Origin: Anaerovoracaceae bacterium
GTDB taxonomy: Bacteria > Bacillota > Clostridia > Peptostreptococcales > Anaerovoracaceae
DNA length: 52,348 nt
Direction: 5' to 3'
Assembly: GCA_963590215.1 (NCBI GenBank)
Contig: CAVAON010000003.1
Coordinates: forward strand, 1 to 52,348
Part shown: in pieces, positions 1-52,348 of the stretch
Position numbering within the stretch: the first letter of the stretch is position 1
How the letters are laid out: the number at the start of each line of letters is the position of its first letter
Position numbers and translations under genes: made by a program
The notes under the pieces: model-generated
Seen by the model: the letters and a program-made list of their open reading frames with translations, nothing else
Told to the model about the DNA's origin: nothing
The model's database searches: none

Positions 1-134
1 TTTATTATGTTGATAATATTGTTATATATAACAGTATTCAGAGGATATTTTCAGGCTTATGACCATATAAAAATGGTACATATAATATTATAATTATATT
101 AACATTATACGTCAATACACACAGGAGGTTTGAA

Positions 135-1523
135 ATGAAAATGAAAAAAGCTGCTTCACGGTCATGCTCAACGCTTATTGCATTAAGCAGCGCAACAAAA
201 AACGGAGATGTTATTTTTGGTAAAAACAGTGATCGTCCCGTAAACGAATCGCAACCGCTGGCATATTTCCCGCCGGCAGATCACGAAAAAGGTGAGATGG
301 TGCAGTGCACCTATATAAAAATCCCGGAGGTTTCACATACCTACGGATATATAGGCTCAAGACCGTACAATATATTTGGTTTTGAACATGGTGTAAACGA
401 ACATGGAGTAATCATAGGAAATGAAGCTGTAACCGGCAGAGAAACACCTGAGCTTAAATGGGGCCTTATAGGAATGGACATTCTGAGGCTTGCCCTTGCA
501 AGATCAGACAGTGCGGCAAAGGCTGTAGAAGTTATAGGCGAGCTGCTTGAAACCTACGGAACAGGTGGAGATCCGCTTATCAGACCGCAGTATTTCAATG
601 CCAACTATATTATTGCAGACTACAACGAGGCATATATATTTGAATCCTGCCAGAGAATGTGGGCTGCCAAGAAGATAGAGCATGTAGGCCACATAGGAAA
701 TATCTATGCTCTCAGAGATGACTATGACCTTATAGGCAAAAACGTAATCAAAGAGGCTGCGGCTAAGGGCTGGTGCAGAGATGAGGAGAGAATAAACATA
801 GGTGAAACTTTCTCCATTTCAGACTGCGATTATGAGGACGGAGAAGCGTATTTCAGATACATCAGACAGGAAGAACTGATGAAAAACAGAGATCCGTTCA
901 CTGTAAAAATGATGATGAACAATCTGCGTGACCATTACGATATGGACTACAGAAAACCTATACAATATGATATTGCAACTTCCAAAATGCCTACAATATG
1001 CTGCCATCCGGGCGGTATGAACGGCTGCGCATCAGCTGCAAGCGTGGTATGCTCACTTGATAAGAATGCGCCTGAGCCTTTCAAAATCACATACTGGGGA
1101 AGCATGGCTCCGCCTTGCTGCTCGGTATTTACACCTAAATTCAATATCGGCTGGATGCCGGAGCAGCTGGCAGTTGCAGATGCTGTATATAATCCGGACA
1201 GCCCTTGGTGGATTTTCAACGAGCTTGAAAGATACATCTCTTTAAGCTACAACGACTTTGCTCTTATGGCGCAGGAAGTATTTCAGCCTATGGAGGACGA
1301 GCTGATACAGCAGGTTGAGCAGGCTAAGAGTGAATACGACGGCAACGATGAAAAACTCAAGGCCCTTTCACAGGAAGCATTTGAGAGAAGCATTGCCGCA
1401 GCAAGAGATCTTACCGCAAAGATAAAGGCTAAGTTGCCATCCACAAGAATTAATTATCTGATGCTTGATTATTTCAGGGATTCGGCCGATATGTGCGGAA
1501 TGCCTTATGATCTGAAACTTTAA
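135..1523 (+). CDS. C69-family dipeptidase-like Ntn hydrolase
   Basis: 462-aa ORF with AGGAGG RBS 6 nt upstream. N-terminus ..SRS-C-STLIAL...GDVIFGKNSDRP resembles the Cys-nucleophile start of peptidase C69 dipeptidases. Length is typical for the family. Confidence 0.65.
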   Translation: MKMKKAASRSCSTLIALSSATKNGDVIFGKNSDRPVNESQPLAYFPPADHEKGEMVQCTYIKIPEVSHTYGYIGSRPYNIFGFEHGVNEHGVIIGNEAVTGRETPELKWGLIGMDILRLALARSDSAAKAVEVIGELLETYGTGGDPLIRPQYFNANYIIADYNEAYIFESCQRMWAAKKIEHVGHIGNIYALRDDYDLIGKNVIKEAAAKGWCRDEERINIGETFSISDCDYEDGEAYFRYIRQEELMKNRDPFTVKMMMNNLRDHYDMDYRKPIQYDIATSKMPTICCHPGGMNGCASAASVVCSLDKNAPEPFKITYWGSMAPPCCSVFTPKFNIGWMPEQLAVADAVYNPDSPWWIFNELERYISLSYNDFALMAQEVFQPMEDELIQQVEQAKSEYDGNDEKLKALSQEAFERSIAAARDLTAKIKAKLPSTRINYLMLDYFRDSADMCGMPYDLKL

Positions 1524-1546
1524 AGAACAGAGAGGAAACATACAAA

Positions 1547-3139
1547 ATGAGTGATAATGGATTGAAAAAACAAAGCGTAGGCCTTATAGGTCTTGTGGGA
1601 ATGATATACGCAATGACCGCAGCCGGCGCTTACGGTATAGAGGATATGATATCCTCATCAGGACCGGGAATGACAATAATAATGCTGTTTGTACTGCCGA
1701 TTATATGGGCTTTTCCTATAGCTCTTGCATCATGCGAGCTGGGCTCTGCAATTCCTGATGAATGTGGATTTTACAGATGGGTTCAGAGAGCTCTGGGCGA
1801 GTTCTGGGGTTTCCAGATCGGCTGGCTCAAAAATATAGGGATATATATAAATGTTGCAGTATTTGTTGTACTGTCAACAGATTACCTTGCTTCATATCTG
1901 GGACTCAACAATCTTCAGAGCTATATATGCAAGATAATCATAATCGGAGTTTTCACATGGATAAACCTCAGAGGAGTAAAGGACGTTGCAATCGTAAGCT
2001 CGATAATATCAGGCGCGATTCTGGTTGCCTTTGCAGGCATTGCGATTATAGGGTTTATTCATTTCTCACACAATCCGTTTGAACCTGTTGTTGCTACAGG
2101 ACAGACAGTTGTAGGCAGTATAGGCTCAAGCATAGCAATCGGTATGTGGATGTATGCAGGCTATGAGTCAATGTCAAGTCTTGCAGGAGAGGTTAAAGAT
2201 CCGCAGATGATTCCAAAGGCTATAATAATAGCGCTGCCTTTGATTATAGGCACATATGTACTCCCTACAGTAGCATCTCTTGGTTCCATAGGGCAGTGGG
2301 ATCAGTGGGGATCCGACGGAGTTTCATATGTAAATGTTGCGATGCAGTTTGCTCCTGCATTCGGAGTTGCATTTGTAATGGTTGCTTTCATATCAAACAT
2401 ATCAATGTTTAACGTTTATCTGGCATCAGGCGCAAGAGGCTTCTTTGTAATGGCAGAGGATAACCTTGCCCCTAAGGCGCTTGTAAAGTGCGACAGAAAA
2501 AGAGGCGTTCCGTATGTGGCAATTATAAGTCTGTCGGTGGTTTCGCTGATTTTATGCGCATTTAAGTTTGACATACTTGTTACTATAGTTTCACTGTTTA
2601 ATCTGGGACTTTATTCTCTGATTATGATTTCACAGATAGTTCTGAGGAGAAAAGAGCCTGACCTGCCTAGGCCTTACAGAATTAAGCTGGGCAAGGTAGG
2701 AACTGACATATTCTGCGCGGTTCCTGTTGTGGTTGCGTTTATAGCACTTTATATAAACGGCGCGGACTATTTCGTAATGGGACTTCTAGGTATGATATCA
2801 GGACCTATCGCGTATATATTCTTCAAGAGAATTTACGGTGGCCTATACAAGAATGATCCTGAGAAGTATCCTATAAATGAAAAAACAAAGCTTGCAGTCG
2901 GAGATACCAAGAGAATATCATTTGCTTTCGGGCTTCTGGCAGTGCTTATGATTATAGGCAGACTGTTTCTTCCGGGATATGAGGATCATGCATATTACAC
3001 AGAAGCCTACGGTGTTGACAATATGTTTGATATTCTGATGATGCTTGTAACCGTCGGAGCTGCGGTATGCGCAGTGCTGGCCGTTGTATTTGGAGTTTTA
3101 TACAATAAGACAGAATCGAAGGAAGCAATTAATGGATAA
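1547..3139 (+). CDS. APC-family amino acid/polyamine permease
   Basis: 530-aa ORF, hydrophobic throughout with about 12 predicted TM segments. N-terminal GAYGIEDM and internal GYESMSSLAGEVKDP motifs are typical of APC transporters. Confidence 0.8.
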   Translation: MSDNGLKKQSVGLIGLVGMIYAMTAAGAYGIEDMISSSGPGMTIIMLFVLPIIWAFPIALASCELGSAIPDECGFYRWVQRALGEFWGFQIGWLKNIGIYINVAVFVVLSTDYLASYLGLNNLQSYICKIIIIGVFTWINLRGVKDVAIVSSIISGAILVAFAGIAIIGFIHFSHNPFEPVVATGQTVVGSIGSSIAIGMWMYAGYESMSSLAGEVKDPQMIPKAIIIALPLIIGTYVLPTVASLGSIGQWDQWGSDGVSYVNVAMQFAPAFGVAFVMVAFISNISMFNVYLASGARGFFVMAEDNLAPKALVKCDRKRGVPYVAIISLSVVSLILCAFKFDILVTIVSLFNLGLYSLIMISQIVLRRKEPDLPRPYRIKLGKVGTDIFCAVPVVVAFIALYINGADYFVMGLLGMISGPIAYIFFKRIYGGLYKNDPEKYPINEKTKLAVGDTKRISFAFGLLAVLMIIGRLFLPGYEDHAYYTEAYGVDNMFDILMMLVTVGAAVCAVLAVVFGVLYNKTESKEAING

Positions 3140-4280
3140 GCAAAATGCTCTGAAAAAAAAATACCTTATAATGCCCGACTCTTTCAAAGGTACTATGGAC
3201 TCCATTGAAGTATGCGAGATTATGAAAGCCGCAGTGCTTGAAGAAAACCCGGGTGCGGAGGTTGTAACTGTTCCCGTTGCTGATGGAGGAGAAGGCACAG
3301 TAGACTGTTTTCTTTCTGCCTTTGGAGGCAAGAAGAAAACAGTGACAGTAACAGGCCCTTACGGTAAAAAAGTGCAGGCAGCCTATGGTATTACAGGAAA
3401 TATTGCAATTATTGAAATGGCAGCTGCTTCAGGATTTGCACTTACTGATGAAGGCAGGAGAGATCCGTCAGTGGCAACAACATTCGGGGTCGGAGAACTC
3501 GTCAGCGATGCAGTTGAATCGGGTTGCAGGCATATAATATTGGGCCTTGGCGGAAGTTGCAGTAATGACGGTGGTGCAGGAATGGCAGCAGCTCTTGGAA
3601 CCGTGTTTTATGATAAATCAGGAAGCCCATTTGTGCCTGTCGGCAGAAACCTTGACAGAATAAGCAGGATAGATAAAAGAGTTTCTGACAGACTTTTGCA
3701 GGATGTAGTAATAGAGGCAATGTGTGATATAGACAATCCGCTGTATGGGGCAAATGGAGCAGCCTGTGTGTTTGCACCTCAAAAAGGTGCTGATGATGCT
3801 ATGGTCAGAGTGCTTGACGATAATCTGAGAAAATACGCAGAAACCGTAAAAACCGAAACAGGCATAGATATTTCAGACCTTGCAGGTGGCGGCGCTGCAG
3901 GGGGAGCAGGCGCGGGAGCATATGCTTTTCTTGGAGCAGACCTCAGACAGGGGATTGATGTGATACTTGATATGCTGGGATTTGAAGAATTGATTAAAGA
4001 CTGTAAAGTAATATTCACAGGTGAAGGCAGCTTTGACAGCCAGAGCCTTGGTGGCAAGGTAGCTGTAGGGATTTCAAGAAGAGCCGTGAAATCAGGTATC
4101 CCTGTTATAGTTGTGGCAGGAAGTGTTGCAGATAATCTGAAAGGGCTTTCAGAAGTCGGGATTACAGATGCATTTCAGACTGACCCAGGCACTTACAAAA
4201 GCAGGGAAGAGATGTTTGCAAACTGCAAAAAAGACTTGAGAAGGACAATGCTTGAGATACTTGCCGGGACAGACCTGTAG
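3132..4280 (+). CDS. glxK: glycerate kinase
   Basis: MPDSFKGT...VPVADGGEGT...GEGSFDSQSLGGK motifs of the glycerate kinase family. The ORF track starts at 3084, but the in-frame ATG at 3132 overlaps the permease stop (3137-3139) and is the more likely start. Confidence 0.85.
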   Translation: MDKQNALKKKYLIMPDSFKGTMDSIEVCEIMKAAVLEENPGAEVVTVPVADGGEGTVDCFLSAFGGKKKTVTVTGPYGKKVQAAYGITGNIAIIEMAAASGFALTDEGRRDPSVATTFGVGELVSDAVESGCRHIILGLGGSCSNDGGAGMAAALGTVFYDKSGSPFVPVGRNLDRISRIDKRVSDRLLQDVVIEAMCDIDNPLYGANGAACVFAPQKGADDAMVRVLDDNLRKYAETVKTETGIDISDLAGGGAAGGAGAGAYAFLGADLRQGIDVILDMLGFEELIKDCKVIFTGEGSFDSQSLGGKVAVGISRRAVKSGIPVIVVAGSVADNLKGLSEVGITDAFQTDPGTYKSREEMFANCKKDLRRTMLEILAGTDL

Positions 4281-4325
4281 GTATATATAGCAGGAAAATT
4301 TATAAGAATAATATATACAATATGT

Positions 4326-4362
4326 GAGCCTTGGAAATGATTCTGAGGCTCTGTTATTTTTT
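4326..4362 (+). terminator. intrinsic terminator after glxK
   Basis: GAGCCT (4326-4331) / AGGCTC (4346-4351) stem followed by TGTTATTTTTT. Confidence 0.6.
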
Positions 4363-4385
4363 GCAGATAAAAGCAAAGTGTGATA

Positions 4386-4413
4386 TTGAAAATTTATTTG
4401 ATAGTAGTATAAT
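4386..4413 (+). promoter_or_regulatory. sigma-A type promoter of the TetR operon
   Basis: TTGAAA (4386-4391), 16-nt spacer, TATAAT (4408-4413). Confidence 0.6.
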
Positions 4414-4419
4414 AGTGTT

Positions 4420-4435
4420 GTGAATGATTGTTCAC
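4420..4435. promoter_or_regulatory. inverted repeat GTGAA-N6-TTCAC, candidate TetR operator
   Basis: Dyad lies immediately downstream of the -10 box and upstream of the probable TetR start codon (4448). Confidence 0.4.
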
Positions 4436-4447
4436 GAGAGAGGAATT

Positions 4448-5074
4448 ATGTATAAAAAATTAGATGATGAAATTTTGAATAATATACTTGAGTCCGGTAT
4501 TAATGAGTTTGTAGACAAGGGGCTTGGCGGTGCAAGCATGAGAAGCATTGCCCGGCGCGCAGGTGTCAGTGTCGGAGTAATATACAAATATTACAGCGAC
4601 AAGGATAGCTTTTTCAGAGCCTGCCTTGCTCACAGCCTGCAGCTTTTAGACAGGGTGCTTGCAGATGCTGTAAATGAAGAGGACGATATTGACGTATGCA
4701 TCAGAAATATAGTATATGCCCTTGTCAGAAATTCAGAGCAGCATTCAAATTACAATGCTATGTACAACGAAATAACATCGGGGAGCTGTAGAATCTATGC
4801 CGCAGAGTTTGCAAAAGAGATAGAAATAAGGTCAGCTAAGGTATACAGATGCCTTATAGCTAAAGCACAGGAACAAGGAAGAATTTCGAAAGAGATAGAT
4901 AGCGGCACCCTGGCGTTTTTCTTTGACAATCTGCTGATGATGCTGCAGTTTTCACTGAGCTGTGGATATTACAAAGAAAGAATGAAAATCTTTTGTGGAG
5001 AGAGTACGGACAAAGAAGATATTGCTGAATATATGATAACTTTTATTGAAAAAGCACTGACTAAGGAGGCATAG
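4448..5074 (+). CDS. TetR/AcrR family transcriptional regulator
   Basis: N-terminal HTH SMRSIARRAGVSVGVIYKYYSDKDSFF. The ORF track starts at 4424; the ATG at 4448 has a GAGAGAGG purine tract upstream. Confidence 0.85.
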   Translation: MYKKLDDEILNNILESGINEFVDKGLGGASMRSIARRAGVSVGVIYKYYSDKDSFFRACLAHSLQLLDRVLADAVNEEDDIDVCIRNIVYALVRNSEQHSNYNAMYNEITSGSCRIYAAEFAKEIEIRSAKVYRCLIAKAQEQGRISKEIDSGTLAFFFDNLLMMLQFSLSCGYYKERMKIFCGESTDKEDIAEYMITFIEKALTKEA

Positions 5075-5075
5075 T

Positions 5076-6668
5076 ATGTATGTAATTGCTTATGATATAG
5101 GCACGACAGGACTCAAAACCTGCCTGTATTCCATAGAGGACAGGGTAAGTCTTGTGGCGGGTGCTTACCAGGATTATGATTTATATATCCTTGAAGGCGG
5201 TGGTGCGGAGCAGGATGCAGACCAGTGGTGGGATGCCATGTGCAGCACTACTCAAAAGCTAATAGGGCAGACAAAAATCGCTCCCGAAATGATTAAGGGA
5301 TTGTCATTCTGCTCACAGATGCAGGGACTTGTGCTTGCAGATGAGAAGGCAAATGCACTTAGAAGACCTATGAGCTATATGGATCAGCGAGCTTCGAAGG
5401 TTATGAAATCTGTGCAGGGCAGGGGCATTACAGTTTCGGGAGTGAACATTGTGAAGCTCATTAAATCCCTTGTGATAACCCATGCAGCTTCTACAAGTGT
5501 CAAGGATCCGCTGTGGAAATACAAATGGGTTGAGGCAAATGAGCCGGAAGTATTCAGGAAAGTTCACAAATGGCTTGATGTCAAAGAATACCTCATAGCA
5601 AGATGTACAGGCAATTTTGTTATGACAAAGGACTCCGCATATTCGACATTTCTTTATGATACCCGCAAAGGCAAAGAGGGCTGGAGCAAAACACTTTGCA
5701 GGTCATACGGTATTGATATGGGGCATCTTCCAAAGGTCATATCGTCTACCGATGTTGCAGGAACTCTGACCGAAAAAGCTGCTGAGCAGCTTGGGCTTGC
5801 CGCAGGCACTGCCGTATACGGCGGAGGCGGGGACGCCACTTTAATAGGTCTTGGCGCTGGCTGTACCCGGGCAGGACAGACACATATATACTGGGGAACC
5901 TCGGGCTGGGTTGAAACAATCACAGACAGGCAGTATGTGGATATAGTTTCGATGATAGCAGCCATTATGAATGCGGAGGATGGCAAATACAACTACTTCG
6001 CCGAAATGGAAACTGCAGGTAAATGCTTTGAATGGGTCAAAAACCATCTGGCGCTTGATGAGATAGGAATATATTTAAGAAAAACAGATGTTGCGGACAA
6101 CATAGAGGGCATATACGAAAGCCTTTATGATTATCTGTCAGAAGTTATATCAGAGGTTCCGGCAGGTGCCGGAGGCGTGATATTCACCCCCTGGCTTCAC
6201 GGCAACCGCTGTCCTTTTGAAGATCCTTCAGCTGCAGGTATGTTTTTTAACATAGGAATTGAAACAGGCAAGAAACAGATGATAAGAGCAGTTGTTGAGG
6301 GAGTTTGTTATCATCTCAGATGGATGCTGGAGTGTCAGGAAAAAAAGATAAAGACATCACAGACTGTCAGATTTGCAGGCGGCGGTGCCCTGTCAGATGT
6401 CACATGCCAGATACTTGCAGACATTACAGGCAGAAGAATACAGACTGTAGCCGATTCCAAGGATGTAGGCTCTGCAGGGGCAGCAATCCTCGCAGGAGTA
6501 GGAGCGGGAGTGATACCCGGCTTTGACAGTGTTGCGGAGTATATACCGGCAGAAAAAACATTTGAACCTGATGAAGGTCTCAAAGCTGTCTACGAAAGGA
6601 ATTATCAGGTATTCAGACAGCTTTACAGTAATAACAAAAAAAGTTTCAGGATTTTGAACGGAGAGTAG
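5076..6668 (+). CDS. FGGY-family carbohydrate kinase
   Basis: 530 aa. N-terminal YVIAYDIGTTGLK and C-terminal GGGALS/GAAILAG motifs are typical of xylulokinase/glycerol kinase-like FGGY kinases. Confidence 0.85.
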   Translation: MYVIAYDIGTTGLKTCLYSIEDRVSLVAGAYQDYDLYILEGGGAEQDADQWWDAMCSTTQKLIGQTKIAPEMIKGLSFCSQMQGLVLADEKANALRRPMSYMDQRASKVMKSVQGRGITVSGVNIVKLIKSLVITHAASTSVKDPLWKYKWVEANEPEVFRKVHKWLDVKEYLIARCTGNFVMTKDSAYSTFLYDTRKGKEGWSKTLCRSYGIDMGHLPKVISSTDVAGTLTEKAAEQLGLAAGTAVYGGGGDATLIGLGAGCTRAGQTHIYWGTSGWVETITDRQYVDIVSMIAAIMNAEDGKYNYFAEMETAGKCFEWVKNHLALDEIGIYLRKTDVADNIEGIYESLYDYLSEVISEVPAGAGGVIFTPWLHGNRCPFEDPSAAGMFFNIGIETGKKQMIRAVVEGVCYHLRWMLECQEKKIKTSQTVRFAGGGALSDVTCQILADITGRRIQTVADSKDVGSAGAAILAGVGAGVIPGFDSVAEYIPAEKTFEPDEGLKAVYERNYQVFRQLYSNNKKSFRILNGE

Positions 6669-6671
6669 ATT

Positions 6672-7592
6672 ATGGATACAGCAAAAGCACAGGAGCAGGT
6701 TGCAGCAACAGGCAGACAGCTTCTTGATATGGGGCTTGTGGCAAGAACATGGGGCAATATATCATGCAGAGTGGACGAAAACCACTGCGCTATAACTCCC
6801 AGCGGACTTGATTACAGACAGATGAAAGCAGAGGATACAGCAGTTCTGGATATTGAGTCAGGAGAATGGCAGGGAAATCACAAACCATCGGGTGAAAAGG
6901 GCGTGCACATGGCAGCTTACAGACAGTTCTCCGATGCAGGATTTGTAATACACACCCACCAAAGCTATGCAACAGCAATAGGCCTTTCAGGCTTTGACAG
7001 CCTTGATATTACAGAAGAAGAAACAGAGACTCTGGGCGGAATAGCCCTTGCAGCTTATGGGCTTCCGGGAACAAAAAAACTGACCGGTGCAGTTACAGAC
7101 AGATTAAAAGAAGGGAATCATACGATACTTATGGCTCACCATGGAGTCCTTGTCTGTGGCAGGGACAAAGATGAGGCGATGAAACGTGTACAGCTCCTTG
7201 AAGAAATATGTGCGAGAAATCTGAAGAATTCCGGTGAGAATGGCAGAGAAGCAGTATTAAAAACAGCTGAACTTGGCAGGCCTGTATGTGCGCAGCTTGA
7301 TGATATGGCACAGATGATAGGAAGAAAAATCCCTGTTGCAGGGAGTATGGCGGAAGCAGACAGGCTTTTGCAGAAATACAATGCTGTAATTGTAAAAGGT
7401 GACGGTATTAAAGTCAGGGCAGACAGCGAAGATGACAGAGAAGCTCTAAAGATGCTCGTTGAAAAAGCCTGCATCTGCCACTTGCATACGTTAGAGGAAG
7501 CCTCACATACAAGGCTTGGTGTGTTTGACGTAATGCTGATGAACATAGTTTACAAGACAAAATACTCTAAACAAAAGAATGGAGAAAGATAA
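6672..7592 (+). CDS. class II aldolase/adducin-domain protein with C-terminal extension
   Basis: TWGNISCR...ITPSG...HTHQSYA...MAHHGVLVCG motifs of class II (metal-dependent) aldolase/epimerase/decarboxylase fold, plus about 110 extra C-terminal residues. Confidence 0.8.
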   Translation: MDTAKAQEQVAATGRQLLDMGLVARTWGNISCRVDENHCAITPSGLDYRQMKAEDTAVLDIESGEWQGNHKPSGEKGVHMAAYRQFSDAGFVIHTHQSYATAIGLSGFDSLDITEEETETLGGIALAAYGLPGTKKLTGAVTDRLKEGNHTILMAHHGVLVCGRDKDEAMKRVQLLEEICARNLKNSGENGREAVLKTAELGRPVCAQLDDMAQMIGRKIPVAGSMAEADRLLQKYNAVIVKGDGIKVRADSEDDREALKMLVEKACICHLHTLEEASHTRLGVFDVMLMNIVYKTKYSKQKNGER

Positions 7593-7595
7593 AAA

Positions 7596-8054
7596 ATGGC
7601 GAACAACAAACAAAAAGAAACCGTAAGAATAATCAAATTTGTTCTGTTTTCTGCTTCTGCAGGAATAATCGAGCTGGGATCGTTCACATTGTTAAACGAG
7701 CTGACAAAGTGGAGCTACTGGCCATGCTATCTGATAGCGCTGATACTGTCGGTTTTGTGGAATTTTACTCTAAACAGGAAATTCACATTCAAATCGGCAA
7801 GCAATGTGCCGGTGGCAATGGCGAAGATATTTGCTTTTTACTGCGTGTTTACTCCGGTGACAACTATATTGGGGAATTATCTTGCAGAAGAACTGCTCTG
7901 GAATGAATACATAGTTACAGGCATCAATATGGCACTGAATATATCGACGGAATATCTGTATGACAGATTTATAGTGTTCAGAAAAACTTTAGATACAAAC
8001 AAAGCTGCACTCAAACAGCAACAAAGGGAAAACGGAGGTACTTACAATGATTAA
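7596..8054 (+). CDS. GtrA-family membrane protein
   Basis: 152 aa with four hydrophobic segments and a WNFTLNRKFTF motif characteristic of GtrA-like proteins. Confidence 0.75.
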   Translation: MANNKQKETVRIIKFVLFSASAGIIELGSFTLLNELTKWSYWPCYLIALILSVLWNFTLNRKFTFKSASNVPVAMAKIFAFYCVFTPVTTILGNYLAEELLWNEYIVTGINMALNISTEYLYDRFIVFRKTLDTNKAALKQQQRENGGTYND

Positions 8055-9546
8055 AAACTGCGGAATTACAAGATGGGACAATCCTGACGAGATAAACAGG
8101 CAGCTTAAAAATCTGACAGATCAGGAGATATGGGAGGTTGATGATGAGTATTACAATGATGTTGTAATGAAATATTTTGATGAAAAATGCAAGGGCTCCA
8201 AGGCTATATATGAGGAGTCAAAACAGTACATACCGGGAGGGGTACAGCATAATCTGGCATTTAACAAGCCGTTTCCTATGTGTATGGCCAAGACAGACGG
8301 CGCATATCTTTATGACTATGACGGCAACAGATATATAGACTTCTTGCAGGCAGGAGGTCCTACAATACTGGGAAGCAATTACCCTGCAATCAGAGAGCAG
8401 GTTATAGAGCTGCTTAATACCTGCGGCCCTGTAACGGGACTGCTTCACGAGGCGGAGCTTATGATAGCAAGAGAAATCAACAGGCACATGCCAAACGTCG
8501 AGATGTTCCGTATGCTGGGTTCGGGTACAGAGTCTGTTATGGCGGCACTTCGTATAGCAAGGATTGCAACAGGCAACAAGCGTATAATCAAAATAGGAGG
8601 CGCTTATCATGGATGGTCTGATCAGATGGTATATGGGCTCAAAATACCAGGAAGCAGGGCTCTGCTTGAATCTCACGGCATACCAAAGGGCGCATACAAA
8701 ACTACAGATGAGGTGAGACCAAATGACCTTGATATGCTTGAAAAGATGCTTAAACGAAATAAAATGAAAGGCGGTACAGCAGCAGTTATAGTTGAGCCGG
8801 TAGGTCCTGAAAGCGGTACAAGACCTGTTGCCCATGACTATAACAAGGGCGTTAGGTCATTGTGCGACAAGTATGGCGCTCTTATGATTTTTGATGAGGT
8901 TGTAACAGGATTCAGAGTTGCACTGTCGGGAGCACAGGGATATTTTGATGTAGTTCCCGACCTTACAATCTTCGGTAAGATAGTTGCGGGCGGTTATCCG
9001 TCAGCAGGCGGCGTCGGCGGCAAGAAAGAATACGCGCAGCTTATGGCAGCAGGCCTTGCAACAGGCAAGCACAGAGCCTATGTCGGCGGCACTCTTGCGG
9101 CAAACCCTCTTTCATGTCTTGCAGGATATACGGCAATAAAAGAAATCGAAAAAACAAATGCATGCGAGATAGCGGGCAAAATGGGTGACAGATTGTGTGA
9201 CGGCCTTAAAGAACTTATTGATAGATACGGATTGCCTTATGTAGCATATAATCAGGGATCAATAGTGCATCTTGAGTGTACGGGAGCCATGAGCTTTGAC
9301 TTCTCATCGATGTCGTTCATCAAATCAGCTCTTGGGCTTTTGAAACACAAAGACATGATGTATGTAAGGAAAGATTCAATGGAAAAAATGGGTGCTGCAT
9401 ATATGGCAAACGGTTTAGTTACACTGGCGGGAAGCAGACTGTATACCTCGATGGCAGACACGCCGGAGATAATAGATGAGGCATTAAACAGATTTGAAGA
9501 GGTATTCAGACACGTCAGAAAAACAGACAAGGGTCTATTGAAATAG
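8047..9546 (+). CDS. class III (PLP) aminotransferase, glutamate-1-semialdehyde aminomutase-like
   Basis: 499 aa. GSGTESVMAALRIAR and IFDEVVTGFR motifs and a FGKIVAGGYP region with the candidate PLP lysine. Carries an N-terminal extension of about 60 aa. Start overlaps the GtrA stop by 8 nt. Confidence 0.85.
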   Translation: MIKNCGITRWDNPDEINRQLKNLTDQEIWEVDDEYYNDVVMKYFDEKCKGSKAIYEESKQYIPGGVQHNLAFNKPFPMCMAKTDGAYLYDYDGNRYIDFLQAGGPTILGSNYPAIREQVIELLNTCGPVTGLLHEAELMIAREINRHMPNVEMFRMLGSGTESVMAALRIARIATGNKRIIKIGGAYHGWSDQMVYGLKIPGSRALLESHGIPKGAYKTTDEVRPNDLDMLEKMLKRNKMKGGTAAVIVEPVGPESGTRPVAHDYNKGVRSLCDKYGALMIFDEVVTGFRVALSGAQGYFDVVPDLTIFGKIVAGGYPSAGGVGGKKEYAQLMAAGLATGKHRAYVGGTLAANPLSCLAGYTAIKEIEKTNACEIAGKMGDRLCDGLKELIDRYGLPYVAYNQGSIVHLECTGAMSFDFSSMSFIKSALGLLKHKDMMYVRKDSMEKMGAAYMANGLVTLAGSRLYTSMADTPEIIDEALNRFEEVFRHVRKTDKGLLK

Positions 9547-9572
9547 CAAGCCCGGACTGATTTGATTATACG

Positions 9573-9615
9573 AGGCACCACAAAATTTAGTTTCGAGGTG
9601 CCTTCATATTTTTTT
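9573..9615 (+). terminator. intrinsic terminator after the aminotransferase
   Basis: AGGCACC (9573-9579) / GGTGCCT (9597-9603) stem followed by TCATATTTTTTT. Confidence 0.65.
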
Positions 9616-9659
9616 GAAAAATATAGCGTGTGATTGTTATCCGGTCTGAGCTCTCATCA

Positions 9660-9896
9660 TCAATACGTCAGCCCCCTGCTCCACGCTTTGTGCTGGGAAT
9701 ATTGTCGAGCAAACCGAATACATTCATATCTTTTTTCTGCGGAGCGGTAGAAATACAGCGGCGGTTCGACGATTCCCCTGTTATAATAACTTTTAATAAT
9801 CTCTGAAATCACAAAACTTTCAAAGAAAGCCCCAGCCATAGCACCGTTTTTCAGAACATCCGGTGTGTTCCAACGGGTAAGGTAGGCGGCTAACCC
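9660..9896 (-). pseudogene. remnant of a DUF4143-type (AAA ATPase C-terminal) gene
   Basis: Minus-strand frame reads GLAAYLTRWNTPDVLKNGAMAGAFFESFVISEIIKSYYNRGIVEPPLYFYRSAEKRYECIRFARQYSQHKAWSRGLTY*. From memory, the stretch up to YFYR matches the conserved C-terminal part of AAA_14/DUF4143 ATPases. There is no start codon and no ATPase domain upstream, and the tail has diverged. Confidence 0.45.
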
Positions 9897-9935
9897 ATTT
9901 TTTTAGCGTATGCATGTATGATTTGTATTTGCTTA

Positions 9936-9964
9936 TTGACAATGGGGCAATAAAGGTTTATCAT
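9936..9964 (+). promoter_or_regulatory. sigma-A promoter of htpG
   Basis: TTGACA (9936-9941), 17-nt spacer, TATCAT (9959-9964). Confidence 0.7.
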
Positions 9965-9968
9965 ATAT

Positions 9969-9995
9969 TTAGCACTCGACAAGATAGAGTGCTAA
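9969..9995 (+). promoter_or_regulatory. CIRCE element (HrcA operator)
   Basis: Perfect TTAGCACTC-N9-GAGTGCTAA directly after the -10 box. Confidence 0.9.
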
Positions 9996-10027
9996 CAACA
10001 GATAATGACCTAGGGGGTAAATATAAA

Positions 10028-11932
10028 ATGGCAAAGAAACAATTCAAAGCTGAATCCAAAAAACTGCTGGATATGATGATTAATTCTATTTATACACACA
10101 AGGAGATTTTTCTCAGGGAACTGATATCAAACGCCAGCGACGCTATTGACAAGCTGTACTATCAGGGACTCTCAGATGATAAGATGGGGCTTGCCAGAGA
10201 GGACTTTTTCATTAGAATAGACCTTGACCACGATGCAAGGACAATTACAATATCGGATAATGGTATCGGTATGAATGACAGGGAGCTTGAATCAAATCTC
10301 GGTACCATAGCCAAAAGCGGCTCACTTGACTTCAAGGAAAACAACGAAGCCAAAGAGGATATAGATATTATCGGCCAGTTTGGTGTTGGATTTTATTCGG
10401 CATTTATGGTCAGTGACAGGGTTGTTGTAACCTCAAGACCTTTCGGCCAGGATAAAGCATGGAGATGGACATCTGAAGGCGCTGACGGATATACTGTTGA
10501 AGAATGTGACAAGCCTGACAGAGGTACTGAAATTGTGTTGTATATCAAGCAGGATACCGATGATGATAAATATGAGGATTATCTTAACCAGTATACAATA
10601 TCGGGACTTGTAAGGAAATATTCAGACTACATTTCATATCCTATCAAAATGGATTTTGAGACCACTAAATTGAAAGAAGGCACAGGCATTGAAGATGAAA
10701 ACGGCAACAGGATAGAGCCTGAATATGAAACAGTAACCGAGACAAGGACACTGAACAGCATGGTTCCTATCTGGAGAAAAAACAAAAGCGAGATAACAGA
10801 TGAGGAATATAACCATTATTACAAAGAGAGGTTCTTTGACTTCGGTGACCCTGCCGCAGTAATTCATACTAAAGCAGAAGGACAAATATCCTACGATGCG
10901 CTGCTGTATATTCCTCAAAAGGCATCGTTTGACTATTATACCAGAGAATACGAAAAAGGTCTTGCTCTTTATACCAACGGTGTCCTTATTATGGACAAGT
11001 GTGCAGACCTGCTGCCTGACTATTTCAGTTTTGTCAAGGGCGTTGTAGATAGTGCAGATTTATCACTAAATATTTCAAGAGAAATGCTGCAGCATGACAG
11101 ACAGCTCAAATTGATAGAAAAAAACATCGAAAAGAAAATCAGAAATGAACTTCTCAAAATGCAAAAAGACGACAGGGAAAAATACGAAAAATTCTTTGAG
11201 GAATTCGGACCGCAGATTAAATTCGGTATTTATGATAAGTACGGTATGAACAGTGATACTTTACAGGATCTTGTGATGTATTATTCTTCAACTGAGCAAA
11301 AGCTTGTAACACTCAAAGAATATGTTGAGAGAATGAAGCCTGAGCAGGAGAAGATATATTATGCCTGTGGACAGAGCATTGCGATGATTGATACTCTGCC
11401 TCAAACTGACGCGGTTAAGGACAGGGGCTTTGAGATACTGTATATGACAGACAATGTGGATGAATTTGCAGTGAAAGCAATAGTTGATTATGATGGCAAG
11501 ACTTTTGTAAATATCTGTACTGACAATCTGGATATGTCAAGTGAAGAGGAAAAAGAAGCACTTCAAAAGAAAAATGAAGAATCAAAGGATGTTCTTGAAA
11601 TTATAAAGGAAGCTCTCGGTGATGATGTCGCCGAGGTAAGATTTACAAACAAACTCAAAAAATATCCTGTATGCCTGACAAGCGAGGGTGAGATTTCGAT
11701 AGAAATGGAAAAAACACTCAATGCCATGCCTGCTGGAGAAAAGATAAAAGCAAAGGTTGCAATGGAAATTAATGCAGAGCACCCTATTGCAGATAAGCTC
11801 AAAGCGCTGGCGGATGACAAGTCAAAGCTTACTGATTGTGCAAAACTTCTGTACGCTCAGGCAAGGCTGATATCGGGTCTGCAGATAGAGAACCCGGGAG
11901 AAATAAGCGAGCTTATATGTGAGCTTATGTAA
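10028..11932 (+). CDS. htpG: molecular chaperone HtpG (Hsp90)
   Basis: FKAESKKLLDMMINSIYTHKEIFLRELISNASDAIDKL and IGQFGVGFYSAFMV motifs. The ORF track start at 9914 would lie upstream of the promoter/CIRCE; the ATG at 10028 follows a GGGGG purine tract. Confidence 0.95.
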   Translation: MAKKQFKAESKKLLDMMINSIYTHKEIFLRELISNASDAIDKLYYQGLSDDKMGLAREDFFIRIDLDHDARTITISDNGIGMNDRELESNLGTIAKSGSLDFKENNEAKEDIDIIGQFGVGFYSAFMVSDRVVVTSRPFGQDKAWRWTSEGADGYTVEECDKPDRGTEIVLYIKQDTDDDKYEDYLNQYTISGLVRKYSDYISYPIKMDFETTKLKEGTGIEDENGNRIEPEYETVTETRTLNSMVPIWRKNKSEITDEEYNHYYKERFFDFGDPAAVIHTKAEGQISYDALLYIPQKASFDYYTREYEKGLALYTNGVLIMDKCADLLPDYFSFVKGVVDSADLSLNISREMLQHDRQLKLIEKNIEKKIRNELLKMQKDDREKYEKFFEEFGPQIKFGIYDKYGMNSDTLQDLVMYYSSTEQKLVTLKEYVERMKPEQEKIYYACGQSIAMIDTLPQTDAVKDRGFEILYMTDNVDEFAVKAIVDYDGKTFVNICTDNLDMSSEEEKEALQKKNEESKDVLEIIKEALGDDVAEVRFTNKLKKYPVCLTSEGEISIEMEKTLNAMPAGEKIKAKVAMEINAEHPIADKLKALADDKSKLTDCAKLLYAQARLISGLQIENPGEISELICELM

Positions 11933-11943
11933 AAGATATATAT

Positions 11944-11974
11944 AAAGGTCGGCTGTCTGCCGACCTTTAGTTTT
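11944..11974. terminator. bidirectional terminator between htpG and deoC
   Basis: AAAGGTCGGC / GCCGACCTTT stem with 5-nt loop. T-run downstream on + and A-run upstream (T-run on -). Confidence 0.8.
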
Positions 11975-11983
11975 GAAATCATT

Positions 11984-12652
11984 TTATTTCTGTGATTCTT
12001 CGTATTCCCTCATTATAGATACTGAAGCGGAGGCACCTATACGATCTGCCCCTGCTTTTATCATTTCCTGAACAGTTTTGAGATCGCGTATGCCACCTGA
12101 AGCTTTTACCTGCGCTTTGCCTGCAATGCGGTTTTTCATGAGCTTGATATGAGCTGCCGAAGCGCCTCTTGTTGAGAAGCCTGTCGAAGTCTTTACAAAT
12201 GCTGCTCCCGCATCTGCCGCTATCTTGCAGGCCTTTGAAATCTCCTCGTTTGTGAGCAGGCATGTTTCAAGTATGACCTTGACTGTAGCACCATATTTTG
12301 ACGCTGTTTCCACAACGCCTGCAATGTCGGAGGCAACGTATATATAGTCTTTTGCTTTCATTGCACCGATGTTCATAACCATATCAATCTCTGCTGCACC
12401 GTCCTCACAGCATTTCATTGCTTCATATGCTTTGACTTCAGAGCTCATTGCACCGAGAGGGAAACCCACTACTGCCGCAACCTTTACATCAGTTCCCTTG
12501 AGCTGTTTGGATGCAAATGATACATGGCAGCCGTTTACACATACCGAATAAAAATCATATTCGACAGCTTCTTCGCACAGTTTTTTGATTTGTTCTTTTG
12601 TTGCTTCCGGTTTGAGAAGCGTATGGTCAAAATATTTGCTGAATTGTTTCAT
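11984..12652 (-). CDS. deoC: deoxyribose-phosphate aldolase
   Basis: FDHTLLKPEAT...VCVN...VVGFPLG...VKASGGIR pattern of DeoC with the Schiff-base Lys context. Confidence 0.9.
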   Translation of the reverse strand: MKQFSKYFDHTLLKPEATKEQIKKLCEEAVEYDFYSVCVNGCHVSFASKQLKGTDVKVAAVVGFPLGAMSSEVKAYEAMKCCEDGAAEIDMVMNIGAMKAKDYIYVASDIAGVVETASKYGATVKVILETCLLTNEEISKACKIAADAGAAFVKTSTGFSTRGASAAHIKLMKNRIAGKAQVKASGGIRDLKTVQEMIKAGADRIGASASVSIMREYEESQK

Positions 12653-12667
12653 GAAATTCTTCTCCTG

Positions 12668-14065
12668 TTAATAAAATACTACTATCGTGCATCCTGCTGA
12701 AATGTTATTAAAAAGTATTTCAGCCTTGCTATGTGGCAGGTTGATGCAGCCGTGGCTGCCATTTGTCTTGTAAATTGTACTGCCAAACTGATTGCGCCAC
12801 GTGGCATCGTGAAGCCCGTAGCCGTTAAAGAAAGGCATCCAGTACGAAACCTTACTTTCATAGTCAGTATCATCTTCTTCATTACCACCTCTAAGCGTCG
12901 CATTGCGTTCCTTGTATTGAAGCGTATATGTGCCGACTATAGTTCCTGTTTTTTCTTTGATGCATCCGCTTACAAACGGTGAGTCAACAATAAGCTTGCC
13001 ATTTTTGTAATACCACATATGCTGCAGGGAAAGGTCAACCTCTACATAGGTGCCTGCTATATCATTGACACCTTCACGCCCGTTGCCCTTTTGTGCATAT
13101 ACGGGTTCTCTTGTGACATCCCTGCCGGATTTGAGATCTTTAATGAGCTGTTTTGATTCGGCTTTTTGATCAATCAGATAACCGTAGGTGCCTCCATAAA
13201 CTGCGACTGTGCCACGCTTTGTTGATTTAAACAATCTTGTGCTGCCTTTTGTATTATATCTATATGCAAGCTTTGCTACATAATCTGCAACTGCGTCTTT
13301 GTCTGTTACTATATTGCCATTATCATCAAGATATATCATATCGTTGATTTGTTTAGGGGTAAGAGCTTCGTTCTGGTTTCCAAATGTATATGTTATTTTT
13401 TTTGTCAGATAAGTATTGCAGTAATCAAGCATATCCGAAATCTCTTCGCTGTCAGATTTGACTTTGGGCTGCTCATAGTAGTCCGAAGCGTTGAAATCAA
13501 GCTGCATGTTTCCTGCAGCTATGTGTTTTAGGATTGCTTTTTTGAGAGCCCTGCGGTCTATGTTTTCACCATAAATTTCAGGGACAATATTAAAATCAGT
13601 GCTTGACAAATCCACATATGCATCCTGTGTATGTGATTTTCCGGCATTCTGATTGCTTACGAAAGTTTTCAGAGTCTGTTTGAAATCATCTGTTGTTTTT
13701 TTGACTTTCATAGGAAATTCAATATCATAGGTGTAGCCGAAAATGTGTGCAACGCCTTTAAAGAATCCTGCATTTCTGACAAGATTGTTTATTTTGCTGT
13801 CAATGGAATAAACAGTATTTTTGAGTGGAAGCGTGACGAGAGTTGAACTGCCGTCAACAATTTTGAAATTGTTGGAGTTCCACTTTTTTGCCAGCTTGCG
13901 TGCAGCTTCGTCTTTGGATATTACTGAGCAGTCCACCCCATTTATAATTGTGTTTTGAGGCAACACATCTGAAGAATACGCTTTGTGGCAGGTATATTCC
14001 CATATGCCAAATACTGCACCGGCAAACAGTAGTATGATCAGAATAATAAATAGTGCTTTTTTCAT
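12668..14065 (-). CDS. L,D-transpeptidase family protein (YkuD domain), membrane-anchored
   Basis: N-terminal TM anchor. The C-terminal domain ends ...GYGLHDATWR...SHGCINL, the catalytic His/Cys motif of YkuD L,D-transpeptidases. Confidence 0.85.
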   Translation of the reverse strand: MKKALFIILIILLFAGAVFGIWEYTCHKAYSSDVLPQNTIINGVDCSVISKDEAARKLAKKWNSNNFKIVDGSSTLVTLPLKNTVYSIDSKINNLVRNAGFFKGVAHIFGYTYDIEFPMKVKKTTDDFKQTLKTFVSNQNAGKSHTQDAYVDLSSTDFNIVPEIYGENIDRRALKKAILKHIAAGNMQLDFNASDYYEQPKVKSDSEEISDMLDYCNTYLTKKITYTFGNQNEALTPKQINDMIYLDDNGNIVTDKDAVADYVAKLAYRYNTKGSTRLFKSTKRGTVAVYGGTYGYLIDQKAESKQLIKDLKSGRDVTREPVYAQKGNGREGVNDIAGTYVEVDLSLQHMWYYKNGKLIVDSPFVSGCIKEKTGTIVGTYTLQYKERNATLRGGNEEDDTDYESKVSYWMPFFNGYGLHDATWRNQFGSTIYKTNGSHGCINLPHSKAEILFNNISAGCTIVVFY

Positions 14066-14332
14066 TGTACCCTCACTAAAGTCTAATATATATATATATT
14101 TTACAATATATTAATCAGGTTTAGAAGCAAACCTGATAAAAAATTCAAAATTGCCTTACAGCCTGTAATCTACAGGGTGGAGTGAAACAAATTTTCCTTT
14201 GACAATATTTTCGTATTCCATAGCATGTAGTATATACAACCTGCAGATTTTTTTCAAGAAGAAGATTTGCAAGGTTTCCATATCCTCCGTTTTGTAGTAT
14301 ACTCGTAATGAAGTTTTTTTAAGGAGGGGTTT

Positions 14333-15079
14333 ATGTTTACATCACCGGGAGCTGTGGCTTTTGAGCTGTTTGGACTGGATATCAGATGGTACGGCATCTG
14401 TGTTGCTGCAGGAGTTCTTATCGGTACATTTCTCAGCTATTACAGAGCGCCGAAATTCGGCATATCAGGAGATAACCTCATAGATGTGCTTCTTGTGGCT
14501 ATACCTGCGGGAATTATAGGAGCCAGAGCCTACTATGTAATATTCAACTGGCAGATGTATGCCGGAGATTTTATGAGGATAATCAACTTCAGAGAAGGGG
14601 GCCTTGCCATACATGGTGGCCTGATACTGGGAATAATAGGGGGAGCATGTGTATGCAGACATCACAAAATTTCTCTTCTCAACCTGTTAGACCTGCTTGC
14701 GCCGGGATTTGCAATAGGACAATCCATAGGCAGATGGGGCAATTTCTTTAATTCAGAGGCTCATGGAGGACCTACAGATTTGCCATGGGCAGTGATAGTA
14801 AACGGACAGGGAGTTCACCCTACATTCTTGTATGAGTCGTTATGGTGCCTGCTGCTGTTTGTGTTTCTGATGTTTATGAGCAGAAAAATTAAATTCAAAG
14901 GCCAGATTTTCTGCATGTATGCAGTTCTTTATTCTCTTGAAAGATTTTTTGTAGAAGCACTCAGAACTGATAGTCTGATGATAGGACCTTTCAAACAGGC
15001 ACAGGTGTTGTCGTTTTGTGTGATTGTGATATTTGCCGTTATGTATGCAGTTCTAAGCAAAAGAAATAAGAAGGTATAG
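14333..15079 (+). CDS. lgt: prolipoprotein diacylglyceryl transferase
   Basis: IRWYGICVAAGVLIG, GARAYYV and GRWGNFFNSEAHG motifs of Lgt. GGAGG RBS. Confidence 0.9.
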   Translation: MFTSPGAVAFELFGLDIRWYGICVAAGVLIGTFLSYYRAPKFGISGDNLIDVLLVAIPAGIIGARAYYVIFNWQMYAGDFMRIINFREGGLAIHGGLILGIIGGACVCRHHKISLLNLLDLLAPGFAIGQSIGRWGNFFNSEAHGGPTDLPWAVIVNGQGVHPTFLYESLWCLLLFVFLMFMSRKIKFKGQIFCMYAVLYSLERFFVEALRTDSLMIGPFKQAQVLSFCVIVIFAVMYAVLSKRNKKV

Positions 15080-15245
15080 ATGTACTAAACCGATATTATA
15101 TGACCTGAGCAAGTCGTAAAACTGTTCTTTTTTTTTATACATTACCGCTTGATTGTCCAAAAATATTACACAGTGATTTGTTTATATATTTCTTCTCTTT
15201 TTTAATGGGAATATAATTTTTTATGAAAAGGAGGAGTGGTATTAC

Positions 15246-17336
15246 ATGAAAGTATTTGCAGAAAAAGTGGTAAAACATAAAAAACTTATAGCGATAATAA
15301 GTTTAGTGCTTCTTATTCCCTGCATATTCGGATATATGAACACTCGTATCAATTACGATATGCTCACATATCTGCCTGATGACATACAGACAGTACAGGG
15401 ACAGAAAATACTTTTAGACGACTTTAACAAAGGATCATTTGCCCTGCTTGTATTTGAAGACATGGACGACAAGGACGTGTCGGCAGCAAGAGAAAAAATA
15501 GAGAATCTGGAATATGTGGATTCGGCATTATGGTATGACAGTATTGCAGATATAACTGTTCCAAAGGAAATGATTCCGGATGATATTTATGATGAATTCA
15601 ATAGCGGTGACTGTACACTCATGGCAGTGTTTCTTTCAACAACGATTTCGTCAGATGAGGCTATGGATACCATCAAAGACATACGTCAGATAGCAGGCAA
15701 ACAATGCTTTGTAAGCAGTATGTCAGCATATATAACGGACCTCAAGGATCTGGCAGAATCGGAAGAACCGATATATGTGGCACTTGCAGTTTTGCTGGCA
15801 TGCATAATATTTGCAGTGTTTATGGATTCATTCCTGCTCCCGGTTATATTCCTTGCAAGTATAGGAATAGCAATTGTGGTCAATTTGGGAACCAATATAT
15901 TCATGGGTGAAATCTCCTATGTAACCAAAGCAATCAGCGCGGTGCTTCAGCTTGGTGTTACAATGGATTATTCGATATTCCTGTGGCACAGCTACTGTGA
16001 GCACAAGGATAAATGCACAGATCATAACGTCGCAATGGCAGAAGCAATCAGAGCAACGATAGCATCAGTATCAGCAAGCTCTGTAACCACAATAGCAGGC
16101 TTCATAGCCCTTTGCTTTATGAGCTTCACACTCGGAGCGGACCTTGGAATAGTAATGGCAAAAGGAGTAATATTCGGTGTAATATCATCTGTAACAGTAT
16201 TACCTTCATTTATACTCATTTGCGATAAGGCTATTGATAGGACCTCACATAAACCGGTCAATCTCAATACAGACAGAATAGCAGGCTTTGTACTCAAACA
16301 CCGCAAAGTCATGGCGATACTGTTTATAGTTGTTATGATACCTGCACTTTATGGCTATCTCAATGCAGATAAATATTATGACCTTGATCAGTCAATACCG
16401 CAGGATATGGAATGTGTGGTTGCTAATACAAAACTGAATGAAACCTTTGGCATGGATTCAACCCATATGCTTTTGTGTGACTCAGATATGGATGTTAAAG
16501 ACTCCAAAGAAATGCTCGATAGGATTGAGGGAGTAGACGGAGTCAAGCTTGTTTTAGGCAAGGACACACTGCTTGGCAGTCTGATACCAGACGATATTCT
16601 TCCTGATGATGTATCTTCGCTTCTCTCGCAGGGAGGCAGACAGCTTGTCATAATCACATCTGAATACAGAGTGGCGACAGATGAGGTGAACGCTCAGATA
16701 AATGAGATAAACAAGATAGTTGATGACTATGACAAAGACGCGATGCTTATAGGTGAGGCACCTTGCACCAAGGATATGATTAAAATAACATCGCATGACT
16801 TTGCGGTTGTAAGCTTTATATCAATACTGGCAGTCCTCGTTATAATTGCTGTTGCACTGGGCTCTGCGATACTTCCGTTCATACTGGTTGCGGTAATTGA
16901 ATTTGCAGTATTCATCAATCTTGGAATACCATTTTATACAGGAAATCTGATGGCATTCATAGCACCTATTTGCGTAAGTACAATTCAGCTTGGCGCAACC
17001 GTGGATTATGCAATACTTATGACCAACAGATACAAAGTGGAAAGAATAGGAGGATGCGGCAGAGAAAAAGCAGTCGAGATCGCACTCAAAACAAGCATGC
17101 CGTCAATTATGATAAGTGCACTTGGATTCTTTGCAGCAACTATTGGTGTAGGTATTTATTCTGATGTTGATATCATAGGTTCAATGTGTGGGCTCATGGC
17201 AAGAGGAGCAATTATAAGTATGGCAGCGGTAATACTTATACTTCCGTCATTCCTGATGATATTTGACAGAGTAATATGCAAGACCACGAAGGGAATGAGA
17301 GGCTTGGTTAAAAAAGGAGGAGATATCAATGCTTAA
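15246..17336 (+). CDS. MMPL/RND-superfamily membrane transporter
   Basis: 696 aa with two repeats, each an extracytoplasmic loop followed by a 5-6 TM bundle (GVTMDYSIFLW / GATVDYAILM). AAAGGAGGAG RBS. Confidence 0.8.
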   Translation: MKVFAEKVVKHKKLIAIISLVLLIPCIFGYMNTRINYDMLTYLPDDIQTVQGQKILLDDFNKGSFALLVFEDMDDKDVSAAREKIENLEYVDSALWYDSIADITVPKEMIPDDIYDEFNSGDCTLMAVFLSTTISSDEAMDTIKDIRQIAGKQCFVSSMSAYITDLKDLAESEEPIYVALAVLLACIIFAVFMDSFLLPVIFLASIGIAIVVNLGTNIFMGEISYVTKAISAVLQLGVTMDYSIFLWHSYCEHKDKCTDHNVAMAEAIRATIASVSASSVTTIAGFIALCFMSFTLGADLGIVMAKGVIFGVISSVTVLPSFILICDKAIDRTSHKPVNLNTDRIAGFVLKHRKVMAILFIVVMIPALYGYLNADKYYDLDQSIPQDMECVVANTKLNETFGMDSTHMLLCDSDMDVKDSKEMLDRIEGVDGVKLVLGKDTLLGSLIPDDILPDDVSSLLSQGGRQLVIITSEYRVATDEVNAQINEINKIVDDYDKDAMLIGEAPCTKDMIKITSHDFAVVSFISILAVLVIIAVALGSAILPFILVAVIEFAVFINLGIPFYTGNLMAFIAPICVSTIQLGATVDYAILMTNRYKVERIGGCGREKAVEIALKTSMPSIMISALGFFAATIGVGIYSDVDIIGSMCGLMARGAIISMAAVILILPSFLMIFDRVICKTTKGMRGLVKKGGDINA

Positions 17337-19116
17337 ATCAAGAGGAACAAGAATCCTGTCAGCAGGAATTGCGGCTGTACTGGTAATGGGAACAGCCTGC
17401 CCTGTATTTGCAACAACTGGAATCGAAAAAGAAGAAACAGTATATGCAGTTGCTGACAATCAGCTTGACATAGACGAAGTCATTGTAAGCGAATGGCTCA
17501 AAAACAACGACGAACAGAAAACAATCAAAGATAAAAGTGACCTTAAAGATATTGAAAACGTCAAAGGAGATGAAACATTTACCCAGGACGGCTCAACAGT
17601 CAAATGGAGGGCAAATGGAAATGATATATATTATCAGGGCAGTTCCGACAAAGCTCTGCCTGTAACAATGCATGCAAGCTATATGCTTGACGGCAAGTCC
17701 GTGACACCTGATGAAATCAAAGGGCAAAAAGGCAGCATTGAAATCCACATAACATATCAGGCACAAGATGCGCCTTTTGCAGCAGTAACCGGCATGTCCC
17801 TTGACGGTGATAAATTCAGCAATGTCAAAATAAGTAGCGGACAGGTAATCAACAGCGGGGATGATTACTATGTTGTAGGCATAGCACTTCCAGGTATGGA
17901 GAACATAACAGGAAGCCTCGGCCTTGATATTTCAGATGAAATAATCATTAAAGCTGATACTACAGACTTCACATATGAAACGATGGTTACAGTTCTTTCG
18001 AATGAAATGATTAAAGACCTTGATGCAGACTTAGGATCAATTGATGAACTGGAGGCTTCAGTTGATGAACTTGTAAGCTCATCACAGCAGCTTACAGACG
18101 GGGCTCAGACATTATCAGACGGCATAAGTACAGCCGCTGAAAAGTTTGATCTGGTTGACGGATATATGACAAAGCTTCAGGATGGAATAACCAAAATAAA
18201 CAGCAACATGAAAACTCTGAAAGAGGGGCTTGCAACACTCTCAGAAGGAAGTACAAATCTGTATGAAGGAATTTCAAGCCTGAAAACAAACCTTGATGCA
18301 ACATACAAAGGGGCGAGCGACCTGGTTGCAGGCATGAATATGCTTTCACCTGACGATATTGAAAAAGCTACAAGCGGAGTAGGGCAGATTTATACAGGCC
18401 TCAAAAACGTTGATGATGGCCTCGATAAACTCTATACTACAATGTCAGGAATAAATTCTCAGGAAAGCGAGGTAATCACTCAGCTCAAACAGATAAGAGA
18501 ATCATACAAAGCTGCTGGAGTTGACACAAGCGCACTTGACAAAGCGATAGAAGGCCTTGAAAAAACAAACAAAGGTGAGAGTCAGGCTATAGAAAGTCTC
18601 AGCAGCAACGGCACCTTGAGAACCGGGCTGACACAGCTTGAAGAGGGGACTAAAGGGGCGTCGGATCAGATATCAGCAGGTGTCAAAGGCCTCAAAGAAG
18701 GAAGCATCAAGCTTCAAAAAGCTCTTGAGGCAGAAGCAGAAGGAGCAGCAACTCTTGAAACAGGAGCCAAGAGTCTTAACGAAGGTATTGCAAGTGCATA
18801 CAGCGGAGCTGACAAACTGGCGTCAGGCACATCAACCCTCAATACAAGCGCAGGTAAAATCGCATCAGGTACAGCTAAGCTTGGCAAAGGCGTTGTAGAG
18901 CTTAAAGAAGGTGCTCTTGAGCTTGCAACAGGCATGCAAAAATTCAATGATGAAGGCATAGGCTCAATTGCAAGTATGTATAATAAGATTGCAGGCGGTG
19001 CAGTTGATACTATGAACAGCAAAATAAATGCAGCAAAAGCATACAAAAGTTATGGAGGTGCAGCCAAAGACGCTGATACTACAGTCAAATTCATAATCAG
19101 ATCAGAAGGAATATAG
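17329..19116 (+). CDS. secreted protein with X-X-X-Leu-X-X-Gly heptad repeats (YhgE/Pip N-terminal-like)
   Basis: Signal peptide (ILSAGIAAVLVMGTACPVFA). The C-terminal half is made of repeated L..G...L..G heptads (LTDGAQTLSDGIST, LKEGLATLSEGSTNLYEGISSL, etc.). Start overlaps the MMPL stop by 8 nt. Confidence 0.6.
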   Translation: MLKSRGTRILSAGIAAVLVMGTACPVFATTGIEKEETVYAVADNQLDIDEVIVSEWLKNNDEQKTIKDKSDLKDIENVKGDETFTQDGSTVKWRANGNDIYYQGSSDKALPVTMHASYMLDGKSVTPDEIKGQKGSIEIHITYQAQDAPFAAVTGMSLDGDKFSNVKISSGQVINSGDDYYVVGIALPGMENITGSLGLDISDEIIIKADTTDFTYETMVTVLSNEMIKDLDADLGSIDELEASVDELVSSSQQLTDGAQTLSDGISTAAEKFDLVDGYMTKLQDGITKINSNMKTLKEGLATLSEGSTNLYEGISSLKTNLDATYKGASDLVAGMNMLSPDDIEKATSGVGQIYTGLKNVDDGLDKLYTTMSGINSQESEVITQLKQIRESYKAAGVDTSALDKAIEGLEKTNKGESQAIESLSSNGTLRTGLTQLEEGTKGASDQISAGVKGLKEGSIKLQKALEAEAEGAATLETGAKSLNEGIASAYSGADKLASGTSTLNTSAGKIASGTAKLGKGVVELKEGALELATGMQKFNDEGIGSIASMYNKIAGGAVDTMNSKINAAKAYKSYGGAAKDADTTVKFIIRSEGI

Positions 19117-19167
19117 CCGATTAGAAGGGGATGACGATATATACAGAGCTTCAAATAACTTTATGGA

Positions 19168-19200
19168 GAGCAGAACTCGCAGGGGTTCTGTTCTTTTATT
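19168..19200 (+). terminator. intrinsic terminator after the heptad-repeat gene
   Basis: GAGCAGAAC / GTTCTGTTC stem (one G-U) followed by TTTTATT. Confidence 0.7.
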
Positions 19201-19227
19201 GACTTTTTTCCTTAATCGGGTTACTAT
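19199..19227 (+). promoter_or_regulatory. sigma-A promoter of the hybrid kinase gene
   Basis: TTGACT (19199-19204), 17-nt spacer, TACTAT (19222-19227). Confidence 0.55.
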
Positions 19228-19269
19228 TAAAAAAACAGAGAGCGGCTGATATATATGGAGGTAAGCGTC

Positions 19270-21690
19270 ATGATTGATTATCAGGGAATAGCAAATGCAC
19301 TTATTGCAGATTATAGCAGTATATATCTGGCAGAGCCGGAGAAGGACACAGGCAGCATTGTCAGAATGCTCGGCTATGAGGTTGAAGGCATCAAAGATGC
19401 TCCGGAGTTTTGCTATTCTGAAATGATTCTGAAGTATGCAAATAAGCGTGTTTACGAAAAAGACCGTCAATATTTCCTTGATCATTTAAAACGGGAGAAT
19501 ATAATCAGAGCCTTTGCAGACGGCAGAGAGAGAATGGAGCTTTACTACAGAGTAGTCGAAGCTGGCAAGGCGCATTACTACAGCGCGGAATATGTCAGGA
19601 TATCAGAGCCGGATGAACCTCTGAAGTTTATCGTGGGGTTTCGCAATACTGACTTTGTTATTTCTATGCAAAGAAACACACACCAAGAGGCTTTGTACAG
19701 CGCATACAGGGCTATTTCGGATATATTTCTCTCTTTGCATAGAGTGGATGTGAAGTTAAACAGGTTTATCACCATCAAAACTATAGACAGAATTTCAAAC
19801 CTGACAATCCCGGGGAATAACGAATTTGATGCAAATATGCGAAATGTCATTTCTCTTGCAGCTGAGGCAAACCGTGAAGAAGTATTGGAGTTTATGGACA
19901 GAAGTACTCTTAACGAGCGTATGGCAGGCAAAAGTCATATTTATATCGACTGCTGGGGGCATAATACAGGGATGCGCAGGCTTCATTTCATGAGAGAGGA
20001 TAATGACGCGGACGGGAATCTGTGGCATGTTATATTCGGCATAGAGGTGATGGATGCAAACAAGAATCAGTCAATATTCAATGCACTTTCACGCAATTTC
20101 AAAAATATATATCTGGTAAATCTTAATTCAGGTACGGCAAGAGTGCTAAAGCTCGAAGATGAGTATGATACAGGCAGGCTTGAGACGGTAGGAGAAGAGG
20201 ATTTTGCGTATGAGAGTATCTTGAATGAATGGATTGCCGATGCTGTACATCCTGATGATAGAGCAAGACTCAAAACAAGTCTCAGCGCCAAAAATCTCAG
20301 AGAGATATTTTCGAAGCAGGAGGAATATACAGGCAATTACCGAATGATTGTAGGTGGCAAAGTCATCAATTATCAGTTTAATATAATCAAGATGCGTGAT
20401 GTAGGGTTTGTTGTTGCAGGATTTCAGAATATAGACAGCATTATCAATGAGCATCTCAAAGAGGAAGAAGAGCAAAGGAAAAAAGAGCAGGAATATCAGC
20501 AGAAGCTTGTTGCAGCAGCAAAAGAGGCAGAGCGTGCAAACAAAGTGAAAACAGACTTTCTGCTTCGTATGAGCCATGATATACGCACACCGCTAAATGG
20601 CATTATCGGTATGATTGATATTGCAGACAGGTTTCCCGATGATGTTCAAAAACAGGACGAATGCAGACAAAAAACAAAATATTCAGCCAAGATACTTCTT
20701 GAACTCATAAACGAAGTCCTCGATATGAACAAACTCGAATCAGGCGAAGTTGTTTTGGAAAATATTCCTTTCGACCTGGCCGATATTACAGTGGAAAGCT
20801 ATTTTACCGTTGCCAAACAGGCACAGGAAAGAGGCATAGAAATCATAGAAGAAGAAACAGATGTTGTACATCGTCACCTTATAGGGAGCCCTGCACATCT
20901 AAAACGTCTTATCATGAATATCCTGGGCAATGCTATTAAATACAACAAAGATTTCGGCAAGATTTATATTTCGTGCAAAGAAATAGACTTTGATGGAAGT
21001 ACAGCAAAAATCAGATTCAGATGCCGTGACACAGGGATAGGTATGAGCGAGGAATTCCAAAAGCATATTTTTGAGCCTTTTTCACAGGAAAATGCAGATA
21101 CACGCACACATTACAGCGGTACAGGACTTGGCATGTCTATTGCCAGGAGCCTTGCAGAAAAAATGGGAGGCGAGCTTACCTTTGAAAGTACAAAAGATGT
21201 TGGCTCAACATTTGAATTTGTAATACCTTTCAGGGTGAATCTGTCAGCAGATTCTGAAGAAGCAAAAGAAGCAGCACAGGACAGCTACAGTATCAGTGGC
21301 ATGAACATAATATTGGCAGAGGATAATGAACTCAACATGGAAATTGCAGAATTTCTCCTCAAAGATGCAGGAGCAGATGTCATCAGAGCATGGAATGGCA
21401 AAGAGGCTGTGGATGCTTTTATGGATTCAAAGCCTGGAGATATTGATGCAATTATTATGGATGTTATGATGCCTGTTATGAACGGATATGAGGCTGCACG
21501 TATGATTAGGGGTGCTGATAGACCTGATGCAAAGAAAATCCCTATAATTGCGATGACTGCGAATGCATTTGTAGAAGACAAAATAGCCACACAAAATGCA
21601 GGCATGAATGAGCATATTTCAAAACCGATTAATACAAAGGAACTGATAAGGACTATTGCAAAGTTTGCAAAACAACCTGCAAACGGATGA
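19270..21690 (+). CDS. soluble hybrid sensor histidine kinase/response regulator
   Basis: HisKA H-box FLLRMSHDIRTPLNGI, HATPase N/G boxes (NAIKYN, GTGLGMSI) and a C-terminal REC domain (ILAEDNELN...DVMMPVMNG). No TM segments in the N-terminal region of about 430 aa. The ATG at 19270 has GGAGG 8 nt upstream (ORF track start 19255). Confidence 0.9.
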   Translation: MIDYQGIANALIADYSSIYLAEPEKDTGSIVRMLGYEVEGIKDAPEFCYSEMILKYANKRVYEKDRQYFLDHLKRENIIRAFADGRERMELYYRVVEAGKAHYYSAEYVRISEPDEPLKFIVGFRNTDFVISMQRNTHQEALYSAYRAISDIFLSLHRVDVKLNRFITIKTIDRISNLTIPGNNEFDANMRNVISLAAEANREEVLEFMDRSTLNERMAGKSHIYIDCWGHNTGMRRLHFMREDNDADGNLWHVIFGIEVMDANKNQSIFNALSRNFKNIYLVNLNSGTARVLKLEDEYDTGRLETVGEEDFAYESILNEWIADAVHPDDRARLKTSLSAKNLREIFSKQEEYTGNYRMIVGGKVINYQFNIIKMRDVGFVVAGFQNIDSIINEHLKEEEEQRKKEQEYQQKLVAAAKEAERANKVKTDFLLRMSHDIRTPLNGIIGMIDIADRFPDDVQKQDECRQKTKYSAKILLELINEVLDMNKLESGEVVLENIPFDLADITVESYFTVAKQAQERGIEIIEEETDVVHRHLIGSPAHLKRLIMNILGNAIKYNKDFGKIYISCKEIDFDGSTAKIRFRCRDTGIGMSEEFQKHIFEPFSQENADTRTHYSGTGLGMSIARSLAEKMGGELTFESTKDVGSTFEFVIPFRVNLSADSEEAKEAAQDSYSISGMNIILAEDNELNMEIAEFLLKDAGADVIRAWNGKEAVDAFMDSKPGDIDAIIMDVMMPVMNGYEAARMIRGADRPDAKKIPIIAMTANAFVEDKIATQNAGMNEHISKPINTKELIRTIAKFAKQPANG

Positions 21691-21753
21691 TTTGGATCTT
21701 TAGACATAAGCCCGAACGATAATTGGTCGGAATACATGATAAAAAATCAGCAC

Positions 21754-21782
21754 TTGTATTTTTTAAAAGGCAAGAGTATAAT
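21754..21782 (+). promoter_or_regulatory. sigma-A promoter in front of the tandem-repeat unit
   Basis: TTGTAT (21754-21759), 17-nt spacer, TATAAT (21777-21782). Confidence 0.55.
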
Positions 21783-21807
21783 ACAGGTAGAGAAGCAAGC
21801 GCTTCTT

Positions 21808-21972
21808 AATAGAGGTTACGAAGCCTACCAAAATCGTATTAATAGAGGTTACGAAGCCTACCAAAATCGTATTAATAGAGGTTACGAAGCCTACCAAAAT
21901 CGTATTAATAGAGGTTACGAAGCCTACCAAAATCGTATTAATAGAGGTTACGAAGCCTACCAAAATCGTATT
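21808..21972. repeat. perfect tandem direct repeat, 5 x 33 bp (AATAGAGGTTACGAAGCCTACCAAAATCGTATT)
   Basis: Units at 21808, 21841, 21874, 21907 and 21940 are identical. A partial sixth copy (AATA) runs into the terminator. Unit junctions create the palindrome TATTAATA. Confidence 0.97.
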
Positions 21973-21975
21973 AAT

Positions 21976-22004
21976 AAAGGAACAGGCTGTGCCTGTTCCT
22001 TTTG
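21976..22004. terminator. bidirectional intrinsic terminator
   Basis: AAAGGAACAGGC-TGT-GCCTGTTCCTTT stem with flanking A/T runs, located between convergent units. Confidence 0.8.
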
Positions 22005-22020
22005 CTATTAATGAAGCCCT

Positions 22021-22905
22021 CTAGAATATATCTTCTATTATCTTTTCCGGTGGCGTATCGAGTCTGTCAGGATGTCTGAGACAGCTTCTCAATATTTTGA
22101 GAGTGGATGCAAAATAGTATCCGTCACAAATACGTTCATCTGTTACTACAGTATAATCCACGTATTTTCTTTTGATCACCTGGCCGTTGTCATCTATTTC
22201 GTTAACGCTTTTTTTGGCACCAAATGAAATGAATACAGGCACATTTCCAAAGTTATACAGGTGATGATAAATTGGAGGTATCCCCAGTGAGCCCATGGAC
22301 GTTATAAACATGCTGCCGTGAAAAGGGCTGACATTGAGTAAAAATTTCGGAAGGAGTCCAAAATAGTCCAGAGTTTTGAGTAACCATATCGCAAATTTCT
22401 TGATGAGCCTCGGTATATAATTTATTATTTTGGCAGTATTGTCAAAATCGCTGTCAAGATCTCCGCCTTTGTTTTCATCTATTACTGCTTTCATTTTGTG
22501 ATACACATCCTCAGCGGTATCTGTAGGTTCAAACACAATTTTGACTACAGTATCCGGGGATTCCAGTGTCATTTCTTTTTTGACATTAATATTTATTTCT
22601 ATTCTGTTTCTGGAGTATACTCTCTGTCCTGAAACAAACCTGTTCACAGCAGGTCTTTGAGAGATACATCTTACATATGAGGCTACCATAACGTGCATTA
22701 TTCCAAAGCCTTTAAGACCTGATTTTCTCTTGCGACGTATGTATTCCTCTATTTTTGAAACCTCGATACTGTCTCTGATAAAATTGCTGGCATCATTTCT
22801 CTCCACCATTATAAATGGGGTGATTTTGTGCATAGGCGTAAGAGCCCTGACCAGTCTGCCGTCACCTCTGTCGCCCAGCCTTTTTTTGTATTTTTTTTCT
22901 GGCAT
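22021..22905 (-). CDS. 2-oxoacid dehydrogenase E2 / CAT-like acyltransferase catalytic-domain protein
   Basis: 294 aa. The C-terminal ...VVTDERICDGYYFAS aligns to the DHRxxDG active-site motif of E2/CAT-fold acyltransferases, with Glu in place of His. No lipoyl or E1/E3-binding domains. Confidence 0.5.
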   Translation of the reverse strand: MPEKKYKKRLGDRGDGRLVRALTPMHKITPFIMVERNDASNFIRDSIEVSKIEEYIRRKRKSGLKGFGIMHVMVASYVRCISQRPAVNRFVSGQRVYSRNRIEININVKKEMTLESPDTVVKIVFEPTDTAEDVYHKMKAVIDENKGGDLDSDFDNTAKIINYIPRLIKKFAIWLLKTLDYFGLLPKFLLNVSPFHGSMFITSMGSLGIPPIYHHLYNFGNVPVFISFGAKKSVNEIDDNGQVIKRKYVDYTVVTDERICDGYYFASTLKILRSCLRHPDRLDTPPEKIIEDIF

Positions 22906-23092
22906 AATAAATCCTTTCCGGATACAAATATGAGCCTCGGTAATGCGAGATTTGCCAGGGCAAGATGGAAAATGCCTGCAGAAATAACTGCGGCGTATGT
23001 AAAACCATAACTTCCGGCAAACACATGTACAACAGACCGTCAGCGTATCCGATGAAGCCGGTCTGAGGCATAAGTTAAAAATGTATATATAA

Positions 23093-23120
23093 ATAATACA
23101 ATATATCTGCCGTCTGTCAA
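23093..23120 (-). promoter_or_regulatory. sigma-A promoter for the E2-like gene (long leader)
   Basis: On the minus strand: TTGACA (23120-23115), 16-nt spacer, TATTAT (23098-23093). Implies a 5' UTR of about 180 nt. Confidence 0.55.
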
Positions 23121-23144
23121 CCGGAAAACAGCAAAAAACAACTA

Positions 23145-23173
23145 TTGACAGCAGCCTCCGGCAGCAATATAAT
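23145..23173 (+). promoter_or_regulatory. sigma-A promoter of the FMN riboswitch/ribU unit
   Basis: Consensus TTGACA (23145-23150), 17-nt spacer, TATAAT (23168-23173). Confidence 0.8.
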
Positions 23174-23185
23174 AAATATATAAAT

Positions 23186-23300
23186 AATCTGTTTCAGGGC
23201 GAGGTGCAATTCCTCACTGGCGGTAAAGTCCGCGAGCCTTCGGGTTGAACCGGTGAAACTCCGGTACCAACGGTTATAGTCCGGATGGAAGAAACTAGAG
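23186..23300 (+). promoter_or_regulatory. FMN riboswitch (RFN element)
   Basis: CAGGGCGAGGTGCAATTCCTCACTGGCGGTAAAGTCCGCGAGCC...CCGGTGAAACTCCGGTACCAACGGTTATAGTCCGGATGGAAGAAAC matches the conserved RFN core. Confidence 0.9.
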
Positions 23301-23317
23301 TTGTTTTAGTTTTTTGT

Positions 23318-23342
23318 GTGCCCCGAACATCGGGGCACTTTT
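23318..23342 (+). terminator. riboswitch-controlled terminator
   Basis: GTGCCCCG-AACAT-CGGGGCAC followed by TTTT. Confidence 0.85.
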
Positions 23343-23389
23343 AATGACCTGACAGATTCCCAAAAACCAAAAGAAAAGAGGAATCAAAA

Positions 23390-23926
23390 ATGAACAACAA
23401 AAAAACAGTAAGACTTGCAAAAATGGGTATGCTTGTTGCAATATCCGTAGTACTGGCGTATTTCGTCCACTTCCCTATAATTCCCGGGCTCAGTTTTCTG
23501 GAATATGACCCGGCGGACATTTCCATATTTATAGGAACATTCGCTTTCGGGCCTCTCGGAGGTATTGCACTTACAGTAGTTACAGCTTTAATACAGGGTG
23601 TTACAGTCAGTGCAGGCAGCGGAGCATATGGTATAATAATGCATATAATTGCAACAGGAACCTTTGTATTGGTCGCAGGTAATATTTACAGGACACACAA
23701 AACCAGAAAAGGAGCTATGATATCACTCGCAGCAGGTATTATTTCATGGGTTGTGATAATGTTCTTTGCAAACCTTGTAATCACGCCACTGTTTATGGGA
23801 GTTACAAGAGATGTAGTGATGGGTATGATGCCATTAATATTGTTATTTAATTTTATCAAGGCAGGAATAAACAGCGTTATTACATTCTTTCTTTACAAGA
23901 GAATTTCGGGATTTTTACACAAATGA
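23390..23926 (+). CDS. ribU: ECF-transporter S component, riboflavin-specific (RibU-like)
   Basis: 178-aa protein with about six TM segments (5-6 clear hydrophobic stretches), directly downstream of the FMN riboswitch. AAGAGGA RBS. Confidence 0.8.
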   Translation: MNNKKTVRLAKMGMLVAISVVLAYFVHFPIIPGLSFLEYDPADISIFIGTFAFGPLGGIALTVVTALIQGVTVSAGSGAYGIIMHIIATGTFVLVAGNIYRTHKTRKGAMISLAAGIISWVVIMFFANLVITPLFMGVTRDVVMGMMPLILLFNFIKAGINSVITFFLYKRISGFLHK

Positions 23927-24354
23927 TTATCAAAAGAGAACTTCTGATTAAAAACGAAAACGAAACAAGAGAATTTGCCCTTGAACTTGCACAGGAGTTT
24001 GAGGCAGGAGATGTGCTGGCTCTGATAGGAGATCTTGGAACAGGCAAAACGGCACTTACCGGATATATTGCACAGGGGCTTGGCATCAGAGACAGTATTG
24101 TATCTCCAACCTTTACAATCGTTCGTGAATATACTGATGGCAGGTTGCCGCTTTATCACTTTGATGTCTACAGACTTGCTGATTCGGAGGAGATGCTTTA
24201 TATTGGAGCCGAGGAGTATTTTTATGACAAAGGCGGCGTATGCGTGATAGAATGGGCGGATATTGTAGAGGATATACTTCCACCGGATACCAAATATATA
24301 TATATTGAATATGGAGCTTCAGAAGGAGAAAGAATATATAGATGTACATTTTAG
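23923..24354 (+). CDS. tsaE: tRNA t6A37 biosynthesis ATPase TsaE
   Basis: GDLGTGKT Walker A and SPTFTIV...HFDVYR motifs. ATGA overlap with the ribU stop. Confidence 0.9.
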   Translation: MIIKRELLIKNENETREFALELAQEFEAGDVLALIGDLGTGKTALTGYIAQGLGIRDSIVSPTFTIVREYTDGRLPLYHFDVYRLADSEEMLYIGAEEYFYDKGGVCVIEWADIVEDILPPDTKYIYIEYGASEGERIYRCTF

Positions 24355-25058
24355 CATTAGAAAGCACAGGGCAGCATGCTTCTGTAGCTTTGACAGATGA
24401 AAAAGGCAATATAGAGGAGATTATAAACCCGGGCAGGCTCAATCATCTTGAGACTATGGTTCCGATGATTGATGAGCTCATGCAAAAATGCAAACTGCAG
24501 TTAAGCGATATGACTGCAATTGCCGCTTCTATGGGGCCAGGTTCCTTTACGGGCATCAGAATAGGCGTTACAACAGCAAGGACGCTTGCACAGGCGCTTG
24601 ATATAGAAACCATAGGTGTTCCGACTCTTGATGCATTCTGCTACAATATGAAGGATTTCAGCGGAGTAATATGCCCTGTGTTTGATGCCAGAAGAAATCA
24701 GGTGTATGCAGGTGCGTTCAGATGGAACAAAGGAGATGTTGAGACAATTTCAAAGCCGGGTGCATATATGCTTGATGAATTCCTGGAGAGCCTATCGTTG
24801 AACCATATGCAGCATATGTTCTTTGGCGACGGACTTGGAGTTTATGGGGAGAGAATACTCGAAGCAGAGCCAGATGCTGTATTCGCACCTGAGCCTGTAA
24901 GACTTCAGAGAGCATCATCTGTTGCAGCTATGGCACTTGATATATATAATAGAGAGGGCACTCAGCCTTACGGTAACCTGCTACCGCTTTACATGCGCAA
25001 GGCTGAGGCGGAGCGCAAGCTGGAGGAAAAACTCAAAAATGAGCAGACCGGTAATTAG
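24342..25058 (+). CDS. tsaB: tRNA t6A37 biosynthesis protein TsaB
   Basis: ILALESTG...GPGSFTGIRIG motifs of YeaZ/TsaB. Confidence 0.9.
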   Translation: MYILALESTGQHASVALTDEKGNIEEIINPGRLNHLETMVPMIDELMQKCKLQLSDMTAIAASMGPGSFTGIRIGVTTARTLAQALDIETIGVPTLDAFCYNMKDFSGVICPVFDARRNQVYAGAFRWNKGDVETISKPGAYMLDEFLESLSLNHMQHMFFGDGLGVYGERILEAEPDAVFAPEPVRLQRASSVAAMALDIYNREGTQPYGNLLPLYMRKAEAERKLEEKLKNEQTGN

Positions 25059-25485
25059 GCAGGCTGTATTGCATGATGCGCAGCAGATGGCAGAGCTTGA
25101 CAAGATATGCTTCAGCATTCCGTGGAGCCTTGAATCATTCATGCAGGAACTTTCGTCAAACGAGAGAGCTTTGTATTTTGTGGCCGAGATAGATGGCAGT
25201 ATTGCAGGATATGCGGGTCTCTGGCAGATATTAGATGAAGGACATATCACAAATGTGGCTGTGGCACCAAAGCTGCGCAGGCAGGGGATTGCAACCTCGA
25301 TGCTGGAATCATTTCTTGCCGAGGGCAAAAGACGCGGCATCAGAGCCTTCACCCTTGAAGTCAGAGAATCCAATACAGCCGCACAGGAGCTTTACAGGAA
25401 ATTCGGATTTCAGAGTGCAGGATATAGACCGGGATATTATGAAGACAACAAAGAAGCTGCAATGATAATGTGGCTTTGCGATTAA
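25039..25485 (+). CDS. rimI: ribosomal-protein-alanine N-acetyltransferase
   Basis: GNAT motif [20 protein letters not shown]. The ATG at 25039 overlaps the tsaB end; the ORF track start at 24922 lies inside tsaB. Confidence 0.85.
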
Positions 25486-25510
25486 TCGTTATTTGCATGG
25501 AGATGTTCAG

Positions 25511-26527
25511 ATGAAAAACAACAAAACAATAATTCTTGCAATCGAATCAAGCTGTGATGAGACATCTGTTGCAATTATGGCAGATGGCAGAGAAATACTT
25601 TCGAATATAATTTCGTCTCAGATTGAAATACATAAACTGTATGGCGGGGTGGTGCCTGAAATAGCATCAAGGCATCATCTTGAGAATATAAATGCTGTAA
25701 TAGAGCAGGCTATGACAGAAGCAGATATTACAAAAGATGATATAGATGCAATAGGCGTTACATATGGTCCGGGCCTTGTGGGAGCACTGCTTGTAGGTAT
25801 AGCTGCTGCAAAAGCGCTTGCTCTTGCCTGGAACAAACCTCTTATAGGGGTTCATCATATACAGGGCCATATTTCGGCTGCATACATAGAGCACAAAGAC
25901 CTCGAACCTCCATTTACAGCGCTTGTGGTTTCAGGTGGCCATACCAATATAGTTGAGGTTACTGACTACAACAGATGCAGAATACTTGGAAGCACCAGGG
26001 ATGATGCTGCAGGTGAAGCCTTTGACAAGGTTGCCAGAGTCATAGGCCTTGGTTATCCGGGAGGCCCCAAAATTGATAAACTCTCGGAGGAAGGCAATCC
26101 TGATGCTATAGAGTTCAAAAGAGTTTATCTTGAAAAAGGCAGTCTGGATTTTAGCTTCAGCGGCATCAAAACTGCAGTACTCAACTACGTAAATTCAGAA
26201 AAACAGGCAGGCAGAGATATTAACAGAGCTGATATTGCAGCAAGCTTTCAGCAGGCTGTCCTGGAGGTCATAGTAAACAAGGCAATCGAAGCTGCTGTAA
26301 CCTTGAACAAAGACAGACTGGTGATGGCAGGAGGAGTTGCATCAAACAGGCATCTGCGAAAGATGCTCGAAATGGCATGCAATGAAAAAGGCATCAGACT
26401 GTACTGCCCTTCTCCGGTGCTTTGTACAGATAATGCAGCTATGATCGGCACAGCAGCTTATTACAAATACAAGGCGGGAGAAACAGACGGGCTTAACCTT
26501 GATGCTTTTCCGAATCTTCCCCTGTAG
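25511..26527 (+). CDS. tsaD: tRNA N6-adenosine threonylcarbamoyltransferase TsaD
   Basis: [12 protein letters not shown]...ASRHH...[11 protein letters not shown]...HHIQGH motifs. The ATG at 25511 has GGAG 8 nt upstream (ORF track TTG at 25493). Confidence 0.95.
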
Positions 26528-26542
26528 TCAAAGGAAATGCAA

Positions 26543-28501
26543 ATGATAATATTATCAGCAAATGACATTACAAAAACATATGGGACAGACGTGATATTGC
26601 AGGACATATCATTTCACATAAACAAAGGTGATAGAGTAGGAATTATCGGCCTTAACGGTGCAGGCAAAACCACTTTGCTTAATATACTTGCAGGTGAGCT
26701 TGATGCAGATAATGGCAATGTATATATTTCGAATGATACAACTATAGGTTATCTGCGCCAGAATGACGATTTCACATCAGAAAACACTGTTATAGAAGAA
26801 ATAGACAGCATTTTTACAAAGCTTCATGAAATGGAAGAGAAGATGCCTGCTCTTTCACAGGAAATCGCAAGAGCTACTTCCTCTGGAAACAAATCTGCAC
26901 AGGAAATAGAGATTATGCTCAACAGATATGATCAGCTGCAGGAGGATTATGACAGAGCGGGTGGTTACACATACAAAGGTGAAATTAAAGGTGTGCTTTC
27001 GAGCATGGCATTTACAGAAGATGATTATGCAAAAAAAATAAGCATGCTGTCGGGAGGCGAGAGAACAAGACTTGCACTTTGCTGCCTGCTCCTCAAAAAA
27101 CCCGGCATCCTTATACTCGATGAGCCCACAAATCATCTTGATATAGGCACACTCAAATGGCTGGAGCAGTACATCAAGGCATACAGCGGCACTATCATAA
27201 TTGTGTCTCATGACAGATATTTTCTTGATCAGAGTGTAAACAGGATATTTGAAATCTCAAATCACAAATTGAGAATATATGAAGGAAACTACTCCGAATA
27301 TGCAATTAAACGCAAAGAAATACGTGAAAACGAAATAAGGGCATATCAGAAGCAGCAGACTGAAATATCAAGACAGGAAGAAATGATAAGGCGAATGAAG
27401 GAGAGAGGCACAGAAAAGCTTGCAAAGCGCGCGGCCTCAAGGGAAAAACGCCTTGAACATATCGAAAGACTCGAAATGCCTGACTCAGTGACAGGTAAGA
27501 TGAAACTTCATTTCAAAGAGAACTTCAAAAGCGGAAATGATGTTTTCATAGCTGAGGGACTGGCAAAGAGCTTCGGATACGGCCCGGAGCGTAAAGAGCT
27601 GTTTCATGATATAAACCTTGATATCAAACGTGGTGAGAGAATATGCATAGTAGGCCCTAACGGTGTAGGCAAAACTACACTTTTGAGAATTATTCTTGAT
27701 CAGCTTGAGCCTGATTCAGGCAGGATTAAAACAGGCTACAATGTGGCATTTGCATATTATGATCAGGGGCAGAGACTGCTTAACCCGGCAAATACCGTAC
27801 TTGAAGAACTCAAAGAATCATATAGACTTTATACTGATACTGAAATGCGCTCGATTCTTGGTAGATTTCTGTTCAGAAATGAAGATGTTTTCATTAAAGT
27901 AGGCTCACTTTCCGGTGGCGAAAAAGCAAGACTCTCTCTGATTAAGATAATGCTTTGCGGTGCCAATGTTCTGGTGCTTGATGAACCTACCAATCACCTA
28001 GACATTGATTCTAAAGAGGTATTTGAAGAGGCCCTTTTGGAATTCCCGGGGACGGTCATAGTTGTATCTCATGACAGATATTTTCTCAATAGGATTCCGA
28101 CCAGAATACTGGAGCTTGAAAAAGATGGGATACACGAATTCCTTGGCACATATGACTATTATATAGAAAAAAAACAGCAGATTGAATCAGGCAAAAAATA
28201 TTTAAATGAAATGTCAGCACAGGGCAGGCAGAAGGAAATATCAGGGGAAACAGATTCTGCGCAGGAACGTCGCATCAAAAAGGAGCATGAAGCGGCTAAA
28301 CGAAGGAAAGAAAGGGAGCTTTCACGTCTTGAAGAGAAAATTGCCCAACTTGAAATTTCAATAAGCGATATTGAGGAACAGATGTGTTCCGGAGAGAATC
28401 TTTCAGACCATATCAAACTTGCAGCGCTTGATGAAGAATGCCAAAAACAAAAAAAAGAGCTTGCGGCAGTTTATGACAGATGGATGGAAATTCAGGAATA
28501 A
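26543..28501 (+). CDS. ABC-F family ATPase (two ABC domains, no TM domain)
   Basis: Two Walker A boxes (GLNGAGKTT, GPNGVGKTT), two LSGGE signatures, an inter-domain linker and a charged coiled-coil C-terminus. Confidence 0.85.
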   Translation: MIILSANDITKTYGTDVILQDISFHINKGDRVGIIGLNGAGKTTLLNILAGELDADNGNVYISNDTTIGYLRQNDDFTSENTVIEEIDSIFTKLHEMEEKMPALSQEIARATSSGNKSAQEIEIMLNRYDQLQEDYDRAGGYTYKGEIKGVLSSMAFTEDDYAKKISMLSGGERTRLALCCLLLKKPGILILDEPTNHLDIGTLKWLEQYIKAYSGTIIIVSHDRYFLDQSVNRIFEISNHKLRIYEGNYSEYAIKRKEIRENEIRAYQKQQTEISRQEEMIRRMKERGTEKLAKRAASREKRLEHIERLEMPDSVTGKMKLHFKENFKSGNDVFIAEGLAKSFGYGPERKELFHDINLDIKRGERICIVGPNGVGKTTLLRIILDQLEPDSGRIKTGYNVAFAYYDQGQRLLNPANTVLEELKESYRLYTDTEMRSILGRFLFRNEDVFIKVGSLSGGEKARLSLIKIMLCGANVLVLDEPTNHLDIDSKEVFEEALLEFPGTVIVVSHDRYFLNRIPTRILELEKDGIHEFLGTYDYYIEKKQQIESGKKYLNEMSAQGRQKEISGETDSAQERRIKKEHEAAKRRKERELSRLEEKIAQLEISISDIEEQMCSGENLSDHIKLAALDEECQKQKKELAAVYDRWMEIQE

Positions 28502-28513
28502 GCCAAAAAAACA

Positions 28514-28542
28514 TTGCAATATATAATTGTATATTCTATAAT
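28514..28542 (+). promoter_or_regulatory. sigma-A promoter upstream of acpP
   Basis: TTGCAA (28514-28519), 17-nt spacer, TATAAT (28537-28542). Confidence 0.6.
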
Positions 28543-28646
28543 AACCTTGACATATTCACAAGTTGAAATCAAAAGGCTGCAGTATGATTACTACGGTACA
28601 TTGCAGCATACTATAAACCCGCAGAAATAAATGGAGGATTTAACAT

Positions 28647-28874
28647 ATGGTTTTTGAAAAAGTAAAGGAAATAATAGTAGAGCAGCTTGGCGTAAACGAA
28701 AATGATGTTACAATTGATACACATCTGATGAAAGATCTTGAAGCAGATTCTCTTGATGCTGTTGAGATAATCATGGCAATAGAAGACGAATACGGCATAG
28801 AGATTCCTGATGAGGATGCTGAGAAATTCCAGAGCGTAAGTGACCTGGTAAAATTCATTGAAGCAAACATATAA
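28647..28874 (+). CDS. acpP: acyl carrier protein
   Basis: 75 aa with LEADSLDAVEIIMAIEDEYGIEIPDE (DSLD phosphopantetheine site). GGAGGA RBS. Confidence 0.9.
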   Translation: MVFEKVKEIIVEQLGVNENDVTIDTHLMKDLEADSLDAVEIIMAIEDEYGIEIPDEDAEKFQSVSDLVKFIEANI

Positions 28875-28888
28875 CTTGACAAAAACAC

Positions 28889-28916
28889 ATCCCCGCTTTT
28901 GCAGCGGGATTTTTTC
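28889..28916 (+). terminator. intrinsic terminator after acpP
   Basis: ATCCCCGC / GCGGGAT stem (one bulge) followed by TTTTT. Confidence 0.7.
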
Positions 28917-28942
28917 AAAATATACTGACGGAGGGGCATTAG

Positions 28943-29695
28943 ATGAAAGATGAGACTAAAATTTCACAGGCGGTAATCAAGAGATTGCCCAGATACAGAA
29001 GATATCTGGGAGAGTTAAAGCGCAAAGGCGTTGACAAGATATCGTCAAATGAGTTCAGCAAGCTGATAGGATATACAGCATCCCAGATTAGACAGGATCT
29101 CAACAATTTCGGAGGCTTCGGGCAGCAGGGATACGGATATAATGTAAATGCACTTTATAATGAAATAAGTGCAATACTCGGACTTGACAAGCAATACAAA
29201 ATGGTCATCATGGGAGCAGGTAATCTCGGGCAGGCAATAGTAAATTATACATACTATTACAAAACAGGATTTATGGTATGCGGTGTCTTTGAAATCAATC
29301 CGAGACTTATAGGCATTAAGATTAATGACATAGACGTAATGGATTACGAAAACACTGTAGATTATGTTGAAGAAAACAACATTGATATAGGTATAATATG
29401 CACCACCAAAGAAAACGCGCAGGAAGTTGCAGATAGACTGTGCTTTGCAGGAATTAAAGGGATATGGAATTTTGCTCCTGTTGATCTTGAGGTACCAAGC
29501 TATGTAGCGCTTGAAAACGTGCAGCTTTCGGAGAGTCTTCATTCTCTGGCATATCATATCAACAGAGAATCTGCAAGCCAGAAGGAAATCAAAGAAATCA
29601 AAGAGAAATGCAACAAATGCTCAGAGAGAGGCGAGGAATGCAAAAAACGAGGAGAAATATGTCCTTATGAGGTGCAAAATTCTTCGGCAAAATAA
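28943..29695 (+). CDS. rex: redox-sensing transcriptional repressor Rex with Cys-rich C-terminal tail
   Basis: VIKRLPRYRRYL...SSNEFSKLIGYTASQIRQDLNNFGGFGQQGYGYNV and the Rossmann motif MGAGNLGQA. About 40 extra C-terminal residues containing CNKC-X6-C-X7-C. Confidence 0.9.
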   Translation: MKDETKISQAVIKRLPRYRRYLGELKRKGVDKISSNEFSKLIGYTASQIRQDLNNFGGFGQQGYGYNVNALYNEISAILGLDKQYKMVIMGAGNLGQAIVNYTYYYKTGFMVCGVFEINPRLIGIKINDIDVMDYENTVDYVEENNIDIGIICTTKENAQEVADRLCFAGIKGIWNFAPVDLEVPSYVALENVQLSESLHSLAYHINRESASQKEIKEIKEKCNKCSERGEECKKRGEICPYEVQNSSAK

Positions 29696-29728
29696 AAGGC
29701 AGGAATGGTTTGCATATCCAGAAAGCAA

Positions 29729-29756
29729 AATAACCGTTTCGTAAGAAACGGTTATT
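29729..29756. terminator. bidirectional terminator between rex and the ferredoxin gene
   Basis: AATAACCGTTTC-GTAA-GAAACGGTTATT perfect 12-bp stem. Confidence 0.75.
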
Positions 29757-29779
29757 GATATTTAATATGCTTTTGTATG

Positions 29780-29947
29780 CTACTCTTCTACAGGAGCATC
29801 AACTGGACATGCGTTAGCGCAAGCTCCACAATCGATGCACTTGTCTTCGTCTATTGAATAGACAGCTCCTTCTGAAATAGCATCAGTAGGGCATTCAGCT
29901 GTGCAAGCGCCGCAAGCGATACAAGCATCTGTGATTTTGTAAGCCAT
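29780..29947 (-). CDS. clostridial-type 2[4Fe-4S] ferredoxin (55 aa; below ORF-track cutoff)
   Basis: Own translation: [55 protein letters not shown]. Two CxxCxxCxxxCP motifs. AAAGGAGG RBS 7 nt upstream. Confidence 0.9.
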
Positions 29948-29988
29948 TATGTAACCTCCTTTAGATTTATCGTTAAGATATACTACAC

Positions 29989-30017
29989 ATTATAGCAGAA
30001 CGATATGGAGAAGTAAA
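29989..30017 (-). promoter_or_regulatory. promoter of the ferredoxin gene
   Basis: Minus strand: TTTACT (30017-30012), 17-nt spacer, TGc-TATAAT extended -10 (hexamer 29994-29989). Confidence 0.55.
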
Positions 30018-30018
30018 G

Positions 30019-30828
30019 ATGAAAGTTTACGCATTGGTCGGAAAAAGCGGTACAGGCAAAAGTTATCAGGCTGTAAACCTGTGCAAAGAACTTAATATAG
30101 AAGCTATTATTGACGATGGATTATTTATAAAAGGTAATGACATCATTGCAGGCATCTCTGCCAAAAGACAGACAACTATGATAGGGGCAATCAAGACGGC
30201 ACTGTTTACAACAGATGAGCACAAAGATTCGGTTGTAAACAGCATTAAAAAGGTTGCACCCAAAAGCATATTGATTCTTGGCACTTCTGATGAGATGGCA
30301 AACAGGATAGCGGCAAGGCTTGAACTCCCGGAAATCGGGAAAAGAATACGCATAGAGCAGATAACCACCGAAAAAGAACGTGAAGAGGCAAGGCATCAAA
30401 GGCGTGATTTCGGTAAGCATGTAATACCTGTACCCACGTTTCAGCTCAAACGTGATTTTGCGGGATATTTTATGGACCCGCTCAAGATATTCAGGACATG
30501 GGGTAAAAACAAAGGCAGTATTTTTTCGGAAAAATCAGTAGTGAGGCCAACATACAGCTATCTGGGAGATTATATGATATCTGATAAAGTTATTGAAGAT
30601 ATAATTTTTAATGTGATTCAGAGGGCAGGCAGTGTCCGTAGTGTTGTCAGGACAGATATACTTTTGCATGAGGAACGTCTGAAAATAAAGATACTCATAT
30701 TTATGCAAAAAGGCTGCAATATCATCAAAGAAGCCCGGGAACTTCAAAAATCAATAAACAAAAAAATAGACTATATGACGGCTTTCAATGTAGACCGTGT
30801 TGACATTGAAGTGCGGGGGATAAAATAA
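30019..30828 (+). CDS. P-loop NTPase fused to an Asp23/Gls24-like domain
   Basis: N-terminal Walker A (VGKSGTGKS) with a Walker-B-like ILILGTSD. The C-terminal ~90 aa (GDYMISDKVIEDIIFNVIQRAGSV...VDRVDIEVRGIK) follow the Asp23 family pattern. Confidence 0.55.
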   Translation: MKVYALVGKSGTGKSYQAVNLCKELNIEAIIDDGLFIKGNDIIAGISAKRQTTMIGAIKTALFTTDEHKDSVVNSIKKVAPKSILILGTSDEMANRIAARLELPEIGKRIRIEQITTEKEREEARHQRRDFGKHVIPVPTFQLKRDFAGYFMDPLKIFRTWGKNKGSIFSEKSVVRPTYSYLGDYMISDKVIEDIIFNVIQRAGSVRSVVRTDILLHEERLKIKILIFMQKGCNIIKEARELQKSINKKIDYMTAFNVDRVDIEVRGIK

Positions 30829-31682
30829 TGATTGAAATCACAGGCATAAAAGATTTTGATACAGATCATACATTTGACTGTGGGCAGTGCTTCAGATGGA
30901 ACAGAGAAGATGACGGGAGCTACAGCGGTATTGCAGGAAATAAAATTGCAAACATATCATACAAAAATGGTACTGTGACTATAGACAATGCAGAGCAGGA
31001 AGAACTTCGCTTCTGGAAAAACTATCTTGATCTTGACAGGGATTATGGGATTATCAAAGAAATTCTTTCCTCAAAAGATGAGGTTGTCAGCAAAGCCATA
31101 GAATACGGTTCCGGCATCAGAATACTGAATCAGGATAAATGGGAAACCATAATCTCCTTTATAATTTCGCAGAACAACAATATTCCAAGAATCAAAGGAT
31201 GTATTGAAAATCTGTGCAATAACTTCGGGGAGACGGCAGGCGTGTTCAAAGGAGTTGAGTATCATTCAATGCCGGAACCGCAGGTTTTGGCATCACTTGA
31301 TGTTAATGATCTTGAACCTGTAAAGCTCGGATACAGAGCCAGATATATCATAGAAGCTGCAAAACAGATAACAAAAGATGGCGGGAGAGAATTTCTTGAT
31401 AAAACTTTTAACAGAGGTGCATCAGGCGATGAAATATATGATTATCTGATGGGGCTCTGCGGAGTGGGGCCTAAGGTTGCAAACTGCATAATGCTTTTTT
31501 GCATGCAGCAATATGACAGCTTTCCTATAGATGTATGGGTCAGGAGAGTTATGAACAGGCTGTATGGCTTTGATGAGTCGGATATCAAAGGAATGAAGAC
31601 ATTTGCGGCCGACAGATTTATGAGCCTTGGCGGATTTGCACAGCAGTATCTGTTCTATTTTATAAGAAGTTTTGAAAAATGA
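30828..31682 (+). CDS. ogg: 8-oxoguanine DNA glycosylase/AP lyase (HhH-GPD, Ogg type)
   Basis: HhH-GPD segment LMGLCGVGPKVANCIMLF...FPIDVWV with catalytic Lys/Asp context, plus an OGG-like N-terminal domain. Confidence 0.75.
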   Translation: MIEITGIKDFDTDHTFDCGQCFRWNREDDGSYSGIAGNKIANISYKNGTVTIDNAEQEELRFWKNYLDLDRDYGIIKEILSSKDEVVSKAIEYGSGIRILNQDKWETIISFIISQNNNIPRIKGCIENLCNNFGETAGVFKGVEYHSMPEPQVLASLDVNDLEPVKLGYRARYIIEAAKQITKDGGREFLDKTFNRGASGDEIYDYLMGLCGVGPKVANCIMLFCMQQYDSFPIDVWVRRVMNRLYGFDESDIKGMKTFAADRFMSLGGFAQQYLFYFIRSFEK

Positions 31683-31703
31683 TATAAAACTCGTGAAATA
31701 GTA

Positions 31704-31731
31704 TTGACAATACAAAAAAACGAGTTAAAAT
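31704..31731 (+). promoter_or_regulatory. sigma-A promoter of groESL
   Basis: TTGACA (31704-31709), 16-nt spacer, TAAAAT (31726-31731). Confidence 0.7.
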
Positions 31732-31735
31732 ATAG

Positions 31736-31762
31736 TTAGCACTCGAAAGTAGTGAGTGCTAA
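31736..31762 (+). promoter_or_regulatory. CIRCE element (HrcA operator)
   Basis: Perfect TTAGCACTC-N9-GAGTGCTAA. Confidence 0.9.
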
Positions 31763-31806
31763 CAAGCGAGTTAACAATATAACTTAGATAGAGAGGAGAC
31801 GTCAGA

Positions 31807-32085
31807 ATGAGTTTTGGAATTAAACCTCTGGGTGACAAAGTAGTAATCAAGAGAGAAGAAGCAGAAGAAAAAACAGCCAGCGGGCTTATTATAGCAAGCC
31901 AGGCAAAAGAACAGCCTCAGATTGCCGAAGTAATGGCAGTAGGCCCGGGAACAGATGAATGCAAAATGGAAGTAAAGGTTGGAGACAAAGTAATCTTTGC
32001 AAAATACGGCGGTATGGAGATCAAATACGAAGGAGAAGTTTATACAATCCTTGGCCAGAGAGACATTATGGCTGTTATAGAATAA
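31807..32085 (+). CDS. groES: co-chaperonin GroES
   Basis: 92 aa: IKPLGDKVVIK...ASGLII...VGDKVIF.KYGG. Confidence 0.95.
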   Translation: MSFGIKPLGDKVVIKREEAEEKTASGLIIASQAKEQPQIAEVMAVGPGTDECKMEVKVGDKVIFAKYGGMEIKYEGEVYTILGQRDIMAVIE

Positions 32086-32088
32086 TAG

Positions 32089-33732
<1,644 letters not shown>

Positions 33733-33762
33733 AGAGCCTTAATAGTAAATATCTGAATATGG

Positions 33763-33790
33763 AACCGCTCGGAAAACCGGGCGGTTTTTT
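33763..33790 (+). terminator. intrinsic terminator after groEL
   Basis: AACCGCTCGG-AAAA-CCGGGCGGTT followed by TTTTT. Confidence 0.8.
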
Positions 33791-33953
33791 GTGGTGTAAA
33801 AATCTGTTGCTGCATCTAAAAAAGCATACAAATACAGGTTATCTGGCAAAGCGATACGTACAGTTGTTGCTCAGACAACATATTGAATGATAAGTTTGTG
33901 GTATACTCAGTGCAAATATAAATTGTTCAGTATTTAATAAATGGGAGGATTTT

Positions 33954-34745
33954 ATGAAAAAAATACTTACAATCACATTAGCAGTTATCATGGCATTGTC
34001 AGTAGCAATGCTGGCAGGTTGTGGCAGTGATGACACAGCTACTACAGAAGAAAAACCGGAAGTTACTGTACTTGCAGCAGCAAGTCTGACAGATGCACTT
34101 GATGAAATAATCGCAGAGTACGAAAAAGATGCAGACTGCACTATAACACCAAGCTATGCAGGTTCAGGAGATCTGGTACAGCAGATTAAGGGCGGAGCTC
34201 CTTGCGATATCTTTGTTTCAGCTTCAAAGAGCAACATGGACGACCTTGAAAAAGAAGACTATATCAACACTGATACAAGAAAAGACCTTCTTGGAAACAC
34301 TCTGACCCTTGTAGCTACCATCGAGAAAAAAGATGATGTAAGCATGGACAACCTGACTTCAGACAAAGTAGGTTCAATTTCAATCGGTGAGGTTGACACA
34401 GTTCCTGCAGGTAAATATGCTTCACAGGTATTTGATAACCTGGGAATCACTGATGCGATCAGCGACAAGATTGTTTATGCAAAAGACGTAAGAGCCGTAC
34501 TTAACTATGTTGAAACAGGCGATGCTGACTGCGGATTTGTTTACAAGACAGACGCACTCACTATGGACGAAACCAAAGGCGTAGTAGTTGAAGATGTTGC
34601 AGAAGATCTTCATGACGCTATCGTATATCCTGCTGCTATCATGAAGGATGCTCCACAGGCTGATGCTGCTGCTGATTTCTATGAATTTATGCAGGGTGAT
34701 TTTGCTAAAGAAGTATTTGAAAAATACGGATTCACAGTAAAATAA
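33954..34745 (+). CDS. modA: molybdate ABC transporter substrate-binding lipoprotein
   Basis: Lipobox LAGCGS. AAASLTDAL...SYAGSG..L..QI..GAP.DIF.SAS and VPAGKYA motifs of ModA. Confidence 0.9.
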   Translation: MKKILTITLAVIMALSVAMLAGCGSDDTATTEEKPEVTVLAAASLTDALDEIIAEYEKDADCTITPSYAGSGDLVQQIKGGAPCDIFVSASKSNMDDLEKEDYINTDTRKDLLGNTLTLVATIEKKDDVSMDNLTSDKVGSISIGEVDTVPAGKYASQVFDNLGITDAISDKIVYAKDVRAVLNYVETGDADCGFVYKTDALTMDETKGVVVEDVAEDLHDAIVYPAAIMKDAPQADAAADFYEFMQGDFAKEVFEKYGFTVK

Positions 34746-34770
34746 GAAAAAGTGAGAGAATTAATTTAAA

Positions 34771-35445
34771 ATGTATGAACCAATTATTCTATCAGTAAAA
34801 GTCGCATTGCTTGCGACAGTAATAGCGTTTTTCCTGGGAGTGTTCTTCGCTTATCTGCTTACCAAGCGGAGAGTCCCGGGCAAGAATATATGGGAGACAA
34901 TCCTTATACTCCCGATGATTCTGCCGCCGTCTATTGTAGGATATTTGCTTCTGAAAGCTTTCGGGAAGAGAGGCTTCATTGGAGCCTTTCTTCTCGATAC
35001 ATTTGGCATCCAGGTAGTGTTTACCTGGATTGCTTGTGTTATAGCGGCAAGTGTAGTTGCGCTGCCGCTGATGTATCAGAATGCAAAAGGCGCGTTTCAA
35101 AGTGTCGATCCGAGTCTTGAGCTTGCTGCCAAAACACTGGGCAGCAGCCCTTTCAAGGTATTTCGTACAGTTACTTTTCCGTTATCAGGTCCCGGCATCA
35201 TAAGCGGCATAGTGCTTACATTTGCACGTGCTCTTGGTGAGTTTGGTGCGACACTGATGCTTGCGGGCAACATACCGGGTAAGACTCAGACTATCCCGAC
35301 GGCAATATATTATTCAGTAGTTACAGGTAAGGAGGACAAGGCTATGAGCCTTGTTGTAGTTATGGTGGTTTTCAGTTTCGCACTGGTATTCGGTCTGAAT
35401 ATGTGGCTGAAAAAAAGAAATCACAGAGACAATATGAAGAGGTGA
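34771..35445 (+). CDS. modB: molybdate ABC transporter permease
   Basis: 224 aa, 5 TM segments, EAA-loop ELAAKTLGSSPFKVFRTVTFPL, and ARALGEFGATLMLAGNIPG typical of ModB. Confidence 0.9.
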   Translation: MYEPIILSVKVALLATVIAFFLGVFFAYLLTKRRVPGKNIWETILILPMILPPSIVGYLLLKAFGKRGFIGAFLLDTFGIQVVFTWIACVIAASVVALPLMYQNAKGAFQSVDPSLELAAKTLGSSPFKVFRTVTFPLSGPGIISGIVLTFARALGEFGATLMLAGNIPGKTQTIPTAIYYSVVTGKEDKAMSLVVVMVVFSFALVFGLNMWLKKRNHRDNMKR

Positions 35446-35452
35446 GCGGCGT

Positions 35453-36127
35453 ATGGGTGTTTCATTCAGACTTCTGAAAAAACTGAACTATTTTTCCCTT
35501 GATATAGATTTTACAATGGAAAACGAACTCCTCGTAATAGAAGGAGCCTCCGGTGCGGGGAAAACAACGATACTCAACTGTCTGGCAGGCATAGTGACTC
35601 CCGATGAGGGAGTAATCAATGTTGACGGCAGGATTCTTTTCAGTCATGACGACAAGATAAATGTTCCGGCAGAAAAACGCAATATCGGCTATCTTTTTCA
35701 GAACTATGCTCTTTTTCCGCATATGACCGTAAAACAGAATGTGCTTTACGGACTCAAAAACAAGAAATCATACAGAGCGAGAACCGAAAAAAAAGAGCTG
35801 CTTGAGTATGCAGGGTATATGATGGAGACACTGGGGATCTCACATCTTGCAGATAAAAACGCAACAGCAATATCAGGCGGAGAAAAGCAGCGTGTGGCTC
35901 TGGCAAGGGCAATGGTGACAAAGCCGTCGCTGCTGCTTTTGGACGAACCGTTTTCTGCACTTGATGAAAATACTAAACAAAAAATATATGATGAGTTTAT
36001 GGCATTCAGAGAAACTCTCAAAATTCCGACAATACTCATAACTCACAACCATCGTGAAACGGAGCTTTTTGCGGATATAAATATAACGCTGAAGGAAGGC
36101 AAGGTGATAGCAAGTGAAAGAAGTTGA
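35453..36127 (+). CDS. modC: ABC transporter ATP-binding protein (ModC-like, no TOBE domain)
   Basis: Walker A GASGAGKTT, signature ISGGEKQR, Walker B LLLLDEP. Gene order follows modAB. Confidence 0.75.
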   Translation: MGVSFRLLKKLNYFSLDIDFTMENELLVIEGASGAGKTTILNCLAGIVTPDEGVINVDGRILFSHDDKINVPAEKRNIGYLFQNYALFPHMTVKQNVLYGLKNKKSYRARTEKKELLEYAGYMMETLGISHLADKNATAISGGEKQRVALARAMVTKPSLLLLDEPFSALDENTKQKIYDEFMAFRETLKIPTILITHNHRETELFADINITLKEGKVIASERS

Positions 36128-37133
36128 TGTTAAGAATGCGGTGGGAACCGTACTGGCTCACGATCTGACGCAGATAATTCCTGGTGAATACAAGGGGGCG
36201 AAATTCAAAAAAGGTCATGTAATATCAGAAGATGATATCCCTTTGCTCCTTTCAATGGGCAAAAAACATCTGTTTGTTCTCGAAAAGGATGATGACGATG
36301 TTCATGAAAACGAGGCTGCATACAGGATAGCATCTAAAGCCGCAGGCAGGGGCATTGATCTGTCGAAACCCTCAGAAGGCAAAATTGAGCTTCGTGCAGC
36401 CACAGACGGACTTCTCAAGATAGACAGGGAAAGGCTTTTCAGGCTGGTATCTCAGGATGAGATAATGTTTGCCACGACGCACGAAAATATAGTGGTGAGA
36501 AAAGGTGACAAACTGGCAGGCACTAGAATAATACCTCTTTTTGTGGCGGAGTCTGTGATGCAGACGGCGGAGCAGACTTTAGAGTCGGGACCTCTGGTGG
36601 AGATAGTGCCTCTAAAGAATATGAAAGTTGGGGTTGTGACTACCGGAAGCGAGATATACAACGGGATTATAGAGGATGCTTTCGGGCCTGTGCTTGTAAG
36701 GAAATTCGGAGAGCTGGGCAGTAGCGTCGAAAAACAGCTCTTTGCAGACGATGATGATGAGATGATCGCAGACTGCATCAGGCAGCTTGTGGACGAGGGT
36801 ATGGATATTATCGGTATTACAGGCGGGATGTCTGTGGATCCTGATGACAGGACCCCTTCGGGTATCAGACTTGCGGGTGGAGAGGTTGTAAGCTATGGCG
36901 CTCCGGTACTTCCCGGTGCCATGTTTATGCTGTCATATATAGGCGATATTCCTGTGGTTGGACTGCCGGGAGGTGTTATGTACAGTCGCACCAGCGTATT
37001 CGATCTGATCGTGCCAAGACTTCTGGCAGGAGAGAGAGTTACCAAGGATGATATAAACAGGCTGGCTCATGGCGGACTGTGCCTTGGCTGCGAAACCTGT
37101 ACATATCCTGCGTGCGGATTCGGGAAAGCATAG
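36114..37133 (+). CDS. molybdopterin-binding (MoeA-N/MoCF-binding-like) protein
   Basis: GTG start overlapping modC. MoeA-like N-terminus (VDVKNAVGTVLAHDL) and a MoCF-BD-like core (VGVVTTGSE...ITGGMSVDPDD). C-terminal CLGCETCTYPAC (CX2CX2CX4C) motif. Confidence 0.6.
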   Translation: MKEVDVKNAVGTVLAHDLTQIIPGEYKGAKFKKGHVISEDDIPLLLSMGKKHLFVLEKDDDDVHENEAAYRIASKAAGRGIDLSKPSEGKIELRAATDGLLKIDRERLFRLVSQDEIMFATTHENIVVRKGDKLAGTRIIPLFVAESVMQTAEQTLESGPLVEIVPLKNMKVGVVTTGSEIYNGIIEDAFGPVLVRKFGELGSSVEKQLFADDDDEMIADCIRQLVDEGMDIIGITGGMSVDPDDRTPSGIRLAGGEVVSYGAPVLPGAMFMLSYIGDIPVVGLPGGVMYSRTSVFDLIVPRLLAGERVTKDDINRLAHGGLCLGCETCTYPACGFGKA

Positions 37134-37185
37134 ATTCCCGATTGTGAAGTTCTGCAGGTTTTGCATGGAAACAATAATTTTCACC

Positions 37186-37214
37186 TTGAAAAACAGAAGT
37201 CTATGTGCTAATAT
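37186..37214 (+). promoter_or_regulatory. strong sigma-A promoter of a small RNA
   Basis: TTGAAA (37186-37191), 17-nt spacer, TGc-TAATAT extended -10 (37209-37214). Confidence 0.6.
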
Positions 37215-37220
37215 AGACAT

Positions 37221-37310
37221 ATGAAAAGACGAGGCTTTGCGGCTTCGCCGAAAGGGTTTTAGCTACTTAGTAGCTTTACCGCTCTTGGTATCAGCAGGAG
37301 CGGCTTTTTT
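37221..37310 (+). ncRNA. candidate ~90-nt sRNA antisense to the 3' end of a 32-codon ORF
   Basis: Bounded by the promoter above and the terminator at 37279-37310. Internal hairpins at 37230-37247 and 37261-37275. No family recognised. Confidence 0.45.
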
Positions 37311-37361
37311 AATCTTAGAGATTGTTATCCTAATGCGCTTCAGTGTAATAGTAATTCTCAT
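37263..37361 (-). CDS. 32-aa highly basic small protein (unannotated, below ORF-track cutoff)
   Basis: Own translation: MRITITLKRIRITISKIKKAAPADTKSGKATK. AAAGGAGG RBS with 8-nt spacing to the ATG (37361). Two upstream TGGTATAAT boxes. Confidence 0.45.
   Translation of the reverse strand: MRITITLKRIRITISKIKKAAPADTKSGKATK
37279..37310 (+). terminator. intrinsic terminator of the candidate sRNA
   Basis: CCGCTCTTG / CAGGAGCGG 9-bp stem (one G-U), 7-nt loop, then C-TTTTTT. Confidence 0.75.
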
Positions 37362-37443
37362 CAATATCGCCTCCTTTCATTAGATCCCAATACCGGGTCT
37401 TTTGAAAATCGGCTCAGCCGCTCAGGTCTCGTCTTCAGCAACT

Positions 37444-37452
37444 ATTATACCA
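37444..37452 (-). promoter_or_regulatory. extended -10 box TGGTATAAT (proximal promoter of the small ORF)
   Basis: Minus-strand TGGTATAAT. The -35 is poor. The predicted TSS (about 37436) falls at the start of the AAGACGAG repeat arm. Confidence 0.4.
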
Positions 37453-37521
37453 CGATGATAATCTCAAAGGGTATCTGTTACACATCGGCTCTGTCCTATC
37501 GGCCAATCTCCGTGTGTAGAC

Positions 37522-37550
37522 ATTATACCAGAAGAACAATTTCCAAACAA
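37522..37550 (-). promoter_or_regulatory. distal promoter on the minus strand
   Basis: Minus strand: TTGTTT (37550-37545), 17-nt spacer, TGG-TATAAT (37527-37522). Confidence 0.45.
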
Positions 37551-37700
37551 GAGTTCGCAAACATTTTAGTTAAAGGATTGCTACTGCTCATATCCGGGTA
37601 AAAATATACTTTCTGAAATCGCACCGCAAAGGGATTTTGTCTGACAAACATAGAGGTCTCAGATTTTCGTAAATTTATTTGCTCAAATTACAAAATATAC

Positions 37701-37729
37701 TTGTCAGAGGATATTTTTTGTGTAATAAT
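37701..37729 (+). promoter_or_regulatory. sigma-A promoter of the pur operon leader
   Basis: TTGTCA (37701-37706), 17-nt spacer, TGt-AATAAT extended -10 (37724-37729). Confidence 0.55.
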
Positions 37730-37757
37730 TAAAACATCAGTTGAATAAGTTTTGTTT

Positions 37758-37824
37758 ACTAATATATGTTCTGTATGATGGCTGGAACGTCTCTACCACG
37801 CGCCGAAAAAAAGTGACTATTAGT
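37758..37824 (+). promoter_or_regulatory. purine riboswitch aptamer (guanine-type core, atypical P3/L2)
   Basis: P1 is ACTAATA (37758-37764) / TATTAGT (37818-37824). It aligns position by position to the xpt aptamer: J1/2 UA.., L2 ..AUGG, J2/3 GUCUCUAC, L3 CCGAAAA, J3/1 AC with C at the specificity position (37817). Only 3 of 6 P3 pairs are Watson-Crick. Confidence 0.6.
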
Positions 37825-37883
37825 TGATATGCGCAATTGCAGCCTTGTTTCAAAGGCTCGCTTTGTGTTTATTTTGTATTAGT

Positions 37884-37912
37884 AAACAGGTTTTTTAGCC
37901 TGTTTTTCTTTT
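37884..37912 (+). terminator. terminator of the purine riboswitch expression platform
   Basis: AAACAGG-TTTTTTAG-CCTGTTT followed by TTCTTTT. Positions 37877-37887 (TATTAGTAAAC) are perfectly complementary to the 5' arm region 37754-37764, giving an alternative antiterminator pairing. Confidence 0.6.
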
Positions 37913-37918
37913 ACTATA

Positions 37919-37990
37919 CCTGTCATAACTGACGATAAGCGGGTTACCGCAGGGGAGTGACAGGCGAAATACATGTCGATCGTCTGGGCA
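37919..37990 (+). promoter_or_regulatory. ZTP riboswitch (pfl motif)
   Basis: P1 is CCTGTCA (37919-37925) / TGACAGG (37958-37964). J1/2 is ACTGACG, P2 is CGG-GTTA-CCG, followed by conserved AGGGGAG. The 3' subdomain ends CGTCTGGGCA (37981-37990). The pseudoknot GACG/CGTC is a compensated version of the consensus GGCG/CGCC. Confidence 0.8.
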
Positions 37991-38038
37991 GACAACTATC
38001 TCATATATTAGGGATACTTGTCTGTCCTGTTGTTTTTT
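37986..38038 (+). terminator. ZTP-controlled terminator
   Basis: GGGCAGACAA (37986-37995) pairs with TTGTCTGTCC (38018-38027), followed by TGTTGTTTTTT. The 5' arm overlaps the conserved UGGGCA of the aptamer. Confidence 0.75.
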
Positions 38039-38051
38039 GCAGGGAGGATTT

Positions 38052-38546
38052 ATGAAAAAAATAGGAATTGTAATGGGAAGCGACTCTGATATGCCTGTCG
38101 TATCAAAAGCGATAGATACCCTTAAAGAACTCGAAGTGCCATATGAGGTGCATATATATTCGGCACACAGAACACCCGAGGAAGCTAAAAATTTTGCACA
38201 GGGAGCAAGAGCTGCCGGATTTGGCGCAATCATAGCAGCAGCAGGTAAGGCTGCACATCTTGCCGGAGCCATAGCTGCAAACACGACATTGCCTGTAATA
38301 GGGATTCCGGTTAAATCGTCAACACTTGACGGACTTGATGCACTGCTTTCAACTGTGCAGATGCCTTCGGGAATACCTGTTGCAACAGTTGCGATAGATG
38401 GAGCTGCCAATGCGGCACTTCTGGCAGCTCAGATGATTGCCATCGAAGACAGAGAACTTGCAGAGAGATTACATACAAAGAGAATGGCAGACGCACATAA
38501 GGTACTTGAAAAAGATGCTGCACTTGCAGCAAAGTTAAATAAATAA
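38052..38546 (+). CDS. purE: 5-(carboxyamino)imidazole ribonucleotide mutase / AIR carboxylase PurE
   Basis: IGIVMGSDSDMPV...SAHRTP...AAGKAAHLAG..A..T.LPVIGIP motifs. AGGGAGG RBS; the ATG at 38052 is preferred over the ORF-track start 38037. Confidence 0.95.
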   Translation: MKKIGIVMGSDSDMPVVSKAIDTLKELEVPYEVHIYSAHRTPEEAKNFAQGARAAGFGAIIAAAGKAAHLAGAIAANTTLPVIGIPVKSSTLDGLDALLSTVQMPSGIPVATVAIDGAANAALLAAQMIAIEDRELAERLHTKRMADAHKVLEKDAALAAKLNK

Positions 38547-38570
38547 TATAAATGTATGGAGGAACAACTA

Positions 38571-39260
38571 ATGGAAAAGAAACTCGTTTACACAGGAAAA
38601 ACCAAGAATGTATTTGCACTTGACAATGGTAATTATCTTCTTAAATTCAAGGATGACTGTACAGGAAAAGACGGAGTGTTTGACCCGGGGCAGAACGCTG
38701 TGGGACTCACAATCGAGGGAGTAGGCGATGTGAACCTTCGTATGTCAATTTATTTCTTTGAAAAAATCAATGCTGCAGGAATCAGAACTCATTATGTCAA
38801 TGCAGATCTTGATGAGACAACAATGGAGGTATTGCCTGCAAAAGTATTCGGAAACGGGCTTGAAGTTATATGCAGGCACAAGGCTGTAGGTTCATTTTTC
38901 AGAAGATATGGCGAATATATCGAAGAAGGAGCAGACCTGCCTGAATACGTTGAAATGACATTCAAAAATGATGAAAAGGAAGACCCGCTGGTAACAAAAG
39001 ACGGTCTTGTTGTCCTTGGAGTAATGACAGAAAAACAATATGACGATATCAAAGCTATGACACAGCAGATAACAAGAATAGTTGCAGATGATATGAAAGC
39101 AAAAGGACTTGTGCTTTATGATATCAAATTTGAATTCGGATATGACAAAGACGGCAATGTAATGCTTATAGATGAAATCGCATCAGGAAATATGAGAGTA
39201 TACAAGGACGGAGAATATATAGATCCTATGACTTTATCAGAGCTTTTCTTCAGTAAATAA
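38571..39260 (+). CDS. purC: SAICAR synthetase
   Basis: [11 protein letters not shown]...CTGKDG motifs. The ATG at 38571 has GGAGG 8 nt upstream. Confidence 0.93.
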
Positions 39261-39273
39261 CGGGGAGGAATCA

Positions 39274-40698
39274 ATGGGTGGATATTTTGGTGCAGTATCA
39301 AAGCGTGATGTTGTGCTGGATGTGTTTTATGGTACAGATTATCATTCACATCTTGGAACAGCCAGAGGTGGAATTGCTGCATACGATGAAGAATATGGTT
39401 TCCAGAGAGAAATCCACAATATAGAAAACTCACCCTTCAGAACAAAATTCGAAGGCGTATGCGATTCTATGAGAGGCAAATCATGTATCGGGTGCATAAG
39501 CGACGGAGATCCGCAGCCCATACTGATACGTTCAAATTTGGGGACTTATGCAATAATCACAGTCGGGGTTGTAAAAAACTCAAAGGAGCTTACAGATCAG
39601 TTTCTGGCATTCAGTGGAGGACATTTTGAAGCAATGACAGGTGGGAGAATCAACTCTACAGAGCTTGTTGCATCAATGATAAACCAAAAAAGCGACTTCC
39701 TTGAGGGTATTAAATTCGCACAAAGTGTGATTGAAGGCTCAGCCTCAATTGTAATATTGAAAGAAGACGGCCATATTATAGCGGCAAGAGATAAGCTCGG
39801 CAGGACGCCTCTCCTCATAGGCAGGGACAGTGACGGATATTGCATTTCCTTTGAGTCTTTTGCCTATGAAAAACTCGGATATGAAACAGCGAAAGAACTT
39901 GGCCCCGGAGAAATTGCAGAGATATCAAAGGATGGCATAACTGTTTTGCAAAATCCGGGCAAAGACATGAAGATATGCGCGTTTTTATGGACTTACTACG
40001 GATATCCCAACTCGACATATGAGGGGGTAAATGTTGAAGTTATGAGGAACAAAAACGGCAGACTTCTTGCACAATATGATGATGCAAACGGCAAAAGCTT
40101 TGACATAGATTATGTTGGCGGAGTGCCTGATTCAGGCGTTGCTCATGCAATAGGATATGCCAATGAGTGTGATGTTGATTATGCAAGACCATTTATCAAA
40201 TATACACCGACATGGCCAAGAAGCTTTATGCCAAACAACCAATCAGAAAGAAATCATGTTGCAAAAATGAAGCTGGTGCCTGTAAATGAACTTATCAAAG
40301 ACAAAAAACTGCTGTTTGTAGACGACAGCATAGTCAGGGGTACTCAGCTCAAGGGAACAGTTGATTTTCTTTATGAAAACGGAGCAGAGGAAGTTCATAT
40401 GCGTTCGGCCTGCCCCCCTATAATGTATGGATGCAAATATCTTAACTTCTCAAGACAGAATTCAGATATGGAGCTCATAGCAAGAAGGATTGTCATGGAG
40501 CTTGAAGGGGAAGAAGGCGCAGAACACCTTGAGGAATACAGTGACGGCACTACGCAAAGAGGGCAGGCATTGAGAAATGCACTTTGTGAAAAGCTGCATT
40601 TTGATTCCCTTGAATACCAGAGTATAGATAATATCATAAAAGCAATAGGCATAGACCCGTGCAAGGTCTGCACCTATTGCTGGAATGGAAAGGAATAA
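39274..40698 (+). CDS. purF: amidophosphoribosyltransferase-like protein lacking the N-terminal Cys nucleophile
   Basis: PRTase signature LLFVDDSIVRGTQ and an Ntn-amidotransferase-like N-domain, but the N-terminus is MGGYFGAV instead of (M)CG[IV]xG. Position in the operon is that of purF. Confidence 0.8.
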   Translation: MGGYFGAVSKRDVVLDVFYGTDYHSHLGTARGGIAAYDEEYGFQREIHNIENSPFRTKFEGVCDSMRGKSCIGCISDGDPQPILIRSNLGTYAIITVGVVKNSKELTDQFLAFSGGHFEAMTGGRINSTELVASMINQKSDFLEGIKFAQSVIEGSASIVILKEDGHIIAARDKLGRTPLLIGRDSDGYCISFESFAYEKLGYETAKELGPGEIAEISKDGITVLQNPGKDMKICAFLWTYYGYPNSTYEGVNVEVMRNKNGRLLAQYDDANGKSFDIDYVGGVPDSGVAHAIGYANECDVDYARPFIKYTPTWPRSFMPNNQSERNHVAKMKLVPVNELIKDKKLLFVDDSIVRGTQLKGTVDFLYENGAEEVHMRSACPPIMYGCKYLNFSRQNSDMELIARRIVMELEGEEGAEHLEEYSDGTTQRGQALRNALCEKLHFDSLEYQSIDNIIKAIGIDPCKVCTYCWNGKE

Positions 40699-40703
40699 GT
40701 GAA

Positions 40704-41744
40704 ATGAAGAACTCAAAAGCGGATGCATATGCAGCTGCAGGCGTCGATATAACTGCGGGATATGAGTCAGTCAGATTGATGAAAGAACATATTAAAAAAA
40801 CAGTTACAAACGGAGTAATGTCAGAGGTGGGAGGCTTTGGAGGCCTTTTCAGACCTGAGCTTACAGGCATTAAAGATCCTGTGCTCGTAAGCGGCACAGA
40901 TGGAGTCGGCACTAAGCTTAAAATTGCATTTCTTGCGGACAGACATGATACAGTCGGAATTGACTGTGTTGCAATGTGTGTCAATGATATAGTTTGCTGC
41001 GGTGCGACGCCTATGTTTTTCCTTGACTATATAGCCTGCGGCAAAAATGTGCCTGAAAAAATAGCACAGATTGTAAAGGGAGTTGCCGATGGATGTATTC
41101 AGGCAGGTTGCGCACTGATTGGCGGCGAGACAGCAGAAATGCCGGGATTTTATCCCGAGAATGAATACGACCTTGCAGGGTTTGCGGTAGGTATGGCAGA
41201 TGGTAGCAGACTTCCGGACAAAACAGATATAAATCCGGGGGATACCGTGATAGCTCTTGCATCAAGCGGCATTCACTCCAATGGATTTTCTCTTGTAAGA
41301 AAAGTGCTGGATGTTGAAACTGCAGACCTTGATGCACCAATATCAGAGCTTTCCGGCAAATCTCTGGGAGAGGTACTTCTTACACCTACAAAAATATATG
41401 TAAAGCCGATACTTGCGCTCTTCAAAGAAGTAAATGTCAAAGCTGTATCTCATATTACAGGTGGCGGTTTTTATGAAAATATTCCAAGAAGCCTGCCTGA
41501 GGGTATAAGTGTCAGTATAAAAACAGAAGACATCAGGGTATTGCCTGTATTTGAATATATAGCAGCAAAAGGCAATATCCCGCCAAGGGAAATGTTTAAT
41601 ACATTTAATATGGGAGTCGGAATGACGGTCATAGTTTCTCCTGAAGAGACAGACAGGGCACTCGAAATTTTGAGGGCAAATGGAGAAGATGCATACATTC
41701 TCGGCGAAGCCGTCAGCTCAGATGAAGGGATTATATTATGGTAA
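40704..41744 (+). CDS. purM: AIR synthetase
   Basis: YAAAGVDI...GGFGGLF...VSGTDGVGTKL motifs. Start at the ATG 40704 after the purF stop. Confidence 0.95.
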   Translation: MKNSKADAYAAAGVDITAGYESVRLMKEHIKKTVTNGVMSEVGGFGGLFRPELTGIKDPVLVSGTDGVGTKLKIAFLADRHDTVGIDCVAMCVNDIVCCGATPMFFLDYIACGKNVPEKIAQIVKGVADGCIQAGCALIGGETAEMPGFYPENEYDLAGFAVGMADGSRLPDKTDINPGDTVIALASSGIHSNGFSLVRKVLDVETADLDAPISELSGKSLGEVLLTPTKIYVKPILALFKEVNVKAVSHITGGGFYENIPRSLPEGISVSIKTEDIRVLPVFEYIAAKGNIPPREMFNTFNMGVGMTVIVSPEETDRALEILRANGEDAYILGEAVSSDEGIILW

Positions 41745-42361
41745 AAACAAAAATAGCCGTGCTCATATCCGGTGGTGGTACTAATTTGCAGGCCCTGATA
41801 GATGCACAGCGCGATGGGATACTCAGAAATGGCAGAATAGCACTTGTGATTTCGTCAAATTCTATTGCCTACGGACTCAAAAGAGCAAAAGAGGCAGGCA
41901 TTGATGCTGTTGCAATCACGCGCAAAGAATGTGGATCACAGGAAGCGTTTGAAGCTGAAATTATCAAAAAACTGGAGGAGTATGATATAGAGCTTATAGT
42001 TCTTGCAGGGTTTTTGAATATACTTTCGGAGGACTTTGTTAAACGATACCCCGAAAGAATAATCAACGTTCATCCTTCGCTCATACCATCATTTTGCGGC
42101 AAGGGTTTTTATGGCATCAAAGTCCATGAAGCAGCGCTTGATTACGGCGTTAAAGTTACAGGTGCAACAGTCCATTTTGTAAATGAGGTAACTGACGGAG
42201 GCAGGATAATCAGACAAAAACCGGTATGTGTCAGAACAGATGATACACCTAAAACATTGCAAAAACGCGTAATGGTACAGGCAGAGTGGGTGATACTTCC
42301 GCAGGCAGCAGAGGAGGTTTCAAAAGCAATTGCAGAAAGGAAAGAATATAATGGAATATAA
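41738..42361 (+). CDS. purN: GAR formyltransferase
   Basis: IAVLISGGGTNLQALID...INVHPSLIP.F.G...ATVHFV motifs. Confidence 0.9.
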   Translation: MVKTKIAVLISGGGTNLQALIDAQRDGILRNGRIALVISSNSIAYGLKRAKEAGIDAVAITRKECGSQEAFEAEIIKKLEEYDIELIVLAGFLNILSEDFVKRYPERIINVHPSLIPSFCGKGFYGIKVHEAALDYGVKVTGATVHFVNEVTDGGRIIRQKPVCVRTDDTPKTLQKRVMVQAEWVILPQAAEEVSKAIAERKEYNGI

Positions 42362-43070
42362 TGATATTGGGAAACTGCTTTCGTCAAATGAATATCCGGG
42401 AAGAGGCATTGTCCTTGGAACAAGTCCCGATGGCAGTAAACATGTGGCTGCATATTTCATAATGGGCAGAAGTGAAAACAGCAGAAATCGCATATTTGAA
42501 AAAAGAAATGACGGAATATATACAAAAGCCTTTGATGAAAGCAAAATGGAGGATCCTTCGCTGATAATATATGCGGCAGTAAAACAATCGGGAAACAGTC
42601 TGATTGTTACAAACGGTGATCAGACAGATACAATATATGAATTCCTTGAAGACGGTGACAGCTTTGAAGCCGCACTTGATACAAGACAGTTTGAGCCTGA
42701 TGCTCCGAATTTTACATCGAGAATAAGTGGAGTCGTTACAGGCGACGAATCAGGATGCATGTACAAGCTGAGCATACTAAAAAGCCTTGACGAAAAAGGA
42801 AGCACATGCGGCAGATTCATCTACAGCTATGAACCTGCTGCAGGAAAGGGCCATTTCATACATACATACAAAGGAAACGGCAATCCCCTCCCTGCATTTA
42901 CAGGAGAGCCTGTGCCTGTTAATATATATGATGACTGCGAGGGATTTGCACAATATATATGGGATAGCCTTGACAGTGAAAATAAGATATCGCTTTATGT
43001 GAGATATACTGATATTAAAACAGGAGAATATACAGAAACTCTCATAAATAAAAATATACAGGGGGCGTAA
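42351..43070 (+). CDS. purO: IMP cyclohydrolase, archaeal PurO-like type
   Basis: SNEYPGRGIVLGTSPDG...AAYFIMGRSENSRNR resembles the PurO-type IMP cyclohydrolase family. Sits immediately upstream of an AICARFT-only purH. Confidence 0.7.
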   Translation: MEYNDIGKLLSSNEYPGRGIVLGTSPDGSKHVAAYFIMGRSENSRNRIFEKRNDGIYTKAFDESKMEDPSLIIYAAVKQSGNSLIVTNGDQTDTIYEFLEDGDSFEAALDTRQFEPDAPNFTSRISGVVTGDESGCMYKLSILKSLDEKGSTCGRFIYSYEPAAGKGHFIHTYKGNGNPLPAFTGEPVPVNIYDDCEGFAQYIWDSLDSENKISLYVRYTDIKTGEYTETLINKNIQGA

Positions 43071-43071
43071 A

Positions 43072-44256
43072 ATGAAAAATTTTGAGCTTAAATACGGATG
43101 TAATCCAAATCAGAAGCCAGCAAAAATATATATGGAAAATGGAGACGAGCTTCCTGTTGAAATTCTTAGTGGCAGACCGGGATATATAAACTTCCTTGAT
43201 GCATTCAATGCATGGCAGCTTGTAAAAGAATTAAAAGAAGCTACAAGCCTGCCTGCAGCAGCATCATTTAAGCATGTCAGTCCTACCTCAGCTGCTCTCG
43301 GCAAGGTGTTGCCTGAAAGACTCAAAAAAGCCTGCTTTGTTGATGATATAGCCGGACTTGACGATTCGCTCATTGCGTGTGCTTATGCCAGGGCAAGAGG
43401 CACAGACAGGCTTTGTTCTTTTGGCGATTTCATAGCTCTTTCGGATATATGCGATGAAACAACTGCAAATATCATCAAAAGAGAAGTGTCAGACGGCATC
43501 ATAGCTCCGGGATATACAGACAAAGCACTCGAAATATTAAAAACAAAGCGAAAAGGCGGCTACAATATCATAAAAATTGATGCTTCATATGAACCTGCAG
43601 CTGCTGAAAAAAAACAGGTATTTGGTATTACCTTTGAGCAAAAGCGAAATGATATCAGAATAGACGGCAGTGCTCTTGAGAATATAGTTACGGCTAATAA
43701 ATCCCTTGGAGATGATGCAAAACTCGACCTTATTACAGCACTTATAACACTTAAATATACTCAATCAAATTCAGTATGCTTTGCTTACGACGGACAGGCT
43801 ATAGGTGTTGGAGCAGGGCAGCAATCAAGAATTCACTGCACTCGTCTTGCAGGAGACAAGGCTGATACGTGGTTTTTGAGACAGAGCAACAGAGTGCTTG
43901 AGCTGCCATTTAAAACAGAGCTTGGCAGAGCAGAAAGAGATAATGTAATAGACGGATATATCAATAAATACGAAGAGGATGTATGTGCAGAAGGCATATG
44001 GCAAAAATATTTTACCAGGAGACCTGAACCATTTACAGATGAGCAGAAGAGGATATATCTTGATGAGATTAAAGGTGCATCACTTGCTTCAGATGCATTC
44101 TTCCCGTTTGCAGACAGCATTGAAAGAGCTTTTAAAAGCGGTGTTTCATATGTGGTAGAGCCGGGAGGTTCAATCAGAGATGATCTGGTGATACAATGTG
44201 CAGACAAATATAATATGACGATGGTATTTAATGGAATAAGGCTCTTCCATCATTAA
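43072..44256 (+). CDS. purH: AICAR formyltransferase (PurH transformylase domain only)
   Basis: 394 aa. KYGCNPNQ...ASFKHVSPTSAA...GAGQQSRIHCTRLA...VVEPGGSIRD match the C-terminal AICARFT half of PurH. No MGS-like IMPCH domain. Confidence 0.85.
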   Translation: MKNFELKYGCNPNQKPAKIYMENGDELPVEILSGRPGYINFLDAFNAWQLVKELKEATSLPAAASFKHVSPTSAALGKVLPERLKKACFVDDIAGLDDSLIACAYARARGTDRLCSFGDFIALSDICDETTANIIKREVSDGIIAPGYTDKALEILKTKRKGGYNIIKIDASYEPAAAEKKQVFGITFEQKRNDIRIDGSALENIVTANKSLGDDAKLDLITALITLKYTQSNSVCFAYDGQAIGVGAGQQSRIHCTRLAGDKADTWFLRQSNRVLELPFKTELGRAERDNVIDGYINKYEEDVCAEGIWQKYFTRRPEPFTDEQKRIYLDEIKGASLASDAFFPFADSIERAFKSGVSYVVEPGGSIRDDLVIQCADKYNMTMVFNGIRLFHH

Positions 44257-44265
44257 GGTGATAAA

Positions 44266-45537
44266 ATGAAAATACTCGTAGTTGGCGGTGGCGGCCGTGA
44301 ACATGCAATAATTAAAACACTCAAAAAAAATAAGACAATTGATGATATCTACGCGCTCCCGGGAAACGGGGGTATTGCAAAGGATGCCATATGTGTGGAT
44401 ATAGGGGCAAAAGATATAGAGAAAATCACAGAGTTTGCAAAAAAGAACGATATAGACTTTGCAGTGGTTGCACCTGATGATCCGCTGGCGCTTGGCGCCG
44501 TTGACGCTCTTGAAGCCATAGGCGTTAAATGCTTTGGCCCTAACAAGGCGGCAGCGGCTATCGAAAGCAGTAAGGTATTCGCAAAGGAACTCATGAAAAA
44601 ATATAACATACCTACAGCAGAATATGAAGTGTTTGATGATATGGACAAAGCTCTTTGCTATCTTGAGACTGCGGCGATTCCAGCCGTAATCAAGGCTGAT
44701 GGTCTTGCACTGGGCAAAGGTGTTGTAATTGCACAGACAAGAGATGAAGCAAAAAATGCAGTCAGATCTATGATGGAGGAACGGATTTTCGGCGAGAGCG
44801 GCAGCCGGGTAGTCATTGAGGAATTCCTGACAGGACCGGAGGTTTCTGTATTGTCGTTTACAGATGGCAATACTATAGTGCCTATGATTTCTTCGCAGGA
44901 TCACAAAAGGGCACTTGATGGAGACAAAGGACCAAACACGGGTGGAATGGGATGCATAGCGCCAAATCCATACTATACAGAAGAAACAGCGCAGCAGTGC
45001 ATGGATGAAATCTTCATACCTACAGTGAATGCTATGAACAAGGAAGGCAGGAAGTTCAAAGGATGCCTTTATTTCGGGCTCATGCTTACAGCTGATGGCC
45101 CCAAGGTCATAGAATACAATTGCAGATTCGGAGATCCTGAAACACAGGTGGTGCTGCCCCTGCTTGAAAGCGACCTCCTCGATATTATGACAGCTGTAGC
45201 AGATGAAAAGCTTGATGAGATTAAAATCAGTTTTAGCAAGGAAAATGCATGCTGCGTTGTTATGGCATCAGAGGGTTATCCGGTTTCATATAAAAAAGGA
45301 TTTGAAATAACAGTTGATGATTTATCTGATAATACGGATATATTCATAGCAGGAGCAGCTCTTGCAGATGGAAAGCTTGTCACATCGGGAGGCAGAGTAC
45401 TGGGAGTGACTGCAGTATCGGAAAGCCTTGAAGAGGCAATACATAATGCTTATGAGGCTGTTAAAAATGTGCATTTTAAGAATTCGTATTACAGGAAAGA
45501 TATAGGAAAGAAAGCTCTTGAAGCAGAAAGGAAATAG
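44266..45537 (+). CDS. purD: GAR synthetase
   Basis: MKILVVGGGGREHAI...PGNGG...VIKADGLALGKGV motifs. Confidence 0.95.
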   Translation: MKILVVGGGGREHAIIKTLKKNKTIDDIYALPGNGGIAKDAICVDIGAKDIEKITEFAKKNDIDFAVVAPDDPLALGAVDALEAIGVKCFGPNKAAAAIESSKVFAKELMKKYNIPTAEYEVFDDMDKALCYLETAAIPAVIKADGLALGKGVVIAQTRDEAKNAVRSMMEERIFGESGSRVVIEEFLTGPEVSVLSFTDGNTIVPMISSQDHKRALDGDKGPNTGGMGCIAPNPYYTEETAQQCMDEIFIPTVNAMNKEGRKFKGCLYFGLMLTADGPKVIEYNCRFGDPETQVVLPLLESDLLDIMTAVADEKLDEIKISFSKENACCVVMASEGYPVSYKKGFEITVDDLSDNTDIFIAGAALADGKLVTSGGRVLGVTAVSESLEEAIHNAYEAVKNVHFKNSYYRKDIGKKALEAERK

Positions 45538-45541
45538 CAAT

Positions 45542-48500
45542 ATGGTTTACAGAATATATGTTGAAAAGAAAAAATCTGCAGCAAACGAAGCTGCAGGATT
45601 GCTTTCAGACATAAGAACTTTTTTGGGAATTGAAAATCTGAAAGAGCTTAGAATTATCAACAGATACGATGTTGAAGGAATAACCGGAGAACTGTTTTCA
45701 TACTGCAGGGGAACTGTTTTTTCAGAACCTCAGCTTGATGATACATATGATGAACTTGACAGTGAAGGATATTCTGTATTTGCAGTTGAGCCGCTTCCGG
45801 GACAGTTTGACCAGAGAGCTGACTCTGCCGCACAGTGCATACAGATAATCTCTCAGGGCGAAAGGCCTGCTGTTGCAGCAGCAAAAGTATATATGCTGAA
45901 AGGAAGTAGCCTTACGGAGGAACAGACTGATAAAATCAAAGCATATGTCATAAACCCTGTAGAATCAAGAGAGGCTTCTTTGGATATGCCAGATACGCTG
46001 AAAACGGATTATGAAGTTCCGACAGAAGTTGAGATACTTTCAGGGTTTACATCACTGAATGAGGATGGCCTCAGAGAATTTATCGAAAACATGGGTCTTG
46101 CAATGGATGTTGACGATATTATAGTATGCCGGGAATATTTCAAAAAAGAAGGCAGGGATCCATCTGTAACAGAAATAAAAATGATAGACACTTACTGGTC
46201 GGATCATTGCAGGCATACTACTTTTATGACTACTATAGACAGTGTTACATTTGAAGATGAACTTATCGAAAAGACATATAACGAATATATAGAGGCACGA
46301 AAGAAAATAGGCAGGACCAAGCCTGTCAACATGATGGATATTGCAACTATTGCAGTTAAATGCCTCAAAGCAGAGGGGAAGCTTCCAGACCTTGATGAAT
46401 CAGAGGAGGTTAATGCATGCACAGTCAAAATTAAAGTCAATATAGATGGAAAAGATGAAGACTGGCTGCTGCTTTTCAAAAATGAAACCCACAATCACCC
46501 TACAGAAATAGAGCCTTTCGGGGGTGCGGCAACCTGCGTAGGAGGAGCAATAAGAGATCCTCTTTCGGGAAGGGCTTATGTTTATGCTGCAATGAGACTC
46601 ACCGGTGCGGCTAATCCGTTAAGACCTGTCAGTGAAACTCTTGAAGGCAAACTGCCTCAGAGAAAAATTGTAACGACAGCAGCTGAAGGATATTCTTCAT
46701 ATGGCAATCAGATAGGTCTTGCAACAGGACAGGTGGATGAAATATATCATCCGGGATATGTGGCTAAGCGTATGGAAATAGGTGCTGTAATTGGAGCTGC
46801 ACCTGCATGTAATGTCAGACGAGAGGTGCCGGAGGCAGGAGATGTTGTAATTCTTCTGGGAGGCAAAACAGGCAGAGACGGATGCGGAGGAGCGACAGGC
46901 TCATCCAAATCTCATAATACGGATTCACTTGCAAGCTGCGGCGCAGAGGTACAAAAGGGAAATGCACCTGAAGAAAGAAAGCTGCAGAGGCTTTTCAGAA
47001 ACCCGCAGGCTGCAAAAATGATAAAAAGATGCAATGACTTTGGCGCAGGAGGGGTTTCGGTAGCTATAGGGGAGCTTGCAGACGGGCTTTTGATAAACCT
47101 TGACAAAGTGCCAAAAAAATATGAAGGCCTTGACGGTACTGAACTTGCGATAAGTGAATCGCAGGAGAGAATGGCTGTTGTCGTGACAAAAGAGGACGCG
47201 GCGGAATTTATGAGACTGGCGGATTTTGAAAACCTTGACTCCACAATAGTGGCAGAGGTAACGGAGGAACCAAGGCTTGTTATGCACTGGAATGGTAAAA
47301 CCATCGTTGATATATCGAGAGAATTTCTTGATTCCAATGGTGCAGAGAAGCATATAGCTGTCAAAACAGCAAGGGCAGCAGATCCTCAAAAGGAAATACC
47401 GGCAAGCTTTGAAGAGGGAATCAGAGAGCTTGCAGGGAATCTGAATGTGTGTTCCAAAAGAGGACTTGCTGAGCAATTCGATTCAACAATAGGAGCAGGA
47501 ACTGTGCTTATGCCTTTTGGGGGTAAATATCAGAGAACCCCTGCTCAGGCTATGGCTTACAAAATTTCAGTTGAAAAAAAAGATACAAAAACATGCTCTC
47601 TGATGTCGTGGGGATATAATCCGTATATTTCATCAGTAAGCCCATACCACGGAGCATACACAGCAGTTATAGAGTCTGTTTCAAAGCTTGTGGCATCAGG
47701 TGCTGAGTTTAAGAATGTATATCTGACCTTCCAGGAATATTTTGAGAAGCTGGGAAAAGACAGTAGTAAATGGGGTAAGCCTCTATCTGCACTGCTTGGT
47801 GCATTTAAGGCTCAGATGGGACTTGGCATAGCGGCTATAGGCGGCAAGGACTCGATGAGTGGCACTTTTGAAGATATAAATGTACCACCTACTCTTGTTT
47901 CTTTTGCAGTTACAATCGAGGATACTGACAATATTCTGAGTAATGATTTCAAGGAGGCGGATCACAAAGTACTTCTGCTTGAGCCTGATACAGATGGGGA
48001 CGGCCTTGTAGATACAGATAGTCTGAAGAAACTCTTTGATGAAGTTACTCGGCTTATTAGAGAGGGTAAAGTATATGCAGCATACACCCCGGGCTTTGGA
48101 GGCGTTACCGAAGCAGTTATGAAAATGTGCTTTGGAAACAGGATAGGATTTGAGTTTGAAGAGGATATGCCACTTGAAACAATATTCGGATATTCTTACG
48201 GCTCATTTGTGCTTGAAATTGATGAAAATACTGAGATAAGCGAAGCTGATATAAATGTGAAAGCGCTGGGCAAAACATGTGAAGCAGAATACATATCACG
48301 CGGAACCATTCGTATATCTCTTGATGAACTGTCGCAGATTTATGAAGACAGGCTCGAAAGCGTTTACAGGTGCAATATTAAAACAGAGCATACAGATATA
48401 CCTGCAGTCAATTATAAATATGAAGGAGAGAGAAAAGCTCCGGCAGTTAAAATAGCAAAACCAAAAGCTCTGATACCCGTATTTCCGGGCACCAACTGTG

Positions 48501-49255
48501 AATATGATTCCGCAAAAGCTATGGAAACGGCAGGTGCCGAGCCCGAAATATATGTTATAAAAAACAGAAGTGCAGAAGATATTGCAAAGTCAGTAAAAGA
48601 ATTTGCATACAAAGTAAGAGAATCCCAGATGATTTTCATACCGGGAGGATTTTCCGGCGGGGATGAACCTGACGGTTCAGGCAAATTCATAACAGCATTT
48701 TTCAGAAACGAAGCTGTAAGAAATGCCGTTACAGATCTCATAGATCAGAGAGAGGGCCTCATGTGCGGTATATGCAACGGCTTCCAGGCTCTTATCAAGC
48801 TGGGTCTTGTGCCATATGGCAGGATAATTGAAACAGATGAAAATTCTCCTACCCTTGCACTTAATACAATAGGCAGACATCAATCAAAAATTGTAAGGAC
48901 AAGAATTGCATCCAACATGTCTCCGTGGCTTGCAGATACAGAAACTGGGGAAATATTCTCTATGCCCGTATCTCATGGCGAAGGCAGATTCGTAGCAGAC
49001 GATAAACTGGTAAGCCAGCTTATACAAAACGGTCAGATTGCAACTCAGTATGTTGACTTTGAAGGCAATCCGTCAGATGATGTTCAATTTAATCCTAATG
49101 GCTCATTCTATGCGATTGAAGGCATCACATCACCTGATGGCAGGATATTTGGTAAGATGGGGCATACAGAACGCAGAGGCTATGGCCTTTACAAAAATGT
49201 GCCGGGTAATTACACCTTGCCGATGTTCAAGTCAGCAGTAAAATATTTTAGATAA
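45542..49255 (+). CDS. purL: FGAM synthase, single-chain large PurL with C-terminal glutaminase domain
   Basis: About 1237 aa. ETHNHPTEIEPFGGAATCVGGAIRD, a duplicated AIRS-like core and a C-terminal triad domain (GICNGFQ...HGEGRF). Confidence 0.95.
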   Translation: MVYRIYVEKKKSAANEAAGLLSDIRTFLGIENLKELRIINRYDVEGITGELFSYCRGTVFSEPQLDDTYDELDSEGYSVFAVEPLPGQFDQRADSAAQCIQIISQGERPAVAAAKVYMLKGSSLTEEQTDKIKAYVINPVESREASLDMPDTLKTDYEVPTEVEILSGFTSLNEDGLREFIENMGLAMDVDDIIVCREYFKKEGRDPSVTEIKMIDTYWSDHCRHTTFMTTIDSVTFEDELIEKTYNEYIEARKKIGRTKPVNMMDIATIAVKCLKAEGKLPDLDESEEVNACTVKIKVNIDGKDEDWLLLFKNETHNHPTEIEPFGGAATCVGGAIRDPLSGRAYVYAAMRLTGAANPLRPVSETLEGKLPQRKIVTTAAEGYSSYGNQIGLATGQVDEIYHPGYVAKRMEIGAVIGAAPACNVRREVPEAGDVVILLGGKTGRDGCGGATGSSKSHNTDSLASCGAEVQKGNAPEERKLQRLFRNPQAAKMIKRCNDFGAGGVSVAIGELADGLLINLDKVPKKYEGLDGTELAISESQERMAVVVTKEDAAEFMRLADFENLDSTIVAEVTEEPRLVMHWNGKTIVDISREFLDSNGAEKHIAVKTARAADPQKEIPASFEEGIRELAGNLNVCSKRGLAEQFDSTIGAGTVLMPFGGKYQRTPAQAMAYKISVEKKDTKTCSLMSWGYNPYISSVSPYHGAYTAVIESVSKLVASGAEFKNVYLTFQEYFEKLGKDSSKWGKPLSALLGAFKAQMGLGIAAIGGKDSMSGTFEDINVPPTLVSFAVTIEDTDNILSNDFKEADHKVLLLEPDTDGDGLVDTDSLKKLFDEVTRLIREGKVYAAYTPGFGGVTEAVMKMCFGNRIGFEFEEDMPLETIFGYSYGSFVLEIDENTEISEADINVKALGKTCEAEYISRGTIRISLDELSQIYEDRLESVYRCNIKTEHTDIPAVNYKYEGERKAPAVKIAKPKALIPVFPGTNCEYDSAKAMETAGAEPEIYVIKNRSAEDIAKSVKEFAYKVRESQMIFIPGGFSGGDEPDGSGKFITAFFRNEAVRNAVTDLIDQREGLMCGICNGFQALIKLGLVPYGRIIETDENSPTLALNTIGRHQSKIVRTRIASNMSPWLADTETGEIFSMPVSHGEGRFVADDKLVSQLIQNGQIATQYVDFEGNPSDDVQFNPNGSFYAIEGITSPDGRIFGKMGHTERRGYGLYKNVPGNYTLPMFKSAVKYFR

Positions 49256-49276
49256 ATAAAAATAAATCCTTTTGAG

Positions 49277-49321
49277 AAACCGGGAAATTCACCTGAGCAG
49301 GATGATAAGTTTCCCGGTTTT
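49277..49321 (+). terminator. probable terminator after purL
   Basis: AAACCGGGAAA (49277-49287) / TTTCCCGGTTT (49310-49320) stem with a large 22-nt loop and a short T run. Confidence 0.45.
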
Positions 49322-49374
49322 GAGCATCTTATGCTTCGAATTCGTAGCTTTCTCAGAAAAAGCGGCACAAAGGC

Positions 49375-49404
49375 TTGACACATGAGGCAAAAGTGTGGTA
49401 AACT
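49375..49404 (+). promoter_or_regulatory. promoter of the NlpC/P60 gene
   Basis: TTGACA (49375-49380), 18-nt spacer, TGg-TAAACT (49399-49404). Confidence 0.5.
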
Positions 49405-49445
49405 TAGTGCATGTTAGGGCAGAAAAGTGCCAAAAGGAGAAAATT

Positions 49446-50363
49446 ATGAAGTTAAAAGCATTAGCGTTAACACTTTCGCTTGCAATAATATTTACAATGG
49501 GAATCAATGTGCCTGCGTTTGGTGCTGATATAGCAGATGGCGGAGCTCAGATTGAAACAGATATTGACGGCGAGGTTGATACAGACCCTGCTGATGAGGA
49601 TGATATAGACGAAGGCTTTGAAGATGGTGATGAGGATGCAGATGCTCCCGTAGAGGAGGAAGATGTTGCAATTGAACTTGCTGCACCATCAAAAGTCAAA
49701 GCAAAAGCTCTTGGTAAAAGCTCAATCAAAGTGACATGGTCAGCTGTAGACGGAGCTGCAGGATACAAGGTTTATTGCTATAGCAAGTCAAGCAAGACAT
49801 ACAAGAGAATTGCTACAGTGGATAACACATCTTATACTCACAAGGGGCTTTCGGCTGATACAAGAAAAGTCTACAAGGTTGCGGCATATACATATGATGC
49901 AGACGGCAACGAAGTGGTAGGCGACAAATCAGCAAAGGCAAGTGCTACTACAGATGATAATGATGATGTAACCAAACTGATGAATACGGCAAAGGGCAAA
50001 CTTGGATGTGCATATCGTGCGGGAGCCCAGGGACCAAGCAGCTTTGACTGCTCAGGCTTTGTATACTATGTATTCAAAAAATCGGATGTAGGCAAAAAAA
50101 CTGTAATAAGATCATCAGCTCAGGGACAGTATGCATCCCTCAAAAAATATAGCATAGGCAAGAATATTTCAAATGCCAGAGTTGGAGATATAGTTTTCTT
50201 CTCGGCAAGCGGATCTACTTCAGGAATCAACCATGTAGGAATATATGCTGGTAACGGCAAGGTAGTGCATGCAGGTTCATACAGAACAGGCGTATGCTAT
50301 GGCAAGATAAGTCAGCTTTCACGTTGTGGACGTAAAGTATGTGCAATAGTGAGAAATATATAG
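49446..50363 (+). CDS. secreted NlpC/P60 family cell-wall hydrolase with acidic linker and FN3-like domain
   Basis: Signal peptide MKLKALALTLSLAIIFTMGINVPAFG, a D/E-rich tract, an FN3-like segment (KVTWSAVDGAAGYKVY), and a C-terminal NlpC/P60 domain (FDCSGFVYYVF...INHVGIY...VHA). GGAGA RBS before the ATG at 49446. Confidence 0.85.
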   Translation: MKLKALALTLSLAIIFTMGINVPAFGADIADGGAQIETDIDGEVDTDPADEDDIDEGFEDGDEDADAPVEEEDVAIELAAPSKVKAKALGKSSIKVTWSAVDGAAGYKVYCYSKSSKTYKRIATVDNTSYTHKGLSADTRKVYKVAAYTYDADGNEVVGDKSAKASATTDDNDDVTKLMNTAKGKLGCAYRAGAQGPSSFDCSGFVYYVFKKSDVGKKTVIRSSAQGQYASLKKYSIGKNISNARVGDIVFFSASGSTSGINHVGIYAGNGKVVHAGSYRTGVCYGKISQLSRCGRKVCAIVRNI

Positions 50364-50399
50364 GTGAAAAACTGGATATTGAAAGATATTGAATAAGAT

Positions 50400-50425
50400 A
50401 GGCGGCCAATGGCCGCCTTTGTGTT
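50400..50425. terminator. bidirectional terminator
   Basis: AGGCGGCC-AAT-GGCCGCCT stem followed by TTGTGTTTG on the + strand. Lies between convergent genes. Confidence 0.75.
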
Positions 50426-50427
50426 TG

Positions 50428-51393
50428 TTATTCTTGCTGTTTTTCAGGACCGCTTAGCGTGCTGTCATCTATATCATCATTGTCTGATGGTGCAGGCTCT
50501 TCCGGTTCCGGTTTTGCAACTGTTTCTGTTGGTTTGTCTGTTTTTGAGCTGGTTTCTGTCTTGATGTCCTGCTTGCTGCTGTTGTCAGTTGTTTTACTGT
50601 GAGTCGTTGCACTTGCAGGTGCCTGTGATGCAGTATTTTCTGAAACCTTTTCGCTTTCGGAAGCTGTTTCCTCCGGATCTTTTTTGTAGCTATCTATAGT
50701 TTCAGCTATTTGTTTGACCGACTTATCAACAAAAGTTTTGACATCCTTCTCTGTAAGATTGTCTTCCTTTGAGACAACGTCCATAATCAGGGCAAGCTTG
50801 CCTGCTGTAGTATTGAGATCAGACGCTTCTTTTCTGTCGTTTTCAGTCACTTCCAATACTTCTGATGTAAGTGTGTAATCTGAAGCAATTGCTTCAAGGC
50901 TACTTTCGAGGGTGGCTGCCTTATCACTGCTCTTGTCGCAGCATACAGACAGTACCATATAATCATGTTCATCACCTGTGAGGTATCCAAGCTGGTACAA
51001 CTCGTCGACTGTCATTCTGAAAACATCTTCAAAGGATGCGAATTTTGATATATCCTCTGAAATATTGTCAATGATTTCCTGTCCCTCGTCGTTCATGGAT
51101 TCGATTGAAACCACCTGATCAAATCGATTGAGAGTATACTCAATGGACGGATTGACGTCGAGCGTTATGTGAGAATAAGGGGAGACTGCCGTAGCATATC
51201 CCGCCCCGCCTGTTGCAAGAAGCATGAAACAGGCTGCTGCTGCAACAAGACCGCCTCTGTGGTGTTTTTTGGAGACCGCAATGCTGACTTCCTGTCCGAC
51301 AACATAGTTGCGCTTTGGAACTTTTATGATGCTGCCATCACTTAGTAGTGCTGCTGCATGTTTGTTGTCAGTTTCGACAATCAGTGCCTTCAT
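50428..51393 (-). CDS. rsgI: anti-sigma-I factor RsgI-like protein
   Basis: N-terminal MKALIVETDNKHAAALLSDGSIIKVPK...GQEV matches the RsgI N-terminal anti-sigma domain. Single TM segment, then an extracytoplasmic domain and a Thr/Ser/Pro/Glu-rich tail. ATGA overlap with sigI. Confidence 0.7.
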   Translation of the reverse strand: MKALIVETDNKHAAALLSDGSIIKVPKRNYVVGQEVSIAVSKKHHRGGLVAAAACFMLLATGGAGYATAVSPYSHITLDVNPSIEYTLNRFDQVVSIESMNDEGQEIIDNISEDISKFASFEDVFRMTVDELYQLGYLTGDEHDYMVLSVCCDKSSDKAATLESSLEAIASDYTLTSEVLEVTENDRKEASDLNTTAGKLALIMDVVSKEDNLTEKDVKTFVDKSVKQIAETIDSYKKDPEETASESEKVSENTASQAPASATTHSKTTDNSSKQDIKTETSSKTDKPTETVAKPEPEEPAPSDNDDIDDSTLSGPEKQQE

Positions 51394-52109
51394 GCTGTTT
51401 CTCCTTCCCTGATATATTTCATATATTCAGCCAGTATAGGGAAATCTCCCGTAAGTATTATTGTGGCTGCAATTATGTATTTTCTGTGTCTTTCGAGTAC
51501 CTTGACCGGTACGTTGCTCTGCGATGACAGAGCCTTGATAGGCAGCTTGCGTGTATTTCGCAATGCTTCGAGAACGATGGGCGATGCCATTATTGCTCTG
51601 ACTGCCTGTGCACATTGTTTTTTTGTTTTGGCAGCTTTTGGTGAGACATCGGATAAATCCATAAAAGTAAATCCGAAATTCTTAAAGATGCTGTTTACTG
51701 CCTGAATCTCGTCAGATGCTGTGACAACAGGCTTGTCAGTGAGCTTGCCTGCAATTTCGTAACTTATAGCTGTGCTTTCGGGTTCTTCTTCGGTATTACC
51801 GCTGAAAACACCGGGTGATACACTCTGTTCACTTGAAAAACGCTGCTGACTTCTGTAATAGTCTGTAAGTCTGCGTTTGATCACAAGTCCTGCAAAGGGA
51901 AGAAAATCTCCCTGCGTTGTATCATATCGGGTAACCGCTGTAAAGAAAGCATACATAGCTATAGAAAACTCGTCGTCGCTTTCTGATATATATCTGCCTG
52001 CCTGCTTGCCTGCACATCCGAGAATAAATGATTTGTTCTCGGAGATGAATTCGTCGATATACGAATCATCAAGAGCAGCTCTTGCGGCTTTTTCGTTAAT
52101 TGAATCCAA
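51390..52109 (-). CDS. sigI: RNA polymerase sigma factor SigI
   Basis: Sigma-70 region 2-like segment (FSIAMYAFFTAVTRYDTTQGDFLPFAGLVIKRRLTDYYR) and a C-terminal region typical of SigI, followed by rsgI. Probable TTG start at 52109 with AAGGAGG 7 nt upstream (ORF track extends to 52196). Confidence 0.7.
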   Translation of the reverse strand: MDSINEKAARAALDDSYIDEFISENKSFILGCAGKQAGRYISESDDEFSIAMYAFFTAVTRYDTTQGDFLPFAGLVIKRRLTDYYRSQQRFSSEQSVSPGVFSGNTEEEPESTAISYEIAGKLTDKPVVTASDEIQAVNSIFKNFGFTFMDLSDVSPKAAKTKKQCAQAVRAIMASPIVLEALRNTRKLPIKALSSQSNVPVKVLERHRKYIIAATIILTGDFPILAEYMKYIREGETA

Positions 52110-52237
52110 GCGCCTGCCTCCTTGCGTATGTTTGATGTATAATAAGCCGGACACCATATAGATTAATATATCATTTTTAGTGTTAAAAATCAACAATGCT
52201 GCCGTGGGAGTGGCGTAGCGCTCTCTTTATATTAATA

Positions 52238-52267
52238 CATTCGGGAAGAGATTCAAAAAAAATGGGG
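52238..52267 (-). promoter_or_regulatory. possible sigma-I-type autoregulatory promoter
   Basis: Minus strand ACCCC (52267-52263) ... CGAAT (52242-52238), resembling the CCCC / CGAA elements reported for SigI-dependent promoters. The spacing was not verified against a consensus. Confidence 0.3.
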
Positions 52268-52348
52268 TCAGAGTAAAAAAATAAAGGGGACATCAAAATG
52301 GAAAGAGTTTTTTGTAGTTTATATACAAAGGAGGGGGTTGTATTTGTG

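What the first reader, a model, noticed from the sequence alone, without database searches (positions are those of the whole stretch)
21754..22004. Self-contained transcription unit consisting of five perfect 33-nt tandem repeats
Between the hybrid kinase gene and the convergent E2-like gene lies a promoter (TTGTAT, 17 nt, TATAAT, 21754-21782). It is followed by a 6-bp 5' hairpin (21791-21806). Next come five identical copies of AATAGAGGTTACGAAGCCTACCAAAATCGTATT (21808-21972), then a strong terminator (21976-22004). There are no spacers, so this is not a CRISPR array. The repeat contains no ATG/GTG/TTG. The only ORF spanning it (21736-22011, NRGYEAYQNRI x5) starts upstream of the predicted TSS and lacks an RBS. 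Each unit can form one of two mutually exclusive 5-bp hairpins, UACGA...UCGUA or AGGUU-ACGA-AGCCU. Each unit also carries an SD-like AGAGG, and unit junctions create the palindrome TATTAATA. Perfect identity of all copies implies very recent expansion or active homogenisation. A multi-site RNA of this kind could act as a sponge for an RNA-binding protein (as CsrB/RsmZ do). At the DNA level it could be an iteron-like array for a dimeric DNA-binding protein.
Basis: partly seen in the sequence, partly recalled or inferred. Interest (0 to 1): 0.65.

Follow-up and report, generated by a model that had tools for sequence, protein, structure and literature searches.

The report
Orphan ToxI antitoxin RNA array
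The five perfect 33-nt repeats are the RNA-antitoxin half (ToxI) of a known type III toxin-antitoxin system (ToxIN) whose toxin gene has been deleted at this chromosomal site, so it is a known kind of element in an unusual toxin-less state.

Summary
In detail: promoter-like hexamers, a 5' hairpin, five identical 33-nt units (21808-21972) and a terminator hairpin are all present. The element is not a new RNA class. The same 33-mer, with 0-2 mismatches, occurs in about 100 public loci. In 50 of the 62 non-redundant loci with enough downstream sequence, an intact ToxN endoribonuclease gene (Pfam PF13958) starts 39-88 nt after the array. This is the canonical ToxIN type III toxin-antitoxin layout of promoter, repeats, terminator and toxin gene. 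The window has no toxN anywhere in its 52 kb. A syntenic relative, L018 (84-93% nt identity in both flanks), has the same promoter, leader, array and terminator. It also has about 630 bp holding toxN, already carrying a premature stop, between the terminator and the convergent E2-like gene. That stretch is missing here. A more distant relative, L017, is also toxin-less, with a different junction. The 5' hairpin is supported by covariation. The two "mutually exclusive" hairpins fit the two stems of an H-type pseudoknot. The 91-aa ORF is an artefact, because orthologous units carry in-frame TAA stops. Whether the orphan array is a relic or a trans-acting antitoxin is untested.

The parts
21754..21782 (+). 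Sigma-70-type promoter of the array: -35 TTGTAT (21754-21759), 17-nt spacer, -10 TATAAT (21777-21782).
   Evidence: The sequence is read. It falls below the scanner threshold because the -35 matches 3 of 6 positions. It is orthologous to the promoter of the complete toxIN locus L018. TATAAT is invariant and TTG nearly so in 19 distinct homologous leaders.
21790..21807 (+). 5' leader stem-loop (GAGAAGC-AAGC-GCTTCTT) at the start of the predicted transcript. It probably stabilises the 5' end (inferred).
   Evidence: It appears in the MFE fold. Covariation over 19 distinct homologous leaders gives 95.5% of cells paired and 6 of 7 pairs with compensatory changes. The covariation score is 0.55 against 0.28 in shuffles (0 of 500 reach it) and at most 0.32 in the slid controls.
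21808..21972 (+). ToxI-type antitoxin array: five identical 33-nt units. A partial sixth unit (AATA) runs into the terminator.
   Evidence: The same unit (0-2 mismatches) lies upstream of ToxN genes in genome, metagenome and viral contigs.
21976..22004 (.). Intrinsic terminator hairpin. In complete loci it separates the repeats from toxN. Here it is also the only hairpin left between the array and the convergent E2-like gene, so it is probably bidirectional.
   Evidence: The fold is. It is orthologous to the toxI-toxN inter-gene terminator of L018 and to the terminator of L017. L018's second terminator, between toxN and the E2-like gene, is absent here.
22005..22020 (.). Deletion junction: the short stretch between the terminator and the stop codon of the E2-like gene (22021-22023). 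In the syntenic locus L018 about 630 bp sit here, holding the RBS, toxN and a second terminator.
   Evidence: With L018 oriented like the window, L018 1-1133 aligns to window 20733-21877 and L018 1794-8000 aligns to window 22022-28239. The intervening toxN segment has no counterpart in the window. tblastn and a 48-sequence ToxN HMM find nothing in the whole window, with best E-values of 1.4 and 0.52.

Best explanation
The region is the antitoxin half of a chromosomal ToxIN (ToxN/AbiQ family) type III toxin-antitoxin locus that has lost its toxin gene.

In complete loci, one promoter drives a transcript made of a 5' stem-loop, 2-3 tandem 33-nt ToxI units and a leaky intrinsic terminator. Read-through of that terminator expresses toxN. 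ToxN, an endoribonuclease, cuts the precursor into single units. Each unit folds into a small pseudoknot and holds ToxN in an inactive ribonucleoprotein. This mechanism is established for ToxIN of Pectobacterium and Bacillus, and it is inferred here from homology.

In this window a deletion of about 630 bp removed the RBS, toxN and the toxN-side terminator. The promoter, leader, array and inter-gene terminator remain intact, and the array has been expanded or homogenised to five identical units.

The unit is most likely still transcribed as an RNA of about 215 nt, but this is inferred and not shown. With no cognate nuclease in the window, the RNA would remain unprocessed.

The order of decay (toxin first, antitoxin left behind) is the only order that is not lethal, and this explains why such orphans arise. 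My best reading of its present role is a recently orphaned, largely neutral relic. It would still be able to neutralise, in trans, a ToxN of the same family arriving on a mobile element or encoded elsewhere in the genome.
For: Identity:
- ORFs translated from the same repeat run into PF13958 ToxN_toxin.
- L002 shows the full layout: promoter, 3 units, terminator, RBS and a 171-aa ToxN. That protein matches the solved ToxN structures 7d8o, 4ato and 2xd0 at E of about 4e-7 to 7e-7.
- Among 80 non-redundant arrays, 62 have at least 650 nt of downstream sequence. Of these, 50 have intact toxN, 7 have disrupted toxN and 5 have none. All viral-contig loci with enough downstream sequence have toxN.
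- A 33-nt unit and 5.3 copies lie within the published toxIN ranges of 31-62 nt and 1.9-5.6 copies (PMC3401426).
- The published operon architecture matches (PMC5086642).

Deletion:
- L018 is syntenic on both sides (84% nt identity in the kinase gene, 93% in the E2-like gene). It has the same promoter, leader and terminator plus a toxN (PF13958, E 1.6e-37) with a TAG stop at codon 155 (154-aa product).
- No ToxN signal exists in the 52-kb window.
- L004 independently reproduces the junction.

RNA features:
- The leader hairpin covaries.
- Pairs 6-19, 11-30 and 12-29 of the unit show compensatory double changes. The two helices are compatible as an H-type pseudoknot.

Not coding:
- There is no start codon after the promoter.
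- Orthologous units contain GCC-TAA-CAA in the ORF frame.
Against: - No expression data exist. The promoter is a consensus match with a weak -35 (3 of 6), and the terminator has only four U residues.
- Only 52 kb of the genome is visible, so a toxN elsewhere cannot be excluded. In that case the array would not be a true orphan.
- Promoter-leader identity to L018 (84%) is no higher than in the flanking kinase gene, so there is no signal of purifying selection on the orphan beyond background.
- The copy number of 5 may be an assembly estimate.
- The pseudoknot support rests on few variable positions, because the search pattern fixed 25 of the 33 positions.
- Processing by ToxN, and antitoxic activity of this unit, have never been tested.
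Confidence: 0.85

Rival explanations
1. The orphan array is selectively kept, and was expanded, as a trans-acting 'immunity' or anti-addiction RNA. It would neutralise ToxN toxins brought in by prophages, plasmids or ICEs that carry toxIN loci with the same ToxI unit. The host could then lose or resist such elements without being killed.
For: The ToxI unit is almost invariant while its partner ToxN proteins diverge to 40% identity, with a median of 51%, so broad cross-neutralisation is plausible. Complete toxIN loci with this unit sit on prophage-like viral contigs and next to recombinase and mobilisation genes. toxN is absent in the window and in L017 but present in L018, which is the closer relative of the window (E2-like gene 93% against 85% nt identity). 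The junction sequences also differ, which suggests two independent losses with the array retained. The orphan has 5 units, whereas 48 of 50 arrays next to intact toxN have 2-3. The promoter, leader pairing and terminator are all intact. There is a precedent for free ToxI-like repeats acting as antitoxin: the pseudo-ToxI of phage TE (PMC5086642).
Against: There is no excess conservation of the promoter-leader relative to the flanks. Only three lineages are available. The other orphans (L010, L037, L065) have 2 units. A tandem array can expand neutrally once stoichiometry with a toxin no longer matters. Retention of the terminator can be explained by its new role for the convergent E2-like gene. 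There are no functional data.
Confidence: 0.2
2. The array is the working antitoxin, or an extra antitoxin dose, for an intact toxN located elsewhere in the same genome, outside this 52-kb window.
For: Multiple type III loci per genome are documented (PMC3401426). The array looks fully expressible. Nothing in the window excludes this reading.
Against: In every complete locus seen, toxN is 39-88 nt downstream of its own array. In the genome-collection scan, each genome that was hit contributed only one array locus, including the toxin-less L017 genome. Synteny with L018 shows that the toxin belonging to this array was at this site and was deleted.
Confidence: 0.12
3. The repeats encode a small repeat protein or multi-core peptide precursor (NRGYEAYQNRI x5, the 91-aa ORF at 21736-22011).
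For: The frame is open through all five units. Gene callers predict similar ORFs in other assemblies.
Against: The ATG lies upstream of the conserved promoter, has no RBS, and no start codon follows the -10 box. The N- and C-termini of the predicted homologues are unrelated, and two are fusions into toxN. Units in the orthologous loci L017 and L018, and in L014, L037 and L045, carry TAA in this frame. Two other frames are equally open. Conservation follows RNA pairing. Cloned type III antitoxins act as RNA (PMC3401426).
Confidence: 0.01
4. The array acts as a Csr/Rsm-like RNA sponge for a global RNA-binding protein, or as a DNA iteron array bound by a local regulator.
For: It is a multi-site repetitive RNA with its own promoter and terminator. 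Unit junctions form the palindrome TATTAATA.
Against: There is no Rfam family match at gathering thresholds, and only noise at E up to 10. Homologous arrays are tied to toxN rather than to any regulator or replication gene, and they occur in many unrelated contexts. The adjacent kinase has PAS, HisKA, HATPase and REC domains but no DNA-binding domain.
Confidence: 0.02

Closest known systems
ToxI/ToxN (ToxIN) of Pectobacterium atrosepticum pECA1039 and Bacillus thuringiensis pAW63; AbiQ/antiQ of Lactococcus lactis (type III TA, ToxIN family)
   Same: The layout is the same: a single promoter, short tandem direct repeats (here 33 nt x 5.3; family range 31-62 nt and 1.9-5.6 copies) and an intrinsic terminator. 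Homologous arrays are followed by a PF13958 ToxN gene whose product matches the solved ToxN structures. The unit can form two short interleaved helices, like the H-type ToxI pseudoknot.
   Different: No toxN follows the array in this window; it has been deleted. The unit sequence is unrelated to ToxI of Pectobacterium or Bacillus at the primary-sequence level. This subfamily has a conserved 5' leader hairpin. I did not find that hairpin described in the two papers consulted.
Pseudo-ToxI of Pectobacterium phage TE (free ToxI-like repeats that neutralise ToxN)
   Same: Both are ToxI-type tandem repeats without an adjacent toxin gene, with copy number changed by repeat expansion. Pseudo-ToxI is known to suppress ToxN in trans (PMC5086642).
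   Different: Pseudo-ToxI is carried by a phage and acts as a counter-defence. The array here lies in a bacterial chromosome between housekeeping-type genes and arose by loss of the cognate toxN. No orphan arrays were seen in viral contigs for this unit family.
Orphan (solitary) antitoxins and chromosomal anti-addiction modules of type II TA systems (from my own knowledge, e.g. chromosomal ccd of Erwinia protecting against F-plasmid ccd)
   Same: In both, an antitoxin is left without its toxin after TA decay, and it could neutralise homologous toxins arriving on mobile elements.
   Different: Type II orphan antitoxins are proteins. Here the antitoxin is a repetitive RNA, and the trans-protection is untested.
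CsrB/RsmZ-type protein-sequestering sRNAs
   Same: Both are RNAs with several repeated binding sites for one protein.
   Different: No Rfam match was found. The ligand inferred from homology is a toxin nuclease that also cleaves the RNA, not a translational regulator.

Membership tests
Type III toxin-antitoxin, ToxIN family (ToxI antitoxin array) | Short tandem direct repeats (published toxIN range 31-62 nt, 1.9-5.6 copies) | tested here: met
   33 nt x 5.3 copies. Published ranges are from PMC3401426.
Type III toxin-antitoxin, ToxIN family (ToxI antitoxin array) | Repeat sequence homologous to arrays that precede bona fide ToxN genes | tested here: met
   An identical or near-identical unit lies 39-88 nt upstream of intact PF13958 genes in 50 of 62 informative non-redundant loci.
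Type III toxin-antitoxin, ToxIN family (ToxI antitoxin array) | Single promoter upstream of the repeats | tested here: inconclusive
   TTGTAT-17-TATAAT is present. The -10 box is invariant in 19 homologous leaders. The -35 is weak, and there are no transcript data.
Type III toxin-antitoxin, ToxIN family (ToxI antitoxin array) | Rho-independent terminator directly after the repeats | tested here: met
   A 9-12 bp hairpin followed by TTTT. It is orthologous to the toxI-toxN terminator of L018.
Type III toxin-antitoxin, ToxIN family (ToxI antitoxin array) | Toxin gene (ToxN/AbiQ endoribonuclease) immediately downstream in the same operon | tested here: not met
   The terminator is followed after 16 nt by the stop codon of a convergent 2-oxoacid_dh-like gene. 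There is no ToxN signal in the whole window (tblastn best E 1.4, HMM best E 0.52). The locus is therefore the antitoxin component only, not a complete ToxIN system.
Type III toxin-antitoxin, ToxIN family (ToxI antitoxin array) | Each unit folds as an H-type pseudoknot with single-stranded tails | tested here: inconclusive
   Helices 6-8/17-19 and 11-14/27-30 are interleaved and 92-94% paired. Three pairs show compensatory double changes (0 of 500 shuffles reach this). Most positions are invariant, and the sample is biased by the search pattern.
Type III toxin-antitoxin, ToxIN family (ToxI antitoxin array) | Precursor is processed by ToxN into single units that inhibit it | not testable with these tools
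   This requires co-expression and cleavage assays.
Type III toxin-antitoxin, ToxIN family (ToxI antitoxin array) | Antitoxin region has no translatable ORF | tested here: met
   There is no start codon downstream of the promoter. Orthologous units carry an in-frame TAA.
CRISPR array | Repeats separated by unique spacers of similar length | tested here: not met
   The units are head-to-tail with no spacers.
Csr/Rsm-type sponge sRNA | Match to a described family model | tested here: not met
   No Rfam hit at gathering thresholds. Only sub-threshold noise appears at E up to 10.
Replication iterons | Repeat array adjacent to a replication initiator gene or origin | tested here: not met
   The neighbours are a hybrid histidine kinase and an E2-like acyltransferase. 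Homologous arrays are linked to toxN instead.

The most novel reading that the evidence does not exclude
Chromosomal toxin-less ToxI arrays may be a recurrent, selectively retained class: RNA 'vaccines' that pre-empt ToxN toxins of circulating prophages and plasmids. This would be an RNA analogue of anti-addiction modules. They would arise by independent toxN deletions (window lineage and L017 lineage) and be boosted by repeat expansion (5 units here against the usual 2-3). Toxin-centred surveys of type III systems cannot detect them, so their frequency (5 of 62 informative loci here) has gone unnoticed.
Probability: 0.2. Interest if true: 0.65.

Novelty: new member of a known kind. Interest (0 to 1): 0.4.

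Why it matters
The finding turns an apparently novel repeat RNA into a recognisable element, the ToxI antitoxin of a ToxIN abortive-infection/addiction module that is widespread in gut and rumen Clostridia and their prophages. The unusual part is the toxin-less state. It gives a clean natural example of ordered TA decay: toxN carries a premature stop in one relative and is deleted in two others, while the array is retained. It also shows that published type III surveys, which start from the toxin protein, cannot see such orphans. If orphan arrays neutralise incoming ToxN, they would influence which mobile elements can addict a host and whether ToxIN-based phage defence works there. For annotation, the conserved promoter, leader hairpin and 33-nt unit could seed an RNA family model. 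Rfam has no match for this array.

Tried and rejected
- Rfam searches, at gathering thresholds on the whole window and at E up to 10 on 21650-22060, gave no relevant family.
- A metagenome scan with a terminator-specific pattern, meant to collect more orthologous loci, returned nothing.
- I looked for more orthologous loci through the E2-like protein. The abundant sister lineage (P0145, about 92% aa identity) has a different neighbour on that side (a 78-aa ORF plus a two-component system) and no array. It gave neither an 'empty site' nor extra orphans.
- The exact E2-like protein of the window is on record only on a 1.3-kb contig.
- L017's upstream region is masked (N at 235-670). Its far-left flank is unrelated to the window's kinase gene, so the L017 promoter could not be compared.
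- I tried to place the deletion endpoints by comparing the 10-12 nt junctions of the window and L017 with L018. The matches are too short to be decisive, so I report only that the junctions differ.
- My guess that the ORF after the L065 array is Panacea-like was not supported, with no Pfam hit.
- Literature searches for chromosomal orphan ToxI arrays, and for the unit sequence itself, found nothing. The supplement of PMC3401426, which lists consensus repeats, is not held. I therefore could not check whether this unit was already catalogued in 2012.

Full report
**1. Observation**

- Window 21808-21972 holds five identical head-to-tail copies of AATAGAGGTTACGAAGCCTACCAAAATCGTATT. There is no other copy in the 52 kb, and none is expected by chance. 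TRF reports 21806-21980, period 33, 5.3 copies.
- TTGTAT-17 nt-TATAAT lies at 21754-21782, and a 6-7 bp hairpin at 21790-21807.
- The array is followed by a hairpin with a GC-rich 9-bp stem (extendable to 12 bp) and then TTTT (21976-22004).
- The consensus scanner listed neither the promoter nor the terminator. The -35 matches TTGACA at only 3 of 6 positions, and part of the T run can pair into the stem. On their own these would be weak calls. Their support comes from the homologous loci described below.
- The whole predicted RNA folds better than shuffles (z = -4.4), but that is expected for any repeat with internal complementarity.
- Rfam has no family for it.

**2. What it is**

- I searched the protein database with the 91-aa ORF purely as a handle on the repeat. 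This returned metagenomic ORFs carrying the same RGYEAYQNRIN repeat. Two of them run on into Pfam PF13958, the ToxN toxin of type III toxin-antitoxin systems.
- Contig L002 shows the complete canonical layout: TTGACA/-10 promoter, three copies of the same 33-mer, a terminator hairpin, an RBS and a 171-aa ToxN. That protein matches the solved ToxN/AbiQ-family structures 7d8o, 4ato and 2xd0.
- A degenerate two-unit pattern found 25 loci in species-representative genomes. They span Lachnospiraceae, Oscillospiraceae, Christensenellaceae, Synergistes, Fusobacteriaceae and others. The same pattern found 52 loci in metagenomes and 19 in viral contigs.
- After removing duplicates there are 80 arrays, 62 of them with at least 650 nt of downstream sequence. 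Of these 62, 50 have an intact toxN starting 39-88 nt after the array on the same strand, 7 have a disrupted toxN and 5 have none.
- The unit length and copy number lie inside the published ranges for the toxIN family: 31-62 nt and 1.9-5.6 copies (PMC3401426).
- The published operon architecture is a single promoter, repeats, a Rho-independent terminator and then the toxin gene (PMC5086642). This matches.
- The array is therefore a ToxI-type antitoxin array.

**3. The toxin gene is missing here, by deletion**

- In the window the terminator is followed after 16 nt by the stop codon of a convergent 294-aa 2-oxoacid-dehydrogenase-like gene (22021-22905, minus strand). Upstream lies a hybrid histidine kinase (19255-21690).
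- tblastn with ToxN, and an HMM built from 48 distinct ToxN proteins, find nothing in any frame of the window (best E 1.4 and 0.52).
- Locus L018, an uncultured Clostridia MAG, is syntenic on both sides. When oriented like the window, its bases 1-1133 align to window 20733-21877 and its bases 1794-8000 align to window 22022-28239. Identity is 84% in the kinase gene, 84% in the promoter-leader and 93% in the E2-like gene.
- L018 has the same TTGTAT/TATAAT promoter, leader hairpin and terminator, but only two units. Between its terminator and the E2-like gene lie an RBS, a toxN (PF13958, E 1.6e-37) and a second terminator. That stretch of about 630 bp has no counterpart in the window.
- L018's toxN carries an in-frame TAG at codon 155, which leaves a 154-aa product lacking the last 17 or so profile positions. 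The toxin is therefore already decaying in that lineage.
- A more distant syntenic relative, L017 (E2-like gene 85% identical), is also toxin-less: array, terminator, then the convergent E2-like gene. Its junction is ATGGAGATTC, against TAATGAAGCCCT in the window.
- The toxin-bearing L018 is closer to the window than L017 is. Two independent toxN losses are therefore the most parsimonious history. With three lineages this remains an inference.
- An independent Logan contig (L004) reproduces the window's terminator/E2-like junction exactly and breaks inside the repeat. The junction is real, but the copy number of five cannot be verified from short-read assemblies.

**4. RNA anatomy**

Promoter and leader:
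- Among 19 distinct homologous leaders the -10 TATAAT is invariant and the TTG of the -35 is nearly so.
In those leaders 95.5% of cells are paired and 6 of 7 pairs show compensatory changes. The covariation score is 0.55, against 0.28 in shuffles (0 of 500 reach it) and at most 0.32 when the partner is slid.
- I infer that the hairpin protects the 5' end of the precursor. This is not tested.

Repeat unit:
- I compared 60 distinct unit variants. Positions 7-10, 13-15, 17-18 and 23-28 are invariant.
Together they make an H-type pseudoknot with an A-rich third loop, which is the fold reported for ToxI.
- Three pairs change on both sides: A6-U19 to G-C, A11-U30 to G-C in two unrelated loci, and C12-G29 to U-A. 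No shuffle in 500 reaches three such pairs.
- The extension pairs 9-16 and 10-31 are not maintained.
- This support is modest, because the search pattern itself fixed 25 of the 33 positions.
- The ToxN cut site cannot be deduced. If the pseudoknot lies within one genomic unit, as the co-located double changes suggest, the cut should fall in the A/U-rich linker (positions 31-33 plus 1-5).

**5. The ORF is not a gene**

- Its ATG lies upstream of the conserved promoter and has no RBS. No ATG, GTG or TTG follows the -10 box.
- The predicted 'homologues' have unrelated ends or are fusions into toxN.
- The orthologous units of L017 and L018, and units of L014, L037 and L045, read GCC-TAA-CAA in that frame.

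**6. How it most likely works now**

What is shown: the array is the ToxI component of a ToxIN locus, its toxN is absent from this site and from the window, and all cis elements for making the RNA are intact.

What is inferred: it is still transcribed, and without ToxN the RNA is not processed.

- A toxin-antitoxin pair can only decay toxin-first, so orphan antitoxins are the expected end state. The series seen here fits that order: a nonsense codon in L018, frameshifts or truncations in L001, L011, L016, L048, L049 and L071, and complete loss in the window, L017, L010, L037 and L065.
- I therefore favour a recently orphaned, largely neutral relic that remains competent as an antitoxin in trans.
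- Several observations keep a functional reading open, at my estimate of about 0.2:
  - toxN appears to have been lost twice while the array was retained;
  - the orphan has five units, whereas 48 of 50 arrays next to intact toxN have two or three;
  - the unit is almost invariant while partner ToxN proteins diverge to 40% identity (median 51%), so one array could cover many toxins;
  - complete loci with this unit sit on prophage-like contigs and next to recombinase and mobilisation genes.
- Observations against the functional reading:
  - promoter-leader identity to L018 equals that of the flanking kinase gene;
  - tandem arrays expand neutrally;
  - the terminator may be retained simply because the deletion removed the E2-like gene's own terminator.

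**7. Comparison with what is known, and novelty**

- The family (ToxIN type III TA) is well known, and this is a new member of it.
- Free ToxI-like repeats that suppress ToxN are known from phage TE escape mutants.
- I found no paper describing chromosomal toxin-less ToxI arrays. The main survey started from toxin proteins and looked for repeats within 1 kb, so it could not have found them.
- The unit sequence does not appear in the searchable literature. The relevant supplementary table is not held, so prior cataloguing of the unit cannot be excluded.

**8. Verdict**

- Interest is moderate. This is a known kind of element in an informative, under-surveyed state.

Noticed in passing
window 23186-23300 (+), 23390-23926 (+): An FMN riboswitch (108.6 bits) lies directly upstream of a 178-aa membrane protein. 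Homologues of that protein in sister contigs hit ECF_trnsprt/ECF-ribofla_trS, so it is a riboflavin ECF S-component under riboswitch control.
   Followed up: no
window 37740-37839 (+) and 37915-37996 (+): A purine riboswitch (46.8 bits) and a ZMP/ZTP riboswitch (60.7 bits) lie on the same strand only about 75 nt apart. They may form a tandem two-ligand arrangement ahead of one operon.
   Followed up: no
All array loci (L001-L116); statistics: The 33-nt ToxI unit is almost invariant, while the adjacent ToxN proteins diverge to 40% identity (median 51%). The RNA appears far more constrained than its protein partner, although the search pattern biases the sample towards conserved units.
   Followed up: partly
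L001 3721-5423: A TnpB/Cas12f1-like gene ends about 180 nt upstream of a 4-unit array. The usual promoter and leader are replaced by unrelated GC-rich sequence, possibly the transposon's 3' end or guide RNA region. The toxN there is truncated after about 67 residues.
   Followed up: no
L065 (reverse orientation) array 214-279, ORF from 306: A ToxI-like array, including unit variants with a 1-nt insertion (GGTTTACG), is followed by an RBS and a 219-aa ORF with no Pfam hit and no similarity to ToxN. This may be a different partner protein or a replacement event.
   Followed up: partly
L037 array 986-1051, ORFs at 1110 and 1288: A 2-unit array without toxN is followed by two small ORFs. The second has weak, sub-threshold RelE/YafQ similarity, which suggests a TA island in which toxN was replaced.
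   Followed up: partly
L018 (reverse orientation) 1179-1643: The syntenic relative's toxN has an in-frame TAG at codon 155 (154-aa product), and homologous sequence continues after the stop. The toxin is therefore decaying in that lineage as well.
   Followed up: yes
window 21976-22020 versus L018 (reverse orientation) 1710-1793: The deletion that removed toxN also removed the hairpin between toxN and the convergent E2-like gene. The toxI terminator is now the only terminator-like hairpin for the E2-like gene, and on the minus strand it is followed by UUUAUU.
   Followed up: partly
L088-L097 and L082-L087: In the most abundant sister lineage (E2-like protein about 92% identical), the side of the E2-like gene that holds the array here is occupied instead by a 78-aa ORF and an HK/RR pair. 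The 3' end of the E2-like gene is therefore a synteny breakpoint.
   Followed up: partly
L017 235-670: The stretch upstream of the orphan array in this genome record is masked as N. The remaining left flank (1-234) is unrelated to the window's kinase gene.
   Followed up: partly

What the first reader, a model, noticed from the sequence alone, without database searches (positions are those of the whole stretch)
37186..37550. Convergent, 3'-overlapping sRNA / cationic 32-codon ORF module (type-I-TA-like architecture with an atypical peptide)
The 560 bp between the molybdopterin-binding gene and the pur leader has no annotated ORF but is densely signalled. On the + strand there is a near-consensus promoter (TTGAAA, 17 nt, TGc-TAATAT, 37186-37214). 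About 90 nt later comes a strong terminator (9-bp stem 37279-37303 plus C-T6). The RNA between them carries two more hairpins: 37230-37247, whose G-U pair only works in the + transcript, and 37261-37275. On the - strand a 32-codon ORF (37361 to 37263, MRITITLKRIRITISKIKKAAPADTKSGKATK) has a textbook AAAGGAGG RBS at 8-nt spacing. It is preceded by two TGGTATAAT extended -10 boxes. The sRNA is perfectly complementary to the last 16 codons (stop included) plus the 3' UTR of the ORF. That is the layout of 3'-overlapping type I toxin-antitoxin loci such as txpA/RatA and bsrG/SR4. Unlike those toxins, the peptide has no hydrophobic helix. It has 10 Lys/Arg against 1 Asp, and an alternating Ile/Thr/Arg pattern that suggests an amphipathic beta hairpin. 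The module could therefore be a different kind of small-protein/antisense pair. The predicted + TSS coincides with an AUG (37221) that opens a 13-codon frame (MKRRGFAASPKGF), so a leaderless micro-ORF is also possible.
Basis: partly seen in the sequence, partly recalled or inferred. Interest (0 to 1): 0.7.

Follow-up and report, generated by a model that had tools for sequence, protein, structure and literature searches.

The report
Small basic peptide plus antisense RNA
This "empty" spacer holds a real, conserved gene pair: a folded ~220-nt mRNA for a ~30-residue very basic peptide and a ~90-nt RNA made from the opposite strand; it is built and spread through genomes like a type I toxin-antitoxin locus, but the peptide is unlike any known toxin of that kind.

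Summary
Related sequences show this is one copy of a narrow, unannotated family in gut Clostridia. I found about 20 distinct copies in different gene neighbourhoods, often in tandem arrays. All full copies share five features on the ORF strand:
- a promoter, in most copies overlapped by a LexA-type box;
- a 5'UTR motif;
- AAAGGAGG plus ATG;
- a 19-codon core, MRITITLKRIRITISxIKK;
- an RNA 3' end that pairs with its own 5' end.

On the other strand they share a TTGnnn-17-TAnnAT promoter, three hairpins and a terminator that lies inside the ORF.

The ORF is under purifying selection: pN/pS is 0.09 among the window's closest copies, against 0.32 in the mirror frame. Third-codon-position variation is confined to codons 1-19. 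Wobble pairs show strand-specific RNA selection on both strands.

The peptide has no transmembrane segment and no match in Pfam, NCBIfam, PHROGs, PADLOC or Rfam. The 13-codon micro-ORF is not conserved.

Best reading: a type-I-TA-like, possibly SOS-linked, antisense-controlled small-protein module with a new kind of peptide. Toxicity is untested.

The parts
37545..37556 (-). LexA-type box GAACTCTTGTTT (GAACnnnnGTTT form). It overlaps the -35 TTGTTT (37550-37545) of distal promoter P1.
   Evidence: Read. It is the only GAACNNNNGTTY in the 52-kb window. A perfect GAAC-N4-GTTC sits at the same place in 7 of 13 family members. The operator form matches C. difficile lexA/recA/ruvC (PMC4234289). In the five closest copies it reads AAACGCTTGTTT.
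37522..37530 (-). Distal promoter P1: extended -10 TGG-TATAAT, placed 17 nt after the -35 TTGTTT.
   Evidence: It is homologous to the single promoter of family copies L086a/b, L084a and L085b.
37453..37521 (-). 69-nt leader segment between two TGGTATAAT repeats. It is found only in the 'double-promoter' variant of the module.
   Evidence: The same arrangement occurs in L084 copy b, 1852-1935.
37444..37452 (-). Proximal promoter P2: extended -10 TGG-TATAAT. It lies 7 nt before the first base of the closing helix.
   Evidence: Its position relative to the RNA 5' end is the same as the -10 of all other members.
37220..37437 (-). Predicted small-ORF mRNA made from P2 (about 218 nt).
   Evidence: MFE -70.3 kcal/mol, z = -4.36. 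In the family alignment A2, 94% of cells are paired, against 31-41% in slid controls.
37399..37436 (-). 5' strand of the long-range 5'-3' clamp: closing helix GAAGACGAG (37436-37428) plus the conserved motif GCGGCTGAGCCGATTTTCAAAAG (37421-37399).
   Evidence: The motif is unique in the window, with none expected by chance. The 5'40:3'45 duplex is -28 to -50 kcal/mol, z -3.2 to -8.6, in all 13 members. The clamp has 31 G.U pairs against 2 A.C.
37370..37377 (-). Shine-Dalgarno AAAGGAGG, 8 nt before the ATG.
   Evidence: It is kept in all members, as A[AG]GGAG[GT].
37263..37361 (-). 32-codon ORF MRITITLKRIRITISKIKKAAPADTKSGKATK. The protein-constrained core is codons 1-19 (37361-37305).
   Evidence: pN/pS is 0.09 in the window subfamily and 0.31 family-wide. 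Mean differences per column are 11/12/31 at codon positions 1/2/3, only in codons 1-19. AlphaFold2 predicts a beta hairpin, E2-7/E10-15, pLDDT 62.
37225..37250 (-). 3' strand of the clamp: CGGCGAAGCCGCAAAGCCTCGTCTTT. On the + strand the same bases form antisense hairpin 1.
37186..37214 (+). Antisense-RNA promoter: TTGAAA, 17 nt, TGc-TAATAT.
   Evidence: The same TTGnnn-17(TG)-TAnnAT design, with different sequences, occurs in 11 of 13 members; L076 keeps only the extended -10 and L026 is degenerate.
37221..37310 (+). Predicted ~90-nt antisense RNA. Hairpin 1 is 37230-37247, hairpin 2 is 37261-37275, the terminator stem is 37279-37303 and the T-run is 37305-37310.
   Evidence: The terminator pair U.G on this strand is C.A on the other strand in 11 of 13 members. 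Hairpin 2 and the terminator are rebuilt with other sequences in L061, L078 and L053c2.

Best explanation
The spacer encodes a two-transcript module that belongs to a small, previously undescribed family in gut Clostridia (Anaerovoracaceae-like genomes).

Minus strand. A promoter drives a compact ~220-nt mRNA. In the family this promoter usually carries a LexA-type GAAC-N4-GTT[CT] box over its -35. The first ~38 nt of the mRNA are clamped to its last ~26 nt. The mRNA has an exposed strong SD/ATG and encodes a ~30-aa peptide. The first 19 residues (MRITITLKRIRITISxIKK) are the selected part. They are predicted to form a cationic amphipathic beta hairpin. The tail is only the translation of RNA hairpins.

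Plus strand. A constitutive-looking sigma-70-type promoter makes a ~90-nt, three-hairpin RNA. It ends at a terminator inside the ORF and is fully complementary to the mRNA's 3' ~90 nt. That stretch includes the 3' strand of the clamp.

Inferred mechanism. The antisense RNA pairs with the mRNA's 3' part. This displaces the mRNA's own 5' end, because the two RNAs begin with nearly the same sequence. It also creates a long duplex. Both effects would expose the mRNA to RNase III and 5'-end-dependent decay, and would block ribosomes in the last 16 codons. When transcription of the mRNA rises, plausibly after LexA cleavage, it out-titrates the antisense RNA and the peptide is made.

The layout and the genomic behaviour (tandem arrays, many contexts, recombining and decaying copies) are those of chromosomal type I toxin-antitoxin loci. 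The peptide's target is unknown. It is not a transmembrane helix.

Shown here: the module, its conservation, coding selection, and RNA structures on both strands. Inferred: transcription, antisense action, SOS control and toxicity.
For: Family and contexts:
- A padded-peptide search found 21 clusters.
- A profile search of 1.84 billion representatives found only 13 clusters with E<1e-3.
- Copies lie between unrelated genes.
- Tandem arrays: L086 has 2 copies in 806 nt, L085 has 4 or more in 2.1 kb, L084 has 2 and L053 has 2.

Coding:
- ATG plus SD is kept in all copies.
- pN/pS is 0.09 in the ORF frame against 0.32 in the mirror frame, within the window subfamily.
- Family-wide pN/pS cannot tell the two frames apart (0.31 against 0.33). 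The replacements are conservative in the ORF frame (mean BLOSUM62 +0.30) and radical in the mirror frame (-0.69).
- Arg11 uses AGG, CGG, CGT, CGA and AGA.
- Three-base periodicity appears only in codons 1-19.

mRNA structure:
- Window mRNA z = -4.36.
- The 5'-3' duplex is -28 to -50 kcal/mol in all 13 members, with different closing-helix sequences.
- 94% of cells are paired, against 31-41% in slid controls; 0 of 500 shuffles reach the observed covariation score.
- 31 G.U against 2 A.C pairs.

Antisense RNA:
- The promoter design is kept in 11 of 13 members despite sequence turnover.
- The terminator wobble pair is specific to this strand.
- Hairpins are rebuilt with new sequences.

LexA-type box. 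The same promoter design occurs before an unrelated membrane-protein gene and near SprT-like genes.

Decaying copies: L026 and L075.
Against: - There are no expression data; every transcript is predicted.
- The peptide lacks the hydrophobic helix of nearly all type I toxins.
- The SD is not consistently sequestered. Masking the antisense target does not lower SD accessibility in silico. The usual translational lock of type I toxin mRNAs is therefore not seen.
- The five copies closest to the window have AAACGCTTGTTT rather than GAAC.... The proximal window promoter has no box. SOS control is therefore uncertain for this subfamily.
- L075 keeps the ORF but lacks the antisense gene. This is awkward for an essential antitoxin, unless that ORF, which carries the 111-nt insert, is inactive.
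- The peptide has no match in plasmid or phage collections.
- The family members are related sequences, so covariation counts are not independent events.
Confidence: 0.55

Rival explanations
1. The module is a genuine antisense-controlled small-protein gene, but the peptide is not a toxin. It could be, for example, an SOS- or stress-induced effector that binds DNA, RNA or a protein partner. Its 'RITITL' strands resemble the DNA-reading beta strand of ribbon-helix-helix proteins. The antisense RNA would only set an expression threshold.
For: All the structural and coding evidence applies equally. The peptide is soluble-looking and highly basic: pI 11.8, +10/-1, no transmembrane segment. The SD is open. 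L075 keeps the ORF without the antisense gene.
Against: Tandem arrays, many unrelated insertion contexts, recombinant copies and decaying copies are typical of selfish or addictive modules rather than of a housekeeping regulator. There is no Pfam hit to RHH or any other family, even at E up to 10. The RHH resemblance is recalled from memory only.
Confidence: 0.25
2. It is a dispersed, MITE-like repeat. The long terminal inverted repeats, which happen to carry inward-facing promoters, are what is conserved. The ORF and the 'RNAs' are by-products.
For: The module is multi-copy, sits in many contexts and lies between genes of operons. The left and right ends are inverted repeats of ~35-55 bp including promoter-like sequences. 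A contig breaks at a copy (L001).
Against: There is strong synonymous-over-nonsynonymous bias in one frame, with a conserved SD/ATG. The excess of G.U over A.C (31 against 2) shows selection on one RNA strand rather than on a DNA palindrome. The terminator wobble is specific to the other strand. No target-site duplications could be recognised at copy borders. There is no match to phage or plasmid records.
Confidence: 0.07
3. The minus-strand RNA is a cis-acting leader (a uORF or attenuator) controlling the gene downstream of it. The conserved peptide would be a ribosome-arrest or sensing peptide.
For: In several copies a co-oriented gene starts 70-280 nt after the ORF: a response regulator, an ABC transporter, BlaR1-like M56 peptidases and a Cas3-like helicase. 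No strong terminator is seen on the ORF strand. The peptide sequence, not only its length, is conserved. Most copies contain an R/K-x-R/K triplet.
Against: The downstream genes are unrelated to each other. In the window, L001, L026, L066 and L077 the next gene is convergent, so nothing lies downstream to regulate. Tandem arrays place copies behind each other.
Confidence: 0.05
4. The real product is the hydrophobic peptide readable on the + strand, in the mirror frame (window 37237-37383: ...LPLLVSAGAAFLILEIVILMRFSVIVILINIASFH). This would be a classical membrane toxin.
For: That frame is open in nearly all copies and looks like a transmembrane helix. Family-wide its pN/pS (0.33) equals that of the ORF frame.
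Against: The signal is the expected mirror of a frame that shares wobble positions. Within the window subfamily it is 0.32 against 0.09. Its replacements are radical, with L<->R flips inside the 'helix' and a mean BLOSUM62 of -0.69. It has no conserved start codon or SD. The intrinsic terminator lies in its middle.
Confidence: 0.03

Closest known systems
txpA/RatA and bsrG/SR4 (Bacillus subtilis 3'-overlapping type I TA loci)
   Same: Convergent promoters. The antisense RNA of ~90-220 nt is complementary to the 3' part of a small-ORF mRNA. Control is expected through duplex formation and RNase III. (Established knowledge; PMC6563280.)
   Different: TxpA and BsrG are hydrophobic membrane peptides, whereas this peptide has no transmembrane segment. 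There is no sequence similarity. Here the antisense terminator lies inside the ORF, and the mRNA has a long 5'-3' clamp.
tisB/istR-1, dinQ/agrB, symE/symR (E. coli SOS-induced type I TA loci)
   Same: A LexA operator sits on the toxin promoter, and a constitutive antisense RNA is out-titrated after induction (PMC8309996; PMC6563280). SymE shows that a type I toxin need not be a membrane peptide.
   Different: Those are proteobacterial, use a CTGT-N8-ACAG box, and their antisense RNAs act on the 5' region. Here the box is of the Firmicute GAAC-N4-GTT[CT] type and the overlap is at the 3' end. LexA binding is unproven, and the box is degenerate in the copies closest to the window.
par (Fst/RNA I-RNA II) of pAD1
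   Same: Very similar sizes (mRNA ~210 nt, peptide ~33 aa, antisense RNA ~65-90 nt). Transcription is convergent towards a shared terminator region. (My own knowledge.)
   Different: Fst is hydrophobic. In par the two RNAs interact through 5' direct repeats. Here the antisense 5' end mimics the mRNA 5' end and competes for the mRNA 3' end.
hok/sok-type mRNA folding (5'-3' fold-back)
   Same: A long-distance pairing of the 5' and 3' ends makes a compact mRNA. (My own knowledge.)
   Different: In hok the fold-back keeps the mRNA untranslatable until 3' trimming. Here the SD is not sequestered in silico, and the antisense RNA targets the clamp itself.
Clostridioides difficile CD2517.1-RCd8 / CD0956.2-RCd10 type I TA loci
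   Same: Same bacterial order. Toxin and antitoxin genes are convergent and overlapping, the peptide tail is lysine-rich, and copies are multiple (PMC6563280).
   Different: The C. difficile toxins are 50-53 aa with a hydrophobic N-terminal helix and lie in prophages or next to CRISPR arrays. This family has no hydrophobic helix, no similarity to them, and no phage hits.

Membership tests
Type I toxin-antitoxin system (general) | Small protein-coding gene (usually <60 aa) that is really translated | tested here: met
   The ORF is 23-36 aa (69-70 aa with an insert). SD plus ATG is conserved. pN/pS is 0.09 in its frame. Periodicity is confined to codons 1-19. Translation itself is not shown.
Type I toxin-antitoxin system (general) | Cis-encoded antisense RNA overlapping the toxin mRNA | tested here: met
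   The promoter design is kept in 11 of 13 members. A strand-specific terminator and three hairpins are present. The overlap is ~90 nt. This is in silico only.
Type I toxin-antitoxin system (general) | Over-expressed protein is toxic, and the antisense RNA neutralises it | not testable with these tools
   Needs inducible expression with and without the antisense RNA.
Membrane-associated type I toxins (Fst, TxpA, BsrG, TisB, C. difficile toxins) | Hydrophobic alpha-helical transmembrane segment | tested here: not met
   GRAVY is -0.36. The best 15-residue Kyte-Doolittle score is 0.74. The longest uncharged run is 5 residues. AlphaFold2 predicts two short beta strands.
Membrane-associated type I toxins (Fst, TxpA, BsrG, TisB, C. 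difficile toxins) | Sequence similarity to a described toxin family | tested here: not met
   No Pfam, NCBIfam, PHROGs or PADLOC hit at E up to 10. No paper holds the peptide sequence.
Chromosomal type I TA loci (ldr, ibs/sib, zor/orz style) | Multiple and often tandem copies per genome | tested here: met
   Tandem arrays occur in L084, L085, L086, L053 and L001. The copy number in the window's own genome is unknown; there is one copy in the 52 kb.
SOS (LexA) regulon of Firmicutes | GAAC-N4-GTT[CT] operator overlapping the promoter | tested here: inconclusive
   The box is perfect in 7 of 13 members. The window has GAACTCTTGTTT, the only such site in 52 kb. The five closest copies have AAAC.... 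The motif definition comes from PMC4234289.
SOS (LexA) regulon of Firmicutes | LexA binding and induction by DNA damage | not testable with these tools
   Needs EMSA or SPR, and mitomycin C RNA-seq.
Any Rfam RNA family | Covariance-model match | tested here: not met
   No hit reached a gathering score. Only chance-level hits with E>0.1 were seen for window 37100-37760 and L066 3850-4250.
MITE / dispersed non-coding repeat | Terminal inverted repeats with target-site duplications and no selected coding capacity | tested here: not met
   Inverted ends exist. However, pairing is selected at the RNA level (31 G.U against 2 A.C), the ORF is under purifying selection, and no target-site duplications were recognised.

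The most novel reading that the evidence does not exclude
This is the founding member of a new class of type I toxin-antitoxin system: the first SOS-wired one in Firmicutes. Its toxin would be a ~19-residue cationic amphipathic beta hairpin that acts on nucleic acids, ribosomes or the membrane surface, not a transmembrane helix. Its antitoxin RNA would work by prying open a protective 5'-3' clamp of the toxin mRNA.
Probability: 0.3. Interest if true: 0.8.

Novelty: new variant of a known kind. Interest (0 to 1): 0.68.

Why it matters
[quoted passage not shown] This family has the full RNA architecture and the genomic habits of such loci, but it encodes a conserved, strongly basic beta-hairpin peptide.

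If the peptide proves toxic, that would widen the range of what a type I toxin can be. It would add an SOS-linked example in Gram-positive anaerobes. It would also give a compact, testable model of antisense control through disruption of an mRNA 5'-3' clamp.

Even if the peptide is not toxic, this is a new conserved small protein of abundant human-gut Clostridia. One variant is seen on 235 contigs. It is currently unannotated, or called only 'hypothetical'.

Tried and rejected
- Known RNA families: Rfam at gathering and at E up to 10, on the window and on L066, gave nothing.
- Known protein families: Pfam, NCBIfam, PHROGs and PADLOC gave nothing for short or long forms.
- Exact-product look-up of the window peptide gave nothing on record.
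It was padded with X to 42 aa, which worked.
- Leaderless micro-ORF at 37221: its ATG is AAG in L001 and L026, so it was rejected.
- Hydrophobic + strand mirror ORF: rejected on substitution pattern, lack of a start codon or SD, and the internal terminator.
- SD sequestration by the 3' or 5' end, and loss of SD accessibility on antisense binding: not supported, z about 0.
- Empty-site comparison through the neighbouring MoCF-type gene: only L001 and L026 share the element there. Other relatives have different downstream genes, so no insertion borders could be defined.
- Plasmid and phage collections: no DNA or peptide match. Viral contigs: no motif match.
- Fold search of the AlphaFold2 models was not run, because pLDDT was only 62 and 57.
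- My first idea that the 69-nt segment between the two TGGTATAAT boxes is a window-specific insertion was wrong. L084 copy b has the same arrangement.
Full report
OBSERVATION. The 600-bp spacer lies between a MoCF_biosynth-domain gene (36114-37133, +) and the purine and ZTP riboswitches that precede purE.

On the + strand, the consensus scan finds the promoter TTGAAA-17-TAATAT (37186-37214, with TG at -15/-14). It also finds a 9-bp terminator stem (37279-37303) followed by C-T6.

On the - strand there is the ORF 37361..37263, AAAGGAGG at 37377-37370, and two TGGTATAAT boxes at 37530-37522 and 37452-37444. Rfam has no family for either strand.

ORTHOLOGOUS LOCI. A scan of species-representative genomes with the neighbouring protein places the window among Anaerovoracaceae-like gut Clostridia (relatives of Lentihominibacter and Brotomerdimonas). 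Only the two closest genomes, L001 and L026, keep the element next to that gene. In those two, conservation begins at the + strand -35 and ends after the - strand 5'UTR, while the rest of the spacer is unalignable.

The ATG at 37221 is AAG in both, so the leaderless micro-ORF is not conserved. L026 is a decaying copy: it has lost the 5'UTR, starts with TTG, and its + strand promoter is degraded to TCGAAA..TGGTAC. L001 carries the start of a second copy 1.2 kb away, at a contig end.

A FAMILY. The peptide, padded to pass the length limit, retrieved 21 protein clusters. Most are 30-36 aa, of the form MRITITLKRIRITISSIKKAAPAxTKSGKA... Some are 69-70 aa and carry a 37-38-residue insert after residue 16. 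A profile search of 1.84 billion cluster representatives found only 13 clusters with E<1e-3, so the family is narrow. It has no Pfam, NCBIfam, PHROGs or PADLOC match, and the sequence appears in no searchable paper.

The encoding contigs show many unrelated neighbourhoods:
- between an M50-like peptidase and a response-regulator/kinase pair;
- between that pair and an ABC transporter, as a second, diverged copy;
- between BlaI-like and BlaR1-like genes;
- before a Cas3-like helicase;
- next to AAA_14/DUF4143 ATPases;
- convergent with gltD-like or RHH genes.

A DNA-motif scan that does not depend on an ORF (GCGGCTGMGCYGAWWTTCAAAAG) added more copies. These include a locus with and without the 111-nt insert, a recombinant copy and a 3'-truncated copy. 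Contigs holding the peptides closest to the window's show tandem arrays: two copies in 806 nt (L086), two in L084 and at least four in 2.1 kb (L085).

SHARED ANATOMY. On the ORF strand the copies share, in order:
1. a promoter (-35 TTGTT[CT], 17 nt with TG, -10 TAnnAT);
2. an RNA 5' end that starts a closing helix;
3. the motif GCGGCUGAGC..UUUCAAAAG;
4. a small hairpin;
5. AAAGGAGG, then 7-9 nt, then ATG;
6. the ORF;
7. a hairpin preceded by an A-run;
8. a variable hairpin;
9. a GNRA-capped hairpin;
10. the 3' strand of the closing helix.

On the other strand, immediately outside that helix, every full copy has a TG-extended -10 TAnnAT, and 11 of 13 also have a TTGnnn -35 17 nt upstream, although the sequences differ between copies. 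The transcript would run through three hairpins and end at the terminator inside the ORF.

IS THE ORF CODING? All copies found by DNA search keep the ATG, or TTG in the decaying L026, and at least the first 19 codons.

Family-wide, pN/pS over the first 20 codons is 0.31. The antisense frame that shares wobble positions gives 0.33. This is the expected mirror effect, and that frame reads as a hydrophobic 'helix'. Three observations separate the two frames:
- Replacements are conservative in the ORF frame (mean BLOSUM62 +0.30) and radical in the mirror frame (-0.69, with L<->R flips). For example, Arg11 is encoded by AGG, CGG, CGT, CGA or AGA, or replaced by Lys AAG.
- Among the six copies closest to the window, 105 synonymous against 31 non-synonymous pairwise changes give pN/pS 0.09 in the ORF frame and 0.32 in the mirror frame.
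- Only the ORF frame has a conserved SD and start. The mirror frame has neither, and it contains the terminator.

Three-base periodicity is confined to codons 1-19, with mean pairwise differences of 11.2, 12.5 and 31.2 per column at positions 1, 2 and 3. It is absent from the 5'UTR (14.1, 12.8, 16.5).

Beyond codon 19 the 'protein' is the translation of RNA hairpins. When the terminator is rebuilt with another sequence (L053 copy 2: GACCGCCACGG..CCGGTAGCGGTC), the residues change to KKTATAEPR. Changes in A-run length give frameshifted tails (KKPLLL.., KKPNLR).

AlphaFold2 on the family alignment predicts two strands, residues 2-7 and 10-15, at modest confidence (pLDDT 62). The long form adds a low-confidence helix.

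RNA STRUCTURE. The window mRNA (P2 start to clamp end, 219 nt) folds at -70.3 kcal/mol (z = -4.36), with its first ~38 nt paired to its last ~26 nt. In all 13 aligned members the 5' 40 nt and 3' 45 nt form a duplex of -28 to -50 kcal/mol (z -3.2 to -8.6). The closing helix differs between members: GAAGACGAG/CUCGUCUUU, CCAAGAGAA/UUCUCUUGG, GCCGGGAGA/UCUCCUGGC, GUCAAGGAAA/UUUCCUUGAC.

On alignment A2, 94% of cells are paired, against 31-41% when partners are slid, and no shuffle reaches the observed covariation score. The clamp pairs contain 31 G.U/U.G but only 2 A.C/C.A. This asymmetry is expected for selection on this RNA strand and not for a DNA palindrome.

Conversely, the terminator has a U.G pair on the + strand that is a C.A mismatch on the ORF strand, in 11 of 13 members. 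Both strands therefore carry strand-specific structural constraints.

The SD is not systematically sequestered, and masking the antisense target does not reduce its predicted accessibility.

A LexA-TYPE BOX. Seven of 13 members have a perfect GAAC-N4-GTTC overlapping the -35 of the ORF-strand promoter, at the same distance from the ATG, with variable N4. In ~480 kb of fetched loci nearly all such boxes are at these promoters. The exceptions have the same promoter design and lie before a membrane-protein gene (L074) or about 100 nt upstream of SprT/YgjP-like genes (L080, L081).

In the window the distal promoter has GAACTCTTGTTT (37556-37545) over the -35 TTGTTT. This is the only GAACNNNNGTTY in 52 kb. 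GAAC-N4-GTTC is the B. subtilis LexA operator. GAAC....GTTT is the form found at C. difficile lexA, recA and ruvC (PMC4234289).

There is a caveat. The five copies closest to the window read AAACGCTTGTTT. The window, like L084 copy b, also has a second, box-less extended -10 promoter, 78 nt further downstream and in the family-typical position relative to the RNA 5' end.

MECHANISM (inferred). The antisense RNA is complementary to the 3' ~90 nt of the mRNA, and its own 5' end is nearly identical to the mRNA's 5' end. Pairing should therefore both create a long RNase III substrate and evict the mRNA's 5' end from the clamp. An evicted 5' end would be exposed to 5'-end-dependent decay. Ribosomes would also be blocked in the last 16 codons. 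Raising mRNA synthesis, plausibly by LexA cleavage, would out-titrate the antisense RNA, as described for tisB/istR-1 (PMC8309996).

The layout matches the 3'-overlapping Gram-positive type I TA loci (txpA/RatA, bsrG/SR4, the C. difficile pairs; PMC6563280). The genomic behaviour also fits: tandem arrays, scattered contexts, and recombinant and decaying copies.

COMPARISON WITH KNOWN SYSTEMS AND VERDICT. The module works like a type I TA locus. [quoted passage not shown] Toxicity and neutralisation could not be tested. I therefore file it as a new variant of a known kind.

Rivals are listed with probabilities: a non-toxic antisense-controlled small protein (0.25), a MITE-like repeat (0.07), a cis leader (0.05), and the mirror-frame hydrophobic ORF (0.03).

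Limits of this analysis:
- there are no expression data;
- the family members are related, so counts are not independent;
- LexA control is only motif-level;
- copy number in the window's own genome is unknown.

Noticed in passing
window 37444-37530 (- strand): Two identical TGGTATAAT boxes bracket a 69-nt segment. The distal box belongs to the family's regular promoter with the LexA-type box. The proximal box sits at the family-typical distance from the RNA 5' end. L084 copy b (1852-1935) has the same arrangement, so this is a 'double-promoter' subtype that would give two mRNA isoforms.
   Followed up: partly
L053 4001-4210 versus L073 (same locus): A 111-nt insert inside the ORF, in frame, is present or absent at the same locus (69 aa against 35 aa). 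It has its own hairpins. A variant of it is seen in L075, P0011 and P0013. The ORF stays open through it.
   Followed up: partly
L053-L060 3905-4275 and 5983-6231: Two copies of the module, in the same orientation, bracket a response-regulator/histidine-kinase pair upstream of an ABC/FtsX transporter. The second copy is diverged, with a rebuilt terminator hairpin and a 28-aa ORF.
   Followed up: yes
L074 388-645; L075 576-737: L074 joins the left half of the M50-locus copy to the right half of another copy, which indicates recombination between copies. L075 keeps the promoter, 5'UTR and ORF, but its 3' part, including the antisense gene, is replaced by another terminator.
   Followed up: partly
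L074 2053-2130; L081 2581-2592; L080 4092-4103: The promoter design GAACGCTTGTTC-17-TAGAAT also precedes a ~130-aa membrane protein. GAAC-N4-GTTC boxes also lie upstream of SprT/YgjP-like genes. These are candidate SOS genes of these uncultured Clostridia.
   Followed up: partly
window 37740-37839 and 37915-37996: A purine riboswitch (46.8 bits) and a ZMP/ZTP riboswitch (60.7 bits) sit in tandem in front of purE. An FMN riboswitch is at 23186-23300.
   Followed up: no
P0021, P0031, L076 (7756 onward): Length changes in the A-run before the terminator hairpin shift the reading frame of the peptide tail (KKPLLL..., KKPNLR). The tail is therefore not protein-constrained.
   Followed up: partly
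window 37134-37185 and L002 (contig end): The MoCF-type gene has no terminator of its own before the antisense promoter, so the antisense terminator (37279-37303) probably also ends that gene's transcript. The contigs of L001 and L002 break at or next to the element, as expected for a repeated sequence.
   Followed up: no
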